From assembly GCA_963789955.1 (NCBI GenBank), contig CAWBMV010000034.1:864001-928000 (forward strand): DNA of 64,000 bases. Reading direction: 5' to 3'. Both the position numbers and the translations under genes were made by a program. This stretch comes from an uncultured Candidatus Rokubacteria bacterium (GTDB lineage Bacteria; Methylomirabilota; Methylomirabilia; Rokubacteriales; CSP1-6). The notes below the pieces were generated by a model. That model searched no databases, was not told where the DNA came from, and saw only the letters and a list, made by a program, of their open reading frames with translations. Shown here piece by piece: positions 1-64,000 of this stretch. Each line of letters starts with the position of its first letter. Position 1 is the stretch's first letter.

Positions 1-1224
1 CTCGAGGCGGCCCGGGGAACGGCCACTCGTCTCGTGTTCGTCGGCGAGCCTTCGCGGGCGGCCTCCCCGGCGTCCGCCGACGTTCTGATGTTCGACGATC
101 TGCTCACCGCGGGGAACGCCTTTGTTCCTGCCGCGCCGCCGGGCGAGAACGATCTATCGCTGATCCTGTATACGTCGGGCACCACGGGTCGCCCGAAGGG
201 CGTGCCGCGCACGCACAAGAATCACTACGCGGGTGCGATGGCGCACGTGATCCAGTGCGGCTACGCCTGGGGTGAGCGGACCTTGGGCGTCATGCCGCTC
301 TATCACACGATGGGGATCCACGCGCTGACCAGCATGGCGGCGATCAACGGCTGCTTCGTCTGCCAGCCGGACTGGTCGAGCGCGGGCGCGCTCGAGCTGA
401 TCGCGAGCGAGCGGCTGACGGCGCTTTACCTGATTCCGACCTTGTTCTGGGAGCTGACGCACGCGCCCGAGCTGGCCCGGACCGATGTCTCGTCCGTGCG
501 CAAGCTCGCGTACGCGGGCGCGCCGATGCTGGCGCCGCTCACCGAGGCGTGCGCGAAGGCGTTCAGCCCCGACGTGTTCGTGAACCACTACGGCTCGACC
601 GAGATCTACACCTTCTCGATCCATCCGGACGTACGCGCCAAGCCGGGCTGCGCGGGGAGGCCTGGAATCCACTCGACGCTCCGGGTCGTTGCCGCCAGCG
701 CCGAGCGGAGGGTCGGGCCCGACGAGATCACCGCGCCGGGTGTCAAAGGTGAGATCATCGCGAGCCTCGAATCGGACGAGGCGTTCGCCGGGTACTGGAA
801 GCGTCCCGACGCCGACGCGAAGGCGCTGCGCGAGGGCTGGTACTTCACCGGCGACATGGGCTGGATCGACGCGGACGGCGATCTCTGGGTCGCCGGTCGC
901 GTCGACGACATGATCATCAGCGGGGGCGAGAACATCCATCCGGTCGAGGTCGAGGACGTGCTCGCCCGCCATGCCGATGTGAAGGACGTGGCGGTGATCG
1001 GCGAGCCCGACGAGAAGTGGGGCGAGCGCGTGGTCGCCTTCGTCGTCCCGGGCGGCGCGCTGACCGCGGAGACCCTCGACCATCACTGCCGGGCGAGCGG
1101 CGATCTCGCGAGCTTCAAGCGGCCGCGCCGCTTCGTGTTCGTCGCCGAGATCCCCAAGACGGCCTCGGGCAAGATACTGCGGCGACTGCTGCGCGACGGC
1201 CAGTACACGGAGGTGCGACCATGA
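1..1224 (+). CDS. AMP-dependent acyl/aryl-CoA ligase (5' end outside window)
   Basis: YTSGTTGRPKG, YGSTE, TGD, GRVDDMIISGGENIHPVEVE and PKTASGKI motifs; frame open from base 1. Confidence 0.93.
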   Translation, partial: LEAARGTATRLVFVGEPSRAASPASADVLMFDDLLTAGNAFVPAAPPGENDLSLILYTSGTTGRPKGVPRTHKNHYAGAMAHVIQCGYAWGERTLGVMPLYHTMGIHALTSMAAINGCFVCQPDWSSAGALELIASERLTALYLIPTLFWELTHAPELARTDVSSVRKLAYAGAPMLAPLTEACAKAFSPDVFVNHYGSTEIYTFSIHPDVRAKPGCAGRPGIHSTLRVVAASAERRVGPDEITAPGVKGEIIASLESDEAFAGYWKRPDADAKALREGWYFTGDMGWIDADGDLWVAGRVDDMIISGGENIHPVEVEDVLARHADVKDVAVIGEPDEKWGERVVAFVVPGGALTAETLDHHCRASGDLASFKRPRRFVFVAEIPKTASGKILRRLLRDGQYTEVRP

Positions 1225-1988
1225 GCGAGTTTCTCCGAGTCGAGCGCGCCGGGGCCGTGGCGACCATCTGGATCGATCGCCAGCCCCGGATGAACACGAT
1301 GACCGTCGCGATGCGGAATGAGTTTCCCGGCATCTTCGCGGGGCTCGAGGCCGACGAGACCGTGCGCGTGGTGGTGATCCGCGGGGCCGGCGGCAAGGCG
1401 TTCAGCGCCGGCGGCGACGTGTCCGAATTTCTTCAACAGGAGCCCGCCGACCTCGAGCTGTGGGGCGATACGCTCACGGCGGCCGAGCGGTGCCGGAAGC
1501 CCGTCATCGCCGCCATCGACGGGTATACGATGGGGGCCGGCCTCGAGCTGGCGGTCGCTTGCGACTTCCGGCTGGCCACGTTGCGATCGGAGTTCGCGTT
1601 CCCGGAAGTTCGGTTGGGCATGATCCCCGGGAGCGGCGGCACGCAGCGCGCGCTGCGGCTCATCGGCATGACGCGCGGCAAGCTCTTCATGATGACGGGC
1701 CAGCGGATCTCGGCCGAGCGCGCCGAGGCGTGGGGGCTGATCACCATGGCGGTGCCGAACGACAAGCTCGACGAGGCCGTGGCCGCGCTGGCCGGCGAGC
1801 TGGCCGATCGCGCGCCGCTCGCGCTCCGGACCTTGAAGATGGTGCTCAATCGCGGTGCCGAGGCGCCCCTCGAGACCGCGCTCGAGCTCGAGCGAAAAGC
1901 GTACGCGTGGCTCCGCTCCACGCACGACTACACCGAGGGCGTGACCGCGTTCCTCGAGAAGCGGCCGCCTCGCTACACGGGGAGGTAG
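1221..1988 (+). CDS. Enoyl-CoA hydratase/isomerase (crotonase family)
   Basis: FSAGGD, GAGLELAVACD and FPEVRLGMIPGSGGTQR motifs; ATGA overlap with the ligase. Confidence 0.93.
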   Translation: MSEFLRVERAGAVATIWIDRQPRMNTMTVAMRNEFPGIFAGLEADETVRVVVIRGAGGKAFSAGGDVSEFLQQEPADLELWGDTLTAAERCRKPVIAAIDGYTMGAGLELAVACDFRLATLRSEFAFPEVRLGMIPGSGGTQRALRLIGMTRGKLFMMTGQRISAERAEAWGLITMAVPNDKLDEAVAALAGELADRAPLALRTLKMVLNRGAEAPLETALELERKAYAWLRSTHDYTEGVTAFLEKRPPRYTGR

Positions 1989-1991
1989 ACG

Positions 1992-2999
1992 ATGGCTCGA
2001 TCCTCGTTCGGACTGATCCTGGCCAATCGCGCCGTCGTGCTCGGCGCCGTCAAGGTGCCGGACCTCCTCGACCTCACGGCGCAGGCCGAGCGCTCGGGCT
2101 TCTTCGATGCCGTGTGGGCCGGCGACAGTCTCCTGGCCAAGCCGCGTCTCGAGTCGGTCACCTTGCTCTCGGCGCTGGCGGCCGTGACGACCAAGCTGCG
2201 CCTGGGCGTCGGCTGCATGGCGACGTTCGTCCATCGCCATCCGGTGATGCTCGCGCATCAGTGGGCGAGCCTCGACGTGCTCTCGGGCGGGCGCAGTTTG
2301 CTCGCGGTGTGCCTGGGCGGACCGAGCGAGGCGAACGCGGCGCAGGCCGCCGAGCACACCGTCATGTCCATCCCGTCCTCCGAGCGCGTGGGACGCCTCG
2401 AGGAAGGGATCGTGGTGCTGCGAACGCTCTTCGGCGGTAAGAACGTCTCGCACCACGGCCGGTTCTACTCGTTCGACAACGTGACGCTCGAGCCAAGGCC
2501 GGTGCAGCAGCCGTGTCCCATCTGGATCGCGTCGAACCCGACCGGCCTCACCTGGAAGGGCGGTGCGTCGGCTTCCGAGGCAGTCATCGAGCGCTCGTTC
2601 CGGCGGATCGCGCGCTACGCCGACGGCTGGATGACGAACAAGCTCTCGCCGGACGAGTTCCGCAAGCAGTGGGCCCGCATCGGGACGATGGCGCGCGAGG
2701 AGGGCCGCGATCCGGCCAAGCTCGGCAGCGCGCTCTACCACAACATCAACATCAACGAGGACCGCCAGAAGGGGCTCGAGGAGACCAAGGCCTTCCTCGA
2801 CACGTATTACACGTCGAAGTTCTCGCGCGAGTTCGTCGAGCAGTGGACGATCGCGGGCGGTCCCAAGCAGTGCGTGGACGAGCTGCGCGCGTACTTCGCG
2901 GCCGGCGTCGGCCACATGGCGCTGCGGTTCGGATCCTGGGATCAGGTGGGCCAGTTCAAGCGCTTCCTCGGCGAGGTGGCGCCGGTGCTCGGCGGATGA
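1992..2999 (+). CDS. LLM-class flavin-dependent oxidoreductase
   Basis: AERSGFFDAVWAGDS, LSALAAVTTKLRLG, LDVLSGGR, PRPVQQPCPIWIA. Confidence 0.9.
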   Translation: MARSSFGLILANRAVVLGAVKVPDLLDLTAQAERSGFFDAVWAGDSLLAKPRLESVTLLSALAAVTTKLRLGVGCMATFVHRHPVMLAHQWASLDVLSGGRSLLAVCLGGPSEANAAQAAEHTVMSIPSSERVGRLEEGIVVLRTLFGGKNVSHHGRFYSFDNVTLEPRPVQQPCPIWIASNPTGLTWKGGASASEAVIERSFRRIARYADGWMTNKLSPDEFRKQWARIGTMAREEGRDPAKLGSALYHNININEDRQKGLEETKAFLDTYYTSKFSREFVEQWTIAGGPKQCVDELRAYFAAGVGHMALRFGSWDQVGQFKRFLGEVAPVLGG

Positions 3000-3677
3000 C
3001 CCTTTCGGGTGAGCTTCTGATCCGCCTGGTCGTCGGAACGGTGCTCGGCGGCGTCATCGGCTACGAGCGGAACGTCCACGGTCGGCCGGCAGGATTCAGG
3101 ACGCACCTCATCGTCGCGCTGGCGTCGACGACGTTCATGCTCGTGTCGACGCACTTCGTCTACTTCCAGCACTACACGAAGGACGATCTCGTCACCGTCG
3201 ACACCTCGCGTATCGCTGCGTCGGTCGTCACCGGAATCGGATTCCTCGGGCGGCGGCGCGATCCTCCGGACCGGTGTCGGCGTCCAGGGGCTGACGACAG
3301 CGGCCGGCCTCTGGCTGGTGGCGGCGATCGGGCTGTCCGCCGGCGCGGGCATGTACGTCGTGAGCGTCGCTGCTACCGTGGTCGGCGTGGTGGCGCTGGC
3401 GCTCCTGCGCCGCTTCGAGCACAAGGACGAACGGCTGGTGCGCCGCAAGATCTCCCTCGTCGTCACCGAGGCCGGGCCCTCGGTGCCCGCGCTCCTCGAT
3501 GCCCTCGCCGGCGTCGGGGTCGTCGTGGCGCCGGCCGACTACGATCGGCGTGCGGAAGAGAACCGCGTGCACGTGACGTTCCAGGCGCAGGTGCCCGTCG
3601 CGGGAAGCGAGCGTCTGGTCGGGCTGCTCGAATCGCAGCCCGGCCTCGAGCACGTGAGGGTCGAGCCGATCGCGTGA
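2996..3677 (+). CDS. mgtC: MgtC/SapB family membrane protein (frameshift near 3250)
   Basis: IGYERNVHGRPAGFRTH, RIAASVVTGIGFLG, then in a shifted frame GLTTAAGLWLVAAIG and a C-terminal ACT-like region. Confidence 0.85.
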
Positions 3678-3715
3678 GCGCCGATGCGGCGCGCGAGGAC
3701 AAGGAGGCCGGGTCG

Positions 3716-5206
3716 ATGAGCTTCGTCGACATGCGCGAGTGGATCGCACGGCTCGACAAGGAAGGCGAGCTACGACGCATCACCGCCGAGGTGAGCTGGG
3801 ACCGGGAGCTCGGCGCCATCGCGCGCCGGGTGCTGGAGAAGAAAGGGCCGGCGCTGCTCTTCGAGCGCATCAAGGGCTACGAGACCGGGCGCTGTACGAA
3901 GGTCTTCGTGAGCGGACTCGGCAGTGTCGGGCGGCTGGCGCTGTCGCTGGGCTTCCCCAAGGATGCGTCGAATCGCGACCTGGTTCAGCACGTCATGAAG
4001 CTGAATCGTCAGACCATCGCCCCGACGATCGTCGCGACCGGGCCCGTCAAGGACGTCGTCGTCCGCGGCAAGGACGTCGACCAGACCGAGTTTCCGGTCC
4101 CGAAGTGGCACTACCTCGAAGGCGGACGCTACATCCACACGTTCTCCGGCGTCGTGACGCGCGACCCGGAGACGCGCGCGATGAACGTCGGCATCTATCG
4201 CGGCATGATCGGCAAGAAGAACACCGCGCCGTTCCTGCTCATCAAGGGCGGCCAGCACTGGGGCCAGCACTTCTTGAAATACTCCGCCCGCGGCGAGCCG
4301 ATGCCCGTCGCCTGCGTCATCGGCTGGGACCCGATCATGCCGTTCCTGGCGGGCTCGCCGATCCCGACCGGCGTGTGCGAATGGGATGTGATGGGCGCCT
4401 ATCGCGGCGAGCCTGCCGAGCTGGTCCGCTGCGAGACCGTCGACCTCGAGGTTCCGGCCAGCGCCGAGATCGTGATCGAGGGGTTCATCAGCGACGATCC
4501 GGCGACGTACGAGTCCGAGGGGCCGTTCGGCGAGTTCACCGGCTACGTCTCCGACGTGCCGACGCCGCGCCCCACGATGCAGGTGACGTGCATCACGCAC
4601 CGTCGCGATCCGATCTTCCGCGGCTGCCTCGAGGGCACGTTGCCCGGCTCGTACAGCGAGAACAGCGTGATGTCGTCCGTCCAGCGCGCGGCGATCGCGT
4701 GGAACATCCTGACGGCCGCCGGGATTCCCGGGGTGCGCGACGTGTTCGTGCCGCCGATCACGAACGGCGTGAACATCGTGGTCCAGATCAAGAAGGCCTA
4801 TCAGGGTCAGCCCAAGCAGATCGCGGCCGCGCTGTGGGGCTCCAGCGCCGCGCAGTACCGCTACAAGAACGTCACCGTCGTCGAGGAGGATATCGATCCG
4901 GCCTCGTACGAGCAGGTCGACTGGGCGTTCGCGCATCGGGTCAACGCCGGCGAGGACGGCCTCGTCATCTTCCCGGGTATCTTCGGCTCGCCGATCGACC
5001 CGAGCACCCCGCCCGAGGATCGCGACGTCGCGCGGCTCGGCACCGGGCTCTGGAATCGCGTCCTGATCGACGCCACGCGCTCATGGAAGCTCGAGCGCCG
5101 CGCCGAGTGGGGCGGCGAACGCTTCCCGCCCACGGTGCGCCCGGCGGCGGAGGACGAGGCGAAGGTGCGGGCGCGCTGGGAAGAGCTCGGGCTCGGCGAC
5201 CTCTGA
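3716..5206 (+). CDS. UbiD family (prFMN-dependent) decarboxylase
   Basis: DMREWIARLDKEGEL N-terminus, NVGIYR, VPASAEIVIEG, EGPFGEFTGY; AAGGAGG RBS. Confidence 0.92.
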   Translation: MSFVDMREWIARLDKEGELRRITAEVSWDRELGAIARRVLEKKGPALLFERIKGYETGRCTKVFVSGLGSVGRLALSLGFPKDASNRDLVQHVMKLNRQTIAPTIVATGPVKDVVVRGKDVDQTEFPVPKWHYLEGGRYIHTFSGVVTRDPETRAMNVGIYRGMIGKKNTAPFLLIKGGQHWGQHFLKYSARGEPMPVACVIGWDPIMPFLAGSPIPTGVCEWDVMGAYRGEPAELVRCETVDLEVPASAEIVIEGFISDDPATYESEGPFGEFTGYVSDVPTPRPTMQVTCITHRRDPIFRGCLEGTLPGSYSENSVMSSVQRAAIAWNILTAAGIPGVRDVFVPPITNGVNIVVQIKKAYQGQPKQIAAALWGSSAAQYRYKNVTVVEEDIDPASYEQVDWAFAHRVNAGEDGLVIFPGIFGSPIDPSTPPEDRDVARLGTGLWNRVLIDATRSWKLERRAEWGGERFPPTVRPAAEDEAKVRARWEELGLGDL

Positions 5207-5207
5207 G

Positions 5208-6326
5208 ATGAAGATCACCGAGATCCGCGCGATCCCGCTCGCGGTCCCGCTCCAGCAGGTCGGCCCGCCGTCGTCGTGGGCCGGCGGGGCCGGCAAGCAG
5301 ATCCTCGTTCGTGCCGCGACCGACGACGGGCTGATCGGCTGGGGCGAGGCCTTCGCCTATGGCGCGACGGAGGCGGTGTGTCACGTCATCGACGACGCGC
5401 TGGCGCCGATCGCCCGCGGGCAGGACCCGACACAGATCGAGAGCCTCGTCGATCGCATGCACCGCGCGCTGATGATCTGGGGCCGCCGCGGCCTCGCGAT
5501 GATGGCGGTGAGCGGCGTGGAGCTGGCGCTCTGGGATCTGGTCGGCAAGGCGCGCAGGCGCTCCGGTCTACGAGCTCCTCGGCGGCCTCTGCCAGTCGCG
5601 GCTCCGCGTGTACGCGAGCCTCCTTCGCTACGACACGCCGAGCCAGGTGGGACAGGCCGTCACCGGCGCGCTGGCCGCTCGGCCACACCGCCGTCAAGCT
5701 CCATCAGATCGACGTGGAGTCGGTCGTCGTGGCCCGCGAGGTCGCTGGGGACGACGTGGACATCATGCTCGACACGAACTGTCCGTGGTCGGTCGAGGAC
5801 GCGATCCGGATCGGACGACAGCTCGAGCGCTTCGATCTGCGCTGGCTCGAGGAGCCCGTGTGGCCGCCGGAAGACTATGCGGGTCTCGCACGCGTTCGGG
5901 CCGCGCTGCGCATCCCGATCGCGTGCGGCGAGAACGACGCGACGGTGTTCGGATTCCGTGAGCTGATCGCGCACGGCGCGGCCGACGTCGTGCAGCCGAG
6001 CGTGACGAAGGTCGGCGGGCTCCTCGAGATGAAGAAGATCGCGGTGCTCGCGGCCGCCGCGAACGTCACGCTGGTTCCGCACGCGTTCTACTACGGCCCC
6101 GGGCTCGCGGCGAGCCTGCACTTCGCCGCCGCGACACCCGGCGATCCCGTACGTCGAGTTCCCCGGCACGCCGCTCGTGACCTCGCTCACCGCCGAGCCG
6201 ATCCGTTCGAGCGGCGGCACCGTCAATGTCCCCGACCGGCCGGGCCTCGGCGCCGATCCCGACCCGGGCCTGCTCTCGCGCTATCCGTATCAAGCCGCCG
6301 CGGCACGGCCGTTCTATCTGACGTGA
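5208..6326 (+). CDS. Mandelate racemase/muconate lactonizing enzyme family (several frameshifts)
   Basis: MKITEI, GLIGWGE, ELALWDLVGK, AVKLH, MLDTN, WLEEP, IACGEN, QPSVTKVGG, PDRPGLG across frames. Confidence 0.88.
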
Positions 6327-6793
6327 GCATCGACATCGTCCGCGCGACGTCGGCCGAGCAGATCGCCACGGCGCGGATGCTCTTCAAGGAGTACGAAGCC
6401 TCGCTCGGGATCGAGCTGACGTTTCAGGGCTTCGCGCGCGAGGTCGCGGAGCTTCCGGGGGCGTACACTCCACCCGCGGGTCGCCTGTTCCTGGCGACCG
6501 ACGGCACCGAGCCCGCCGGCTGCGTGGCACTCCGACCGCTCGGCGACGGCGTCTGCGAGATGAAGCGCCTCTACGTCCGACCGACCGCGCGCGGGCGCGC
6601 GCCTCGGACGCCGGCTGGCCGAGACCGTGATCCGCGAAGCGCGCGCGATCGGCTACACGCGCATGCGGCTCGACACTCTGCCGTCGATGAAGGAAGCGTT
6701 TGCGCTCTACCAGACGCTCGGCTTCCGCGAGATCGCGCCCTACTATGAGAATCCCGATCGTCGGGACCCGCTTCATGGAGCTCGGACCTGTAG
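6323..6793 (+). CDS. GNAT family N-acetyltransferase (frameshifted)
   Basis: [22 protein letters not shown], then [25 protein letters not shown]. Confidence 0.87.
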
Positions 6794-6812
6794 GGCGTAT
6801 ACTGCCTCGGCC

Positions 6813-8156
<1,344 letters not shown>

Positions 8157-8160
<4 letters not shown>

Positions 8161-9404
8161 CCGCGCCGCGCAAGCGGACCGCGCCGCCGCGCCGACGCGA
8201 CGGAGTGCCGCCGCCCACGCCCCCGGACACGCCGGGCCCGAGCACGCTCGCCGTGCACGCGGGCGAGCCGCGCCAGAAGCCGGGCAACGCGCTCACCACG
8301 CCGATCATGCAGACGGCGACCTACACCTTCGCCGACACCCAGGAGCTGCGGGACCACTTCGACGGCACGATCGAGCGGGACGAGTACGGGCGCTACGGCA
8401 ACCCGACCCAGCGCATCGCCGAGCCGAAGCTCGCCGCTCTCGAGGGCGCCGGAGACTGCCTCCTGGTCGCGAGCGGCATGGCCGCGATCACGACGACCTG
8501 TTCGCGATGCTCTCGCGGGGCGCTCACGTCGTGGTCACCGACGACACGTACCGCCGGACGCGGCAGTTCCTGAACCAGACCCTCCACCGTTACGGGATCG
8601 AGTGCTCGACGGTGCCGGCCGGCGACTACGACGCGCATCGAGGACGCGATCCGGCCGACGACGCGCATGCTCCTCAGCGAGTCGCCGACCAACCCGTACA
8701 ACCGCATGCTCGATCTCGAGCGCTTCGCCGAGATCGGGCGCCGGCATCGGGTGAAGACGGTCATCGACGCAACCTTCGCCACGCCGTACAACCAGCGACC
8801 GCTCGAGTAGGGCGTCGACGTCGTCGTCCACTCCGCCACGAAGTTCCTGGGCGGCCACAACGATCTCATGGCCGGCGCGGTCCTTGGCTCCCGCGACATC
8901 GTGGACGCGATGCGGGCGCTCCAGGGCGTCACCGGCGCGGTGGTCAGCCCCTTCGTGGCCTATCTCCTGGTCCGCGGCCTGAAGACCTTCGCGCTGCGTA
9001 TCGAGCGACACAATGCGACCGCCCAGGCGATGGCGGAGTTCCTCGCCGCCCATCCCCGCGTGGAGCGCGTGCACTACGCCGGGCTGGCGAGTCACCCCGA
9101 GCACGACGTGGCCAAGCGGCAGATGCGGGGCTTCGGCGGCGTCGTCTCGTTCGAGGTGCGTGGCGACCTCGTCGCGGCCTCACGGGTCGTCGACAGCTGC
9201 CGCATTCCCTGCATCGCGCCGTCGCTCGGCGGCGTCGAGAGCCTCATCGAGCAGCCCGCCATCATGAGCTTCTACGAGCTCACCACCGAGGAACGGCTCG
9301 CGGTCGGCATCAAGGACAACCTGATCCGCTACTCCGTCGGCATCGAGGACGCCGCCGACCTCATCGCCGATCTCGCCCAGGCCCTCGACCGGGCGTTCGC
9401 GTAG
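8157..9404 (+). CDS. metB: Cystathionine gamma-synthase / Cys-Met PLP enzyme (frameshifts; in-frame TAG at 8808)
   Basis: [54 protein letters not shown]. Confidence 0.85.
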
Positions 9405-9418
9405 TCGGGCGCTGCGCC

Positions 9419-9967
9419 TTGCCGTCCAGCACTCCCGTCCTCATCCTGCCCGGCTACGGCGATTCCGGGCCGGACCATTGGCAAAGTCACTGGGAGCGCG
9501 CCGATCCCGCGTTTCGTCGAGTGATCCAGGACGACTGGCTACTCCCCAAGCTGGCGGACTGGGTCGTGCGTCTCGAGGAAGCGGTGGCGGCCTGCGCGAC
9601 GCCGCCCGTGCTCGCGGCCCACAGCCTCGCCTGCTCGCTGGTTGCGCACTGGGCGACCCGTCCGGCTGCCCGCGCGGCCGGCGCGCTGCTCGTCGCGCCG
9701 GCCGACGTCGATTCGCCGGCGCACACTGCGGACGAGGTCCGCAACTTCAGCCCCGTCCCGCTGGTCCCGCTGCCGTTTCCCAGCATCGTCGCGGCGAGTA
9801 CCGACGATCCCTTCGTGACGCCGGCCCGAGCCGCCGCGTTCGCCCGCGCCTGGGGAAGCCGGCTCGTCACCTTCGAGGGCGCCGGTCACCTGAACGCCGA
9901 CGCCGGCTTCGGCCCCTGGCCCGAAGGGCGGCGGCTCCTCGCCGCGCTGACGAAGCGCGAAAGCTGA
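9419..9967 (+). CDS. RBBP9/YdeN family alpha/beta hydrolase
   Basis: LPGYGDSGPDHWQSHW, AHSLAC nucleophile elbow, ASTDDP, GHLNADAGFGPW. Confidence 0.88.
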   Translation: MPSSTPVLILPGYGDSGPDHWQSHWERADPAFRRVIQDDWLLPKLADWVVRLEEAVAACATPPVLAAHSLACSLVAHWATRPAARAAGALLVAPADVDSPAHTADEVRNFSPVPLVPLPFPSIVAASTDDPFVTPARAAAFARAWGSRLVTFEGAGHLNADAGFGPWPEGRRLLAALTKRES

Positions 9968-11171
9968 CTACGCGCGGGCAGGTTCGGCGACCGAGGAGCG
10001 CAGGACGAGGCAGAGCGGAATCGTCGTCAGCACCAGCGCCGAGACCACGACGAGCGTCGTCGAAACGCCGGCGAGGTCGCTGAGCAGGCCGTAGACCGAG
10101 GGCGCCAGCGCGGACGACATGATCGTCACCGTGTAGTAGAGGCCGTACGCGCGCGAGCGGCGGTCCGCGGCGACGAGGTCGGCGACGGTCCCGTAGAGCA
10201 CCGACGACGTTCCGTTCAGCGCCACGCCCATGAGCGGCAGGATCGCCAGCGCGACGGGCAGCGGCGACGGGATCAGCGCCAGGATCCCCAGCGCCGTCGC
10301 CGTCTCGGTGAGGACGACCGTGCGGATGACGCCGAGCCGCTCGGCCACCAGGCCGCAGGCGAACTTGCCGACGGCGCCGCCTGCGAACAGCAGCGCCAGC
10401 GCGGTGCCGACGCCGGCCACGCGACGAGCCCTTGCGCGATCAGCGCGAAGGGCAGGAACGTGAGGAATCCGGTGCGCGTCGCGTTGTCGATCATCCCGAT
10501 CGCGGTCAGCGCCTGGAAGCCGCGCAGGTCGCGGATTCCCCAGCCCGACTGGCCCGTGGCAGGTGCCCTCGGCCGATCGTCGACCGCCGGCTCCGACTGC
10601 GCGGACGGTGAGTCGCGCCAGGACACCAAGAATCGCGGCCGCCGCCACGAGACCGATCACGCCATAGGCGGCCGCGGCGGTGCGCCAGCCGACGCACGAG
10701 CGCGGCGAAGGCGACCGCGGCCGGCACCGCCACCTTGCCGAGATCGCCGGAGAAGTTGTAGGTCCCGAGCGCCGCGCGCCGCGGGCCCGTCTCGTACGCC
10801 TTCGAGACGAGCGAGGACGACAGCGGGATGCTGCACGCCCGAGCCGAGCCCGGCGACCAGCAGCACCAGCCAGCAGCGACAGGAAGCCGCCGACCATTCC
10901 GGCCGGCGATGAATCCGCACGCGGTGACCGCGCGTGCCCGCGGCGAGCAGGCGCCGCTCGCCCCAGCGCTCGGCGAGCAGTCCCGCCGGAATCTGGAACG
11001 CCGCCATGCCGCCCGCTGTACGCGGTGCGGATGATCCCGACCTGCGCGAAGGTCAGCGCGGAACTCGCTCGCCCAGATCGGCAGGAGCACGTAGAGGATG
11101 TCCGAGAATCCGTCGTGGACGAAGTGGATGCTGCAGGCGGCCGCGAGCACCGCGCGCGCGCGCGATTTCAC
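9968..11171 (-). CDS. MFS transporter, Fsr-like (many frameshifts)
   Basis: HFVHDG, QIPAGLLAERWG, GSGVQHP, YNFSGDLGK, GLVAERLG; multiple hydrophobic helices. Confidence 0.85.
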
Positions 11172-11242
11172 GCCTCGATCATCCCCGAGCGGCCCGCCGC
11201 GTTCAAGTAGAATACCGTCAGCACGGTCAGGGGAGGGGCTCC

Positions 11243-11863
11243 ATGCCGATCAGCATCACGCGCGTCTACACTCGCACCGGCGACACAGGCGAGACCTCGC
11301 TGGTCGGCGGCAAGCGGATCCCGAAGGACTCGCCGCGGATCGTCGCCTATGGCACCGTCGACGAGCTGAACGCCGTCGTCGGCCTCGTGCGGGTCTTCAA
11401 CGCCGAGCGGCTCGACGAAGGCGAGCGGCATCGCTGGCTCGACGAGGTCCTGAGAAAGATCCAGAATCAGCTCTTCGACCTGGGGAGCGAGCTGGCCACG
11501 CCGCCCGACGCCGCCTACGACGGGATGTTCCGGGTCGGCGAGGGTGAGGTGAAGGAGCTCGAGGCGCTGATGGACCGCTGCCAGAAAGATTTGCCGCCGC
11601 TCAAGTCGTTCGTCCTGCCCGGCGGCGGTCGCATCAACGGATTTCTCCACCAGGCGCGCACCGTGTGCCGCCGCGCCGAGCGCGAGCTCCTGGCGCTCTC
11701 CCGCCAGGAGCCGATCGGCGAGTGGCCGCTCCGCTTCCTGAATCGCCTGAGCGATGTGTTCTTCGTGCTGGGCCGCTGGGTCGGCAAGCACCTGGGTGAG
11801 CAGGAATATCTCTGGGAGCGGGGGCTGTCGAGCCACGCGCGTCCGAGAAAGGCACGCTCATGA
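11243..11863 (+). CDS. pduO: PduO-type ATP:cob(I)alamin adenosyltransferase
   Basis: RVYTRTGDTGETSL, YGTVDELN, FVLPGG, RTVCRRAER, LNRLSD. Confidence 0.93.
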   Translation: MPISITRVYTRTGDTGETSLVGGKRIPKDSPRIVAYGTVDELNAVVGLVRVFNAERLDEGERHRWLDEVLRKIQNQLFDLGSELATPPDAAYDGMFRVGEGEVKELEALMDRCQKDLPPLKSFVLPGGGRINGFLHQARTVCRRAERELLALSRQEPIGEWPLRFLNRLSDVFFVLGRWVGKHLGEQEYLWERGLSSHARPRKARS

Positions 11864-12946
11864 AATTCGGACTCTTCTACGAGCTGTCCGTCCCGCGTCC
11901 GTGGACCCGCGAGTCGGAGCGGACCGTCTACGACAACGCCCTCGAGCAGGTGAAGCTCGCCGACGAGCTCGGCTTCGATCAGGTGTGGGCGGTCGAGCAC
12001 CATTTCCTGGAGGAGTACTCGCACTGTCCCGCGCCGGAGCTGTTCCTGACCGCGTGCGCGATGGTGACGAAGCGGATCCGGGTCGGGTTCGGCATCGTCG
12101 TGTGCGTGCCGGAGTTCAATCATCCGATCAAGATCGCCGAGCGGACCGCGGTGCTCGACATCCTCTCGGGCGGGCGCGTCGAGGTCGGCACGGGCCGCTC
12201 GGCGACGTGGACCGAGCTGGCGGGCTTCAACGCGAGCCCGGACGTCACCAAGAAGAGCTGGGACGAGTTCGTCCGGTGCCTGCCGAAGATGTGGACGTCG
12301 GAGAAGTTCGAGTTCGAGGGGGAGTTCTGGTCGATGCCGCGGAGGACCATCCTGCCGAAGGTGTACCAGCGCCCGCATCCGCCGATGTGGGTGGCGGTGA
12401 CGAGCCCGGGCACCGAGCTCGATGCCGCCGACCGGGGGCTCGGAAGCCTCGGCCTCACGTTCGGCCAGTTCGCCGAGCAGGAGAAGCGCATCGCCGAGTA
12501 TCGCCGGCGCATCCAGCTCTGCGAGCCCGTCGGGGAGTTCGTCAACGACCAGGTCTCGACCGTCAACTTCCTCTACTGCCACGAGGACGACGCTGTCGCG
12601 CTCCAGACCGGACGGCAGATGGCGAACCACTTCAACTACCTCGCGGCGCAGCTCATCTCGGTGCGCGAGACCTATCCGTCCAAGTCGTACCCGTCGCTCG
12701 GGTTGTTGCCGCAGCTGCGCCGCCAGGCGACCGGCCCGGAGGCGTCCGAGCAGGCCGGCGAGGGGCTGTGCCTCGGGCGGCCCGGAGCGCATCACGCGCG
12801 CGCTCCGGCGCTGGGAAGCGTGCGGGGTCGACCGCGTGAATTTCCTGCTCAACACCGCGGAGACGATCCCGCAGGCCGACGTGCTCGCGAGTCTCCGGCT
12901 TTTCGCTCGCGAAGTCATGCCCGCGTTCAACGGGAGCAAGTCCTGA
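11860..12946 (+). CDS. LLM-class flavin-dependent oxidoreductase (frameshift near 12775)
   Basis: MKFGLFYE, WAVEHHFLEEYSH, LDILSGGRVEVGTGR; C-terminus SLRLFAREVMPAF in a shifted frame. Confidence 0.9.
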
Positions 12947-13683
12947 TGCCGATCTTCGGCGAGCTCGAGCTCGGGACGATCGCGGAAGAGCTGCCGCGGC
13001 TGCGCGACCTCGACACGGAGGCGTGGGAGCTGCCGAAGGCCGAAATTTTACAAGTAGCGTGCGAGATCGCGGACGGCAGCCGCGCGCTGCTGCCGCGGGC
13101 GCTGCACCCGGCGATTCCCGAATACGTCACGTTCGTCGTGACCCGCTATCCCGAAAGCCCGGTCGGCCCGTTCGATCTGGCTCAGGTGCGGCTGATGGCG
13201 CGCGCCGGCGTCCATCCGCGCGGCTACGTGGTCGGAGCGGTGGCCTCGACCGCGAGCGCCGCGTCCGAGCTCCGCGCGCGCTGGGGCTATCCGGCGGCGC
13301 CGGGCGAGATCACGCTCAGGCGATATCACGACCGCGTGGCGGCCATGGTTCGACGCGAGGGCCAGACGATCCTCGAGATGGCGCTGATCGATCCGGAGAT
13401 CGTCTCGGGCGGCGATCTCCAGTACATCCACGGGATCACGCTCGCCCGCGTGGACGGCGCCTCGCAGCTGATCCAGGTCGATCCGCACTACACCCTGCAC
13501 AACGCGGCGCGCGGTCGTGCCCACGTGAGCCGGTTCGACGCGGCGGCGTGGCACGCGACCCCGATCACGTTGACCACGCCGATCTCGGCGAGCGTCTCCA
13601 CCTCGGACACGGATCTGCCGCGCATCCGTTTCGTGATGGACCCGGAAGCCCCGGTGGTCCGCGGGACCCGGAAAGTCCGCTGA
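12946..13683 (+). CDS. Acetoacetate decarboxylase-like fold protein
   Basis: LLPRALHP, YPESPVGPF, LRARWGYPAAPGEI pattern; TGATG coupling to the LLM gene. Confidence 0.7.
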   Translation: MPIFGELELGTIAEELPRLRDLDTEAWELPKAEILQVACEIADGSRALLPRALHPAIPEYVTFVVTRYPESPVGPFDLAQVRLMARAGVHPRGYVVGAVASTASAASELRARWGYPAAPGEITLRRYHDRVAAMVRREGQTILEMALIDPEIVSGGDLQYIHGITLARVDGASQLIQVDPHYTLHNAARGRAHVSRFDAAAWHATPITLTTPISASVSTSDTDLPRIRFVMDPEAPVVRGTRKVR

Positions 13684-13684
13684 G

Positions 13685-16600
13685 CTAGTCGCGCTTCGGG
13701 GATCCGTCCAGCGCGAGCCGCAGGTGCTGCATCAGCGCCTCGGGCGTGAACGGCTTGGGCAGCAGGATGATGTCCGGGTCGAGCACGCCGTGGTGGCCGA
13801 GCGCGTCGTCGGTGTACCCGGACATGTAGACGACCTTCGTGCCCGGCCGCAGCTCGAGCATCTTCCGCGCGAGCTCGGGGCCGCTCATCTGCGGCATGAC
13901 GACGTCGGTGAGCAAGAGATTGATCGACCGCGCCGCGTCGAGGCACAGACGCAGCGCCTCGTCGCCGCGCGCGGCTTCCAGCACGGTGTAGCCCGCCATC
14001 TCGAGAATCTCGCGGGTCAGCTCGCGCACGTCCGCCTCGTCCTCGACGAGCAGGATCGTCTCCGAGCCGCGCACCTCGCCGCCGCGCTCGGGCGCCTGCT
14101 CGGCGCGAGTGTCCTCCGTCGGGCTCGCGCACGGCAGGTAGATGTCGAAGGTCGTGCCCTGACCCTCTCCGCTCCGGACGCCGATGTAGCCGCCGTGCTG
14201 CTTCACGATGCCGTAGACCATCGAGAGCCCGAGACCGGTGCCGCGGCCCTTGTCCTTCGTCGTGAAGAACGGCTCGAAGATCCGCGCCTGGATCTCGGCG
14301 CTCATCCCGAGGCCGTCGTCGATCACCGACAGACGAACATGCGGGCCCGTCCCGGCGCCGGGATGCTCCCGCGCGAACGCTTCGTCGAGGTCGATGTCGG
14401 CCGTCTCGATCGTGAGCCGGCCGCCCCGCGGCATCGCGTCGCGGGCGTTGATCGCCAGATTCATCAACACCTGCTCGAGCTGGGTCGGGTCGGCCTTGAC
14501 CCGGTCGCGCCGAGCGCCCGGCACGGTCGTCAGCGCGATGTGCTCGCCGATCAGGCGCTGCAGCATCGAGACCGATTCGCCGACGGCGGCGTTGAGCTGC
14601 AGCACGCGCGGCTGCAGCACTTGTTGTCGGCTGAAGGCCAGGAGCTGCTTGGTGAGCGCCGCGGCCCGGTGCGCCGTCCGCTGGATCAGATCGAGATCCT
14701 GCCGTGGCTTCGTCCCCGGCTCGAAGCGCTTGAGGAGGATCTCGCAGCGGCCGTGGATGATCGTGAGTAGGTTATTGAAATCGTGGGCCACGCCGCCGGC
14801 CAGGCGGCCGATCGCGTCCATCTTCTGAGCCTGCAGGAGCGTCTCCTGAGCCCGCGACACTTCCTCGGCGGCCACCTGGACCTCGCGGAAGAGGCGCGCG
14901 TTCTCCAGCGCCGTCGCGGCCTGCGATGCGAACGCGGTGGCGATCGTCTCGTCCTCTTTCGAGAAACCGGCCAGGCGCCGCGTCCGGATCGACAGCACGC
15001 CGGTCACGCGCTCGCCGAGCTTGATCGGCACGCCGAGGAACGCGCGGTAGCCGAGCCGCTTGACGGCGCTGCGGTGGGCCGGGAGCAGCCGCGTGTCGTC
15101 GGTCACGTCGTCGAGCCGGAGCGGCGCGCCCATGCCCGCGACGAGACCGCTGAGGCTCTCGCCGATCTTGATTCTCGGCGTCGACATCGTTTCCTTGGCG
15201 TCGCCCAGGAGACCGGCGACGACGAGCTCGTCACCCTCCACCAGGCGAAATCCGACGGATTCCGACTCGAGGACCTCGCCGCACGCGGCCGCGATCGCCC
15301 CGAGGAGCTCCTCGACCGGCTGGATCCTCGACAGCTCGTGGCTCACGTCCAGCAGCGCCTCGAGCCGGGCTTGATAGGCGCGTTGCGCCTCGAGCAACTG
15401 GGCGTTGCGGATCGCGATACCCGTTTGCGCGGCGAGCCGGGTGAGCCGGGCCTCGTCCCGGTCGGTCAATGGTCGCGGCGAGCGGTTGTACACCACGAGC
15501 AGCCCTTCGACACGCGACTCCGTCTGGATCGGCACCGCCAGCGCGGCTTCGACGCTCTCCACCGGGATGAGCGGCTGCGGGTCGTTCCGGAGGCGCGAGT
15601 CGTGCGCGTAGTCGTCGGTCCGGAACGGCCGGCCGGTCAAGAGCACGTGACCGACGAGCCCCTCGCCCGGCACGATCTTCTCGCCTCCCGCCGCGGACAC
15701 CCCCGCCCAGTGGCGGACGATCATCGCCTGTGTCGCCAGGTCGCGGGTGGCGATGACGCCGAGGTCGGCCCGGCACAGCTCGCGCCCGGCGTCACACGCG
15801 TTCTTCAAGATCGTGTCGAGGTCGAGCGCGGCGGTGATCTGGCTTGCCAGCTCCGCGAAGATCTCGGCTTCGCGGCGTCGGCGCTCTGAATCCTCGAAGA
15901 GGCGAGCTTTCTCGAGCGCCATCGCCGCCTGGTCCACGAATGCCTGCGCCAGGCGCACCTCATCACTGTCGTAGGCGCGGCCTTCGTGGTCGCCGACCGC
16001 GATGGCGCCGACGACGCGATCGTCGACGATCATCGGGAGGGCCAGCGCCGACCGGTGCGGCCGAGACTGGAGCGATTCGCGCAGCTCGGGCGTCAGCGCG
16101 ATCCGCGGATCGGTGAGGACGTTCGTCGTCGCGACCGGGCGCCGGGTGCTGACGGCGCGGCCCATCGCGCCGGTCCCCGGGGGGAACACGATATCGTAGC
16201 CGGAGCCGTCGGCCGAGAGGTGGCGGCCGATGAGCGCGCCGCTGACCGGCTCGACGCGGACGAGCGCCGACGAGAGTCCCCCGAGGAGCGCCCGCAGGCT
16301 GTCGGCGATCCGTCCGGCGACCTCCTCGGCGTCGAGCGATTCGGTGACCAGCCGTCCGACTCCCGCGAGGACCTCGGCTTCCCATTTCCGGCGAGTCGTC
16401 TCGGAGTGGAGCCGCGCGTTGTCGAGCGCGATCGCGGCCTGGTCGACGAACGCCTGGGCGAGCCGGATCTCGTCCGGCGTGAAGACTCGACCCGTGCGCC
16501 CGAGCGCTGCGAGGGCTCCGAAGGCGCGGTCGCCGGCGATGAGCGGGAGCGCCAGGATCGCGCGATGCTCGAAGCTCTCGAGCGCCGCGTAGGTCTCGGG

Positions 16601-18477
16601 CGCGAGGGTGATCCGCGGATCGGCCAGCACGTCGGGGGTCGAGACCGGGCGCCCCTCGCGCACCGCGAGGCCGACCGCGGCCGTGCCGCGGGGGAGCGTG
16701 CTGTTCCAGTCGACGCCGACCCCCGCGCTCGCCAGGAGCACGAAGTCCCCGGTCTCGAGGCTGATCCGGTACAGCGTCGCCATGGCGGAGCCGAGGAGCG
16801 GTCCGATGCTGTCGACGATGCGCTGTCCGACCTCGTCGGGCTCGAGGGAGCGCGAGATGAGCCGACCCACTTCGGCGAGGATCTCGGCTTCGCGCCGGCG
16901 GCTTTCCATTTCGCGCAGGAGATGGGCGTTCCCGATCGCGACGGCCGCGTGATTGGCCAGGCGGCTGAGCGCCGCCTCGTCCCGATCGCTGAACGGGCGC
17001 GCGGTGCGGTTGAAGACGTAGAGCAGGCCCTTGAGCTCGCCGTCCTGGATGGGAATGACGATCTGCGCGACCACGCCCGTGGCCTCGACCTGGGGGGTGT
17101 AGTCCCGGGTGATCCGTGGATCCTCGGCGTAGTTCGTCGTCCGGAATGGCCGTCCGGTCGTCAGGACCAGCCCGCCGGAGCCCTTGCCCGGCTGAATCAG
17201 GAGACCGATGAGCGCGTCGTCCGCCGCGCTTCGCACGCCGCGCCGGTGGATCACCCGGACACCGTCGGTGCCGGCCTCCCGGAGGGCGATCTGGGCACCG
17301 TCGGCGCCGGTCATCTCGCAGGCGCCGTCGACGATGCGCGAGAGGATCGCCCAGAGATCCAGCGAGCTGTTGATCTGCCCGACGACCTCGGCGAGCACGT
17401 CGACCTCGTGGCGCCGCTTGGTCGCGTCGTCGAACAGCTGGACGCTTTCCAGCACGAGCGCTGCGTGATCGGCGAACGCCTGCGCCAGACGAATCTCGCT
17501 CTCCAGGAAGACGCGGCCCCCGGCGTCGCAGACGGCGAGGGCGCCGATGACGCGATCCTTGAGCTGGAGCGGCAGCGCGAGGACCGCTCGATTCGCGGCG
17601 CCTTCGAGCCGCTCGAGGATCGCCGGATCGTGGCGGATGCGCGGGTCGTCGGCGAAATTCGAAGTGGCGATGGGCCGGCGCTCACGCACGGCGAGCCCGA
17701 TCACGCCGGTCCCGCTCGGAAAGACCGTCCCAGGGCCCAGCGCTTGCTCCCGTTCGCCCAGCAGCGCGAGCGCGACCATCGCGCCGGTTTCGGGCACGAG
17801 GCGGTAGAGCGCCGCCTCCTGAGCCGCGAGCAAATTCCGCACGCTTTCCACCACGCGTCGAGCGACGGTGCCGAGATCGAGCGTCTCGCTGCTCAGACGA
17901 CTCAGCTCGGCCAGGGCCTCGGCGGTGCGGCGGCGGCGCTCGCTCTCGGCCAGGAGCCGGGAGTTGCGAATCGCCGCGCCGGCCTCCGCGATCAAGGCCT
18001 CGAGGATCTCGTATTCCTCGTTCGCGAGGTCGAAGGGCTGCTCGCCCAGGAGGACGAGGACTCCAACCACGGTGTTCTGATACGCGACCGGCAGCGCGTA
18101 CACGCTCCGGAGGCCGTGGGACGCGTACCACTCGCGCGCGACCATCGGCGTTCGGCTCAGATCGTCGGCCTTGATGGGCTCGTCGTGCAAGGTGACCCAG
18201 CCGGCGACGCCTTGACCGTAGGCGAGCCGCGGGTTCGGGTGTCCCGCGCCGATCGCGGCGTCCGAACACCCGCGTAGCTCGACGGTCCGGGTCGCTCGTC
18301 GGCGACCCAGAGAGACACGCATCGCGCGTCGGTGAGCCGTACCGCCGCGGCCGCGATCTGGCGAAGGATCTCGTCGGTGTCGAGGGACGAGGAGATGAGC
18401 TCGATGAGCTGGATCAAGGTGCGCAGCTTCCCCGCCAGCGCTTCCGAGGAGTCGACGCCGGGTCCGGTCGGATCCAC
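13685..18477 (-). CDS. Cytoplasmic hybrid sensor histidine kinase: 7 GAF + HisKA + HATPase + REC (frameshifts near 18280-18325)
   Basis: Seven GAF repeats with coiled linkers; QKMDAIGRLAGGVAHDFNNLL, NLAINARDAM, FEPFFTTK, GTGLGL; REC LLTDVVMP...KPF. Confidence 0.92.
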
Positions 18478-18812
18478 TATCCGAAGCTCCGCCGACGGCC
18501 CAGGGTCATCAGGGTGCGTCGAAGCGCGCTGGAGCCGAGCTTGCTGGACAGGAGAGCCCGGCCCGCGGTCCAGACGACTGTCACGAGCAGCACGGCAACA
18601 CCCTCGGGGACGATCGCCGTCGGCACCCGCGGTCTCGCGCTGGAGCTCTTGGGGTCCCAGGTGGGGACGTCCCAGGTGGGGAACGGGATGTCGTCGCCCC
18701 CGGCTGGGGCGGGCTTGGCGGCCGGCGGGGGCGCCCCGACGAAGCCGATCGTCAGAGCCAGACAGACCAGCAGCGCGGCCAGGACACAGCCGTACTGGCC
18801 CTGAACCGTCAT
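18477..18812 (-). CDS. Small two-helix membrane protein, hypothetical
   Basis: Overlaps both neighbours (ATGA and TAGTG coupling); two hydrophobic segments around a Pro/Trp-rich loop. Confidence 0.6.
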   Translation of the reverse strand: MTVQGQYGCVLAALLVCLALTIGFVGAPPPAAKPAPAGGDDIPFPTWDVPTWDPKSSSARPRVPTAIVPEGVAVLLVTVVWTAGRALLSSKLGSSALRRTLMTLGRRRSFG

Positions 18813-19246
18813 GGACTGGCGGTTCCGTTCGAGGCGACCGAGACTCTCGGGACCGCTTCGCCTTCGGGACTGAAGATCCGCGAGACGACGCGATCGAGAC
18901 GCTGCAGATCGATCGGCTTGTGGATGTACTGGAGGATGCCGAGCTGACGAGCTTGCACCTCGGTGGCGGGGCTGTAGTCACCCGTCGTCATGACGACCGG
19001 CAGGCCCGGCTCGATCGCGCGGAGCCTGCGGACGAGGTCGCCTCCGGGCATGTCGAGGAGATTCACGTCGACGACCGCGAGGCCGAGGCGAAATCTCCCG
19101 ATGAGCCGCATGGCCTCGAGCCCTCGCGCGGTGGGGTACGCGCGGAGCCGCGCCTGGAGCAGGAAGTTCGCGACGGACCGCGCCGAGGCCTCGTCGCCGT
19201 CGGCGACGAGGATCCAAGGTTGTCCGGCGGACTCCCGGAAATTCAT
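18809..19246 (-). CDS. Single-domain response regulator
   Basis: ILVADGD, AVVDVNLLDMPG, VVMTTG, YIHKPID. Confidence 0.88.
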   Translation of the reverse strand: MNFRESAGQPWILVADGDEASARSVANFLLQARLRAYPTARGLEAMRLIGRFRLGLAVVDVNLLDMPGGDLVRRLRAIEPGLPVVMTTGDYSPATEVQARQLGILQYIHKPIDLQRLDRVVSRIFSPEGEAVPRVSVASNGTASP

Positions 19247-19259
19247 GCTTCTCGTAGAG

Positions 19260-19275
19260 AGCAGGTTCAGTGCCA
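19260..19275 (-). promoter_or_regulatory. Sigma-54 (-24/-12) promoter
   Basis: Minus strand reads TGGCAC-TGAAC-CTGCT, with the exact GG-N10-GC spacing, upstream of the REC-membrane protein-kinase genes. Confidence 0.65.
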
Positions 19276-19374
19276 GAGGCCGTCGTAGCTTTGAAATCGA
19301 GAAGTTGCACGAGCGCGGTCGCGGGCACTCCGCCGCGCCTTGACAGAATTGACGGTCTCCGGTTGACGGTGCCG

Positions 19375-20727
19375 CTAGACCAGGCCGAACTTCTTGATGC
19401 GGCGATACAGCGTGCGGACGGTGAGACCGAGCGCGCGAGCGGCCTGCTCCTTGTCGTTTCGGAACCGATCGAGGGCCCGCGCGATGAGATCGCGCTCGGC
19501 CTGATCGAGAGTCGGGAGCGTGTCGACGACTGCGACGGCGGCGGGCGTCTCGACCTTCGTCGTGAGATCGGGAAGGTTGGTCCGCTCGATCTCATCACGC
19601 GCGCCGAGGGCGAAGGCTCGCTCGATAAGATTCTCAAGTTCGCGAACGTTACCCGGAAAGTCGTAGGCCGTCAGCGCCGCCATCGCGTCGGGGGCGATAC
19701 CCTTGACGTCACGCCGGAAGCGCTCGTTGAACCGGCGGAGGAAATACGTGAGGAGCGCGGGAATATCGCTCCGGCGCTCCCGAAGCGGGGGCACGACGAT
19801 CCTGACGACGTTGAGCCGATAGAACAGATCCTGTCGAAACCCCCCATTCTGAACGACGGCTTCGAGGTTCTTGTTGGTCGCGGCGATCATCCTGACGCTG
19901 ACCGTGTGCGTCTTCGTCGAGCCGACGGGCCGGATCTCCTTCTCCTGCAGGACCCGGAGCAGCTTGGCCTGGAGGGCCGGCGAGAGCTCGGCGATCTCGT
20001 CCAGGAAGAGCGTGCCGCCATGGGCCGAGCGGAAGAGCCCGAGCGCGTCGGCGACGGCACCCGAGAAGGCCCCGCGCACGTGGCCGAAGAACTCCGACTC
20101 CAGCAGGTCGGCCGGGATCGCGCTGCAGTTGACCGGAACGAACGGGCCCTTGGACCGCCCGGACTGCCGGTGGATGGCCGCGGCCACCAGTTCCTTGCCG
20201 GTGCCGCTCTCGCCCTCGATCAGCACCGGCGAGTCGGAGTCCGACACTTTGGCGATGACCTCTCGTACCCGCGTCATCCCCGCCGAGTTGCCCACCAGAT
20301 CCTTCACGGCCAGGTGCTCGGCCAGGCGGTTTCTGAGCGAGTGCACCTCGCGGCTCAGGAAGCGCTTCTCCAGAACCTGCTGCATGAGGTGCTGGAGCTC
20401 GTCCAGGTTGAGGGGCTTGATGAGGTAGTCGTAGGCTCCCGACTTCAACGCCTGGACGGCGGTCTCGACCATCGGGTTGCCGGTCATCATCACGACCTCG
20501 AGCGCCGGGTCGTGACGCTTCATCTCGTCGAGAACTTGAAGTCCGTCCATCTCGGGCATCCAGATGTCGACCAGCGCGGCGTCGAAGATCTGGTGGCTGA
20601 TCAGGTCGACGGCCTCCCGGCCGCTCGCCACGTGGGTGACGTCGTAGTTCCAGGAGCTCAGCGCATCGCGCATGAACTCTCCGACGTCGGCGTCATCGTC
20701 GACCACGAGCACACGCGGACGATCCAT
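19375..20727 (-). CDS. NtrC/Fis-family sigma-54-dependent response regulator
   Basis: REC (VVDDD, VDIWMP), GESGTGKE, GAFSGA, LFLDEI, FRQDLFYRL, PGNVREL, C-terminal HTH. Confidence 0.95.
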   Translation of the reverse strand: MDRPRVLVVDDDADVGEFMRDALSSWNYDVTHVASGREAVDLISHQIFDAALVDIWMPEMDGLQVLDEMKRHDPALEVVMMTGNPMVETAVQALKSGAYDYLIKPLNLDELQHLMQQVLEKRFLSREVHSLRNRLAEHLAVKDLVGNSAGMTRVREVIAKVSDSDSPVLIEGESGTGKELVAAAIHRQSGRSKGPFVPVNCSAIPADLLESEFFGHVRGAFSGAVADALGLFRSAHGGTLFLDEIAELSPALQAKLLRVLQEKEIRPVGSTKTHTVSVRMIAATNKNLEAVVQNGGFRQDLFYRLNVVRIVVPPLRERRSDIPALLTYFLRRFNERFRRDVKGIAPDAMAALTAYDFPGNVRELENLIERAFALGARDEIERTNLPDLTTKVETPAAVAVVDTLPTLDQAERDLIARALDRFRNDKEQAARALGLTVRTLYRRIKKFGLV

Positions 20728-20734
20728 CGGCGAC

Positions 20735-21562
20735 TTACCCCCTTGTCCGACGATCGCAGCGGGCCAGGAACTCGAGCACGGCACGGTTCCAGGCCTCGGG
20801 CTGGTCACGGTTGGCGAAGTGGCTCGCCGGCGAGAGCACCACCAGCTTCGAGCCGCGAACCTTTCTGTGCATCACCCTCATCGGCGCCAGGGAGGGGTCG
20901 CGGTCGCCGCCGATGAGCAGCACCGGCATCCGCAGGCGCGGCAGCTGATCGGTGATGTGGTCCATCGCGAGCAGCGCCCGCAGGGAGTTCGCGTACCCTA
21001 TCGGTGAGAGCCGGCGGTACTCCTCGTAGAACTCATCCCTGGCCGAGGGGTCGAGGGCCAGCCGCTCCGAGAGGTTCGGGTTGGCGGCCATCGCGTACTC
21101 CGCCATGGCGTCCATTCCCTTCGTGAGCGTGATCTCGATCGAGCGCGCGCGCATCACGAGATTCTCGACGGAGAGCGGCAGCCCGGCGGCGGACGACGAG
21201 TTGGTCACCATCAGCGCCCGGACGCGCGACGGAAAGCGCAGCGCGAAGCGGGTGGCGATCCCGGCGCCCAGCGAGAGCCCGCCGACGTGCGCCTTCCGGA
21301 TCCCGAGGTGGTCGAGCACCGTCTTTAGGTCCAGCGCCCAGCGCCCGAACGAGAACTTGGCGGCGTCTTCCGGACTGTCGGACCGCGCGTGGCCGCGCGG
21401 CTCCCAGAGCACCAGCCGGTGGTGGGCCGCGAGGGCGTCGCGGTTCACGTCCCACATGTCGGCGTTGCCACCGATCCCGTAGGCGAGCACCAGAGGGGTG
21501 CCCCGGCGGCCGTGCTCCTCGTAGTAGAGCCGCACCCGGTCGTCGGTCCTGGCGAATGGCAC
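20735..21562 (-). CDS. Alpha/beta hydrolase (enol-lactonase-like)
   Basis: RGHARSDSP, GLSLGA nucleophile elbow, GGDRD, SHFAN; divergent from the aromatic cluster. Confidence 0.85.
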   Translation of the reverse strand: MPFARTDDRVRLYYEEHGRRGTPLVLAYGIGGNADMWDVNRDALAAHHRLVLWEPRGHARSDSPEDAAKFSFGRWALDLKTVLDHLGIRKAHVGGLSLGAGIATRFALRFPSRVRALMVTNSSSAAGLPLSVENLVMRARSIEITLTKGMDAMAEYAMAANPNLSERLALDPSARDEFYEEYRRLSPIGYANSLRALLAMDHITDQLPRLRMPVLLIGGDRDPSLAPMRVMHRKVRGSKLVVLSPASHFANRDQPEAWNRAVLEFLARCDRRTRG

Positions 21563-21608
21563 GGGGGTATCTTAGCCGCCCGCGGTTTCGTGGCCCAAGG
21601 TTTCGCAC

Positions 21609-21638
21609 TTGACACGGATTCGGGCAATTCAGTATTTT
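21609..21638 (+). promoter_or_regulatory. Sigma-70-type promoter of the hcr/box operon
   Basis: TTGACA-18 nt-TATTTT in an AT-rich intergenic stretch, about 50 bp upstream of the 2Fe-2S gene. Confidence 0.6.
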
Positions 21639-21688
21639 TAAAGCGTCCTTAAGTCCCAGTAAATCGTCTCAGCGCCGGTGGAGCCCCA

Positions 21689-22174
21689 ATGAAGGTGCGC
21701 GTCACCTTGAACGTCAACGGCGAGTCGCGCGAGGCGCTCGTGCCGACCCACAAGACTCTGCTCGAAGTGCTTCGGGAAGATCTCGGGCTCACCGGGACCA
21801 AGCACGGCTGCGAGCTCGGCGAATGCGGCACGTGCACCGTGCTCGTCGACGGCGAGCCGGTGCTGTCGTGCCTGGCGCTTCCGGTCGAGACCGAGGGCCG
21901 CCGGATCACGACGGTGGAGGGGATGGCGGAGGGCGGGCGCCTGCATCCGCTTCAGCAAGCCTTCGCCGAGCTGGGCGCCGCGCAGTGCGGATACTGCACG
22001 CCCGGCATCTTATTGACGGCCACCGCCCTCCTCGCGGAGCGGCCCAGCCCGACACGGCAGGAGGTCAAGGAGGCGCTGGCCGGCAACCTCTGCCGCTGCA
22101 CCGGCTACACGAAGATCCTCGACGCCGTCGAGCTCGCGGCCCTGCGGATGGGACGCCAGGAGGCCCGTACATGA
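21689..22174 (+). CDS. hcrC: Xanthine-dehydrogenase-family 2Fe-2S subunit (4-hydroxybenzoyl-CoA reductase gamma-like)
   Basis: GTKHGCELGECGTCTV...LSCL, QCGYCTPG, NLCRCTGY. Confidence 0.85.
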   Translation: MKVRVTLNVNGESREALVPTHKTLLEVLREDLGLTGTKHGCELGECGTCTVLVDGEPVLSCLALPVETEGRRITTVEGMAEGGRLHPLQQAFAELGAAQCGYCTPGILLTATALLAERPSPTRQEVKEALAGNLCRCTGYTKILDAVELAALRMGRQEART

Positions 22175-24626
22175 CCAAGAACGAGTTCGCGGTCATCGGC
22201 CGGCCGCTCCCGAAAGTCGATGCGTGGGCGAAGGTCGTCGGCGAGACGAAATACGCCGACGATCTCTTCCTGCCGCGCATGGCGTACGCCAAGCTCCTCC
22301 GCAGCTCCCACGCCCACGCCCGCATCAAATCCATCGACACCACGCGTGCCCGCGCTCTGCCCGGCGTGTTCGCGGTCGTCACGGCCGAGGACTTGCCCCG
22401 GGTGAAGTTCGGCATCTTGCCGGTGTCGCAGGACGAAGAGGCGCTCTGCGCGGAGAAGGTCCGCATGGTCGGCGATCCGGTCGCCGCGGTCGCGGCGGTG
22501 GACGAGGAGACCGCCGAGCAGGCGTGCCGGCTGATCGAGGTCGACTACGAGCCGTTGCCGGCGCTCATGTCGATCTTCGACTCGCTCGCGCATCCCGAAG
22601 TCCGCATCCACGACTACGGCGACGGCCCGAACGTCCACAAGAACGTCGCACTCCAGTTCGGCGACGTGGACGCGGCGCTCGACGGCGCCCATCTGGTGCG
22701 CGAGGACGTGTTCTTCTTCGAGGGCAACACTCACCTGCCGATGGAGCAGCACGCCGCCGTCGCCCACTGGGCGGCCGACGGCAAGCTGACCCTCTGGTCC
22801 TCGACGCAGACACCGCACTACGTGCACCGGGTCCTCGCGAAGGTGCTCGACACGCCGGCCGCGCACATCCGGGTCGTCGCGACTCCGGTCGGCGGCGGCT
22901 TCGGCGGCAAGACGGATCCGTTCTCGCACGAGATCGTCGTCTGCCAGCTCTCGAAGCTGACGGGACGGCCGGTGAAGATCGCGCTGACGCGGGAAGAAGT
23001 CTTCTACACGCACCGTGGACGCCATCCCGTGCTCATGTGGATCAAGACCGGATTCACGAAGCAGGGTGACATCACCGGCTGCCACCTGCGGACCTGGCTC
23101 GATGGCGGCGCGTACGGCTCGTACGGCGTCGCGTCCACCTTCTATACCGGCGTGATCAATCCGGTCACCTACAAGATCCCCGTCTACAAGTTCGAGGGCG
23201 CGCGCATCTTCACCAACAAGCCGCCGTGCGGACCCAAGCGCGGCCACGGCACGGTCCAGCCCCGCTTCGCCCTCGAATGTCAGCTCGACAAGGCGGCCGA
23301 GCAGCTCGGGCTCGATCCCGCCGACATGCGGCGGCGGATCGTCGCCGAGCCGTTCACCAAGACGGCGAACCACCTGACGGTCACGACCATCGGTCTGGGC
23401 GAGTGCATCGACAAGGTCGTGGAAGCCTCCGGCTGGCGCGACAAGCGCGCCCGCTACGGCGTTTCGGCGAAGCCTGCGCCCGGGAAGCCCGCGGGAGCTC
23501 GTCTGCCAAGAAGCGCGGGCTGGGGATCGCCTGCTCGGCGTACCTCACCGGAGCCGGCACCGCGATCTACTGGAACGACATGCCCCACTCCGGCGTGATC
23601 GCCCGAGCCGATCGCAGCGGTGGTGTCAGCGTGCTGTGCGGCGCCACCGACATCGGCCAGGGCTCGGACTCGATCCTGGCCTATCTGACCGCGGAAGTCC
23701 TCGGCATCGAGCCGAAGGACATCCACGTGCAGCCGGCCGACACGACCCTGACGCCCGTCGATCTGGGCTCCTACTCGTCGCGCGTGACGCTGATGTGTGG
23801 CATGGCGGCGATCCAGGCCGCCCAGCGTCTCCGCGACGCCATCTTCAAGGCGGTGGCGCAGAAGCTCGAGGTGAGCCCGGCGGCCCTCGTGGCGCGCGAG
23901 CGCAAGATCGGCGTGCCCGACGACTGGGACCGCGCCGTGCCGTTCGCGCGAGGCGTGGAGCTCGGGGAGGCGCTACACGGTGTCCTCGCGTTTCCCGGCT
24001 CGTACGCGCCGCCCAAGCGCGCCGGCAAGTACAAGGGCGGAGGCGTCGGGCCGTCGCCGTGCTACTCGTATTCGGCGTGTGTCGTGGAGCTGACCGTCGA
24101 CGAAGAGACCGGCACCGTCGATCTCGAGAACGTGTGGATCGGCCACGACATCGGGCGCGCGCTGAATCCGCTCCTGGTCGAGGGACAGGTCGAGGGCTCG
24201 GTGTACATGGGGATCGGCGAAGCCTTGATGGAGGAGCAGGTGTTCAGGAAGAATCTCCACAAGCATCCGTCGATGCTCGAGTACAAGAGCCCGACTACGC
24301 TCGAGACGCCGGAGATCCACACGATTCTCGTCGAGACCGACGACCCCGAAGGGCCCTTCGGCGCCAAGGAAGCGGGCCAGGGCCCGCTCCTGCCGGTGAT
24401 CCCGGCGATCGCGAACGCCCTGCATCACGCGCTCGGCATCCGCATCGACGAGGTGCCGATCACCGCCGACAAGATCCTCAAGGCCCTCGATCTGAAGCGC
24501 GCGGGAAAGCCGGCGCGCGTCGGGCCGACGCGCCTGCCGCTGCTCACGTTCAAGCAGCCGCTCGCGGTCGAATCCGCATTCGGGCAGCCGGCCGACGCCA
24601 TCGTCTCCAGACCATTCGCGAAATGA
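22171..24626 (+). CDS. hcrA: Xanthine-dehydrogenase-family molybdopterin subunit (4-hydroxybenzoyl-CoA reductase alpha-like; frameshift near 23500)
   Basis: HAHARI, VGGGFGGK, GPKRGHG, DIGQGS, DLGSYSSRVT, VEGQVEG, GPFGAKEAGQG. Confidence 0.8.
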
Positions 24627-24776
24627 AGATACGTCCCGCAAAACCGCCACGCGCGAGATCGGGCGAGGGAAGTGCGGTTCCGAAAGGATCGGGCGTGCGG
24701 AGCTTCGCCACGTCTGTCTCAGGCCACCCTCGGTCCAAGCCGGCCTCACGGTCCCCGCTACAATGAGCTTCGCCGC

Positions 24777-25795
24777 GTGATTCGCCTACCGCCATTTACC
24801 TACCTCGCGCCCACGACGGTGGACGCAGCGGCGCGATTGATGGCCGAGCATGGACGTGATGCGATGCTCGTCGCCGGCGGGACCGACCTCTACCCGAACA
24901 TGAAGCGGCGGCAGTTCGAGCCAAAGGTGCTCGTCGCGCTGCGAGGTCTGCGCGAGCTGCGCGGGAGTCCGCGGCTCCGCCGCCGGCGGCTTCAAAATCG
25001 GCGCCGGGACGACCCTCTCGGCGGTCGCCGCCCACCGCGATATCATGCGCGAGTGGCCGGCACTCGCGACGGCGGCCGGACTTGTCTCCTCGCCTCAGCT
25101 TCGGAACATGGGTACCATCGGGGGCAACGTCTGTGTCGACACCCGGTGCAACTATTACAATCAGTCGCACGAGTGGCGTAAGGCCATCGGCTTCTGCATG
25201 AAAAAAGACGGCGATATCTGTCTGGTGGCGCCCGGGAGCTCCCGGTGCTGGGCCGTGTCCTCCTCGGACACCGCGCCCGTTCTGTGGGCACTCGGGGCGA
25301 AGCTCCGACTCGTCGGCGCCGACGGCGAGCGCACGGTACCGATGGGTGCGCTCTACCAGGACGATGGGATCGAATACCTCGCCAAGCGCCCTGACGAGAT
25401 CGTCGCGGACATCCAGCTGCCTCCCGCCGAGGGCTGGCGCTCGGCGTACCTCAAGCTGCGGCGCCGGGGCTCGTTCGATTTCCCGGTGCTCGGGCGTGGC
25501 GGTGGCCGCCAGGATGGAAGGCGACGTCGTCCGCGAGGCCCGGATCGTGCTCGGAGCCGTCGCCTCCCAGCCGCGGCCGGCGGACCGGGCTGCCGCGGCG
25601 CTCGTCGGCCAGCGGGTGACGCGCGAGCTGATCGCACAGGTCGCGGACCTGGCAGCCGGACCCTCGAAGCCGCTGGACAACACCGATTTCAGTCACCCCT
25701 ACCGCAAGAAAGTCACTCGAGTCTTCGTCGCGCGGGCCCTCGCCGCGGTGGCCGGGCTCGACGACATCGGCGCCACATCGGAGGAGGTCGCGTGA
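24777..25795 (+). CDS. hcrB: FAD subunit with a [4Fe-4S] insertion (4-hydroxybenzoyl-CoA reductase beta-like; frameshifts near 24970 and 25492)
   Basis: AGGTDL, LRNMGTIGGN, insertion RC-x15-C-x7-C-x8-C, YLKLRRRGSFDFP. Confidence 0.82.
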
Positions 25796-26340
25796 CCGCA
25801 CTGGGTGAGCGCATCAAGCGCCTGCGCGGGGAGCGCGAGCTCCAGCAGCGCCAGCTCGCGGAGAAGGCCGGTCTCACCCCGAGCATGGTCTCGCAGATCG
25901 AGTCGGGCCGGCTGTCGCCCTCGCTCCACACGCTGGGCAAGATCGCTTCGGCGTTCGGGGTGCCGATCGCGGCGCTGTTCGACGGCAAGCCGGCCGGCAG
26001 CATCGTCATCTCGCACAAGCGCGACTACCCGGTCGTGTCGTTCGATGGCTCCTCGGAGCGATGGGCCGTCCTCGGCGCCGGGCTGTTCCAGGGGAAGATC
26101 CGCGCGGTGGTCTCGACCCTCGGGCCGAAGTCACGCGGCTTCACGACCGAGAAGGTCATCATCAAGCCGGGCCAGCAGAAGCTCTTCTACGTGCTCGAGG
26201 GCAAGGTCGCGCTCCACTACGACGGCGATCGCCACCTGCTCGAGGCGGGCGACAGCGCGCTCCTCGACGGCGGCGTGGCCCACGGGTGGGAAAATCTCGG
26301 CGGCAAGCAGGCCCAGGCGCTCTGGGTCATTCTGGGATAG
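25792..26340 (+). CDS. XRE-family HTH-cupin transcriptional regulator
   Basis: LGERIKRLR...LAEKAGLTPSMVSQIESG HTH; cupin YVLEG...LEAGDS...HGWEN; GAGGAGG RBS. Confidence 0.88.
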   Translation: MTALGERIKRLRGERELQQRQLAEKAGLTPSMVSQIESGRLSPSLHTLGKIASAFGVPIAALFDGKPAGSIVISHKRDYPVVSFDGSSERWAVLGAGLFQGKIRAVVSTLGPKSRGFTTEKVIIKPGQQKLFYVLEGKVALHYDGDRHLLEAGDSALLDGGVAHGWENLGGKQAQALWVILG

Positions 26341-26346
26341 GCGCCG

Positions 26347-28020
26347 ATGGCCGACACGGGTGAGCGCGTGCTGGTCGACTTCAGGACCGAGCCGGCGAAG
26401 TACCGGCACTGGAAGCTCACGTTCAACGGTCCCGTGGCCACGCTCGCGATGGACGTCAAGGAAGACGGCGGCCTGCGGCCGGGCTACGAGCTGAAGCTCA
26501 ATTCCTACGATCTCGGCGTGGACGTCGAGCTCTACGACGCGATCCAGCGCCTGCGTTTCGAGCATCCCGAGGTGGGCGCGGTGGTCGTCACCTCCGGCAA
26601 GGAGCGCGTGTTCTGCGCCGGCGCCAACATCCGCATGCTCTCGCAATCGGCCCACGGCTGGAAGGTGAACTTCTGCAAGTTCACCAACGAGACCCGCAAT
26701 GCCATCGAGGAGGCGACGGGAGAGTCCCGCCAGTTCTATCTCTGCGCCGTCAACGGTCCGTGCGCGGGGGGCGGCTACGAGCTCGCGCTGGCGACCGACT
26801 GGATCGTGATGGCCGACGACGGCAACACGGCCGTGTCGCTTCCGGAGGTTCCGCTGCTCGCGGTGCTCCCCGGCACCGGTGGGCTCACGCGGCTCGTCGA
26901 CAAACGCCGGGTCCGTCGCGATCGCGCCGACTTCTTCTGCACGGTCGAGGAGGGGATCAAGGGCGCGCGCGCCGTCGAATGGGGCCTCGTGGACGAGGTC
27001 GCGCCGCGCTCGAAGCTCGACGAGGTCGTGAAGCGTCGCGCCGCCGAGTTCGCGGCGCGCACCGATCGGCCGGCCGGAGCCCGAGGGATCGCGCTGGCTC
27101 CGCTCGAGCGCTCGATCGACGGCGACCGGATCCGCTATGGCCACGTCGTCTGCGAGATCGACCGCGCGCGCGGTCTTGCCGAGATCACGGTGAGCGGGCC
27201 GAGCGCGGCGCCGCCGACCAGCGCCGCCGGCGTCCACGAGGCCGGCGGCGCGTTCTGGCCGCTGGCCCTCGCGCGCGAGCTCGACGATCTGATCCTGCAC
27301 CTGCGCACGAACGAGGACGAGATCGGACTCTGGGTGCTCAGGACGTCGGGCCGCGCCGAGCTCGTCGAGGCGTACGATCGCCTGCTCGCGGCGCACCGCG
27401 AGGACTGGCTCGTGCGCGAGATCCGTCTCTATCTCAAGCGTACGTTCAAGCGGATCGAGGTCTCGTCGCGGTCGGTGTTCGCGCTCGTCGAGCCGGGCTC
27501 GTGCTTCGCGGGCACCTTGCTGGAGCTCGGGCTCGCGGCCGACCGGTCGTACATGCTCGACGGTGCGCGGCCGGGTGACACGACGCCGGCGGCGACGATC
27601 CGGCTCACGGAGATGAACTTCGGCGCGTATCCGATGGTCAACGGTCTCACGCGACTGGCGAGCCGCTTCCTCGCCGAGCCCGGACGAACCGACAAGCTCC
27701 GCGCGCGGATCGGCGAGGATCTGGACGCGGCCGCGGCCGCCGAGGCCGGGCTCGTCACCTTCACCCCCGACGACATCGACTGGGACGACGAGGTTCGCCT
27801 CGCGATCGAGGGGCGCGCGGCCTTCTCGCCCGACGCGCTCACGGGCATGGAGGCCTCGATCCGGTTCGGCGGACCCGAGACGCTCGAGAGCAAGATCTTC
27901 GGCCGGCTCTCGGCCTGGCAGAACTGGATCTTCCAGCGCGGCAACGCCGTCGGGCCCAAGGGCGCGCTCGAGGTCTACGGCACGGGACGTCGCAGCGAGT
28001 TCGATCGCAGGAGAGTGTGA
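26347..28020 (+). CDS. boxC: 2,3-epoxybenzoyl-CoA dihydrolase
   Basis: YRHWKL, LKLNSYDLGVDVEL, FCAGANI, KVNFCKFTNETRN, IFGRLSAWQNWIFQR. Confidence 0.96.
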   Translation: MADTGERVLVDFRTEPAKYRHWKLTFNGPVATLAMDVKEDGGLRPGYELKLNSYDLGVDVELYDAIQRLRFEHPEVGAVVVTSGKERVFCAGANIRMLSQSAHGWKVNFCKFTNETRNAIEEATGESRQFYLCAVNGPCAGGGYELALATDWIVMADDGNTAVSLPEVPLLAVLPGTGGLTRLVDKRRVRRDRADFFCTVEEGIKGARAVEWGLVDEVAPRSKLDEVVKRRAAEFAARTDRPAGARGIALAPLERSIDGDRIRYGHVVCEIDRARGLAEITVSGPSAAPPTSAAGVHEAGGAFWPLALARELDDLILHLRTNEDEIGLWVLRTSGRAELVEAYDRLLAAHREDWLVREIRLYLKRTFKRIEVSSRSVFALVEPGSCFAGTLLELGLAADRSYMLDGARPGDTTPAATIRLTEMNFGAYPMVNGLTRLASRFLAEPGRTDKLRARIGEDLDAAAAAEAGLVTFTPDDIDWDDEVRLAIEGRAAFSPDALTGMEASIRFGGPETLESKIFGRLSAWQNWIFQRGNAVGPKGALEVYGTGRRSEFDRRRV

Positions 28021-29437
28021 TGGCCGGCATCGACTACAGCGAGCGCATCCCGAACAACGTCAACCTCGCCGACAACCGTCGGCTCCAGCGCGCGCTCGAA
28101 GAGTGGCATCCGAAGTTCCTCGACTGGTGGATGCAGATGGGCCCGGACGGTTTCCAGGCGAAGGACGTCTATCTCAGGACCGCCGTCAGCGTCGACGCTC
28201 AGGGCTGGGCCCAGTTCGACTACGTCAAGATGCCGGACTATCGCTGGGGCTTGTTTCTCGCCGAGCCCGAGCCCGGCCGCACGATCGGCTTCGGCGACCA
28301 CATGGGCGCGCCCGCCTGGCAGGACGTGCCGGGCGAATATCGCGGCGTGCTCCGCCGGCTGATCGTCACCCAGGGCGATACGGAGCCGGCCTCGGTCGAG
28401 CAGCAGCGTCATCTCGGTCGAACCTGCCCGTCGCTCTACGACCTGCGCAACCTGTTCCAGATCAACGTCGAGGAGGGTCGCCATCTGTGGGCGATGGTCT
28501 ACCTGCTCGACGCCTACTTCGGACGCGACGGGCGCGAGGAGTCCGAGGCGCTGCTGCAGCGCCGCTCGGGCGATCGGGACAAGCCGCGCATCCTCGGCGC
28601 CTTCAACGAGAAGACGCCGGACTGGCTCTCGTACCTGATGTTCACGTACTTCACGGACCGCGACGGCAAGTACCAGCTCGCGAGCCTCGCCGAGAGCGGG
28701 TTCGATCCACTGTCGCGGACCTGCCGCTTCATGCTCACCGAAGAAGCGCATCATCTGTTCGTCGGCGAGACGGGCATCGGGCGCGTCGTCCAGCGCACGT
28801 GCGAGCTGATGCGCGAGGGCAAGACCGACGACGTCCGCCGGCTGGCGCCATCGACCTCGCGACCCTGCAGCGCTACATCAACTTCCACTACTCGGTGTCG
28901 CTCGACCTGTTCGGGTCGGAGATCTCGACCAACGCCGCGAACTTCTACACGATGGGGCTCAAGGGGCGCTTCGAGGAGGGAAAGAAGCGTGACGATCACC
29001 GGTTGAAGGACACGACCTACTCGATCAGCGAGCTGATCGGCGATCGGGTGACGAGCCGCGAGGCGCCGGCGCTGCCGTCACTCAACGAGCGGCTGCGCGA
29101 CGACTACATCGCCGATTGCCAGCGCGGGCTCGACCGCTGGAACCAGATCATCAAGAAGCACGAGATCGATCAGGAGCTCTCGCTGCCCCACCGGGGGTTC
29201 CACCGGGCCATCGGGCTCTTCGCGGAGGTCAAGGTGGCGCCCGACGGCCGCGTGCTCAGCGAGGCCGAGTGGGATGCGCGCAAGCACGAATGGCTCCCGA
29301 CCGAGTCGGATCAGGCCTACGTCGAGAGCCTCATGCAGCCGGTGACCGAGGTCGCCCGTTTCGCCAACTGGATCGCGCCCCCAGCGCGCGGCGTCAACGG
29401 CCGGCCCGTCGACTTCGAGTACGTCCGCCTCGCCTAG
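28020..29437 (+). CDS. boxB: Benzoyl-CoA 2,3-epoxidase diiron subunit (frameshift near 28845)
   Basis: IPNNVNL, QGDTEPASVEQQ, VEEGRH and TEEAHH diiron motifs, C-terminal DFEYVR. Confidence 0.96.
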
Positions 29438-29440
29438 CGC

Positions 29441-30991
29441 ATGAACGCGTCGGAGCTGCTGCCCCCGCAGTTCAACGCCGCGACGTGGTTCGTCGACCGC
29501 AACGTCGCCGAAGGCCGCGGGGCCGTGCCGGCGTTTCGCCACGAAGACACGACGCTCACCTACGCGGATGTTCTCGATCTGGTCAATCGAACGGGCAACA
29601 CGCTGCTCGAGATCGGCGTCGAGCCCGAGAATCGCGTGCTGATGCTGTGTCTGGACGCGCCCGAGTTCATCGGCACGTTCTGGGGCGCCATCAAGATCGG
29701 CGCGGTTCCGATTCCCACGAATACATTGATGCGCGCCGCGGACTATCTGTACTTCCTGAACGACAGCCGCGCCAAGGTGGCGGTCGTCTCGGCGCCGCTC
29801 CTGGCCGAGGCCGGGCCGGCGCTCGCGGAGGCCAAGTATCTCAAGCACGTGCTCGTGGCGGGCGGCGCGCCCGGGCGGTTCATGGCGTACGAGGACCGCG
29901 TCGCGAAGGCGTCGGCGAAGCTCGACGCGGCGATGACCTCGCGTGATGATCCCGCGTACTGGCAGTATTCGTCGGGCTCGACCGGCTTTCCGAAGGGCGC
30001 CGTACACCTGCAGCACGACATGGTGATCTGCTGCGAGACGTACGGTAAGCAAGTGCTCGGGATCCGCCCGACCGATCGCATCTTCTCCGCGGCCAAGCTC
30101 TTCTTCGCCTACGGGCTCGGCGCGACCGGCTTTCTCCCGATGAGCGTCGGGGCGCAGGCGATGCTCTATCCGCAGCGGCCGACGCCTGAGAGCGTGTTCG
30201 AGGCCATCACGCGCTACCGGCCGACCTTGTTCTTCGGGATTCCGACTCTCTTCGCCTCGATGCTCGCCGTGAAGGACGCGGAGAAGCGGTTCGACGCGTC
30301 CTCGCTCCGCCTGTGCGTGTCGGCCGGTGAGGCCCTTCCGGAAGAGCTCTACAACCGCTGGCGCGATCGCTTCGGCGTCGAGATCGTCGACGGCATCGGC
30401 ACCACGGAGATCGGCTACATCTTCATCTCGAATCGTCCCGGCCACACGCGCCCTGGGTCGACCGGCGTGGCGGTGCCGGGGTACGAGCTCGCCATCGTGG
30501 ACGACGACGGCCGCCCGGTGGAGCCCGGAGAGATCGGCAACATCCGCGTCAAGGGCGATTCGACGATGGCTTACTACTGGAACAAGCACGAGAAGACCAA
30601 AGACACCCTCTTCGGTCAGTGGATCCAGACCGGCGACAAGTACTACCAGGACAAGGACGGGTTCTACTGGTATTGCGGGCGCTCCGACGACATGCTCAAA
30701 GTCGGCGGCATCTGGGTCTCGCCGGTCGAGGTCGAGGGGACTCTGATCCGGCACGATGCGGTGCTCGAGGCGGCGGTGGTCGGGCGCGAAGACACGGATC
30801 GGCTCGTCAAGCCCCACGCCTACGTCGTGCTGAAGGATCCGGCGATCGCGTGCGACACGCTCGCCGACGAGCTCAAGCTCTTCGTGAAGGACAAGATCGC
30901 GCCCTACAAGTACCCGCGCTGGATCGAGTTCGTCACGGAGCTTCCGAAGACGGCAACCGGCAAGATCCAGCGCTTCAAGCTGCGGGCCTGA
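29441..30991 (+). CDS. bclA: Benzoate-CoA ligase family protein
   Basis: QFNAA, YSSGSTGFPKG, SAAKLFFAYGLG, DGIGTTE, APYKYPRWIEF. Confidence 0.92.
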   Translation: MNASELLPPQFNAATWFVDRNVAEGRGAVPAFRHEDTTLTYADVLDLVNRTGNTLLEIGVEPENRVLMLCLDAPEFIGTFWGAIKIGAVPIPTNTLMRAADYLYFLNDSRAKVAVVSAPLLAEAGPALAEAKYLKHVLVAGGAPGRFMAYEDRVAKASAKLDAAMTSRDDPAYWQYSSGSTGFPKGAVHLQHDMVICCETYGKQVLGIRPTDRIFSAAKLFFAYGLGATGFLPMSVGAQAMLYPQRPTPESVFEAITRYRPTLFFGIPTLFASMLAVKDAEKRFDASSLRLCVSAGEALPEELYNRWRDRFGVEIVDGIGTTEIGYIFISNRPGHTRPGSTGVAVPGYELAIVDDDGRPVEPGEIGNIRVKGDSTMAYYWNKHEKTKDTLFGQWIQTGDKYYQDKDGFYWYCGRSDDMLKVGGIWVSPVEVEGTLIRHDAVLEAAVVGREDTDRLVKPHAYVVLKDPAIACDTLADELKLFVKDKIAPYKYPRWIEFVTELPKTATGKIQRFKLRA

Positions 30992-31010
30992 GGCCCCGGC
31001 TCCCTCGACG

Positions 31011-32277
31011 GTGTTCGACCGCACGCTCGAGACGCTCGGGCCGGACTCGCTACGCGACCATCAGTGGCGCCGTGTTCGCGCGATGGCGGCGGAGCTGCTC
31101 GCGACCAACCGGTTCATCCACGCGCAAATGGCGCGCGGCGGGTCTCGCCTCGGTCGACGATCTCCGCGGCTGGGACGACTTCCGACGCATTCCGCTGACG
31201 AGCAAATCGGAGCTCGTCGCCGACCAGGCCGCGCATCCGCCGTTCGGGACGAATCTGACGTACGCGCTCGAACGCTACGTGCGCGTGCACCAGACGTCGG
31301 GAACGAGCGGCGCGCCGCTCCGCTGGCTCGACACGCAGGAGTCATGGGAGTGGTGGGCGCGCTGCTGGGGATTCGTACTGCGGGGCGCCGGTGTCGGTCC
31401 GGCCGATCGCGTCTTCTTCCCGTTCTCGTTCGGCCTGTTCATCGGATTCTGGGCGGGCTTCGAGGGCGCTCGGGCGCTGGGTGCTCTGGCGATCCCCGGG
31501 GGCGGCCAGGACTCTGCGACCCGACTGGCGTGGATGGAGGCCCTGGGCGCGACGGTGCTGGTTTGCACGCCGTCTTATGCCCTCCACCTGGTCGAGGTCG
31601 CCCGCGAGCGCGGCATCGACCTGGCGAGGCTGCCCGTGCGGACGACTGTGCACGCGGGTGAGCCGGGAGCCGGCATCCCGGCCGTCCGAGCCCGTATCGA
31701 AGCGGGCTGGAGAGCTCGCACGTTCGACCACGGGGGCATGACCGAGATGGGCGCCTACGGCTACGAGTGCGCCGAGCAGGCCGGCCTGCACGTCAACGAG
31801 TCGGAGTTCATTCTCGAGGTGATCGACCCGGTCACGGCGAGGCCGACGACGGACGGAGAGCTTGTCCTGACAAACCTTGGCCGGATCGGCTCACCGGTCA
31901 TCCGCTACCGGACCGGGGATCACGTCCGCCTGGCAGAGGGAATTTGCCGGTGCGGACGCACCTTCCGGCGCCTCGACGGCGGCATCCTCGGCCGGCTCGA
32001 CGACATGCTCATTGTCCGTGGGGTCAACGTGTTCCCGACCGCCATCGAGGGGGTCGTCAGGCGCTTCTCCGCCATCGAGGAGTTCCAGATCGAGGTCTTC
32101 AAGGACGGTGAGCTCGACGAGGTGCGGGTCCTGGTGGAGCTGGACGACGCCTCCGGTGTGTCACCGGTGCGCGAAGCTCTCCGGGCGACCCTCGGGATCA
32201 GGCTGGAAGTCGCCGCGGTCCCGGCCCGGAGCCTGCCGCGGTTCGACCTCAAGGCGCGGCGCGTCGTCAGAAGATAG
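31011..32277 (+). CDS. Phenylacetate-CoA ligase (PaaK)-family protein (frameshift near 31130)
   Basis: HQTSGTSG, CTPSYALHL, GEPG, GMTEMG, RYRTGD, GRLDDMLIVRGVNVFP. Confidence 0.88.
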
Positions 32278-32359
32278 CGCTGCCAAAAGCCGTTTTGAAA
32301 GGCGCGTAGTTTTGTCCACGCATCGGCTACTATTTTTAGTGCCCCTGTAGCGCCGCGGA

Positions 32360-34391
32360 ATGAACGAAAACGCGCACGGCGAAGGTAACGGTCCCCGGGC
32401 TACGCCCGAAGTGTCGCTCAGCGACACCATCACCATTTTCTTCAGCGATATCCGGGGCTTCACCGACACCACCGAGGAGCTGGGCGACGAGGTCGCCCAC
32501 GAGCTCGTGCGCGAGCAGGACGCCATCGTCAGGAGCCACATCGAGGCGTACGGCGGCGACGTCGTCAAGACTCAGGGCGACGGGTTCATGGTCGCCTTCA
32601 AGGCCACGCGAGGCGCGATCCTGTGTGCGATCGCGATCCAGAAGGCGATCGCCGCGAAGAACCGCGAGATCGCCGAGAAGAACCGCGACCGCCGAATCGC
32701 GATCGGCATCGGCATCAACACCGGCGAGCCGATCCGGCAGGAGGACGGCGACTACATCGGCGGCACGGTGAACCTGGCCGCGCGCATCTGCGCGACCGCC
32801 GGGCCGGGTCAGATCCTCGTCGCGGAGTCGACCCGTTACGTCGCCGGCCGTATCGAGCTGAGAAAAGTCGACGGCGGCGGCGTCGTGGAGTACGTCGATC
32901 GCGGACTCCAGCCGCTCAAGGGGTTTCCGGAGCCCAAGCGGCTCTTCGAGGTCACGTGGCTCCCGACGACGACGACGATCGGCGAGGAGCTGGCGACCGA
33001 GGCGGCCGCGCTGTCGACCGACGGGCCGGAGATCGCCGCGGTCAGAGCGGCGGTGCTGCGGGCGCTCAACGTGCTGACGCGCGTCCTCGGGATCAGCCAC
33101 CTGGACGATCCGGCGTTTCCGTCTCTTCTCGATTGTCAGGCGAAGGCCAGCGAGCTTCGCGTGGCGGTGTCCCGTGCCGGTAGCCAAGGGCGTAGCGCGA
33201 CCCAGGACAGGGTGCTCGATAGCATCAAGCCGTTCGAGAATCTGCTGACGCTCATGCTCGAGCGCGACACCTTGACCGACGAGCAATGGGCTCAGCTCGA
33301 CACCGCGGTCGCCCGGGTGTTCGGGCGCACGTTGGTGAATGCCGCCGCGCGCGGACGTCTCACGATTGCGATGGCCGAGAAACCGGCGGCGCCGGTCGTC
33401 GCGCCTGCGCCCGAGCCCGTCAGAGAGATCCCGAAAGAGCCGGAGCCGGCGCCGACCCCGAGGCCGGCCGCGGCTCCACGCAGCTCGGTCGCCGCCGCGC
33501 TCGCGCCGCCGCCGCTCGACGAGCGGGCCACCGTCGTTCGCTGGTGGGCCGCCGGATACGCGGCGTGGAGTCAGTGGAAGCCGTCGGGACTCGCCTGGGC
33601 CCACGCGCTGCGGGCGGAGCTGGGGCGATTCCCGTATCTCCTCAGCGTGCACATCCGGACTGCCGCGGATCACGACGACGGCCAGCTGGCCGGGGGATAC
33701 TTCCTCCTCCTCGAGCACGTCGAGAACCATGTCGCCGGGATTCATGCGCACGGTCTTCGACCGCGCGGTCGCTGACGTCGGGGTCGACCCTGAGCGGCTC
33801 GGCCGCAGGCTCTACGAGCTTCTGGTGGACGACGGCCGGCTGCGCGAGACCTACGCGTCGTTCGTGCGCGACGTCATCCAGGTCGCGGTCCCGACACCGG
33901 GGATGTGGGCCGATGCGGGAATCGTCGAGCACGATGATTCCACGACCCTGATCTCGCGGCCGACAGGCTCTATCGGTGATGGGCAGGAAGAATCGGTCCG
34001 GCTGACCGATCCCCACGATCGAGGGGCCGAGCGACGGTTCCTGGTGACCCTGGAGCCGCTGACGACCCGCTTCTTCTACGCCAAGAGCGGAAAGCTGCAG
34101 ACGCCTCGCGACGTCGACGTGCGGCTGACCGCGGGTGACGCGCCGTCGGATCGAGGCTGGTATCTGAGCGTGCGCGACAGCCTCAGCGGGCGATCGGATC
34201 CCAAGCTCATCCCGACCGCGGGCGTGACCATCCCGAACCTCGGCCGCGACAACTTCGGTGTGTGGGTGGCGGTTTTCAACCCTCACCCCGGCGAACGCGC
34301 GACGTACGAGCTGACGATGAGCATCAAGCAGCCTCGTCAGCAGGCCGCCGCTCGATCGATGTTCGCGCGTCCGGGCGGCCCGTCGCGGTGA
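32360..34391 (+). CDS. Class III adenylate cyclase with a long uncharacterised C-terminal region (frameshift near 33730)
   Basis: FSDIRGFT, VKTQGDG, GINTGE, DYIGGTVNLAAR; continues in the 33339..34391 frame. Confidence 0.82.
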
Positions 34392-34690
34392 AGCACGACT
34401 TCGCCGCCTTCAACGTCGGCGGCGTCGAGATGATGCTGCACGCCGACCACACCTACGACAAGCATCCCGGTACGGCCCGCTCACCCGCGGTGAACGTCGC
34501 GGGCTGGGCGCCGAGCTGCGCGTGTTCGGCCTCGACCCGGACGCCGTCGAGCAGCGGGCTCGGGCTCGCGGCGCCAAGGTGGTGCAGCCCGCGACGACCA
34601 AAGGGCACGGCTGGCGCGAGGTCATGGTGGAAGATCCCGACGGCTACCTGTGGGCCGTGGGTGTGCCGACTCCTCGCCACGAGGGTCGTG
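34388..34690 (+). CDS. VOC/glyoxalase-like protein, short or frameshifted
   Basis: ARGAKVVQPATTKGHGWREVMVEDPDGYLWAV; the N-terminus looks truncated. Confidence 0.55.
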
Positions 34691-35131
34691 AGCTACATCG
34701 ACGAGACGCTGCTCCCCGACGAGCACGTCGTGTATCGGACCTCGCTGCACCGGATCATCTTCGCGCGTCCTCTCCTGGTCCTGATCGCGGGGGTCGCCGC
34801 CCTGATCGCGTTTCCCAAAGTGCCGCTCGTCGGGGTCCCCGTCGTGCTGCTCGGCGTGCTGCTGTCGGCCTCGCCACTCGTCGCGTACTGGACCACCGAG
34901 TTCGGCGTCACCAACAAACGCATGATCGTGAAGGTCGGGTTCATCCGGCGGCGCACGCTCGAGCTCTTGCTGCGGCAAGTCGAAGCGCTGTCGGTCGACC
35001 AGAGCCTGAGCGGCCGGATGCTCGACTACGGCACGATCACCCTCTCGGGCACGGGCGGCGTCCGCGAAGTCTTCCACCGAGTTCGCGAGCCGCTCGAGCT
35101 GCGCCGCCGCATCCAGGGCCAGGTCGCTTAG
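34688..35131 (+). CDS. Bacterial PH-domain membrane protein
   Basis: SYIDETLLPDEHVVY, two TM helices, TTEFGVTNKRMIVKVG, VDQSLSGRMLDYGTI. Confidence 0.85.
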   Translation: MSYIDETLLPDEHVVYRTSLHRIIFARPLLVLIAGVAALIAFPKVPLVGVPVVLLGVLLSASPLVAYWTTEFGVTNKRMIVKVGFIRRRTLELLLRQVEALSVDQSLSGRMLDYGTITLSGTGGVREVFHRVREPLELRRRIQGQVA

Positions 35132-35255
35132 CAGGCTGTTCAGAAGGCCCATCTGCTTCGTTGGCGCCCTCGGCCGCGCGCTCAACGTACATCAGTACGC
35201 CTCGCGCGCGTCCTCGGGCGCCGCCTCGCATCTGGACCCTTCTGAACAGCCTGCT
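35130..35255. mobile_element. 126-bp MITE/REP-like element with perfect 18-bp terminal inverted repeats
   Basis: AGCAGGCTGTTCAGAAGG (35130-35147) and its exact reverse complement (35238-35255); the interior is partly self-complementary. Confidence 0.8.
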
Positions 35256-36222
35256 GCTGTTGTTGCTGTTGAGTGCCGATGTCGGCCGCGTTGGTGACGA
35301 CGCGATCGGGTGGGCGCGCCGGGATCTCGCGAAACACCGGGAGATCGATGTGGGTGATCTCCTCGCGCAAGGTCGAGACGACCTTGCCCGGCACGATCTC
35401 CGTGACGACCTCGGCCTTCAACGTCTCCTTCGCGATGCCGCGGTAGATCCCTTTGTTCGGCGGCACGTCGTCGTAGTGGCGGCCGTGACCCACCACGACG
35501 TAGCGGTCGTCCACGGGTCGATTGTGCGTCGGGTCGAAGGGGACCCAGCCGGCCGACGGTGAGTGGAACTCGATCCACGCGTGGCTCTGCGAGGGCTCGC
35601 GCTGCTTGCGCTCGACGTGCAGATACCCGCTCACGTAGCGGCAGGGAATCTGGCGAAGCCGGAGCAGGCCGAGCATCAGGTGCGCAAAGTCCTGGCAGAC
35701 GCCCCCGCCGATCTTCAGGAAATCCTCGGTCGTCGAGTCGTAGGCGGTGACGTTCTTCCGGTACTCGAAGCGCTTGTGGATGTAGGTGCCGAGCGCCAGC
35801 ACCTGCTCACCGGTCGGCGCCGTCGAGGTCAGGCCGATCGCCCGGTGCGCGGCGCGCAGGGCCGGCGACAGCCTCACCGGGCCGCCGAACTCGAGGAAAT
35901 CGCGCAGGGTGTGCGACGGACCGTCGGCGGCCGGCCGCTCGGTGAGCGAGGCGATCGCGACCACGCTCGGCAGGCGGGTCTCGACGAGCGAGCGCGACGA
36001 CACCGCGATCCGATCGTGGAATTTGGTGATCGTGAAGTGGTGGGTGAGGTTGTCGTTCCAGTCGCGATAGCGATGCACGCTGGTCGGCGGCCCGACCGCC
36101 AGCTCGAAGGACGCGACCGCCTGCTGGGGCGTCGTCTTCGGCTGGACGCGCAGCTCGAGGAACGACTCGCTGATGAACGTGTCGTACTCGAACGCGAAGC
36201 GGTGCTCGACTTGCAGGTGCAT
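35182..36222 (-). CDS. Transglutaminase family protein
   Basis: GVCQDFAH, RYVSGY, SHAWIE, FDPTH; poly-Gln tail read through into the MITE. Confidence 0.93.
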   Translation of the reverse strand: MHLQVEHRFAFEYDTFISESFLELRVQPKTTPQQAVASFELAVGPPTSVHRYRDWNDNLTHHFTITKFHDRIAVSSRSLVETRLPSVVAIASLTERPAADGPSHTLRDFLEFGGPVRLSPALRAAHRAIGLTSTAPTGEQVLALGTYIHKRFEYRKNVTAYDSTTEDFLKIGGGVCQDFAHLMLGLLRLRQIPCRYVSGYLHVERKQREPSQSHAWIEFHSPSAGWVPFDPTHNRPVDDRYVVVGHGRHYDDVPPNKGIYRGIAKETLKAEVVTEIVPGKVVSTLREEITHIDLPVFREIPARPPDRVVTNAADIGTQQQQQQQAVQKGPDARRRPRTRARRTDVR

Positions 36223-37176
36223 CAGGTCACGAAGTACTGCGTCGCGATCGCGTCGTGCGTCTTGGCCAGCTCGCCGACGACACGGTCGAGGAGCCCGACG
36301 AAGTCGCCGCGTCGCATCTGGGCTTCGTCGTCGTACCGGAGATCGGCGTGGAGCCGCCCCATGATCCGCGCCGGCGTGGTGAGCTCGTGGGGGCCGGAGA
36401 GCGCCGCCAGGTAGTCACGGACGACCGAGGCGCCGTAGCGCAGCGAGCGCGGCGAGTCGGCGTCGAAGAGGAGAAAGCCGATGACCAGATTGGGCTCGAG
36501 CCGCGCGCCGTAGACGCGCCGGTAGTTCTCCAGCGACGACAAGCCCGCGCAGGAGCGACCGCCACTGCGTGTAGTAGAGCGGCGCGTCGCCCCGCGCCTC
36601 GGCGGCCAGCAGCGCCGGGAGCTTGGCGCGGAGCACGAGCGCCGAGCGGTAGCTGCGCTCGAGCGACTCGCCGAGCTTGAGGAAGCGCCAGCCCTCGTCG
36701 TGGGTCGAGGTGTGCTCGATCGCGCCGACGACCGTGAAGATACCCTTGTGGATCGCGCCCAGCGCGTCGCGGAACGCCGGGAGATCGGGCATGCCTTTGC
36801 GCTCGTACACCTCGACGGCCCGAAACACCTCGTTGAGCGTCAGGAACACCTCGAGGGTCAGTGCTTCGCGGACAGACCGCGCGTTCTCGCGCGCCTTCCG
36901 GATCGAGAAGTTGATCGAGTACGCGTTGCTCTGGTCGGTGAAGAATGCATGCAGGTAGGGCACCGAGAGCGGCGCGAAGGGCGTGACCTCGCGCGTGAGC
37001 TGCGCCGACGGAAAGATCTCGAGCATGTCCTTCCACGCCGTCTGCGCCAGATCTTCCGCGAGCCCCTGCGTCTCGCTCGAGAAGTCCTCGGTGACCAGCA
37101 GGAGCCGCGTGATGTTCTCGGCCCGCTCGAGGTAGCGCCCCATCCAGTAGAGCGAGTCCGCCACGCGGGACAGCAT
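36222..37176 (-). CDS. Alpha-E domain protein (DUF403; frameshift near 36545)
   Basis: [46 protein letters not shown]. Confidence 0.92.
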
Positions 37177-38613
37177 CAGGCGCTTTTCTCGGCCAGCACC
37201 CAGGTGTCCTTGCTGCCACCCCCCTGAGAGGAGTTGACCACGTAGGAGCCCGGCCGCAGCGCCACCCGCGTGAGACCGCCCGGGAGCACGCGGACCGAGT
37301 CGCCGTAGAGGATGAAGGGCCGAAGATCGATGCGGCGGGCCTCGAACTTGCCGTCGACATAGGTCGGGTGAGCGGACAGCTCGACGAGCGGCTGGGCGAT
37401 GTAGTTGCCGGGATTCTTCTTGACCTGCCCGACGTACGTCTCGATCTCCTTCTTGGCCGCGAACGGCCCCATCAGCATGCCGTAGCCGCCGGAGTCGCCG
37501 GTCGTCTTGATCACCAGCTCGTGCGCGTGGTCCTGGATGTACGCGAGATCCGTCGCGCGGGCGCCGAGATAGGTCGGCACCTGCGCCAGCAGCGCGTCCT
37601 CGCCGAGGTAGTAGCGGATCAGCTCCGGCATGAACGCGTAGACGGACTTGTCGTCGGCGACGCCGGCGCCGGGGGCGTTGGCGAGCCCGACGTTGCCCTC
37701 GCGGTAGACGTTCATGAGGCCGGGGACGCCGAGAAGGCTGTCGCGGCGGAACGTCAGGGGGTCGATGAAGTCGTCGTCGACGCGGCGATAGATCACGTCG
37801 ACCTTCTGCTTGCCCTGCGTCGTGCGCATGAAGACGTAGTTGTCCTCGACGATCAGATCGCGGCCCTCGACGAGCGTCACGCCCATCTCGCGCGCCAGGA
37901 ACGAGTGCTCGAAGTACGCCGAGTTCGCCATGCCCGGGCGTCAGGATGACCACGACGGGCTTCTCGCTGAAGCGCGGCGCCGCGTGGAGCAGGGTATCCA
38001 GCAGTAGGGTGGGATAGTCCTTGATCGGCCGAACCGGGTAGTACTTGAAGAATTCCGGGAAGACGCGATTCAAGGTGTTGCGGTTCTCGAGCACGTAGGA
38101 TACGCCCGACGGGCAGCGACAGTTGTCCTCGAGCACGAGGTACTCGCCGGCGCCGTTCCGGATGATGTCGGTGCCGACGACATGCGTGAAGATCTGCCGC
38201 GGCGGGATCACGTTCAGCAGCTCGCGCTTGTACTCACGGCGCGAGAGCACGATCTCGGGCGGAATGATCCGGTCCTTGAGGCACTTCTGGCCTTGATAGA
38301 CGTCGAGGATGAAGAGGTTCAGGGCGGTGACCCGCTGGACGAGCCCGGCCTGCAGGCGCTCCCACTCGCGCGAGGGGATCACGCGAGGCACGAAGTCGAA
38401 CGGGAAGATCCGTTCGGTGCCCTCCTTCTCGCCGTACACCGTGAACGTGATGCCCTGGTCCATCAGCGAGAGCTTCTGCAGACGCTCGCGCCGCTCGATC
38501 TCGCCCTGGGTGAAGCTTTCCAGAATCGACACGAGAGGCCGGTAATGCTGGCGCGCGGTGCCGTTCCGGTCGAATGCCTCGTCGAATGCCTTCTGTTCGG
38601 GCAGCCATTTCAC
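37176..38613 (-). CDS. Circularly permuted type 2 ATP-grasp protein (frameshift near 37935)
   Basis: [66 protein letters not shown]. Confidence 0.93.
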
Positions 38614-38702
38614 GCCGCAAGAGTAGCATCCCGGCCGCGATGGGGAGCCGGCGGCGATCCGGAGTTGGAGGTCGGCCGTAGTCATGGTAGTGAAAGGCGG
38701 AG

Positions 38703-39251
38703 ATGGCGACGATCGGCGCGGATCTCGTCAGGCAGATGGCTGCCGGTGACCGGGAGGCCTTTGCTGCGTTCTACGATCGCTACGCTCCGGTCGTCTTCCC
38801 GCTGATCCTCCGCATCGTCCGGGAGCGCGCCGACGCGAGCGACGTCCTCCAGGAAGTCTTCTGGGAGGCCTGGCGAGATGCCCCGGCCTACGACGCCAGC
38901 CGGGGGAGCGCCGAAGCCTGGATGGTCACGCGGGCGCGGACGCGCGCGATCGATCGAATCCGGGCGACCCGCCGCCGGAGCGAGACGTTCGTGGCCCCGC
39001 TGGACGACGGCATCGCTGGGCCGCGCGAGTCGGCGCCGGACGCCGCCGAGCGCGCCGCCGATCGGGGCACGGTCATGACGGCGCTCGATCGGCTGCCCGA
39101 CGCCCAGCGGGAGGTCATCGAGCTCGCGTACTATGCCGGGCTCACGCAGACGGAGATCGCCGAGCGTCTCAAACAGCCGCTCGGTACCGTGAAGACGCGG
39201 ATCAGGCTCGGTCTGGAGCGTCTCCGCGAGGTGGTGAAGGCGAGCGCATGA
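38703..39251 (+). CDS. ECF RNA polymerase sigma factor (SigK-like)
   Basis: AFAAFYDRY, DVLQEVF, AWMVT, LAYYAGLTQTEIA, PLGTVKTRIR. Confidence 0.92.
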   Translation: MATIGADLVRQMAAGDREAFAAFYDRYAPVVFPLILRIVRERADASDVLQEVFWEAWRDAPAYDASRGSAEAWMVTRARTRAIDRIRATRRRSETFVAPLDDGIAGPRESAPDAAERAADRGTVMTALDRLPDAQREVIELAYYAGLTQTEIAERLKQPLGTVKTRIRLGLERLREVVKASA

Positions 39252-40042
39252 ACCACGAACCGTACGACACGCTCGCGACGACGTACGCGGTCGGAGCGCT
39301 CGACGGCCAGGAGCGCGTGGATTTCGAGCGCCATCTGGCCGGCGGCTGCGACGTCTGTGAGGCGACCTTGCGCGAATCGGCGGAGGCGCTGGCGACGCTC
39401 GCGCGCTCGCGGCCACCGATGATCCCGCCGCCGGCCGTGAAGGACGAGCTCATGCGCCGCATCGCGGCCACGACACCCGCGCGGCTCGATGCGTCGCGCC
39501 GGCGCCCGCGCCCGCTCGTCTGGGCGGTGGGAACGGTCGCCGCGGCGATCGCGGCCGCCGCGTTCACCGGCACGTACGTCGCGACTCGCTACGAGGCTCA
39601 GCTCGGTGTGATGGCGCGCGAGTCGGCGGCGCTGCGGGCGAGGGTCGAGCGAGAAGAGGCGGCCCTGCGGGAACAGCTCGCGGTCTACCGGAACGCCGCC
39701 GATCTCCTGCGCGATCCTCAGGTGCAGGTCGTCACCTTGCGAGGGCTCGGGCCGAGCCCCGGGGCGACCGGGCGGGTCATCTGGCATCCGGTCAAAGGAG
39801 GCTACGTGTTCGTCGCCAATCTGCCGTCGGCGCCGCCGGGGAAGGCGTACGAGCTGTGGACGATCGGTGACGCGGCGCCGCAACCGGCCGGCGTCTTCCA
39901 GGTCGACGCCTCGGGGCAGGGTGCCCATCGCATCGCGCCGGTCGAGGGCGGCAAGCCCGTGAAGGTCTTCGCCGTCACGCTCGAGACCGAGGCGGGCGTG
40001 CAGCAGCCGGAAGGGCCGATGGTGCTGGCGTCCGCGAAGTAG
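39248..40042 (+). CDS. Anti-sigma factor (RskA-like, N-terminal zinc-finger)
   Basis: FERHLAGGCDVC (HxxxxCxxC), one TM helix, YELWTI, FAVTLE...PEGPMVL. Confidence 0.88.
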   Translation: MNHEPYDTLATTYAVGALDGQERVDFERHLAGGCDVCEATLRESAEALATLARSRPPMIPPPAVKDELMRRIAATTPARLDASRRRPRPLVWAVGTVAAAIAAAAFTGTYVATRYEAQLGVMARESAALRARVEREEAALREQLAVYRNAADLLRDPQVQVVTLRGLGPSPGATGRVIWHPVKGGYVFVANLPSAPPGKAYELWTIGDAAPQPAGVFQVDASGQGAHRIAPVEGGKPVKVFAVTLETEAGVQQPEGPMVLASAK

Positions 40043-40058
40043 AACGGGCCGCCGCGCG

Positions 40059-40617
40059 CTAGCGGCGACGACGACGGGCCGCGTGCAGCACCGCCACGAT
40101 CGTCAGCGAGTCCTTGATCTCGCCGCGCTCGACCATCCGCACCACCTCGTCGAACGGGAACGCGCGCACCTCGATGAACTCCGTCGGATCGGGCGGGAGC
40201 TGGATCGCGCGAAGTCCCTCGGCGAGATAGATGTTCGCGGTCTCGTCCACGACACTCTTCGACGTGTGGTACGAGCACAGCTTCACGAGCCGCTCGGCCT
40301 CGTAGCCCGCTTCTTCCGCGAGCTCGCGCTGAACCGCGGCTTCCTCGCTCTCGCCGGCGTGTCATGGCGCCCGTCGGCATCTCCCAGTAGAAGCTGCCGA
40401 AGACGTAGCGATACTGCCCGACCAGGACGACCGTCTCCGCGTCGAGGAAGGGGAGCACGCCCACGCAGCCGGCGCACTCGACGACGCCGTAGATCGTCGT
40501 GTTCCCGTCGGGAAGCGCGACCTGATCCTCGCGCACGCGGATCCAGCGATTCTCGTACACGGGCCGAGTAGTGAGTCTTCGCCAGGGTGTGCGCGCCAGC
40601 TTGCGGCGGTCCGTCAC
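40059..40617 (-). CDS. NUDIX hydrolase (ADP-ribose pyrophosphatase-like; frameshift near 40360)
   Basis: VYENRWIRVRED, GQYRY, WEMPTG, Nudix box GESEEAAVQRELAEEAGY. Confidence 0.87.
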
Positions 40618-40700
40618 GACGCGATGACCTCCTGCCGCCCGAGCGGCGGCTGGACTGTAGCACGCGCGGTCCGCGCGAGGAACGGAGGTATACTCGCCCC

Positions 40701-41246
40701 ATGCCTCTTCCCAAGCCCGTCGAAGCGCTGTGGTCTGAGCTCGAGGCGGTGCGCGCCGACATCCTGAGGGAAGCCGAAGGACTTTCGCAGGGTCAGGCCG
40801 ACTGGAAGCCGAGCGAGACGGACTGGTCGGTCGGCGAGGTCGTGCATCATCTGACGCTCGCCGAGGTCGCGACCGGCAAGCTGACCACGAAGCTCACGCG
40901 CGAGGCCGAGGCGGCCGGCGCGTCCGGCCGGTTTCCCGCCGACCTCACCGCGTTCAAGCCGTTCCCGGCGCCGCCGGCGGGCGCGGCCGATGCTCCCGAG
41001 GTCGTCTGGCCCGAGCGCGGCAAGCCGATCGCCGAGCTGCTCTCGACGATGCGGGCCACGCGCGAGCGAAGCCGCCAGTCGATCGAGAAGCTCGGCGCGA
41101 TCGACCCGCGTCCGCTGACATTCAAGCACTTCCGGTTCGGCGAGCTCGATCTCTCGCAGTGGTGGCAGCTGCAGGCGCATCACGACGGCATCCATCTCGC
41201 GCAGATCCGCGAGATCAAGCGCGCGCCGGGGTTCCCCCGCGCGTGA
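40701..41246 (+). CDS. DinB family protein
   Basis: WSVGEVVHHL, HFRFGEL, HHDGIHLAQI. Confidence 0.87.
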   Translation: MPLPKPVEALWSELEAVRADILREAEGLSQGQADWKPSETDWSVGEVVHHLTLAEVATGKLTTKLTREAEAAGASGRFPADLTAFKPFPAPPAGAADAPEVVWPERGKPIAELLSTMRATRERSRQSIEKLGAIDPRPLTFKHFRFGELDLSQWWQLQAHHDGIHLAQIREIKRAPGFPRA

Positions 41247-41467
41247 CCGCCGGGCCCGTGAAGGTCATCCTGCGAAATCCGCGGCGCGAGGTCGACGTCG
41301 TCGGCAACCGGCGGGTGAAGGACATCCTGCGTGAGCTCGAGATCATCCCCGAGACGGTGCTCGTGATCTGCGGCGACGATCTGGTCACGGCCGACCAGGT
41401 GGTCCGCGAGGGCGACACGATCGAGCTGCGACCGGTGATGTCCGGAGGGAGCGCGGGCTCGCGATGA
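41243..41467 (+). CDS. ttuB: ThiS/MoaD-family ubiquitin-like sulfur carrier (TtuB-like)
   Basis: About 70-aa beta-grasp pattern ending EGDTIELRPVMSGG plus SAGSR; coupled to ttuA. Confidence 0.8.
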   Translation: MTAGPVKVILRNPRREVDVVGNRRVKDILRELEIIPETVLVICGDDLVTADQVVREGDTIELRPVMSGGSAGSR

Positions 41468-42369
41468 AGTGCCGCAAGTGCGGGGAGACCGCCGTCCTCG
41501 AGCTGCGCCGCCACAACGCCGCGTTCTGCGCGCCGGACTTCCTCGAGTTCTTCCGCAACCAGGTCCGCGAGGCGATCCGCAAGCACCGGATGTTCACGCG
41601 CGACGAGACGGTACTGGTCGCCGTCTCCGGCGGCAAGGACTCGCTCGCGCTCTGGGACGTCCTGATCGACGAAGGCTACCGGACGACCGGTCTCTATCTC
41701 GACCTCGGGATCTTCGAGTACTCGATCGAGTCGAAGGCCAAGTGCGAGAAGTTCGCGGCGGCCCGCGGCGTCCCCCTGATCGTCAGCGCCGTGCGCGACG
41801 AGGTCGGCGCGCCCGTGCCGGTCATCAAGGACGTCACGCGGCGGCCGCCGTGCTCCGGCTGCGGCCTCTCGAAGCGCTACCTCATGAATCGGGTGGCGCT
41901 CGACCATGGGATGCCGGTGGTGGCCACCGGCCACAACCTCGACGACGAGGCGGCGACCCTGTTCGGCTCGGTCATGCACTGGCGGACCGAGGCGTTGCCG
42001 CGCCAGTCTCCCGCGCTGGCCTCGACGCACCCGAAGCTGGTGCGGCGCGTGAAGCCGCTCTATCGGCTCTCGGAGCGCGAGACGGCCGCCTTCGCCTTCT
42101 TGCGAAAGATCGACTACATCGTCGAGGAATGCCCGTTCGCGAAGGGGGCCACGTCGATCGCCCACAAGGAGATCCTGAGCCGCATGGAGGACGCCTCGCC
42201 GGGCGCCAAGCACAACTTCCTCTTCGGCTTTCTCGAGCGGGCGCGTCCCGCCTTCGAGAGCGCCGAGGCGGTGCCCCTCAACGAGTGCGCGCGCTGCGGA
42301 CAGGTGACGACCGGCACGATCTGCGCGTTCTGCAAGCTCGCCGACCAGGTGAAGCGCCGGGTTTCGTAG
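41464..42369 (+). CDS. ttuA: tRNA 2-thiolation sulfurtransferase, TtuA/Ncs6 family
   Basis: N-terminal CxxC, PP-loop SGGKDS, CSGC, TGHNLDD, CP, C-terminal CxxC..CxxC. Confidence 0.9.
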   Translation: MKCRKCGETAVLELRRHNAAFCAPDFLEFFRNQVREAIRKHRMFTRDETVLVAVSGGKDSLALWDVLIDEGYRTTGLYLDLGIFEYSIESKAKCEKFAAARGVPLIVSAVRDEVGAPVPVIKDVTRRPPCSGCGLSKRYLMNRVALDHGMPVVATGHNLDDEAATLFGSVMHWRTEALPRQSPALASTHPKLVRRVKPLYRLSERETAAFAFLRKIDYIVEECPFAKGATSIAHKEILSRMEDASPGAKHNFLFGFLERARPAFESAEAVPLNECARCGQVTTGTICAFCKLADQVKRRVS

Positions 42370-42409
42370 TTCGTCGCTTCGCCCCGGGTGATCCGGAAAG
42401 GAGGAGGGC

Positions 42410-43148
42410 ATGCCAACCATCGAGCGCAATGGCGCGACCATCTACTACGAAGAGTTCGGCCATGGGTTTCCGATTCTCACGTTCGCGCCGGCGGGCCTGC
42501 AGTCGGTGATCGACGTCTGGAGCCGTCCTGCCGCGCCGGTGAACCCGACCACCGAGTTCGCCGGGAAGCTTCCGGGTGATCGCGATGGATCAGCGTAACG
42601 CCGGCGGTCGGTCGCGGGCACCGATCTCGGCGCAGGACGGCTGGCAGACCTATCTGGCCGACCACGTCGCCGTCCTCGATCACCTCGGTATCGAGCGCTG
42701 CCACCTGTACGGTCAGTGCATCGGCGGGTCGTTCATCATGAGCATGCTGAAGGCGCAGCCGCAGCGCATCGCGTCCGCCGTGCTCGCGCAGCCCATCGGC
42801 CGGGTGGGCGCGATGGCGCCCGGGCGCTCGGCCCGATTCAACGCGTGGGCCGAGACCCTCGCGGACCACCCCGAGGCGACGCCGCCGGTGCTGGACGCGT
42901 TGCACCAGAACCTGTACGGTCCGGGCTTCGTCTACAGCGTCGACCGCGCGTTCGTGTCGAGCTGCCAGACGCCCTGCATGGTCCTGGCGGGCAACGACGA
43001 GGCGCATCCGTTGCCGATCTCCGAGGAGGTCGCGAAGCTTCTGCCGAAGTGCGAGTTCGTCCGGGAGTGGAAGCAAGGACCGGCGCTCGCGGAAGCCAGA
43101 GTCCGTATCCAGCAGTTCCTGGCCAAGCACACACCGCCGGCTCGCTGA
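42410..43148 (+). CDS. Alpha/beta hydrolase with a Cys nucleophile elbow (frameshift near 42565)
   Basis: IYYEEFGHGFP, MDQRNAG, GQCIGG, GNDEAH; GGAGG RBS. Confidence 0.82.
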
Positions 43149-43180
43149 GCGGGCGAGCGTCGGGATCGATCGGGAAGACA

Positions 43181-43213
43181 CGCGCGGGGCGAGTCGGTGA
43201 CCCGCCCCGCGCG
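43181..43213. terminator. GC-rich hairpin between convergent genes
   Basis: CGCGCGGGGCG...CGCCCCGCGCG perfect 11-bp stem plus an inner GTC/GAC; no U-tract. Confidence 0.55.
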
Positions 43214-43236
43214 ATTCGGACGAGCTCGCTACACCG

Positions 43237-43539
43237 CTAGGCGGTGCGAGCCGGCATCGCGACGACGGGGACGTCCTCCAGCACGCCGCGCTGATCGGCC
43301 AGGGCCAGCACGGCCTCGATCGTCTTCACGAGCTGCCGCGCCGCGTCCACGCTGAGCTCGACCGCCACGCGGGCGCCCGGGCCGAGCGCCTCGTTGACGA
43401 AATCGATGTTGAGCGCGTGCTCGAGCGGCAGATCGTACGGGTGATCGTAGGACACGTTGGCCTCGCGAACGTCGAACCACTCCGGGCCGCTCTTGCCTCG
43501 GCCCTGAATCTTCACCTGGTGCGCGATCATCGTGCACAT
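43237..43539 (-). CDS. Small conserved protein, DUF6295-like
   Basis: MCTMI...GKSGPEWF...YDHP...EHALNIDF...ARVAVEL pattern; GGAG RBS. Confidence 0.7.
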   Translation of the reverse strand: MCTMIAHQVKIQGRGKSGPEWFDVREANVSYDHPYDLPLEHALNIDFVNEALGPGARVAVELSVDAARQLVKTIEAVLALADQRGVLEDVPVVAMPARTA

Positions 43540-43561
43540 GGCTGGGCTCCTGGCCTCCGGG

Positions 43562-44326
43562 TTAGCGCAGCGTCCGGTCGGTGAACGCGAAGAGCTTCTT
43601 CCAGCCGTCCATGGCCTGCTCCTGACGGTAGGCCGGCCGGTCGTAGTAGAAAAAGCCGTGGCCCGCACCGTCGTAACGATGGAACTCGTACTGCTTGCCG
43701 TGCTTCTTGAGCTCCGCCTCGTGCTGGTTCACCTGCTCGGGCGTCGGCGACTTGTCCTCGTTGCCGAAGAGCCCGAGGATCGGGGCCGAGAGATCCTTGG
43801 TGTACTCGATGGGCGCGACCGGCTGGTTCGGCGTGAGCTCCTCCTTGGACATGACCACGCGCCCGCCCCAGCACTCGATCACCGCGTCGAGCCCCTTCAG
43901 TCGGCAGCCGGCGAGAAACGCGTGCCGGCCTCCCGAGCACGTGCCGAAGATACCGACCTTGCGAGTCACGTACGGCAGCGAGCGAAGCCAGGCGTTCGCG
44001 CCATCGAGGTCGCCGAGAACCCGAACGTCCGGCGCGCCGCCGGCGGCACGCACCTTGGCCGCGACGTCCTCGGGTGTCCCGTGGCCGTCCCGGAAGTACA
44101 GATTCGGGGAGATTGCCACGAAGCCGTGGTGGGCGAACTTGCGCGTGCACTCGCGGTACCACTCGTCCCAACCCGGCACGTGGTGGATGACGACCATGCC
44201 CGGGAACGGACCGGCGCCGAGCGGTCGCGCCACGTACGCGTTGATGACATCGCCGTTGTGGCCCCTCATGGTGATCGTCTCGGCGATCATGCCTTCGTAC
44301 TGATCGGTCTGGTACGCGTGAGCCAT
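43562..44326 (-). CDS. Dienelactone hydrolase family protein
   Basis: GTCSGG, LFGNED, YDGAGHGF. Confidence 0.9.
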   Translation of the reverse strand: MAHAYQTDQYEGMIAETITMRGHNGDVINAYVARPLGAGPFPGMVVIHHVPGWDEWYRECTRKFAHHGFVAISPNLYFRDGHGTPEDVAAKVRAAGGAPDVRVLGDLDGANAWLRSLPYVTRKVGIFGTCSGGRHAFLAGCRLKGLDAVIECWGGRVVMSKEELTPNQPVAPIEYTKDLSAPILGLFGNEDKSPTPEQVNQHEAELKKHGKQYEFHRYDGAGHGFFYYDRPAYRQEQAMDGWKKLFAFTDRTLR

Positions 44327-44371
44327 GTCAGCCTTCCTCCCTGTGAGATGTGGAGCCCGATTATACGTAAA

Positions 44372-45943
44372 TCAGTTCTTTTTGAGACGGACCTCTTCGA
44401 GCGGCGCCGACCAGGGATACGGATTGATGAGCATCAGCGCCGGCTCCTCGACGCGAGGCCCCACACCGCTCGGCCAGATGTACTCCCAGATCGGGCCGAA
44501 TCGCACACGCTCGTGGACGAGCTGCTGGATCTGCTGCAGCAGCGCCTCGCGCTTGCGGCGATCGGTCACGAGGTACTGCTCCTTGTACAAGGCGTCGATG
44601 TCCGGGTAGCCGCCGTAGGCGTAGGTGCCGGTACTCGGGACGTGCTCCGACAGTCGCGAGGCCGCATTGCCGTAGGCGGCGGTCGCGCAGACACAGAGTC
44701 CGCGTAGCTTCTTCGCCTGCAGCGCCGACGTGTACGTGGCGCGCTCCATCGGCCGCATCTTCAGCCTGATGCCGACGGCGCCGAGATAGGTCACGATCGA
44801 TTCGCCCATCGAGAAATAGGGCGGAAGCTGATGCAGCTCGCCGGCGTCGAAGCCGTTGGGATACCCGGCCTCGGCCAAGAGCTGCTTCGCCTTCTTCGGA
44901 TCGTACGGATACGGCTCGATCGGCAGCGCGAACTCGAAGGTGCGCGGGACGAGGCTTCCGGCGGGCCTGGACGCCCCGAGCGTCTCCGCATCGCTCAGCG
45001 CGCGGCGGTCGATCGCGTAGTTCGCCGCGAGCCGCACGCGCTGATCGGCCCAGGGGGATTTCGGGTCCCACTGGTCGAGATAGTCCAGGAAGAACGTGGC
45101 GATCCCACCGGAGAAGGCGAGCTTCAAGGTCGGATCGCGCTTCACCTCGAGCGCCTGCGGCACGTCCAGCAGGTAGGCGACATCGACCTCGCCCCGCTTC
45201 AGCATCGCCGTTCGCGTGGTGGAGTCCGGAACACTCTTGAAGACGAGCCGCTTCACCGACGGCATCTTGCGCCAGTAGCCTTCGAACGCCTCCATGACCA
45301 GCTCGATCCCCGGCGCATGGCTGACGAACCGGTAGGGACCGAGACCGATCGGCTGCTTCTTGAACCCGTCGTCGCCGACCCGCTCGACGTACTTCTTGGG
45401 CACCACCCAGCTCGCCCCGCTCACCAAGGTTCCGTAGAACGTCATGAAGTCGGGCCACGCCTCCTGCAGGACAAAGCGCACGCGGTAGGGATCGACGACC
45501 ACCACCTCGCGCACCTTCTCGTGCAGGACCTTGGCGCCCTTGGCGCGCTGAAAGCTGAACTTCACGTCGTCGGCCGTGAAGGGGTCGCCGTTGTGAAACT
45601 TCAGTCCCTCACGCAGCTTGAATTCGTAGACGCGCTGATCCGCGCTGACCGTCCACGACTCGGCCAGGCTGGGCGTCATGAGATTGCCGGGCATCGGCTT
45701 CACGAGCGCGTCGTGGATCGCGTACAGCACCCAGAACGCGGTGAGACCCATGAACTCACCGGGATCGAACCAGACCGGCGACAAGGTCACGTACAGCGCC
45801 CAGCGCATCTCACCTTCCGGCCGGGGCTGCGACGTCGGCCTGGTTTGCGCGGCGACGTCGTCGACGGGACCCACCGCGAGAGACGCGCACAGCACACCGG
45901 CGACGACCACCGACCACCGCGGGATCTTTCGCGCAAGGTTCAT
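44372..45943 (-). CDS. ABC transporter substrate-binding protein, family 5 (peptide/nickel)
   Basis: Signal peptide, PSLAESW, FKLREGLKFHNG, GLGPY, YDPKKAKQLLAEAGY. Confidence 0.9.
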   Translation of the reverse strand: MNLARKIPRWSVVVAGVLCASLAVGPVDDVAAQTRPTSQPRPEGEMRWALYVTLSPVWFDPGEFMGLTAFWVLYAIHDALVKPMPGNLMTPSLAESWTVSADQRVYEFKLREGLKFHNGDPFTADDVKFSFQRAKGAKVLHEKVREVVVVDPYRVRFVLQEAWPDFMTFYGTLVSGASWVVPKKYVERVGDDGFKKQPIGLGPYRFVSHAPGIELVMEAFEGYWRKMPSVKRLVFKSVPDSTTRTAMLKRGEVDVAYLLDVPQALEVKRDPTLKLAFSGGIATFFLDYLDQWDPKSPWADQRVRLAANYAIDRRALSDAETLGASRPAGSLVPRTFEFALPIEPYPYDPKKAKQLLAEAGYPNGFDAGELHQLPPYFSMGESIVTYLGAVGIRLKMRPMERATYTSALQAKKLRGLCVCATAAYGNAASRLSEHVPSTGTYAYGGYPDIDALYKEQYLVTDRRKREALLQQIQQLVHERVRFGPIWEYIWPSGVGPRVEEPALMLINPYPWSAPLEEVRLKKN

Positions 45944-45968
45944 CTCGGTCTCCCCGCCCTCAGGGCGT

Positions 45969-47204
45969 CTAGCGCGAAGCGGAGATGCGGCTCCCGTCCT
46001 TCGTCGGCGCGCCGGCGGGCGCGTCGATGTTGTAGAGGCGCGCGCAGTTGGTCCACAGGATCTTGCGGCGTACGTCGTCGCCGAACGGCAGCCCGAAGAA
46101 CTGCTCCATCGCCTCGGGGAACGCGCCGTCGGAGTGCGGGTAGTCGGTCGAGACGACGAAGTAGTCGGCGCCCATCTTGTTGACGACGTCGACCGCGGGC
46201 TCTTCGTCCACGTCGAGCGCGATGTAGCACTGCCGCTTGAAGTACTCGCTCGGCAGCATCGACAGCTGATGCTCGCAGCCCGGGCCGAACTTCTCCCACT
46301 GGTCGTCGAGCCGCCACAGCCACCAGTAGAGCCAGCCGGCGGTGCCTTCGAGGAAGGCGGCGCGCAGCCGCGGATGGCGCTCGAGGATCCCGCCGGTCGT
46401 CATGCTGGCGATCGCGCCCATCAGCTCGACCGGATTACGAATCGCGTGGGCGATCGGGTGGAAATTGGCGTGACCGACGAAGCGCCGCCCGGCGTCGTCC
46501 TTGAGCGAGGTGTTGCCGGTCGGATGAAAGCCGATCGGCACGTCGAGCTCCTCGAGCGCGCTCCACAGCGGCTCGCAGGCCTCGTCGTGCAGGTGCTGAC
46601 CGTTGACGGGGTTCGGCGTGCCGATGATCCCGACGGCGCCGAGCTCCCGAACGCACCGCCGCGCTTCCTCGATCGCCAGCGGAATGCTGTGCATCGCGAT
46701 CTGCGCGGCGAACTTGAGCCGCCCCGGCTGGCTCCGGCAATAGTCGTGCGCCCAGTTGTTGTAGGCGCGTGCCAGCGCCGCCGCGTAGTCGGGCGCCAGG
46801 TCGTCGTGCATCAGGATCTGTCGCCCGCGCGTCCCGTACATGACGGCGACGTCGACGCCCTCGATGTCCATCGCGGTCAGGGTCGAATCCGGATCGAAGC
46901 CGCGTCCGCGCGCGACCTGAAAGTGCGGATGCCGCGCGCGACTCCGGCGCCGTAGCTCGCGGCTCGACGCGGTGGCCGCGTTCGCCGTGGCGTGCGCGGG
47001 AATCGCAAGCCCCTGGACCTCCATGCCCATGATGGCGTCGGCGTTGCCCTTGTCCTCGGTGCTCTCGCTGAGCTTTCGTTGCTGCCCTCCGAAGAACCGC
47101 GGCGGGTTCTCCCGATGCCGGCCTTCGAGGTAGCGGGCCCACAGATCGTCCGGTTCCATCATGTGAAGGTCGCTGTCGAGGATCAGATATCCGTCGCGGG
47201 CCAT
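45969..47204 (-). CDS. Amidohydrolase_2 family protein
   Basis: DSDLHMMEP, AYNNW, GFHP, LEGTAGW, STDYPHSD. Confidence 0.9.
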   Translation of the reverse strand: MARDGYLILDSDLHMMEPDDLWARYLEGRHRENPPRFFGGQQRKLSESTEDKGNADAIMGMEVQGLAIPAHATANAATASSRELRRRSRARHPHFQVARGRGFDPDSTLTAMDIEGVDVAVMYGTRGRQILMHDDLAPDYAAALARAYNNWAHDYCRSQPGRLKFAAQIAMHSIPLAIEEARRCVRELGAVGIIGTPNPVNGQHLHDEACEPLWSALEELDVPIGFHPTGNTSLKDDAGRRFVGHANFHPIAHAIRNPVELMGAIASMTTGGILERHPRLRAAFLEGTAGWLYWWLWRLDDQWEKFGPGCEHQLSMLPSEYFKRQCYIALDVDEEPAVDVVNKMGADYFVVSTDYPHSDGAFPEAMEQFFGLPFGDDVRRKILWTNCARLYNIDAPAGAPTKDGSRISASR

Positions 47205-47428
47205 GTCACACCTCCAGCGGTTTCGAGAAGGCCTGGGTTCGCGGGTGCCGACGCCCGCCGATTATCTCCAGAAGGGCAGGCGAGATAAAGGCCTCGTCGC
47301 CGGGGGAACAGGTCTCCCCTGCGATCCCTTTAGGTGTTCACCCGATTGTGCGTGCCTCATGCGCGAACCACAGTCAGACAGATCTAGTTGAAGAATGTGC
47401 CGCCGACTCGAATTTGGGGGTACTCGTC

Positions 47429-49269
47429 ATGACCCGCCTCATCCGCTCGTCGCGATCCTGCATCGTGGCGCTCGCGCTCGTTCTGCTCTCCGTGCCCGTC
47501 ATCGTGGCGGTGCAGCTTGTCTCCGATATCGGCTTCGCCCTCGCGAAGGGCCCAGGCGGTGGTGGCGGAAGCGGCAGCGGGTCCGGCAGCGGGCGGTAAC
47601 GGCAGTGGCGGGGGGAAGGCGGCAGCGGTAACGGCGGTGGCGCTGGGGCAGGCGCGGGCGCCGCGGCAGGCGGGGTCGGCGTCAGCGGGGCCACGGGGCC
47701 AGGCGGCGCCGGCGCGTCGGCCGGAGCTGGCGTTGGCGGGGTCGGGGTCAGCGGCGCGGCGGGAGCGGGCGGTCCCGGAGGTTCTGCCGGGCCGGGTGCA
47801 GGCGGGGTCGGGGTCAGCGGTGCGGCGGGGTCGGCGGTACCGGGAGTGCGGCCGGGCCGGGCGCAGGCGGGGCGGGGTCAGTGGTGCCGCGGCCTCCGGT
47901 AACGGCGGTGCGGCTGGCGGGGCGGGCGCAGGCGGAGCCGCTGGCCCTGCCGGGGCCGCCGCGGGTGGAGTCGGCGTCGGCGCTGCGGCTGGGCCGGGGA
48001 ACGGCGCCGCTGCTGCGGGCGGGGTTGGAGCCAACGGCACCGCAGCGCCTGGTGCCGGCTCGCCAGGCCCGAGCGGAGACGCGACCTCTGACGGTATCAG
48101 CGCCGCCGGCATGAGCACCGCAACCTCCGGCGCGGAAATCGCCCGACCGCGCCGGATCTATGACCTGTCGGAGCCTGAGCGCGCCGCTCAGGCCGCGGCG
48201 AAAGGCGCCGAGGAAGCCGCACGACGCGCTGCGCTCGCCGGCGATACGGCGCCGCGCAACGGCCTGCGACAGGTGAAGGACGATCCGTCCGCGGCGCGGC
48301 CGGACTCGTCGACCGCGATCGCGGAGGCCTCGAGGGACGCGGCACGGTACGCGGCGGATGCGTCGCGCGACGCATCGCGGGCCGCGGCCGCGGCCACTCG
48401 CGCGGCCAACATCGCAACTCCGGACGCGGCGGTCGTTGTCCAGGTCGAATCGGCTCGGGCGCGCGCCGCGGCCGAGCGGGCGTGGGAAGCCGTCGACGAA
48501 GCCGCGGATCGGCCCGCTCGAGTTCTCGCCCGCGGTCGCCGTCATCGCGACCTCTTCGCCCGGACTATTTCAGAATCTGCGGCGCGGCATGCAGGCCGAG
48601 TCCAGCTTCACGCGGGGAAACACGCTGCTCGAGGCGCGCAAATACCGGGAGGCGCGCGATCAGTTCGCGGAGGCGACGGCGCTCTATCCCGAGCACGACC
48701 AGGCCCGAGCGATGCTCGGGTGGTCCGAGTACTTCCTCGGAGACTTCCGTGGCGCCGTCATCACGTTCAAGACGGCGCTGCGGCGTCAACCGACGTGGGA
48801 AGGTCTCTACAACGGTCTGGGTTGGAGTCGGCTCCGTCTCGGCCGCTACCAGATGGCCGCCGCGGCGTTCCAATCCGCGCTCGACCGCAACCCCGATTAC
48901 GTCGACGCCCTCAATGGTCTCGGCTCGGCACAGTTCGAGCGGGCCAACTACGAGGTGGCTCTTCCCGCGCTCGAAAAAGCGCTCGACGGGTCGCGACGTG
49001 CTCTGAGCGCCGAGCCTCCCGAGGCGACGATCTTGAGGGGGAAGATGGCGTGGAGCCTCTACTACCTCGAGCGGCACCGCGAGGCGCTCGCGATGTTCAT
49101 CCGCGCCAGCCTGGCCGCGCCGGATTCGTATCAGTACCAGGTGGGCATGGGCTGGTCCTACCTCAAGCTCGGCCAGAAGGACGATGCACGAGCGGCGTTT
49201 CGGCGGGCCATGAAGCTGGGCCCGAGCGACGAGGCGGCACGCGAAGGCCTCCGGCGCGCCGGGATCTGA
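47429..49269 (+). CDS. Exported Gly/Ala-repeat protein with C-terminal TPRs (several frameshifts)
   Basis: Signal-like N-terminus, GGVGVSGA repeats, Ala-rich helix, then TPRs (ARAMLGW, LYNGLGW, ALNGLG, YQVGMGW). Confidence 0.65.
47669..47885 (+). repeat. 66-bp-period coding tandem repeat (about 4 units)
   Basis: GGCGGGGTCGG(C/G)GTCAG core at 47669, 47735, 47801 and a degenerate copy at 47866. Confidence 0.75.
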
Positions 49270-49284
49270 ACGCGGAGCCCTGTC

Positions 49285-50392
49285 ATGAGCACGCAGCCGG
49301 TCGCACCGACGGACCAGACGCCTCGCGCCGAACATCCTCATCGGTGCACGGCCGGCCATCGATGGCAGCACGATGGACCGACGGCGGTCACCTGCCAGAT
49401 TCCGACCTACGATCGGGTCTCCGGCGATCTGCCGTTCGTGAGCCCTGCGGATTGTCCGGTATGCAGCGGGCGGAGCGATCTGCTGATCAGAGAGCTCCAC
49501 ACGCACTACTGCAACATGTGCGATGGAGAGTGGGAGCACGACGGTCGGTGTCTCGACAGTCTGGCTGCTTGTTGCCCCTGGTGTTTTGCCGAAGTCCGAC
49601 TCGGAGCCGGCGGCCGGCGCTCGCCGAGGATCGCACTTCCACTTCTGCTCGGAATGCGGACAGAACTGGCGGCATGCGATCGGATGCTCGGCCCCGCTGC
49701 GTGCGGCGCTTCCAGAGTGCACGGGGTGCCAGGGTCCACTCGCGGTGGGAGACGCAGAGCCGCGGGTGGCGCCCGCGCCCACTCAGCTTCGTGTTGCGCG
49801 GGCCGTGGGCGACCGCCTCAGGCCGTTCGCCTTTCGAGCAAGCATCGCCGCGATGGCGCTCCTGGCGATACCCGTCGCACTCACGGGATATTCGACGCTA
49901 TGGAGACCGGTACTCGATGAGGCACCGCCTCTCGACGCCGGTCCCTGCAGCGCCGCCGGTGATAGCGACCACGCGGGATCTGGCCCTGCCGCCCGCGCCG
50001 CCGACGCCCGAGCCCAGGAAAGAGGTTCGTCGCGCCGCTCCGGCACCGCGGCCGCGAATCGAACGTTCGCGAGAGGCTGACTTGCTGCCGAAGCCGGTGG
50101 CGCCTCCTTCGCAGCCAGCGACGCCTTCTCCGCACCCGGCCATCGTGCAAGGGTCGCCCGCGCCGCCGCCGTTCAAACCCGAGCCATCCGCGGCTCGATC
50201 CGAGCTCGTCGCCGAGTCGGCTTCTCGGGTGCGCGAGGCTCCGCCGGCTTCGACTGAAACTGCGTCAGTCGCCACACCCGTTCGAGCGGAGGTGCTCGCT
50301 CCATCCCTGGCGCGCCGCCGTTCGGGGGGTTGAGCGGCAGCAGCGGTCTAGACACCTCGCTCGACGGCCATCCGCGGCGCGTCACTCGATAA
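49285..50392 (+). CDS. Membrane-anchored protein with three His/Cys repeats and a Pro-rich tail (frameshifted; 3' end uncertain)
   Basis: Three HxHxC...WxH...C...CxxC units across two frames, TM ASIAAMALLAIPVALTGY, Pro-rich C-terminus. Confidence 0.6.
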
Positions 50393-50939
50393 TCGCGCTC
50401 CGGCCGCGTCGCCACGGCGTGGCCAGCGCTGTCGTTTGCGTCACGCCCCATCGCGCCGGTAAGATTGCAATCAGCCGGTCGCGCAGGACGTCGGCAAGCG
50501 GAACAGGAGTGGCACTCCGTTCAAGCGCGGTACCGCGATCCCCGTCGGCATAGTTCCACGCCATAAAGGCCAGAATCACAACCAATGTGATGATCACAAA
50601 GAAGAGCAGCGGAAAGAGGTCCGTGCGCCGTTGCACTCGATTCAATTCAGCCAACAGGACTGTCGATGATGCATCCGACATCCGCCCGACATCCCCACTG
50701 TCTATTACCTCAGGAACGATCTGTACTTCAGTCCCTGGATGTCGAGGAGGACGATCAACACGAGGTGCCCCAAGTGTTTGGCGATAGTAAAGGCCGCCCC
50801 GTCCCAAATGAATATAGCTGCCACGCGGACCTACTCCAATTCGCGCACCTTTGACGCCAAATGACGCTCCCAGGCCCGATCTTGAAAGGTTGAGCCGCAG
50901 TGGACCGAAGTTGAAGCCTTTCCTGATGTAGAACCCCAC
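50382..50939 (-). CDS. DUF4236-domain membrane protein, probably 3'-truncated
   Basis: GFYIRKGFNFGPLRLNLSRSGLGASFGVKGARIG...GGLYYRQ; one TM helix; GGAGG RBS. Confidence 0.75.
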   Translation of the reverse strand: MGFYIRKGFNFGPLRLNLSRSGLGASFGVKGARIGVGPRGSYIHLGRGGLYYRQTLGAPRVDRPPRHPGTEVQIVPEVIDSGDVGRMSDASSTVLLAELNRVQRRTDLFPLLFFVIITLVVILAFMAWNYADGDRGTALERSATPVPLADVLRDRLIAILPARWGVTQTTALATPWRRGRSAIIE

Positions 50940-51112
50940 GCTACCCAATCCTCCCGTGAAACAGCCGCCCGAATTAGCAGCAACCTAAAGCGGACGAGGT
51001 ATACCAGCGTCTACCCGCCGTGAAGGATGGTCGAGAGCAGCCTCTCATTTCTGTTCCAAAGTGCTCATTTGGGTTCTCCGATGTGGGCGCGGCCCACAAG
51101 CGGGGCAAACGT

Positions 51113-51194
51113 GAGGCTGAGAGCGAGAACGACCGCGAGCCCGATCAGCCGATGGGCACCTCGGTGGAGGATTGCTGGCGGGAGTCTAGCAGAC
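51113..51194 (-). repeat. SBP leader repeat, copy 1 (promoter, RBS and signal-peptide start; remnant)
   Basis: Differs from 63385-63467 by 4 mismatches and 1 gap; encodes RLIGLAVVLALSL but has no intact ATG. Confidence 0.85.
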
Positions 51195-51199
51195 CTGAA

Positions 51200-51302
51200 C
51201 TATGGGCGGTGTGGCTCCAGCGTCCGGTTGATGACCGCCCCGCACGTGCAGGTCATCCGCACGCGCTCCCCGTCCGCCCCGCCGTCCAGCTCGCCGCAGT
51301 GT
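51200..51302 (-). pseudogene. Remnant of a tiny CxCG (putative Zn-binding) protein
   Basis: HCGELDGGADGERVRMTCTCGAVINRTLEP; shares an exact 17-mer with 60197-60213. Confidence 0.55.
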
Positions 51303-51378
51303 AGTCGGCGAGAGTTAACAACCCGAAGGTTGCTGGATAGATTGGGCACTCGTTGCTGCTGCGGAGGCCGTTTTCGTG

Positions 51379-51714
51379 ATGTCATCACCTCAGATCTGCG
51401 CGTTACTTCTCGTGGTCTTCATCGCCGGTTGCACGAAATACTACTGGGAAGCGCCCGGCCGCGACGTGACGACATTCCAGGCAGACAGCGGGTCCTGTAT
51501 CCAGGAAGCGATCGAGAAGGACCGCGTCAACGTGGCCGCTGGGCTCGCGTCCGCCGGCCGGGAGACGATCTATAAGCGCTGTATGATCAACAAAGGCTGG
51601 AAGCGGACCGAGACGTCTGTTGGTCTCGACCATCAGTTCAGAGGACCCGAGGACGACGCCGAGTTTGACCAGCCGCCGCCACCGATGAGCGGCGTGCGTT
51701 ACCAGAAGTATTAG
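51379..51714 (+). CDS. Small lipoprotein, hypothetical
   Basis: Hydrophobic leader with lipobox IAGC; W..PG...D...C and Y..CM..KGW pattern; GGAGG RBS. Confidence 0.7.
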   Translation: MSSPQICALLLVVFIAGCTKYYWEAPGRDVTTFQADSGSCIQEAIEKDRVNVAAGLASAGRETIYKRCMINKGWKRTETSVGLDHQFRGPEDDAEFDQPPPPMSGVRYQKY

Positions 51715-51778
51715 CTCCAATTCAGAAACAGCGGGTGCCGCAGCGTCCCACTCGGCATCACGTGCCAGAGGTGAAGTG

Positions 51779-51982
51779 ATGCTGAGTGAAGGCTACCAAG
51801 ACGGGTTCCGCGACGGCTGGTCCGATCAACGCGACGGGCGGAAGCCGAGCAGTGTGCCAACGAACGACTACTACGGCCGGGAGTACCGCCGTGGCTACGA
51901 AGGAGGCGCTCGCGCCTACGCGCAGCGCCTTGAAGGCCGCTCCGAGCGCCGCTCCACTGCGTCCCGCGATGAGGTGGCGTGA
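51779..51982 (+). CDS. Small hypothetical protein with GY/GF-x-x-G repeats
   Basis: GYQDGFRDG...YRRGYEGG; GAGGTG RBS. Confidence 0.5.
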   Translation: MLSEGYQDGFRDGWSDQRDGRKPSSVPTNDYYGREYRRGYEGGARAYAQRLEGRSERRSTASRDEVA

Positions 51983-52032
51983 TGTTCTCGTGCAAGCAGA
52001 CCGCCATGGCGGGATGATAGCGCCGATGGGGT

Positions 52033-52335
52033 TCAGGCTCGCTTCACGCTGACTTTCTCGTAAGACCCCCACAGCTTTACCTCAGTGACGCCAGGCTGAT
52101 TCACCCGCTGGACCCGTGCGTGCGTGGTCTTCCCACCCGCCGTCGTGTAGGGCCGTCCGACCACTTCCCACTCGCCAGTTGAGTCAGTGAGCCGATCGCC
52201 GATCTGGAGCTGCATGGGGAGGACACGAGTGGTGCCGGGCGGCTCGGGCGGTGGCATCCCAGGGAGCGGAGGCTGTGTGGGCTTCGGTACCGGCTTGGAC
52301 TTCTGGCGTTTCTTTTGGGGGCGCGGTCTAGCCAA
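52033..52335 (-). CDS. Small hypothetical protein, basic/Pro N-terminus plus a predicted SH3-like barrel
   Basis: RVLPMQLQIGDRL...GEWEVVGRPYTTAGGK...ARVQRV beta-rich pattern. Confidence 0.65.
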   Translation of the reverse strand: MARPRPQKKRQKSKPVPKPTQPPLPGMPPPEPPGTTRVLPMQLQIGDRLTDSTGEWEVVGRPYTTAGGKTTHARVQRVNQPGVTEVKLWGSYEKVSVKRA

Positions 52336-52759
52336 CCGAGTTTTCGTCTGCCAGCCTGCCGTCCATACGGTTGGCCTCGAGTGCTCGTGTCACCAGAGAG
52401 CCCAGCTCGTCGAGCTTGATCGGTTGAGGGATGAAGGCGAACGCGCCCATGGAAAGGCATCTCTCACTTGCTTGCTCAGCTGCTGAGGCAACAATCACGG
52501 GGAGTGAGCTATGGTGAACCCGCATCTGATGGAGAAAGCCCATGGCCTCCTCGTAACCCACCGGGGCGACCTTGCGTGTCCAACGGACTCGGAGGCTGAG
52601 AAGCAGAACCAAGTCAAAAGAGCGACGTGACAGTGTCGTCATCGCCTCGTCGCAGCACTCGACCGACGCAACCTCGTAATCACCGAGGTGACGGAGGTAG
52701 TCGCGCAGCATCGGGGCCATTCCTTCGCTTCCGACTAGCAAAACTTGCCGTCTAGCCAT
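52328..52759 (-). CDS. Atypical (pseudo-)receiver domain protein
   Basis: REC-like VLLV, FDLVLL, PVIVAS, GAFAFIPQP; lacks the phospho-Asp and the conserved Lys. Confidence 0.7.
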   Translation of the reverse strand: MARRQVLLVGSEGMAPMLRDYLRHLGDYEVASVECCDEAMTTLSRRSFDLVLLLSLRVRWTRKVAPVGYEEAMGFLHQMRVHHSSLPVIVASAAEQASERCLSMGAFAFIPQPIKLDELGSLVTRALEANRMDGRLADENSVG

Positions 52760-52903
52760 CCCGCACTCGCTTGTCTCAGTGCCCCCCGCCCGCTGCATCG
52801 CGTGCCCGGCACCACGTCTGCCGTCTCGTGGACGGCGGTCAGACGGTGCTCGGTGACCGTCACTGATAACTACATCGGAAGCGTGATAGCTCAGATGCTC
52901 TCA

Positions 52904-53155
52904 TCACACGAACCGCACGAGATAACCGCGCTCGATCGCCTCAGCAGCTACCGCGGCGACGATGGCGCTGCTGACGATGCGATCGCCGTTGGGTAGCGGC
53001 TCGGCGAGGAATTTTTCGGACCACACGTGCGCCTCGGGTGTCAGCGTGCGAAGGACAAAATTGGTGTCGTCCGTCGACTCGATCTCGAAGTGCGTGAGCC
53101 GCTGCTTGGTGAACAGTCCACGCAGGATGCGTTCGATCACCGGCTCTGCCAGCAC
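52904..53155 (-). CDS. Hypothetical protein
   Basis: 83-aa ORF with protein-like composition; no family recognised. Confidence 0.4.
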   Translation of the reverse strand: MLAEPVIERILRGLFTKQRLTHFEIESTDDTNFVLRTLTPEAHVWSEKFLAEPLPNGDRIVSSAIVAAVAAEAIERGYLVRFV

Positions 53156-53348
53156 GCCGTTCGGTACGCGATTCGGCCCATCATCGATTAGCGTAGCGTG
53201 ACTGGGCGTTCTCCGTACTCCGCAACGTTTGCAGAGTCATTCCGGAAGCCCAGCGCCGATCGAGGCGCAGCGGGTCCGCGGGCCGTGAGAGCGGTGGTTG
53301 TGGACGAACTCAGCTAAATCATTAAGGGGAGAGGACTTCACTCGATCA

Positions 53349-56300
53349 CTAAACTCTCAGTTCTGCCTCTGCCTGCTCCAGCCAGTACGTCATCCCCATC
53401 TCGCGGTACATCGTCTTCGCGGTGGTGAGATGCTCCTGCGCTTGCTCGCGCTTGCCCGTGCGCCGGTAGAGCTTGCCGAGGCCGAGGTGGCAATGGGCGA
53501 CGAGCGGCCGCATACCCAGCTCATCGGCCAGCCCCAGCGCTTGACGGCAGAACGTCTCGGCGGAGTCCCGCTCGTGCAATGATTCGATCTCCCCCCGCAC
53601 GTAGAGGGCGAGGGCCTCGTACCCTCTCTGGCCGCGCTGACGGCTGAGCCGTAGTGCCTCGTCGGCTTGCTCTCCCGCCTCGTCCATCCGGCCGGCCATC
53701 AGGTGCGCGTGCGCCTGCCACGCCACCCACTGCGAGTGGCCGAAGAAGAACCGCAACCGGTCGGCTTCCTCCAGTCCCCCCGCGAGCACGGTGCATCCCT
53801 CCTCGGGACGACCGGACAGCGCCAGCGCGTAGCCGCGCAAGGCAGTCGCCCACGGAATCGGGATCCCGCGCACCCGGATCACCTCGAGCGCGGGCTCGAG
53901 AATCTGCATCGCCTCCGCCACACGCTCCTGGACCAGATAGATGTTGCAGAGCGCCATGTGGGCCATCGCGAAGCCGAACGGCAGATCCTCGGCCTTCGTG
54001 AGCACCCGGGCCTCGGTGCCCAAACGCTCGGCCTCGGCGAAGTCGCCAAGCTCGGCCAAGCAGAGGGCGGCCATCCCGCGAGCGTAGACGGCCGGGGGGA
54101 TCGCCTGGCCGAATCGCTGCCGCGCGAGGTCCCCGGTGAGCAGGTCGATCGCTTCGGTGAAGATCGCGATGGACCGGCGGAGGTCGCCTCGTTCGCGGCA
54201 GGCGTGGGCCAACGGCGTCCGAGCCGAGGCGCGCAGCCCAGTATCACCGACCTCATCGGCCAACGCGCGCGCCTTCTCCCCCACGGCCATCGCCGGGACC
54301 GGCTCGCCCGCGAACAGCAGGGCCGTGGTCGTATAGGCCCAAACCCAGGCCAGCCGCTGGCGGTCGCCGAGCCTGAGGGCCAGCACCTCCGCCTCCTTGA
54401 GGTATCGGGCGGTCCGCTCGAGCTGGCCCAGCTGCAATAGTACGCTGCGCATCAGGAGGCGGACGTCGATCGCCGCAGCCAGCATCTCTGGGTCATCAGG
54501 CAGGTGCGCCAGTGCGGTCAGTGCCTGCTCGAGCGCCGCCACTGTCTCGCGGTTCGCCGAGCGCTCGAAGGCCTTGCTGCCACTCTGACGTGAGTAGTGG
54601 AGGGCGAGCGGCCAGAGCCCGCCGTTCAGCGCGTGGTACGCCAGCCGCTCGACATGCTCGGTCAGTCGGTCCGGATAGGAACGTTCGATGACACCGACAA
54701 TCCGGGCGTGCAGAGCCTTGCGCCGGTCTTGGAGCAGAGTGCCGTAGGTGACTTCATGGGTGAGTCCATGCTTGAAGGTGTACGTAAGCTCAGGTAGAAA
54801 TGCGGTCTCGTGCAGAAACTCAGCAGAGTGGAGATGGCTGAGCCCGAGATGAAGCACCTCCTCGGTCTCGTCTGTGATCGCTTGAAGGAGGGCGAAGGGA
54901 AAGTCCTTGCCGATGACCGCCGCGGTCTCGAGGAGCCTCTTCTGCTCAGGCGGCAAGCGGTCGATGCGCGAAGCTAAGGTTGCCTGCACCGTCGCCGGCA
55001 TCTGAACAGCCTCAATCGGTTGGGCCAGCTGATAGGCGCCTCGTTGGCCGACCAAAGCCCTCGTTTCCACCAAGGAACGAACGCTCTCTTCGAGAAATAG
55101 AGGATTGCCTTCGGCTCGGGAGGCCAGGAGGTTCTTAAGTCCGCGGATCGAGGAGTCAAAACCCAGGAAGGTGTCGAGTAGGGCTTCCACGCTCTCCGGC
55201 GGCAGCGCATCGAGGCGGACCTGGGCGTAATACGTCCTATTGCCCCACTCATGACGGTATTCGGGGCGGTAGGTGACGAGGAGGAGAAGGCGGGCGCCGG
55301 GCAGCCGCTCGATCAAGCCGTCCAGGAACACCTGGGTCTCCGAGTCGATCCAGTGAAGGTCTTCGACGACCAGCAGGACCGGTTGGACTTGGGTCTCGCG
55401 GAGTAGGAGGCGGCTGAGCCCATCGAGCATCCGCCGACGACGATGGCCTGGCTCGAGCGCCAGCCATTGAGGATCCTCGACTGGAACATCAAGGAGCGCT
55501 AAAACGGCCGACGTGATCGTCCCAAGATCGCGATCGAGTGCGAGGACCTTCCCGGTTATCTTTCCCCGAATGTCCTGGTGCGTGTCGCGATCGTCGATCC
55601 CGAAATACCCTTTGAGCAGGTCCACCACGGGCAGATAGGCCACCGCCTTGCCGTAGGACACTGAACCCGCCTCAAGAACAAGCCATCCCTCCACCCGACG
55701 AGAATTGGTCAGTTCGAAGACCAAGCGGGACTTGCCGACACCTGGCTCGCCCCCGATGGCCATCACCTGACCTCGCCCCTCCCCGGCGTGCTCCAGGACG
55801 CGGTGAAGCTGGTCGATCTCGCTGCCTCGGCCCACGAAAGAGGAGAGGCCGCGCGTGGCGGCCGCCTGCAGTCGAGAGCGCACGGCGCTGACGCCAGTGA
55901 GCATATAGGCCTCAACCGAGGCTGACAGGCCCTTCACCGCAATAGGGCCGAGGGCGGTCACCTGCACAAAGCTCTCGGCGAGCGCCATCGTGTCGGGCGT
56001 CAAGAGGATCGTACCCGGGTCCGCCAGTTGTTCCATCCGCGCTGCGAGGTGGGTGATCTGGCCGACGGCCGTGTAATCCATGTGCAGATCGCTACCGATT
56101 GCGCGCACGACGACCTCTCCGGAGTTAAGTCCGACACGGATCCTGATCACGACCGCGTGAGAGCGCCGCACCTCTTCCGCGTACTTCTTCACGCTCTCCT
56201 GCATCCGGAGAGCCGCATAGCACGCGCGCACGGCGTGGTCTTCGTGCGCGAGCGGCGCGCCGAACAGCGCCATGATCCCGTCCCCCATGACCTGGTTCAC

Positions 56301-56693
56301 CGTGCCCTCGTACCGGTGCACGGCCTCCATCATCCGCTCGAGAACCGGATCGGTTATCTTGCGCGCTTCCTCGGGATCCCGATCGGCGAGCAGCTCCATC
56401 GAGCCCTCGAGGTCAGCGAAGAGGACCGTCACCTGCTTGCGCTCGCCTTCGAGCGCGCTCTTGGAGGTGAGGATCTTCTTGGCGAGGTGCTTCGGAGTGT
56501 AGGACTCGGGCGATGTAAATCGCGGTTCGGCTGTTGCCTGTGACGCGACGGGCTCCCCACACTCTAAGCAGAATTTCGCGCCAGCGGGCAGCTCGCTACG
56601 ACACTTCGTGCAGGTCAGCGCGACACGGGCTCCACACTCCAGGCAGAACTTCGCCTGGGGCGGATTCTCGTGCTGACACCGAGGACACTTCAT
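53349..56693 (-). CDS. Double zinc ribbon + class III nucleotide cyclase + STAND/AAA ATPase + TPR protein
   Basis: Four CxxC, LFADLEGS, MGDGIMALFG, GEPGVGKS, VVEDLHW, GNPLF, FKHGL, C-terminal TPRs. Confidence 0.93.
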   Translation of the reverse strand: MKCPRCQHENPPQAKFCLECGARVALTCTKCRSELPAGAKFCLECGEPVASQATAEPRFTSPESYTPKHLAKKILTSKSALEGERKQVTVLFADLEGSMELLADRDPEEARKITDPVLERMMEAVHRYEGTVNQVMGDGIMALFGAPLAHEDHAVRACYAALRMQESVKKYAEEVRRSHAVVIRIRVGLNSGEVVVRAIGSDLHMDYTAVGQITHLAARMEQLADPGTILLTPDTMALAESFVQVTALGPIAVKGLSASVEAYMLTGVSAVRSRLQAAATRGLSSFVGRGSEIDQLHRVLEHAGEGRGQVMAIGGEPGVGKSRLVFELTNSRRVEGWLVLEAGSVSYGKAVAYLPVVDLLKGYFGIDDRDTHQDIRGKITGKVLALDRDLGTITSAVLALLDVPVEDPQWLALEPGHRRRRMLDGLSRLLLRETQVQPVLLVVEDLHWIDSETQVFLDGLIERLPGARLLLLVTYRPEYRHEWGNRTYYAQVRLDALPPESVEALLDTFLGFDSSIRGLKNLLASRAEGNPLFLEESVRSLVETRALVGQRGAYQLAQPIEAVQMPATVQATLASRIDRLPPEQKRLLETAAVIGKDFPFALLQAITDETEEVLHLGLSHLHSAEFLHETAFLPELTYTFKHGLTHEVTYGTLLQDRRKALHARIVGVIERSYPDRLTEHVERLAYHALNGGLWPLALHYSRQSGSKAFERSANRETVAALEQALTALAHLPDDPEMLAAAIDVRLLMRSVLLQLGQLERTARYLKEAEVLALRLGDRQRLAWVWAYTTTALLFAGEPVPAMAVGEKARALADEVGDTGLRASARTPLAHACRERGDLRRSIAIFTEAIDLLTGDLARQRFGQAIPPAVYARGMAALCLAELGDFAEAERLGTEARVLTKAEDLPFGFAMAHMALCNIYLVQERVAEAMQILEPALEVIRVRGIPIPWATALRGYALALSGRPEEGCTVLAGGLEEADRLRFFFGHSQWVAWQAHAHLMAGRMDEAGEQADEALRLSRQRGQRGYEALALYVRGEIESLHERDSAETFCRQALGLADELGMRPLVAHCHLGLGKLYRRTGKREQAQEHLTTAKTMYREMGMTYWLEQAEAELRV

Positions 56694-56783
56694 CCAATCC
56701 CTCACGAGCCAGGTCGGTGACGGTCAGAACGGTGGGGCGAGACTAGACTGTTGCCTGCCCGATGGTCAAACAGATGCTGGTGG

Positions 56784-56979
56784 TTAGTTCAGCGACGCCG
56801 CCCGCAGCAGATCCAGTTCGGCATCCTCGGGCGTCACCCAGCGCTCAAACACCACGCCACACCGGTAGGCGACAGTGAGCAGATAGCCCATTCCATGCAG
56901 GCTCCGTGGCGTCGGCGGTCAGGGGGCCGTGGGGGCGATGATCGTGAACGAAGTCGTCGATTTCCGTGTGGAGGCTCAC
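56784..56979 (-). CDS. Tiny His/Cys protein (one-base frameshift near 56889; absent from the ORF track)
   Basis: Read by hand: SLHTEIDDFVHDHRPHGPLTADATEPAWNG/YLLTVAYRCGVVFERWVTPEDAELDLLRAASLN*. Confidence 0.55.
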
Positions 56980-57065
56980 GGGTTCATGAGAGCGACGCTC
57001 TTCCGATAGTCCGCCATTCGTTCCGGTCGCCCGTGCTCCTGCTCCCTCCGGGATTCCAAGCCGCT

Positions 57066-57422
57066 CTATCGAGGAGGAGCGGGCATCGCCGATGAGTGAT
57101 GGTCGACGATCATCCAGTTCTCGCCGTCACGAACGAAGGTGAAGCTATAGCGCGCTGCCAGAGTCTTGGTTTCCCCGTCCTTGATCCACGAGAACGTGTA
57201 GTAGCCGGTGTTGACAGCGGTGCCATCGTAAACGCGGATCAATTGCTCGCCGAACGTGACTTTGAGCCCCGGCAAAAACTTAAACGCTGTGACGAAATAG
57301 TCGCGCACCGCTGCTCGATCCGCTCGCACGGTTGGAGAGAGCGTCCCCCAGAGAACCCCATCAGTGGCATAGAGAAGAACAACTTTGTCAGGGTCGTTTT
57401 GCCCCAAGGTTTGGGCCCATTT
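57066..57422 (-). pseudogene. SgcJ/EcaC (NTF2-like, DUF4440) family protein lacking its N-terminus
   Basis: LYATDGVLWGTLS, VRDYF, NTGYYTF, ARYSF, WMIVDHHSSAMP; no start or signal peptide upstream. Confidence 0.75.
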
Positions 57423-57654
57423 CTCTCCAGCTTCATGCCGGCGAAGCGGACGTCGAACACGATAGTCTGGCTCTCGATGTAGCCAAGGTCGCGCAAACCC
57501 TGTCGCGCCGTATCCACTGAGGTCGATCGCGGGCCGGCCCGGAGTTCAGGACACCCACCACGGGGATCTTTCCTGTCGGTTGTGCCTCCCCCGAGAGCGG
57601 CGCAGAGAGCGCCCCAAGCGTCAACCCGCACACGAACGTGCGCCGGTTCATCAT
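57420..57654 (-). pseudogene. 5' fragment of an ABC_sub_bind-type SBP
   Basis: MNRRTFVCGL...EAQPTGKIPVVGVL...RQGLRDLGYIESQTIVFDVRFA, then an abrupt switch into SgcJ sequence. Confidence 0.8.
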
Positions 57655-58709
57655 TCGATGACCTGATCCGCCCGCAGCAGCAGGGATTGCGGAATCATGA
57701 GCCCAAGGGCTTTGGCGCTCCTCATGTTGAGGACGAGATTGAACTTCGTTGGCTGTTCGATCGGGAGATCGGCGGGCTTCGCACCTTTGAGGATCTTGTC
57801 GACGTAGGCAGCGGCACGGTGCTGCATCTCGGGAACGTCGACGCCATACGACATGAGCCCACCGATTTCAACAAACAGCTCGACCTCATAAATCGCAGCA
57901 ATCCGATGCGCGGCCGCGAGGTTCACGAGGGCCTGTCGATGCACAAACATGTAGGCGGACGAAGCCACCAGTGCCCCGCGAATCTGATTCTTGATCATCT
58001 CCGGAAACGCAGCGGCCAAGTCCTTCGCTCCGTGCACGTTGAACATCTGAACTGTCAGGCCAAGAGCCCGCGCGGCGCTAACAGCATGTTGATCGTACCG
58101 AGCGGGGATCTCGGGGATGGCTGACGTCGTGACGTCCTCTCGGAGGAGCGCAACCCTTGAAAGGTTCGGTACGAGCGCTTTGAGAAGCTCGAGGCGCTTC
58201 GAGACTAGCTCGTCGCCGAGGAGCTGTGACCCGGTGATATTGCCGCCCGGCTTGGCCAGACTGTTGACCAGCCCTGCCGCGACGAGATCGCCTTGGGCCC
58301 GACCCACCACGATGGGGATGGTCTTCGTTTCCTGCTGAAGGATCTTTGCCAGACCTTCGCTCGCAACGAACAGTACATCGACTTTGAGGCGTACGAGGTC
58401 AGCGGCGCCCTTGCGAAGCTGATCAGCCGATTCGCCGAACCGTCGCTCGACGATCATGTTTTGGCCATCGACCCAGCCCAGTTCCCGCATCGAGATCCAG
58501 AACCGATTGGTCGCAACCGACTTCGCGAGCTCCTGGGGGCTCGGAGCAGGGCCGGTGCCCAGAATTCCCACTCGAGCCATCTTCTCCGACTTTTGAGCCT
58601 CGACGACGCGAGGTGCGACCAGAAGGGCGGCCGCCATTGCTGCCATAAAATGCCGTCGATCCCACCGGGCCGGGCGGGCAGAGATCTCGATTCCGGGCGG
58701 TTGGCGCAC
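57651..58709 (-). CDS. ABC transporter substrate-binding protein (ABC_sub_bind type)
   Basis: [62 protein letters not shown]. Confidence 0.9.
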   Translation of the reverse strand: MRQPPGIEISARPARWDRRHFMAAMAAALLVAPRVVEAQKSEKMARVGILGTGPAPSPQELAKSVATNRFWISMRELGWVDGQNMIVERRFGESADQLRKGAADLVRLKVDVLFVASEGLAKILQQETKTIPIVVGRAQGDLVAAGLVNSLAKPGGNITGSQLLGDELVSKRLELLKALVPNLSRVALLREDVTTSAIPEIPARYDQHAVSAARALGLTVQMFNVHGAKDLAAAFPEMIKNQIRGALVASSAYMFVHRQALVNLAAAHRIAAIYEVELFVEIGGLMSYGVDVPEMQHRAAAYVDKILKGAKPADLPIEQPTKFNLVLNMRSAKALGLMIPQSLLLRADQVIE

Positions 58710-58829
58710 GAATTCCTTCTTTCCAAGACTAGGGTCGCTGCAGTCTAGCAGACCTTTATCCTGTCCTTCTCGCATAGCGATTTTCAACCGCGATGTCTTG
58801 TCTCTCAACGTAACCGAGGCTGCGCAGCG

Positions 58830-58895
58830 GCGTGATCGAGAGGCCGAGCGCCTGACCGTCTTGGGATTGATAACCAACTCGCATGTCGTCGGCAC
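58830..58895 (-). pseudogene. Degenerate 3' remnant of an ABC_sub_bind-type SBP
   Basis: PTTCELVINPKT/ALGLSIT matches [21 protein letters not shown] of the intact copies. Confidence 0.65.
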
Positions 58896-58920
58896 TGCTG
58901 CTGACGCCAGTCACGCTCGC

Positions 58921-59862
58921 TCAAGGCGAAGGACGAGCGGGTCTGCGGACCTCGATGGTTGGGCCAACTGCGATAACCATCAAGTCCTCGCCCAGCTCGA
59001 GCGGTCCGGAGTAGGTCTTTCGTGTCGGGGGGATCAGGTCCTGCTCGGTGGCGGTCGGGAGCACGATGTGCGAGTACACAGCGAGCTTCGGCTTCGTCCG
59101 CGAGAACACTTCGCCCGCCTGCTCGGGAGTCACGTGATGGGCGACGACGCTTTGGGCCCGCTCGGGTGAGGCGCCTGCGCGCTGGAACGTTTCTGGTGCT
59201 GCTACTTCGTGGACGAGCACATCCACCCCCTGGGCGTGCCGGATGAGATTGTCGGAGACGCGCGTGTCGCCGGAGAGCACGATGGAGCGGCCGGCGTGGT
59301 CGACGCGATAGCCGAATGCCGGCTTGATCGGGGCGTGGTCCACCTCGAACGCCGTGATTCTCACGCCGCCCTTCTCGTACACAACGCCTTCACCGATCTC
59401 CTCGGTCAAGAGGACGATACCGTCCGGCGAGGGCCGGTCGTCGTACAGCCGGATGCGAATGTCGAAGTCGAACGCTTGCTCAAGATGCGACATCATGTTC
59501 TTGGTTCCGCGGGGCCCCCAGACGTTGAGCGGAACGCTCCGGCCGGGCGTCAGCCACCCGGTCAACCACAGATCGGGGAATCCGACTACGTGATCCGAGT
59601 GCAGGTGCGTGAAGAACACGCCGCGCACGTCCTGCCACCTCACCTTCAACTGGTTGAGGCGTTGCAGGGCGCCGCGCCCCGCATCGAAGAGAAATTTCTG
59701 GCCTCCGGCTTCGACCAGAATACTCGGCCCGAATCGGTTCATGACGGCCGGGGGACATCCCGTACCCAGGAGGGTAATCGTGATGTCCTGGGCGTGAGCC
59801 GCGGAGGGAATGAGCACAGCCGTGAGCAGCGCGAGCGTCCACACACCGCGAAGCATCTTCAT
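58921..59862 (-). CDS. Exported MBL-fold hydrolase (RNase Z/arylsulfatase-like)
   Basis: Signal peptide (AHA|Q), LLGTG, FDAGRG, THLHSDH, VDH, SGDT, HE, SH. Confidence 0.88.
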   Translation of the reverse strand: MKMLRGVWTLALLTAVLIPSAAHAQDITITLLGTGCPPAVMNRFGPSILVEAGGQKFLFDAGRGALQRLNQLKVRWQDVRGVFFTHLHSDHVVGFPDLWLTGWLTPGRSVPLNVWGPRGTKNMMSHLEQAFDFDIRIRLYDDRPSPDGIVLLTEEIGEGVVYEKGGVRITAFEVDHAPIKPAFGYRVDHAGRSIVLSGDTRVSDNLIRHAQGVDVLVHEVAAPETFQRAGASPERAQSVVAHHVTPEQAGEVFSRTKPKLAVYSHIVLPTATEQDLIPPTRKTYSGPLELGEDLMVIAVGPTIEVRRPARPSP

Positions 59863-59928
59863 GTAGTAGCCCCCTTCGTGGTTCGGCAGGACCTTTGATG
59901 AATCATGCAGCCACCGCCGTGTACTGGG

Positions 59929-60066
59929 TTAGACGTCCGGGGCAGCCGCGACGCCCAAGGACAAGTAACCTATTCGAGGGATCGTCTGCGCTTGTTGGGC
60001 GTCGGCGGCGTGTGGCGCAACAAGCAGGCTGACGGCGAGAACGACCGCGAGCCCGATCCACCGCAT
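59929..60066 (-). pseudogene. 5' fragment of an ABC_sub_bind-type SBP (45 aa)
   Basis: MRWIGLAVVLAVSLLVAPHAADAQQAQTIPRIGYLSLGVAAAPDV*. Confidence 0.75.
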
Positions 60067-60104
60067 GGGCACCTCGGTGCACGATGGCTGGCGGGGAGTC
60101 TAGC
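60026..60104 (-). repeat. SBP leader repeat, copy 2
   Basis: GCGAGAACGACCGCGAGCCCGATC...GGCACCTCGGTG...GATGGCTGGCGGG...AGTCTAGC shared with copies 1 and 3. Confidence 0.8.
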
Positions 60105-60160
60105 CGAACGCCACTCAGTGCACCAGCACAGCCCGGCGCATGAGCAGGCGGCCGCGTCGG

Positions 60161-60247
60161 TCAATCACGATCCGCGTCTCGCTCGATTCTCGCGCGGCAC
60201 GTGCAGGTCATCCACACCCGATCGCCCTCGACCCCGCTGCCGTACAT
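60161..60247 (-). pseudogene. Remnant of a tiny CxC protein, homologous to 51200-51302
   Basis: SGVEGDRVWMTCTCRARIERDADRD*. Confidence 0.55.
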
Positions 60248-60305
60248 CTCACCGTGTACGCTATCTCATACGCTTGACACCTGACGGACAGCGCCGCTAG
60301 CGTGC

Positions 60306-60590
60306 TTGCATAGACCCCGTGCTGTCAGTGTCTGGTATCGAATCGCTGGCCTGATCAGTCGGGAGCAGAAAACCTTGGCCGTCGAGATTATCGAGGCTGA
60401 AATTCGCTCACGGCAGCAAGAACCCCTGCTTGAGGCAGCGAAGCTCGTGCTCAGTGGTGATCCTGTTGAGATTGCCCGCCAACTCCGTGACAGAGCGGAG
60501 CGGACGATTCGGCCACGGGGACGGGTCCACGTCTACCGTCTCGTGGATGACGGTCTTCGTAGCCGGGCTGCATATCGACACATCAATTAG
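60306..60590 (+). CDS. Hypothetical protein
   Basis: 94-aa ORF just after a TTGACA-18 nt-TAGCGT candidate promoter (60274-60303). Confidence 0.35.
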   Translation: MHRPRAVSVWYRIAGLISREQKTLAVEIIEAEIRSRQQEPLLEAAKLVLSGDPVEIARQLRDRAERTIRPRGRVHVYRLVDDGLRSRAAYRHIN

Positions 60591-60737
60591 GCGCGCACTG
60601 TCCGCTCACAGTTCCTCTCCCCTGACGCCGCAGGGTTAGCGTGCGAACAATAATTCCGGAACCAATCGAATGTCGCTTGCCTGCCATCAGGACCCCATGT
60701 CAATCTCGATACAGCAAGTCGCTGCTCAGGAGGGCCG

Positions 60738-61124
60738 TTGTTCGCTTTTCGTCGCCTCACGGTCTTGACGATCCTAAGCGTCCTCTCGCTCGCCAGCCCA
60801 GTGCTCGCCGACGAGAATCTGGCCGGAGATGGGACCGTCGCGGAGTGGCGAGCGAACCTCGGTCGTAGCCAGTTGGCGACAGCGGCATACGCGGCCGGAG
60901 TGATGACGATGGGTAATATCTCCGTCGTATGCAAGACACCACGCACGGTCCGTGAGCTACATGAGTATCTTCGTTATCGTGCGCTCCCAACGCTCACGAT
61001 GAAACAAGCGATCTGGAGCTTCCTGACCGAAGGCGAGTGTAACGCGAGGACCGAAGATCAGTCCGCGTCCGCAAGCGTCCCGCGACTCAAGTTCAAGTCA
61101 CCAAGCGACAGCGCAGAGTACTAG
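60738..61124 (+). CDS. Small exported protein with two Cys
   Basis: AGGAGG RBS, signal peptide (VLA|D), helical body. Confidence 0.6.
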   Translation: MFAFRRLTVLTILSVLSLASPVLADENLAGDGTVAEWRANLGRSQLATAAYAAGVMTMGNISVVCKTPRTVRELHEYLRYRALPTLTMKQAIWSFLTEGECNARTEDQSASASVPRLKFKSPSDSAEY

Positions 61125-61380
61125 CCTCCTCGCCGCATACGGTCCAATCGCACCAGCGTACCTCTACCGTTCGCGAGGTACATCCGATCACGGTCGACTT
61201 CCGGAAGTGATGGACAGGCACGCCTAGTTGACCCGTTGGTCGCCATGCTGTCTCGACTGACAAGCGCCGGCCGAGACATTCCATTGATTCGTTTGACTGT
61301 GGGCCTTCGGCATCCGGTTTGCGTGATGACCGGTTCGGCGCTGCCGGAATCTCTTCGTCTAACGTTTCCCAAGGAGGGAC

Positions 61381-61764
61381 ATGGTGCCCACCGGAAGTCC
61401 GAGTTTCCTCAACAGAGGAAAGGTGAAGCAGGTCTGCCGAGTGTGCCACGGGATTGCCGAGCTGAAGACCGAACGCCTGTGTGCTGATTGCTCGCGGATC
61501 AAAGGGCAGATCCTCTTGCGCTTCGCCGATGCGGTCCGCGGGACAATAACGGTTCCAGCAGAGCAGCAGTGTAAACGTTCGGGCTGCTCATGCGCCGCGT
61601 GCGACGGGAGAACGCTTGATGCTCACTCGGTCTACCTATTCGATCTCGCACGAGCAGGCCGACGAGAGGTCCACTTCCATCCTCGATGTCACGAGTTGTG
61701 GGTAGAAGCTGTGACGGGATTGGTTGCCCGCCCGGACCAAGGCGTCGTCATCGGTCAGGGCTAG
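61381..61764 (+). CDS. Cys-rich putative zinc-finger protein
   Basis: AAGGAGG RBS; CRVC, CADC, CSCAAC, HFHPRCHELW. Confidence 0.6.
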   Translation: MVPTGSPSFLNRGKVKQVCRVCHGIAELKTERLCADCSRIKGQILLRFADAVRGTITVPAEQQCKRSGCSCAACDGRTLDAHSVYLFDLARAGRREVHFHPRCHELWVEAVTGLVARPDQGVVIGQG

Positions 61765-61842
61765 TGCGGCGCGACCCTCAGGAGGACTTTCATTGATGGC
61801 GCTCTCGGCATCAGCACTCCCTCGCCTCGCACTGAAAAGAAA

Positions 61843-62268
61843 GTGACGATCAACACGAAGCCAGCGAAACGAGTCCTCATCGTCGATGATCAGCAGCGCG
61901 TGCTTGATGTGCTGCGGGAGATCCTGGGCTCCTTCCGGCACAAGCACGCCTATGAGATCACGACCGCGCAGTCGGTCGCCGACACGCTCGCCACCGTGCA
62001 ACGTGAGCCCTTCGATCTAATTCTGCTGGACATGGTCATGCCGGGAATAGGCGACCCCATGCTCCGCAGACAGGGCCTCGACCTGATGAAGCGCATCCGC
62101 GACTTTGGCGTGACCGCGCCGGTGCTCATGATGAGCGGGGACTGGGACAGCCGGCGGGAGGCCGATGCGCTGATCGAGGGGGCAATTGGCTTTCTGCACA
62201 AGCCGTTCGATGTGCGCGAACTGGACCGTCTCGTCGCTAACGCCATTGAGTCCGCGGCCGGCGGCTGA
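61843..62268 (+). CDS. Single-domain response regulator
   Basis: VLIVDD, DLILLDMVMPG, LMMSG, HKPFD. Confidence 0.9.
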   Translation: MTINTKPAKRVLIVDDQQRVLDVLREILGSFRHKHAYEITTAQSVADTLATVQREPFDLILLDMVMPGIGDPMLRRQGLDLMKRIRDFGVTAPVLMMSGDWDSRREADALIEGAIGFLHKPFDVRELDRLVANAIESAAGG

Positions 62269-62303
62269 GCACGGCGCAGGGCCAAGACAAGAAGCACGGA
62301 AGT

Positions 62304-62447
62304 TCAAGCGTAGCCCTGGCGGTGCATCCCGACCGCCCACGAGTCCAGCCAGGTCCGCAACGCATTTCGCGCGCGGTCGTACGAGGGCGTCGAGCACCTG
62401 GCGAAGCCGAGCGCCGCTACGAGCAGCTGTCCGCGTTGGTCGAGCAC
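62304..62447 (-). pseudogene. Short or degenerate ORF directly after the SBP stop codon
   Basis: VLDQRGQLLVAALGFARCSTPSYDRARNALRTWLDSWAVGMHRQGYA*; from memory it resembles the N-half of a multicopy hypothetical family (unverified). Confidence 0.45.
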
Positions 62448-62448
62448 G

Positions 62449-63426
62449 CTATTCAATCACCTGATCCGCCCGCTGCAGGAGCGTCTGCGGGATCGTCAGA
62501 CCGAGCGCCTTCGCGGTCTTGAGGTTGATCACAAGGTCGAACTTGGTCGGCTGCTCGACGGGCAGGTCGGCGGGCTTGGCGCCTTTGAAGATCTTGTCGA
62601 TCTGAGCGGCCAAGCGCGGGGCGTTCTGCAGTGGCGTCGGCCCATAAGCGAGCAAGCCGCCCGACTCCGCGAATCGCCGGTCGTAGCCAATCGCCGGCAG
62701 GTGGCTCTTTGCCGCAAGGACTCCGAGACGTTCCAGATGGGGGCGAAACCAAACGATGTTCGGCACCAGCACTGCGTTGGCGCCCCGGCGCTTGGCGGCT
62801 GCGAAGAAGCTGTCGAAATCTTGCGGTCCCCGCACTTCGATGAGTCGAATCTCGACGCCGAGCACCCGGGCCGCGGCGCTTAGCCTCGCGACTAGGGCCT
62901 CGAAGCTCAGCTTCGCTCCAGAGCTTTCTGCTGCGGGCGCGGGGAAGGCCACGCGCGAGGCCAGGGGGAACGCTTCCTTGAGGAGCTCCAGAAGCTTCTC
63001 GTCATACTGGCCTAAAGCGAACCCTGTGAGGTTTCCGCCTGGCCGCGCGAAGCTGGCGACGAGTCCGCTCATGACCGGGTCGTCGCCCACGACGAACACA
63101 ATCGGGATGGTCTTCGTCGCCTCCTTGACTGCCTGGGTCGCCCCCGTCCCGCTCGTAAGAATGAGATCGACTTTCAGTCGTACCAATTCAGCCGCGAGCG
63201 CCGGGAGCTGATCATCTCTGTCTGCATAACGTCTCTCGATCTTGAAATTCTGCCCCTCAATCCATCCAAGCTCGCGCATCGCGTCAGCCAAGGGCATCAA
63301 ATCGGGATCGGCGCCCCACCTGAGTGAACCAATTCGGTAGACCTTTCCGGCCGACTGCGCCTCGGCAGCGAGCGGCGCAAGCGCGAGGCTGAGTGCGAGA
63401 ACGACCGCGAGCCGGATCAGCCGCAT
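62449..63426 (-). CDS. ABC transporter substrate-binding protein (ABC_sub_bind type)
   Basis: Signal peptide [54 protein letters not shown]. Confidence 0.92.
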   Translation of the reverse strand: MRLIRLAVVLALSLALAPLAAEAQSAGKVYRIGSLRWGADPDLMPLADAMRELGWIEGQNFKIERRYADRDDQLPALAAELVRLKVDLILTSGTGATQAVKEATKTIPIVFVVGDDPVMSGLVASFARPGGNLTGFALGQYDEKLLELLKEAFPLASRVAFPAPAAESSGAKLSFEALVARLSAAARVLGVEIRLIEVRGPQDFDSFFAAAKRRGANAVLVPNIVWFRPHLERLGVLAAKSHLPAIGYDRRFAESGGLLAYGPTPLQNAPRLAAQIDKIFKGAKPADLPVEQPTKFDLVINLKTAKALGLTIPQTLLQRADQVIE

Positions 63427-63467
63427 GTGCACCTCGGTGGAGGATGGCTGGCGGGAGTCTAGCAGAC
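63385..63467 (-). repeat. SBP leader repeat, copy 3 (extended -10 TGCTAGACT, GAGGTG RBS, ATG)
   Basis: Intact copy in front of the full-length SBP gene. Confidence 0.85.
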
Positions 63468-63505
63468 GAGAACTACATGCGGGGCTGGTGGCGTTGGCCG
63501 CACGA

Positions 63506-64000
63506 CTACTGGATGATCTCGTCGGCTCGCACCAAGAGCGACTGCGGGATGGTCAGACCGAGGGCCTTGGCGGTCTTCAGGTTGATCACCAGCTCGAACT
63601 TCGTCGGCTGCTCGACCGGGAGGTCGGCGGGCTTCGCGCCTTTGAGGATCTTGTCCACGTACACAGCAACCCGCGCCGCGAGATCTCCGATGTTCGGACC
63701 CGTACGACATGAGGCCACCCACTTCGACGAACTCGCGCCATTCGTAGGATGCGGGCGTTCGTCGCTGGGCAGCCAGATCCACCAACCCCCTACGATCGCG
63801 GAAGAACTCGGGATCCGACGGCACGATGATGGCATCCGCCGGAGTTCTCGCAATCGCCGCAAAGGCGTCCGCGTACTCACCAGAGCGCGGAATCTCGACC
63901 GGCTGCACTTTCACGCCCAGCGCAGGGGCCGCGTCCCTCAACGCTGCGAGTTGTTCCGTGGTGCTCGGGTTCCGTGGATTCACGAGGACGGCGACGCGAC
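63506..64000 (-). CDS. ABC_sub_bind-type SBP, 3' part (runs off the window; frameshift near 63700)
   Basis: [54 protein letters not shown]. Confidence 0.9.

Follow-up and report, generated by a model that had tools for sequence, protein, structure and literature searches.

A conserved Rokubacterial operon joining a 4-hydroxybenzoyl-CoA reductase-like molybdenum enzyme to BoxC and BoxB, with no boxA

We identified an operon of eight co-oriented and mostly overlapping or abutting genes in a 64,000-nucleotide stretch of an uncultured Candidatus Rokubacteria bacterium (contig CAWBMV010000034.1; hereafter the window), in which a triad resembling 4-hydroxybenzoyl-CoA reductase (hcrC, hcrA and hcrB) is followed by genes for an XRE-cupin regulator, BoxC, BoxB, an aryl-CoA ligase and a PaaK-like ligase. 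The operon is core to the order, which the NCBI labels of close homologues place in Rokubacteria, and likely marks an undescribed route of phenolic-acid breakdown. The eight-gene run, first claimed in a sequence-only reading, was confirmed by family profile matches. The triad also precedes the box genes in 38 of 40 relatives; because of this recurrence the arrangement is not due to chance. The features are the following:

20735..21562, minus strand: divergent alpha/beta hydrolase flanking the operon, PcaD-like, under cut-off
21609..21663, plus strand: putative sigma-70-like promoter, with TTGACA at 21609 and two overlapping TT(C/T)A-N7-T(G/T/A)AA boxes
21689..22174, plus strand: HcrC-like 2x[2Fe-2S] subunit (TIGR03193, 193.2 bits, cut-off 257.8; Fer2, Fer2_2)
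22171..24626, plus strand: HcrA-like molybdopterin subunit (best PDB match of both halves 1RM6_A; frame break near 23496)
24679..24766, no strand assigned: dispersed repeat of about 85 nt in the hcrA-hcrB spacer, outside the pathway, matched at 49 or more other places in the genome
24777..25795, plus strand: HcrB-like FAD subunit with a four-Cys [4Fe-4S] insertion (best PDB match 1RM6_B; frame breaks near 24967 and 25495)
25792..26340, plus strand: XRE (HTH_3)-cupin regulator (Pfam)
26347..28020, plus strand: BoxC (TIGR03222, 919.9 bits, cut-off 712.3)
28017..29437, plus strand: BoxB, di-iron benzoyl-CoA 2,3-epoxidase (TIGR03225, 552.2 from its first piece only, cut-off 499.1)
29441..30991, plus strand: benzoate-CoA-ligase-family enzyme (TIGR02262, 666.5 bits, cut-off 375.25)
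31011..32277, plus strand: PaaK-like CoA ligase (PaaK models under cut-off; frame break near 31118)

The whole run appears to lie behind a single conserved promoter and to be co-transcribed. The promoter-like site was the sole one within 21400-32500, where 0.6 were expected by chance, so that alone it is not significant; its -35 box and the AT-rich boxes upstream of hcrC were visibly kept in most of the 33 relatives shown. The overlapping boxes are a candidate operator of the XRE-cupin regulator, whose gene is kept at the locus across the order and is shifted behind boxB in one family (f4). The alpha/beta hydrolase gene adjoined the operon in relatives of family f1 only. By shared words, the stretch was also matched in soil metagenomes and in five RNA runs (word shares 0.20-0.31); these matches carry no weight in what follows. 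Finally, five frame breaks were found, near 23496 (hcrA), 24967 and 25495 (hcrB), 28844 (boxB) and 31118 (PaaK-like ligase). They were absent from three relatives of 88-92% nucleotide identity, and the operon genes of the relatives were single open frames, save in one other few-contig assembly; since the relatives are intact and korB, elsewhere in the same genome, is likewise split, the five frameshifts are probably sequencing or assembly errors.

The absence of boxA, already noted for the window, holds for the whole host assembly (6.77 Mb, 87% complete), where HMM search found none and tblastn with real BoxA gave 0 matches, and for the order as a whole (0 of 41 genomes, with the same model detecting 10 in Gammaproteobacteria). 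BoxB was over the cut-off in 34 of the 41 genomes and boxD was found in none, only generic aldehyde dehydrogenases being present in the host. A tblastn search of the host genome gave no match for bcrB/C and one unrelated activase gene, and pobA was detected in 0 of 5 genomes. The host genome carries korAB, a small ferredoxin and heme-copper oxidases. Compared with the BoxABCD systems of Aromatoleum (Azoarcus) evansii and Burkholderiales, BoxB, BoxC and, despite its altered pocket motifs, the aryl-CoA ligase are alike in passing their family cut-offs, but BoxA (in one excerpted account an NADPH-dependent reductase with FAD and two [4Fe-4S] clusters; PMC4498308), BoxD and BoxR are missing, and the XRE-cupin regulator and the Mo triad are found instead.

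The triad comprises three xanthine-oxidase-type subunits, with two [2Fe-2S] clusters, Mo and FAD, and its best NCBIfam families were TIGR03193, TIGR03194 and TIGR03195 (Hcr gamma, alpha and beta, respectively), all under cut-off. Intact orthologues likewise scored below the equivalog cut-offs (187.9 against 257.8, 823.5 against 994.55 and 282.7 against 404.55, respectively), and a canonical control scored 1274.2. The HcrA-like subunit is 44% identical to canonical HcrA, and in a midpoint-rooted tree of 94 large subunits, with one cut-off-passing HcrA included, its clade was sister to canonical HcrA (support 1.0 for the clade and 0.98 with the canonical branch). The Hcr-type pocket and cofactor positions Q213, Y325, R357, H359, Y529, S530 and R532 were kept in 61 of 61 clade sequences. 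The [4Fe-4S] cysteines C123, C139, C147 and C156 were invariant in all 54 aligned sequences, and their motif aligns to 1RM6_B. In Thauera HcrB this insertion is the entry point for ferredoxin electrons; it is not unique to Hcr, because other aldehyde oxidases have it as well.

The catalytic glutamate (Glu726 in Thauera HcrA) is replaced by Gln in the window (codon CAG, 24378-24380). Gln occupied this position at all 38 order loci, in all 3 Gammaproteobacteria and in 2 of 16 Myxococcota; these are the non-circular counts, as the 61-sequence clade was chosen on that motif and its own Gln count is partly circular. Given that the other 14 of the 16 readable Myxococcota motifs have Glu, Gln was rejected as a marker of Box coupling. 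Position 249 is Asp in 61 of 61 clade sequences and Glu in canonical HcrA, and position 253 is His in 61 of 61; His253 and Ser322 are clade-specific invariant changes that accompany the Glu-to-Gln change. This change appears to be newly described and sets apart a sister clade of Hcr that spans phyla. Thauera aromatica HcrCAB (PDB 1RM6/1SB3) thus resembles the triad in gene order, in being the best PDB and NCBIfam match of every subunit, in the four-Cys [4Fe-4S] insertion and in several pocket residues, but differs in its Glu726, in the cut-off scores and, by that tree, in clade; here, moreover, no benzoyl-CoA reductase was found in the bcrB/C search, the operon is shared with boxCB and the host has heme-copper oxidases.

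The reading that we favour, to which we give about an even chance, is a funnel in which a reductase driven by ferredoxin takes a substituent, likely a para-hydroxyl, off the ring and yields benzoyl-CoA for a ferredoxin-fed BoxB. A CoA ligase would likely activate a substituted benzoate, and the Hcr-like Mo enzyme would reductively remove the substituent with electrons from ferredoxin. BoxB and BoxC would then use O2 to epoxidise the ring of benzoyl-CoA and to open it, and ferredoxin, in place of BoxA, would likely supply BoxB with electrons. The catalytic Glu is described as activating the Mo-oxido group and, for the reverse reaction, as the proposed source of the proton (PMC10420851); another proton source would be needed here, for which Asp249 and His253 are candidates. 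The substrate, the direction and the electron donor are inferred. The funnel is supported by the sister position to HcrA, the kept pocket residues and the kept [4Fe-4S] insertion, and by an asymmetry in Myxococcota, where boxB was present in 41 of 46 hcrB genomes and hcrB in 41 of 57 boxB genomes; korAB with ferredoxin, the heme-copper oxidases and the lack of pobA and bcrB/C matches were also counted in its favour, as were one boxB lying directly 5' of a [2Fe-2S] ferredoxin gene and another with a flavodoxin nearby. Against it stand the Gln in every order member, the sub-cut-off scores and the 44% identity, and a low-potential reductase inside an O2-requiring route would be chemically awkward. 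The earlier proposal that the substrate is dehydroxylated and then epoxidised fits best, though it is unproven; the presence of Gln in place of Glu speaks against a simple copy of Thauera chemistry.

Gene neighbours, called by a simple gene caller that left some genes mislabelled, bear on the substrate. A hydroxyarylic-acid-type UbiD and a ligase were found at a Chloroflexales triad locus; in a boxB-less Elusimicrobia genome the triad forms one run with benzoyl-CoA-reductase-like genes; 2-oxoacid:ferredoxin oxidoreductase genes adjoin the triad in two loci; and the maturation genes MocA and XdhC lie at the flanks of 9 and 7 of the 80 loci, respectively. The PaaK-like ligase adjoins the triad in 6 of the 75 loci not labelled Rokubacteria, and family f4 keeps it in an operon from which the benzoate ligase is absent; it is a candidate for the step that activates the substrate of the Mo enzyme. 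Together these neighbours support an enzyme that acts on a substrate. Against the funnel, most non-Rokubacterial triad loci had no aromatic neighbours (boxB was absent within 10 kb in 64 of 75), and the best PDB match of the PaaK-like ligase, assigned in the Atlas to 'PaaK family' only, was 2-hydroxyisobutyryl-CoA synthetase, which acts on an aliphatic acid.

HmfD of the Cupriavidus basilensis furoate pathway is also PaaK-like. That pathway (HmfABCDE) is described as having a three-gene dehydrogenase, predicted to carry a Mo cofactor, whose substrate is a CoA thioester (PMC3223595). The likeness lies in a three-gene Mo enzyme that an aerobe encodes together with a dedicated CoA ligase, but the pathway hydroxylates a furan oxidatively and has no Box genes. 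SAR324 and Sedimenticola clusters are listed in excerpts as boxB plus boxC with boxA unnamed, and SAR324 as having boxD undetected and a '4-hydroxybenzoyl-CoA reductase' annotation in some bins (PMC4782131, PMC4453571); those excerpts draw no link of Hcr to Box and are silent on the electron donor and on the exchange of the Glu. Our literature searches found no paper on the pairing of an Hcr-like triad with BoxBC, and the view that neither proposed role of the triad matches textbook pathways holds within the literature searched.

The other role proposed from the sequence was that the triad replaces BoxA. To feed BoxB, the triad would oxidise some substrate at Mo, the BoxC product 3,4-dehydroadipyl-CoA semialdehyde being the neatest candidate. 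Two electrons would travel by way of [2Fe-2S], FAD and [4Fe-4S] and reach BoxB either directly or by means of ferredoxin, and the triad would so stand in for BoxA and possibly for BoxD. This fits the lack of boxA and boxD in an order where boxB passes in 34 of 41 genomes, the absence of boxA from 50 genomes with the Gln-type triad and from 151 Myxococcota, and the absence of the triad's clade from all 10 boxA-positive Gammaproteobacteria. The triad also tracks boxB at genome level even where the genes are scattered or unlinked, though the Fisher tests overstate this co-occurrence, as related genomes are not independent. Replacement of BoxA by another reductase family was rejected, as none recurs beside 40 boxB loci. 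We nevertheless consider an electron-supplying triad unlikely. Oxidative hydroxylation of the xanthine-oxidase type requires the Glu base, here replaced by Gln, and true boxD is found next to box genes in Acidobacteriota and Myxococcota that carry the triad. Neither BoxA nor triad accompanied BoxB in 16 of the 57 Myxococcota with boxB and in 6 of the 9 Gammaproteobacteria that have boxB but no boxA; these genomes, which include two near-closed chromosomes and of which 10 were re-checked with hcrA, are interspersed in the BoxB tree. Conversely, 19 of 50 triad genomes had no boxB match. BoxA was largely confined to Proteobacteria in our samples, so that the mutual exclusion of BoxA and triad may be a lineage effect. 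The replacement reading thus withstands the first check proposed with it, boxA being absent and co-occurrence of the triad with boxB strong at genome level, but it fails as a general rule, and the triad is not an obligatory substitute for BoxA. A stricter version, in which the triad replaces both BoxA and BoxD by oxidising the ring-cleavage semialdehyde-CoA and passing two electrons via [4Fe-4S] to the di-iron epoxidase, is improbable; if true, it would be a self-sustaining NADPH-free loop with a xanthine-oxidase-family site lacking the catalytic glutamate, in very abundant uncultured soil phyla.

The boxB-less carriers weigh against the funnel too. Pairing of their triad with PaaABC was rejected, as paaA was absent from all five large boxB-less triad genomes tested, and a product outlet was not identified there.

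A funnel with another leaving group, in which the Gln-type site removes an amino, halogen or other substituent, e.g. from aminobenzoyl-CoA, is quite unlikely. The invariant His253 and Ser322 are in line with it, as is the window's benzoate-family ligase, which passes its subfamily model but has two pocket motifs unlike other box-linked ligases and common to its close relatives, and whose best PDB matches were anthranilate-CoA ligase (top) and benzoate-CoA ligases. In several f1 genera the gene after boxB is of the RidA family, and nitroreductase, amidohydrolase, amidase or PnbB genes flank other loci, but such neighbours are patchy and missing from the window's operon; the Hcr-like pocket is otherwise retained, and our search found no characterised enzyme of this kind. 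Least probable is a catalytically dead Mo site, or one with an unrelated substrate, in a triad that is a co-regulated electron wire or passenger: the family's catalytic Glu is lost and many loci have no aromatic neighbours, but the residues around the cofactor and in the pocket do not vary between phyla, maturation genes are adjacent, Myxococcota orthologues keep Glu, and although hcrB stood alone in 7 of 20 Myxococcota loci, its working without the Mo subunit was rejected, as hcrA was elsewhere in the genome in 5 of 5 checked.

In our samples, the usual Box pathway outside Proteobacteria is the one without BoxA, and BoxA-bearing BoxBs branch from within the BoxA-less ones; the way in which the BoxB of Rokubacteria, Acidobacteriota, Myxococcota, Planctomycetota and other groups is reduced thus becomes a testable question. 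Having Gln where the xanthine-oxidase family has its catalytic Glu, the conserved clade also offers a natural test of the Mo enzyme mechanism. If the dehydroxylation funnel is true, '4-hydroxybenzoyl-CoA reductase' annotations in soil metagenomes would not mark anaerobic degradation, and abundant soil bacteria would degrade plant phenolic acids with O2 through a borrowed 'anaerobic' Birch-type step, bypassing protocatechuate.

All eight genes of the co-oriented, mostly overlapping Hcr-like/Box run described in the sequence-only reading were found, with junctions that are mostly ATGA or GTGA overlaps. In NCBIfam and Pfam searches the three Hcr-like genes, hereafter the triad, matched best the Hcr gamma, alpha and beta families, each under the cut-off; BoxC and BoxB were over cut-off.

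21689-32277, + strand: operon of the triad (hcrC-hcrA-hcrB-like), XRE-cupin, boxC, boxB, benzoate-CoA-ligase-family and PaaK-like ligase genes
24679-24766: hcrA-hcrB spacer, filled by a dispersed repeat of about 85 nt
3716-5203: UbiD-family (de)carboxylase gene, 16.5 kb upstream
52000-64000: probable variable region, in which GC drops to 0.61-0.65 (from about 0.69) and which carries short ORFs and the gene of a large zinc-ribbon protein

Five frame breaks in the window copy (about 23496, 24967, 25495, 28844 and 31118) were absent from three relatives at 88-92% identity. On this comparison they are likely assembly errors, because the operon genes are single open frames in the relatives, except in G011, another few-contig assembly. 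Close homologues carry the NCBI label Candidatus Rokuibacteriota, and the putative promoter region upstream of the operon is conserved in most of the relatives compared. The spacer repeat occurs dozens of times in the genome, with some copies arrayed in tandem about 100 nt apart, and the spacer of the relatives measures 0 to about 240 nt. Five Blastocatellia-like loci (L113, L117, L125, L138, L148) have unrelated small genes at this place (nuclease-like, DUF4926, ParA-like).

Among 41 Rokubacteriales genomes (the window's own and 40 relatives), boxB was over cut-off in 34 and an hcrB-like gene was present in 39, and neither boxA nor boxD was found in any. Locus stretches were compared from 39 of the 40 relatives, leaving out G023, which has neither gene. 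The triad was directly upstream of the box genes in 38 of them: boxB was on the stretch in 34 (short and divergent in 2), and the contig ended inside boxC in 4. G028 had a short boxB and no triad. The lack of boxA noticed in the window extends to the whole host assembly (87% complete), where boxD, bcrB/C and pobA were not found either. Heme-copper oxidases, korAB, XdhC- and MocA-like genes and a small ferredoxin of the 2x[4Fe-4S] type are encoded in the host genome, along with five or more UbiD-like genes. Some Rokubacteriales, Gemmatimonadota and Thermoanaerobaculia have, in place of boxB and boxC, the gene of a short BoxB-like di-iron protein of ~370 aa that scores below the BoxB cut-off (L054:1997-3121, L055:767-1879, L056, L057, L262-L267). 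This gene lies beside the triad or beside crotonases, and in L057 it adjoins benzoyl-CoA-reductase-like genes.

The catalytic Glu726 of Thauera HcrA (PDB 1RM6_A) aligned with Gln in the window subunit and in 38 out of 38 relatives' loci; the other cofactor and pocket residues of the large subunit, and the four [4Fe-4S] cysteines of the FAD subunit, were conserved. A passage of PMC10420851 has the conserved Glu activate the Mo-oxido group and proposes that, in the reverse direction, it donates the proton. A Gln-motif pattern scan of GTDB genomes recovered at least 120 loci, 80 with flanks, spanning Acidobacteriota, Gemmatimonadota, Planctomycetota, Chloroflexota, Myxococcota, Actinomycetota, Proteobacteria and others. 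A midpoint-rooted FastTree tree of 94 large subunits, with near-duplicates and most Rokubacterial rows omitted, showed a clade (support 1.0) sister to the branch with the one canonical HcrA included. Within this clade, Myxococcota sequences with Glu form one branch (1.0) and Gln sequences from several phyla the other (0.96); Gln also occurred in two more distant Hcr-like branches. The Thermodesulfobacteriota locus L147:9874-15890 has a single hcrB/hcrC pair with an Hcr-like large subunit on either side, the catalytic residue being Glu in one and Gln in the other; XdhC and MocA follow.

Recurrent neighbours of the 80 flanked loci were TetR (13), MocA (9), PaaK-like (8), XdhC (7), BoxR (7) and amidohydrolase (5), and CoA transferase and UbiD also recurred. 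UbiD and a ligase lie beside the triad in L095, the UbiD being 35% identical to that of the window; korAB lies between boxB and the triad in L145; and in L143, from a genome without boxB, the triad shares one run with benzoyl-CoA-reductase-like genes. BcrB-like matches, under cut-off, were present in 4 out of 5 boxB-less carriers chosen as likely anaerobes, and paaA was absent from 5 others. Gammaproteobacterial L099 and L137 have an amidase and a tungsten-type aldehyde:ferredoxin oxidoreductase gene, a candidate further BoxD substitute, between boxC and the triad region. Locus L241 (G228:C1:5831500-5846500) holds a divergent BoxB-like gene (39% identity) in a cluster that looks biosynthetic: it also encodes a large adenylation protein, an O-methyltransferase and a chorismate-binding/glutamine amidotransferase fusion.

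That the triad tracks boxA-less boxB, as the sequence-only reading had proposed to tabulate, held in part. No boxA was found in 50 Gln-type genomes sampled from the flanked loci (11 chosen for adjacent boxB); boxB was full in 24, a short or truncated match in 7 and missing in 19; it lay within 10 kb in only 11 of the 75 loci not labelled Rokubacteria, one of which (L100) looks Rokubacterial by sequence. In the larger genome searches only the top candidates per genome were scored. Among 151 Myxococcota, seed included, boxA was never over cut-off; 57 had boxB and 46 hcrB-like genes (41 both, 16 boxB only, 5 hcrB only), or 39 out of 41 hcrB genomes with boxB once the 5 weakest or off-clade matches were removed, and the triad was unlinked to boxB and often scattered. 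In Gammaproteobacteria, 19 of 350 scored genomes had boxB and 10 of 351 had boxA; each of these ten also had boxB, and they serve as positive control. The triad clade occurred in none of the ten and in 3 of the 9 boxA-less boxB genomes, one being the seed. Ten boxB-positive, triad-less genomes re-searched with hcrA gave generic matches only. Rooting the BoxB tree on short BoxB placed the BoxA-bearing sequences in two nested groups, with triad-less genomes interspersed among triad-bearing ones.

In Thauera, the electron donor of Hcr is ferredoxin, which is itself reduced by 2-oxoglutarate:ferredoxin oxidoreductase. The reading we favour, at about even chances, is that the triad would act as a ferredoxin-driven reductase funnelling substrate into the Box route, with BoxB also reduced by ferredoxin, because the clade is sister to Hcr, a ligase travels with the triad, the triad pairs with Box or Bcr-like genes, and each module exists without the other. 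That the triad supplies electrons to BoxB would explain why BoxA and BoxD are both missing in the order; it is nevertheless unlikely, since the catalytic base is lost, boxD adjoins the box genes in other triad-bearing genomes (L088, L243, L250) and BoxB exists without the triad. Removal of a different leaving group by the triad is slightly less probable, and a Mo site that is inactive or acts on an unrelated substrate is the least probable reading.

In the open-access literature searched, we found no paper describing the triad-Box pairing or the Gln clade; passages were consulted from PMC10803450, PMC4453571, PMC4498308, PMC12879404, PMC10420851, PMC4782131 and PMC3223595. The operon is a real, order-wide and cross-phylum variant in which two known systems are joined and the catalytic site is altered; it probably stands outside the canonical Hcr class, and its putative working is most like Hcr feeding Box.
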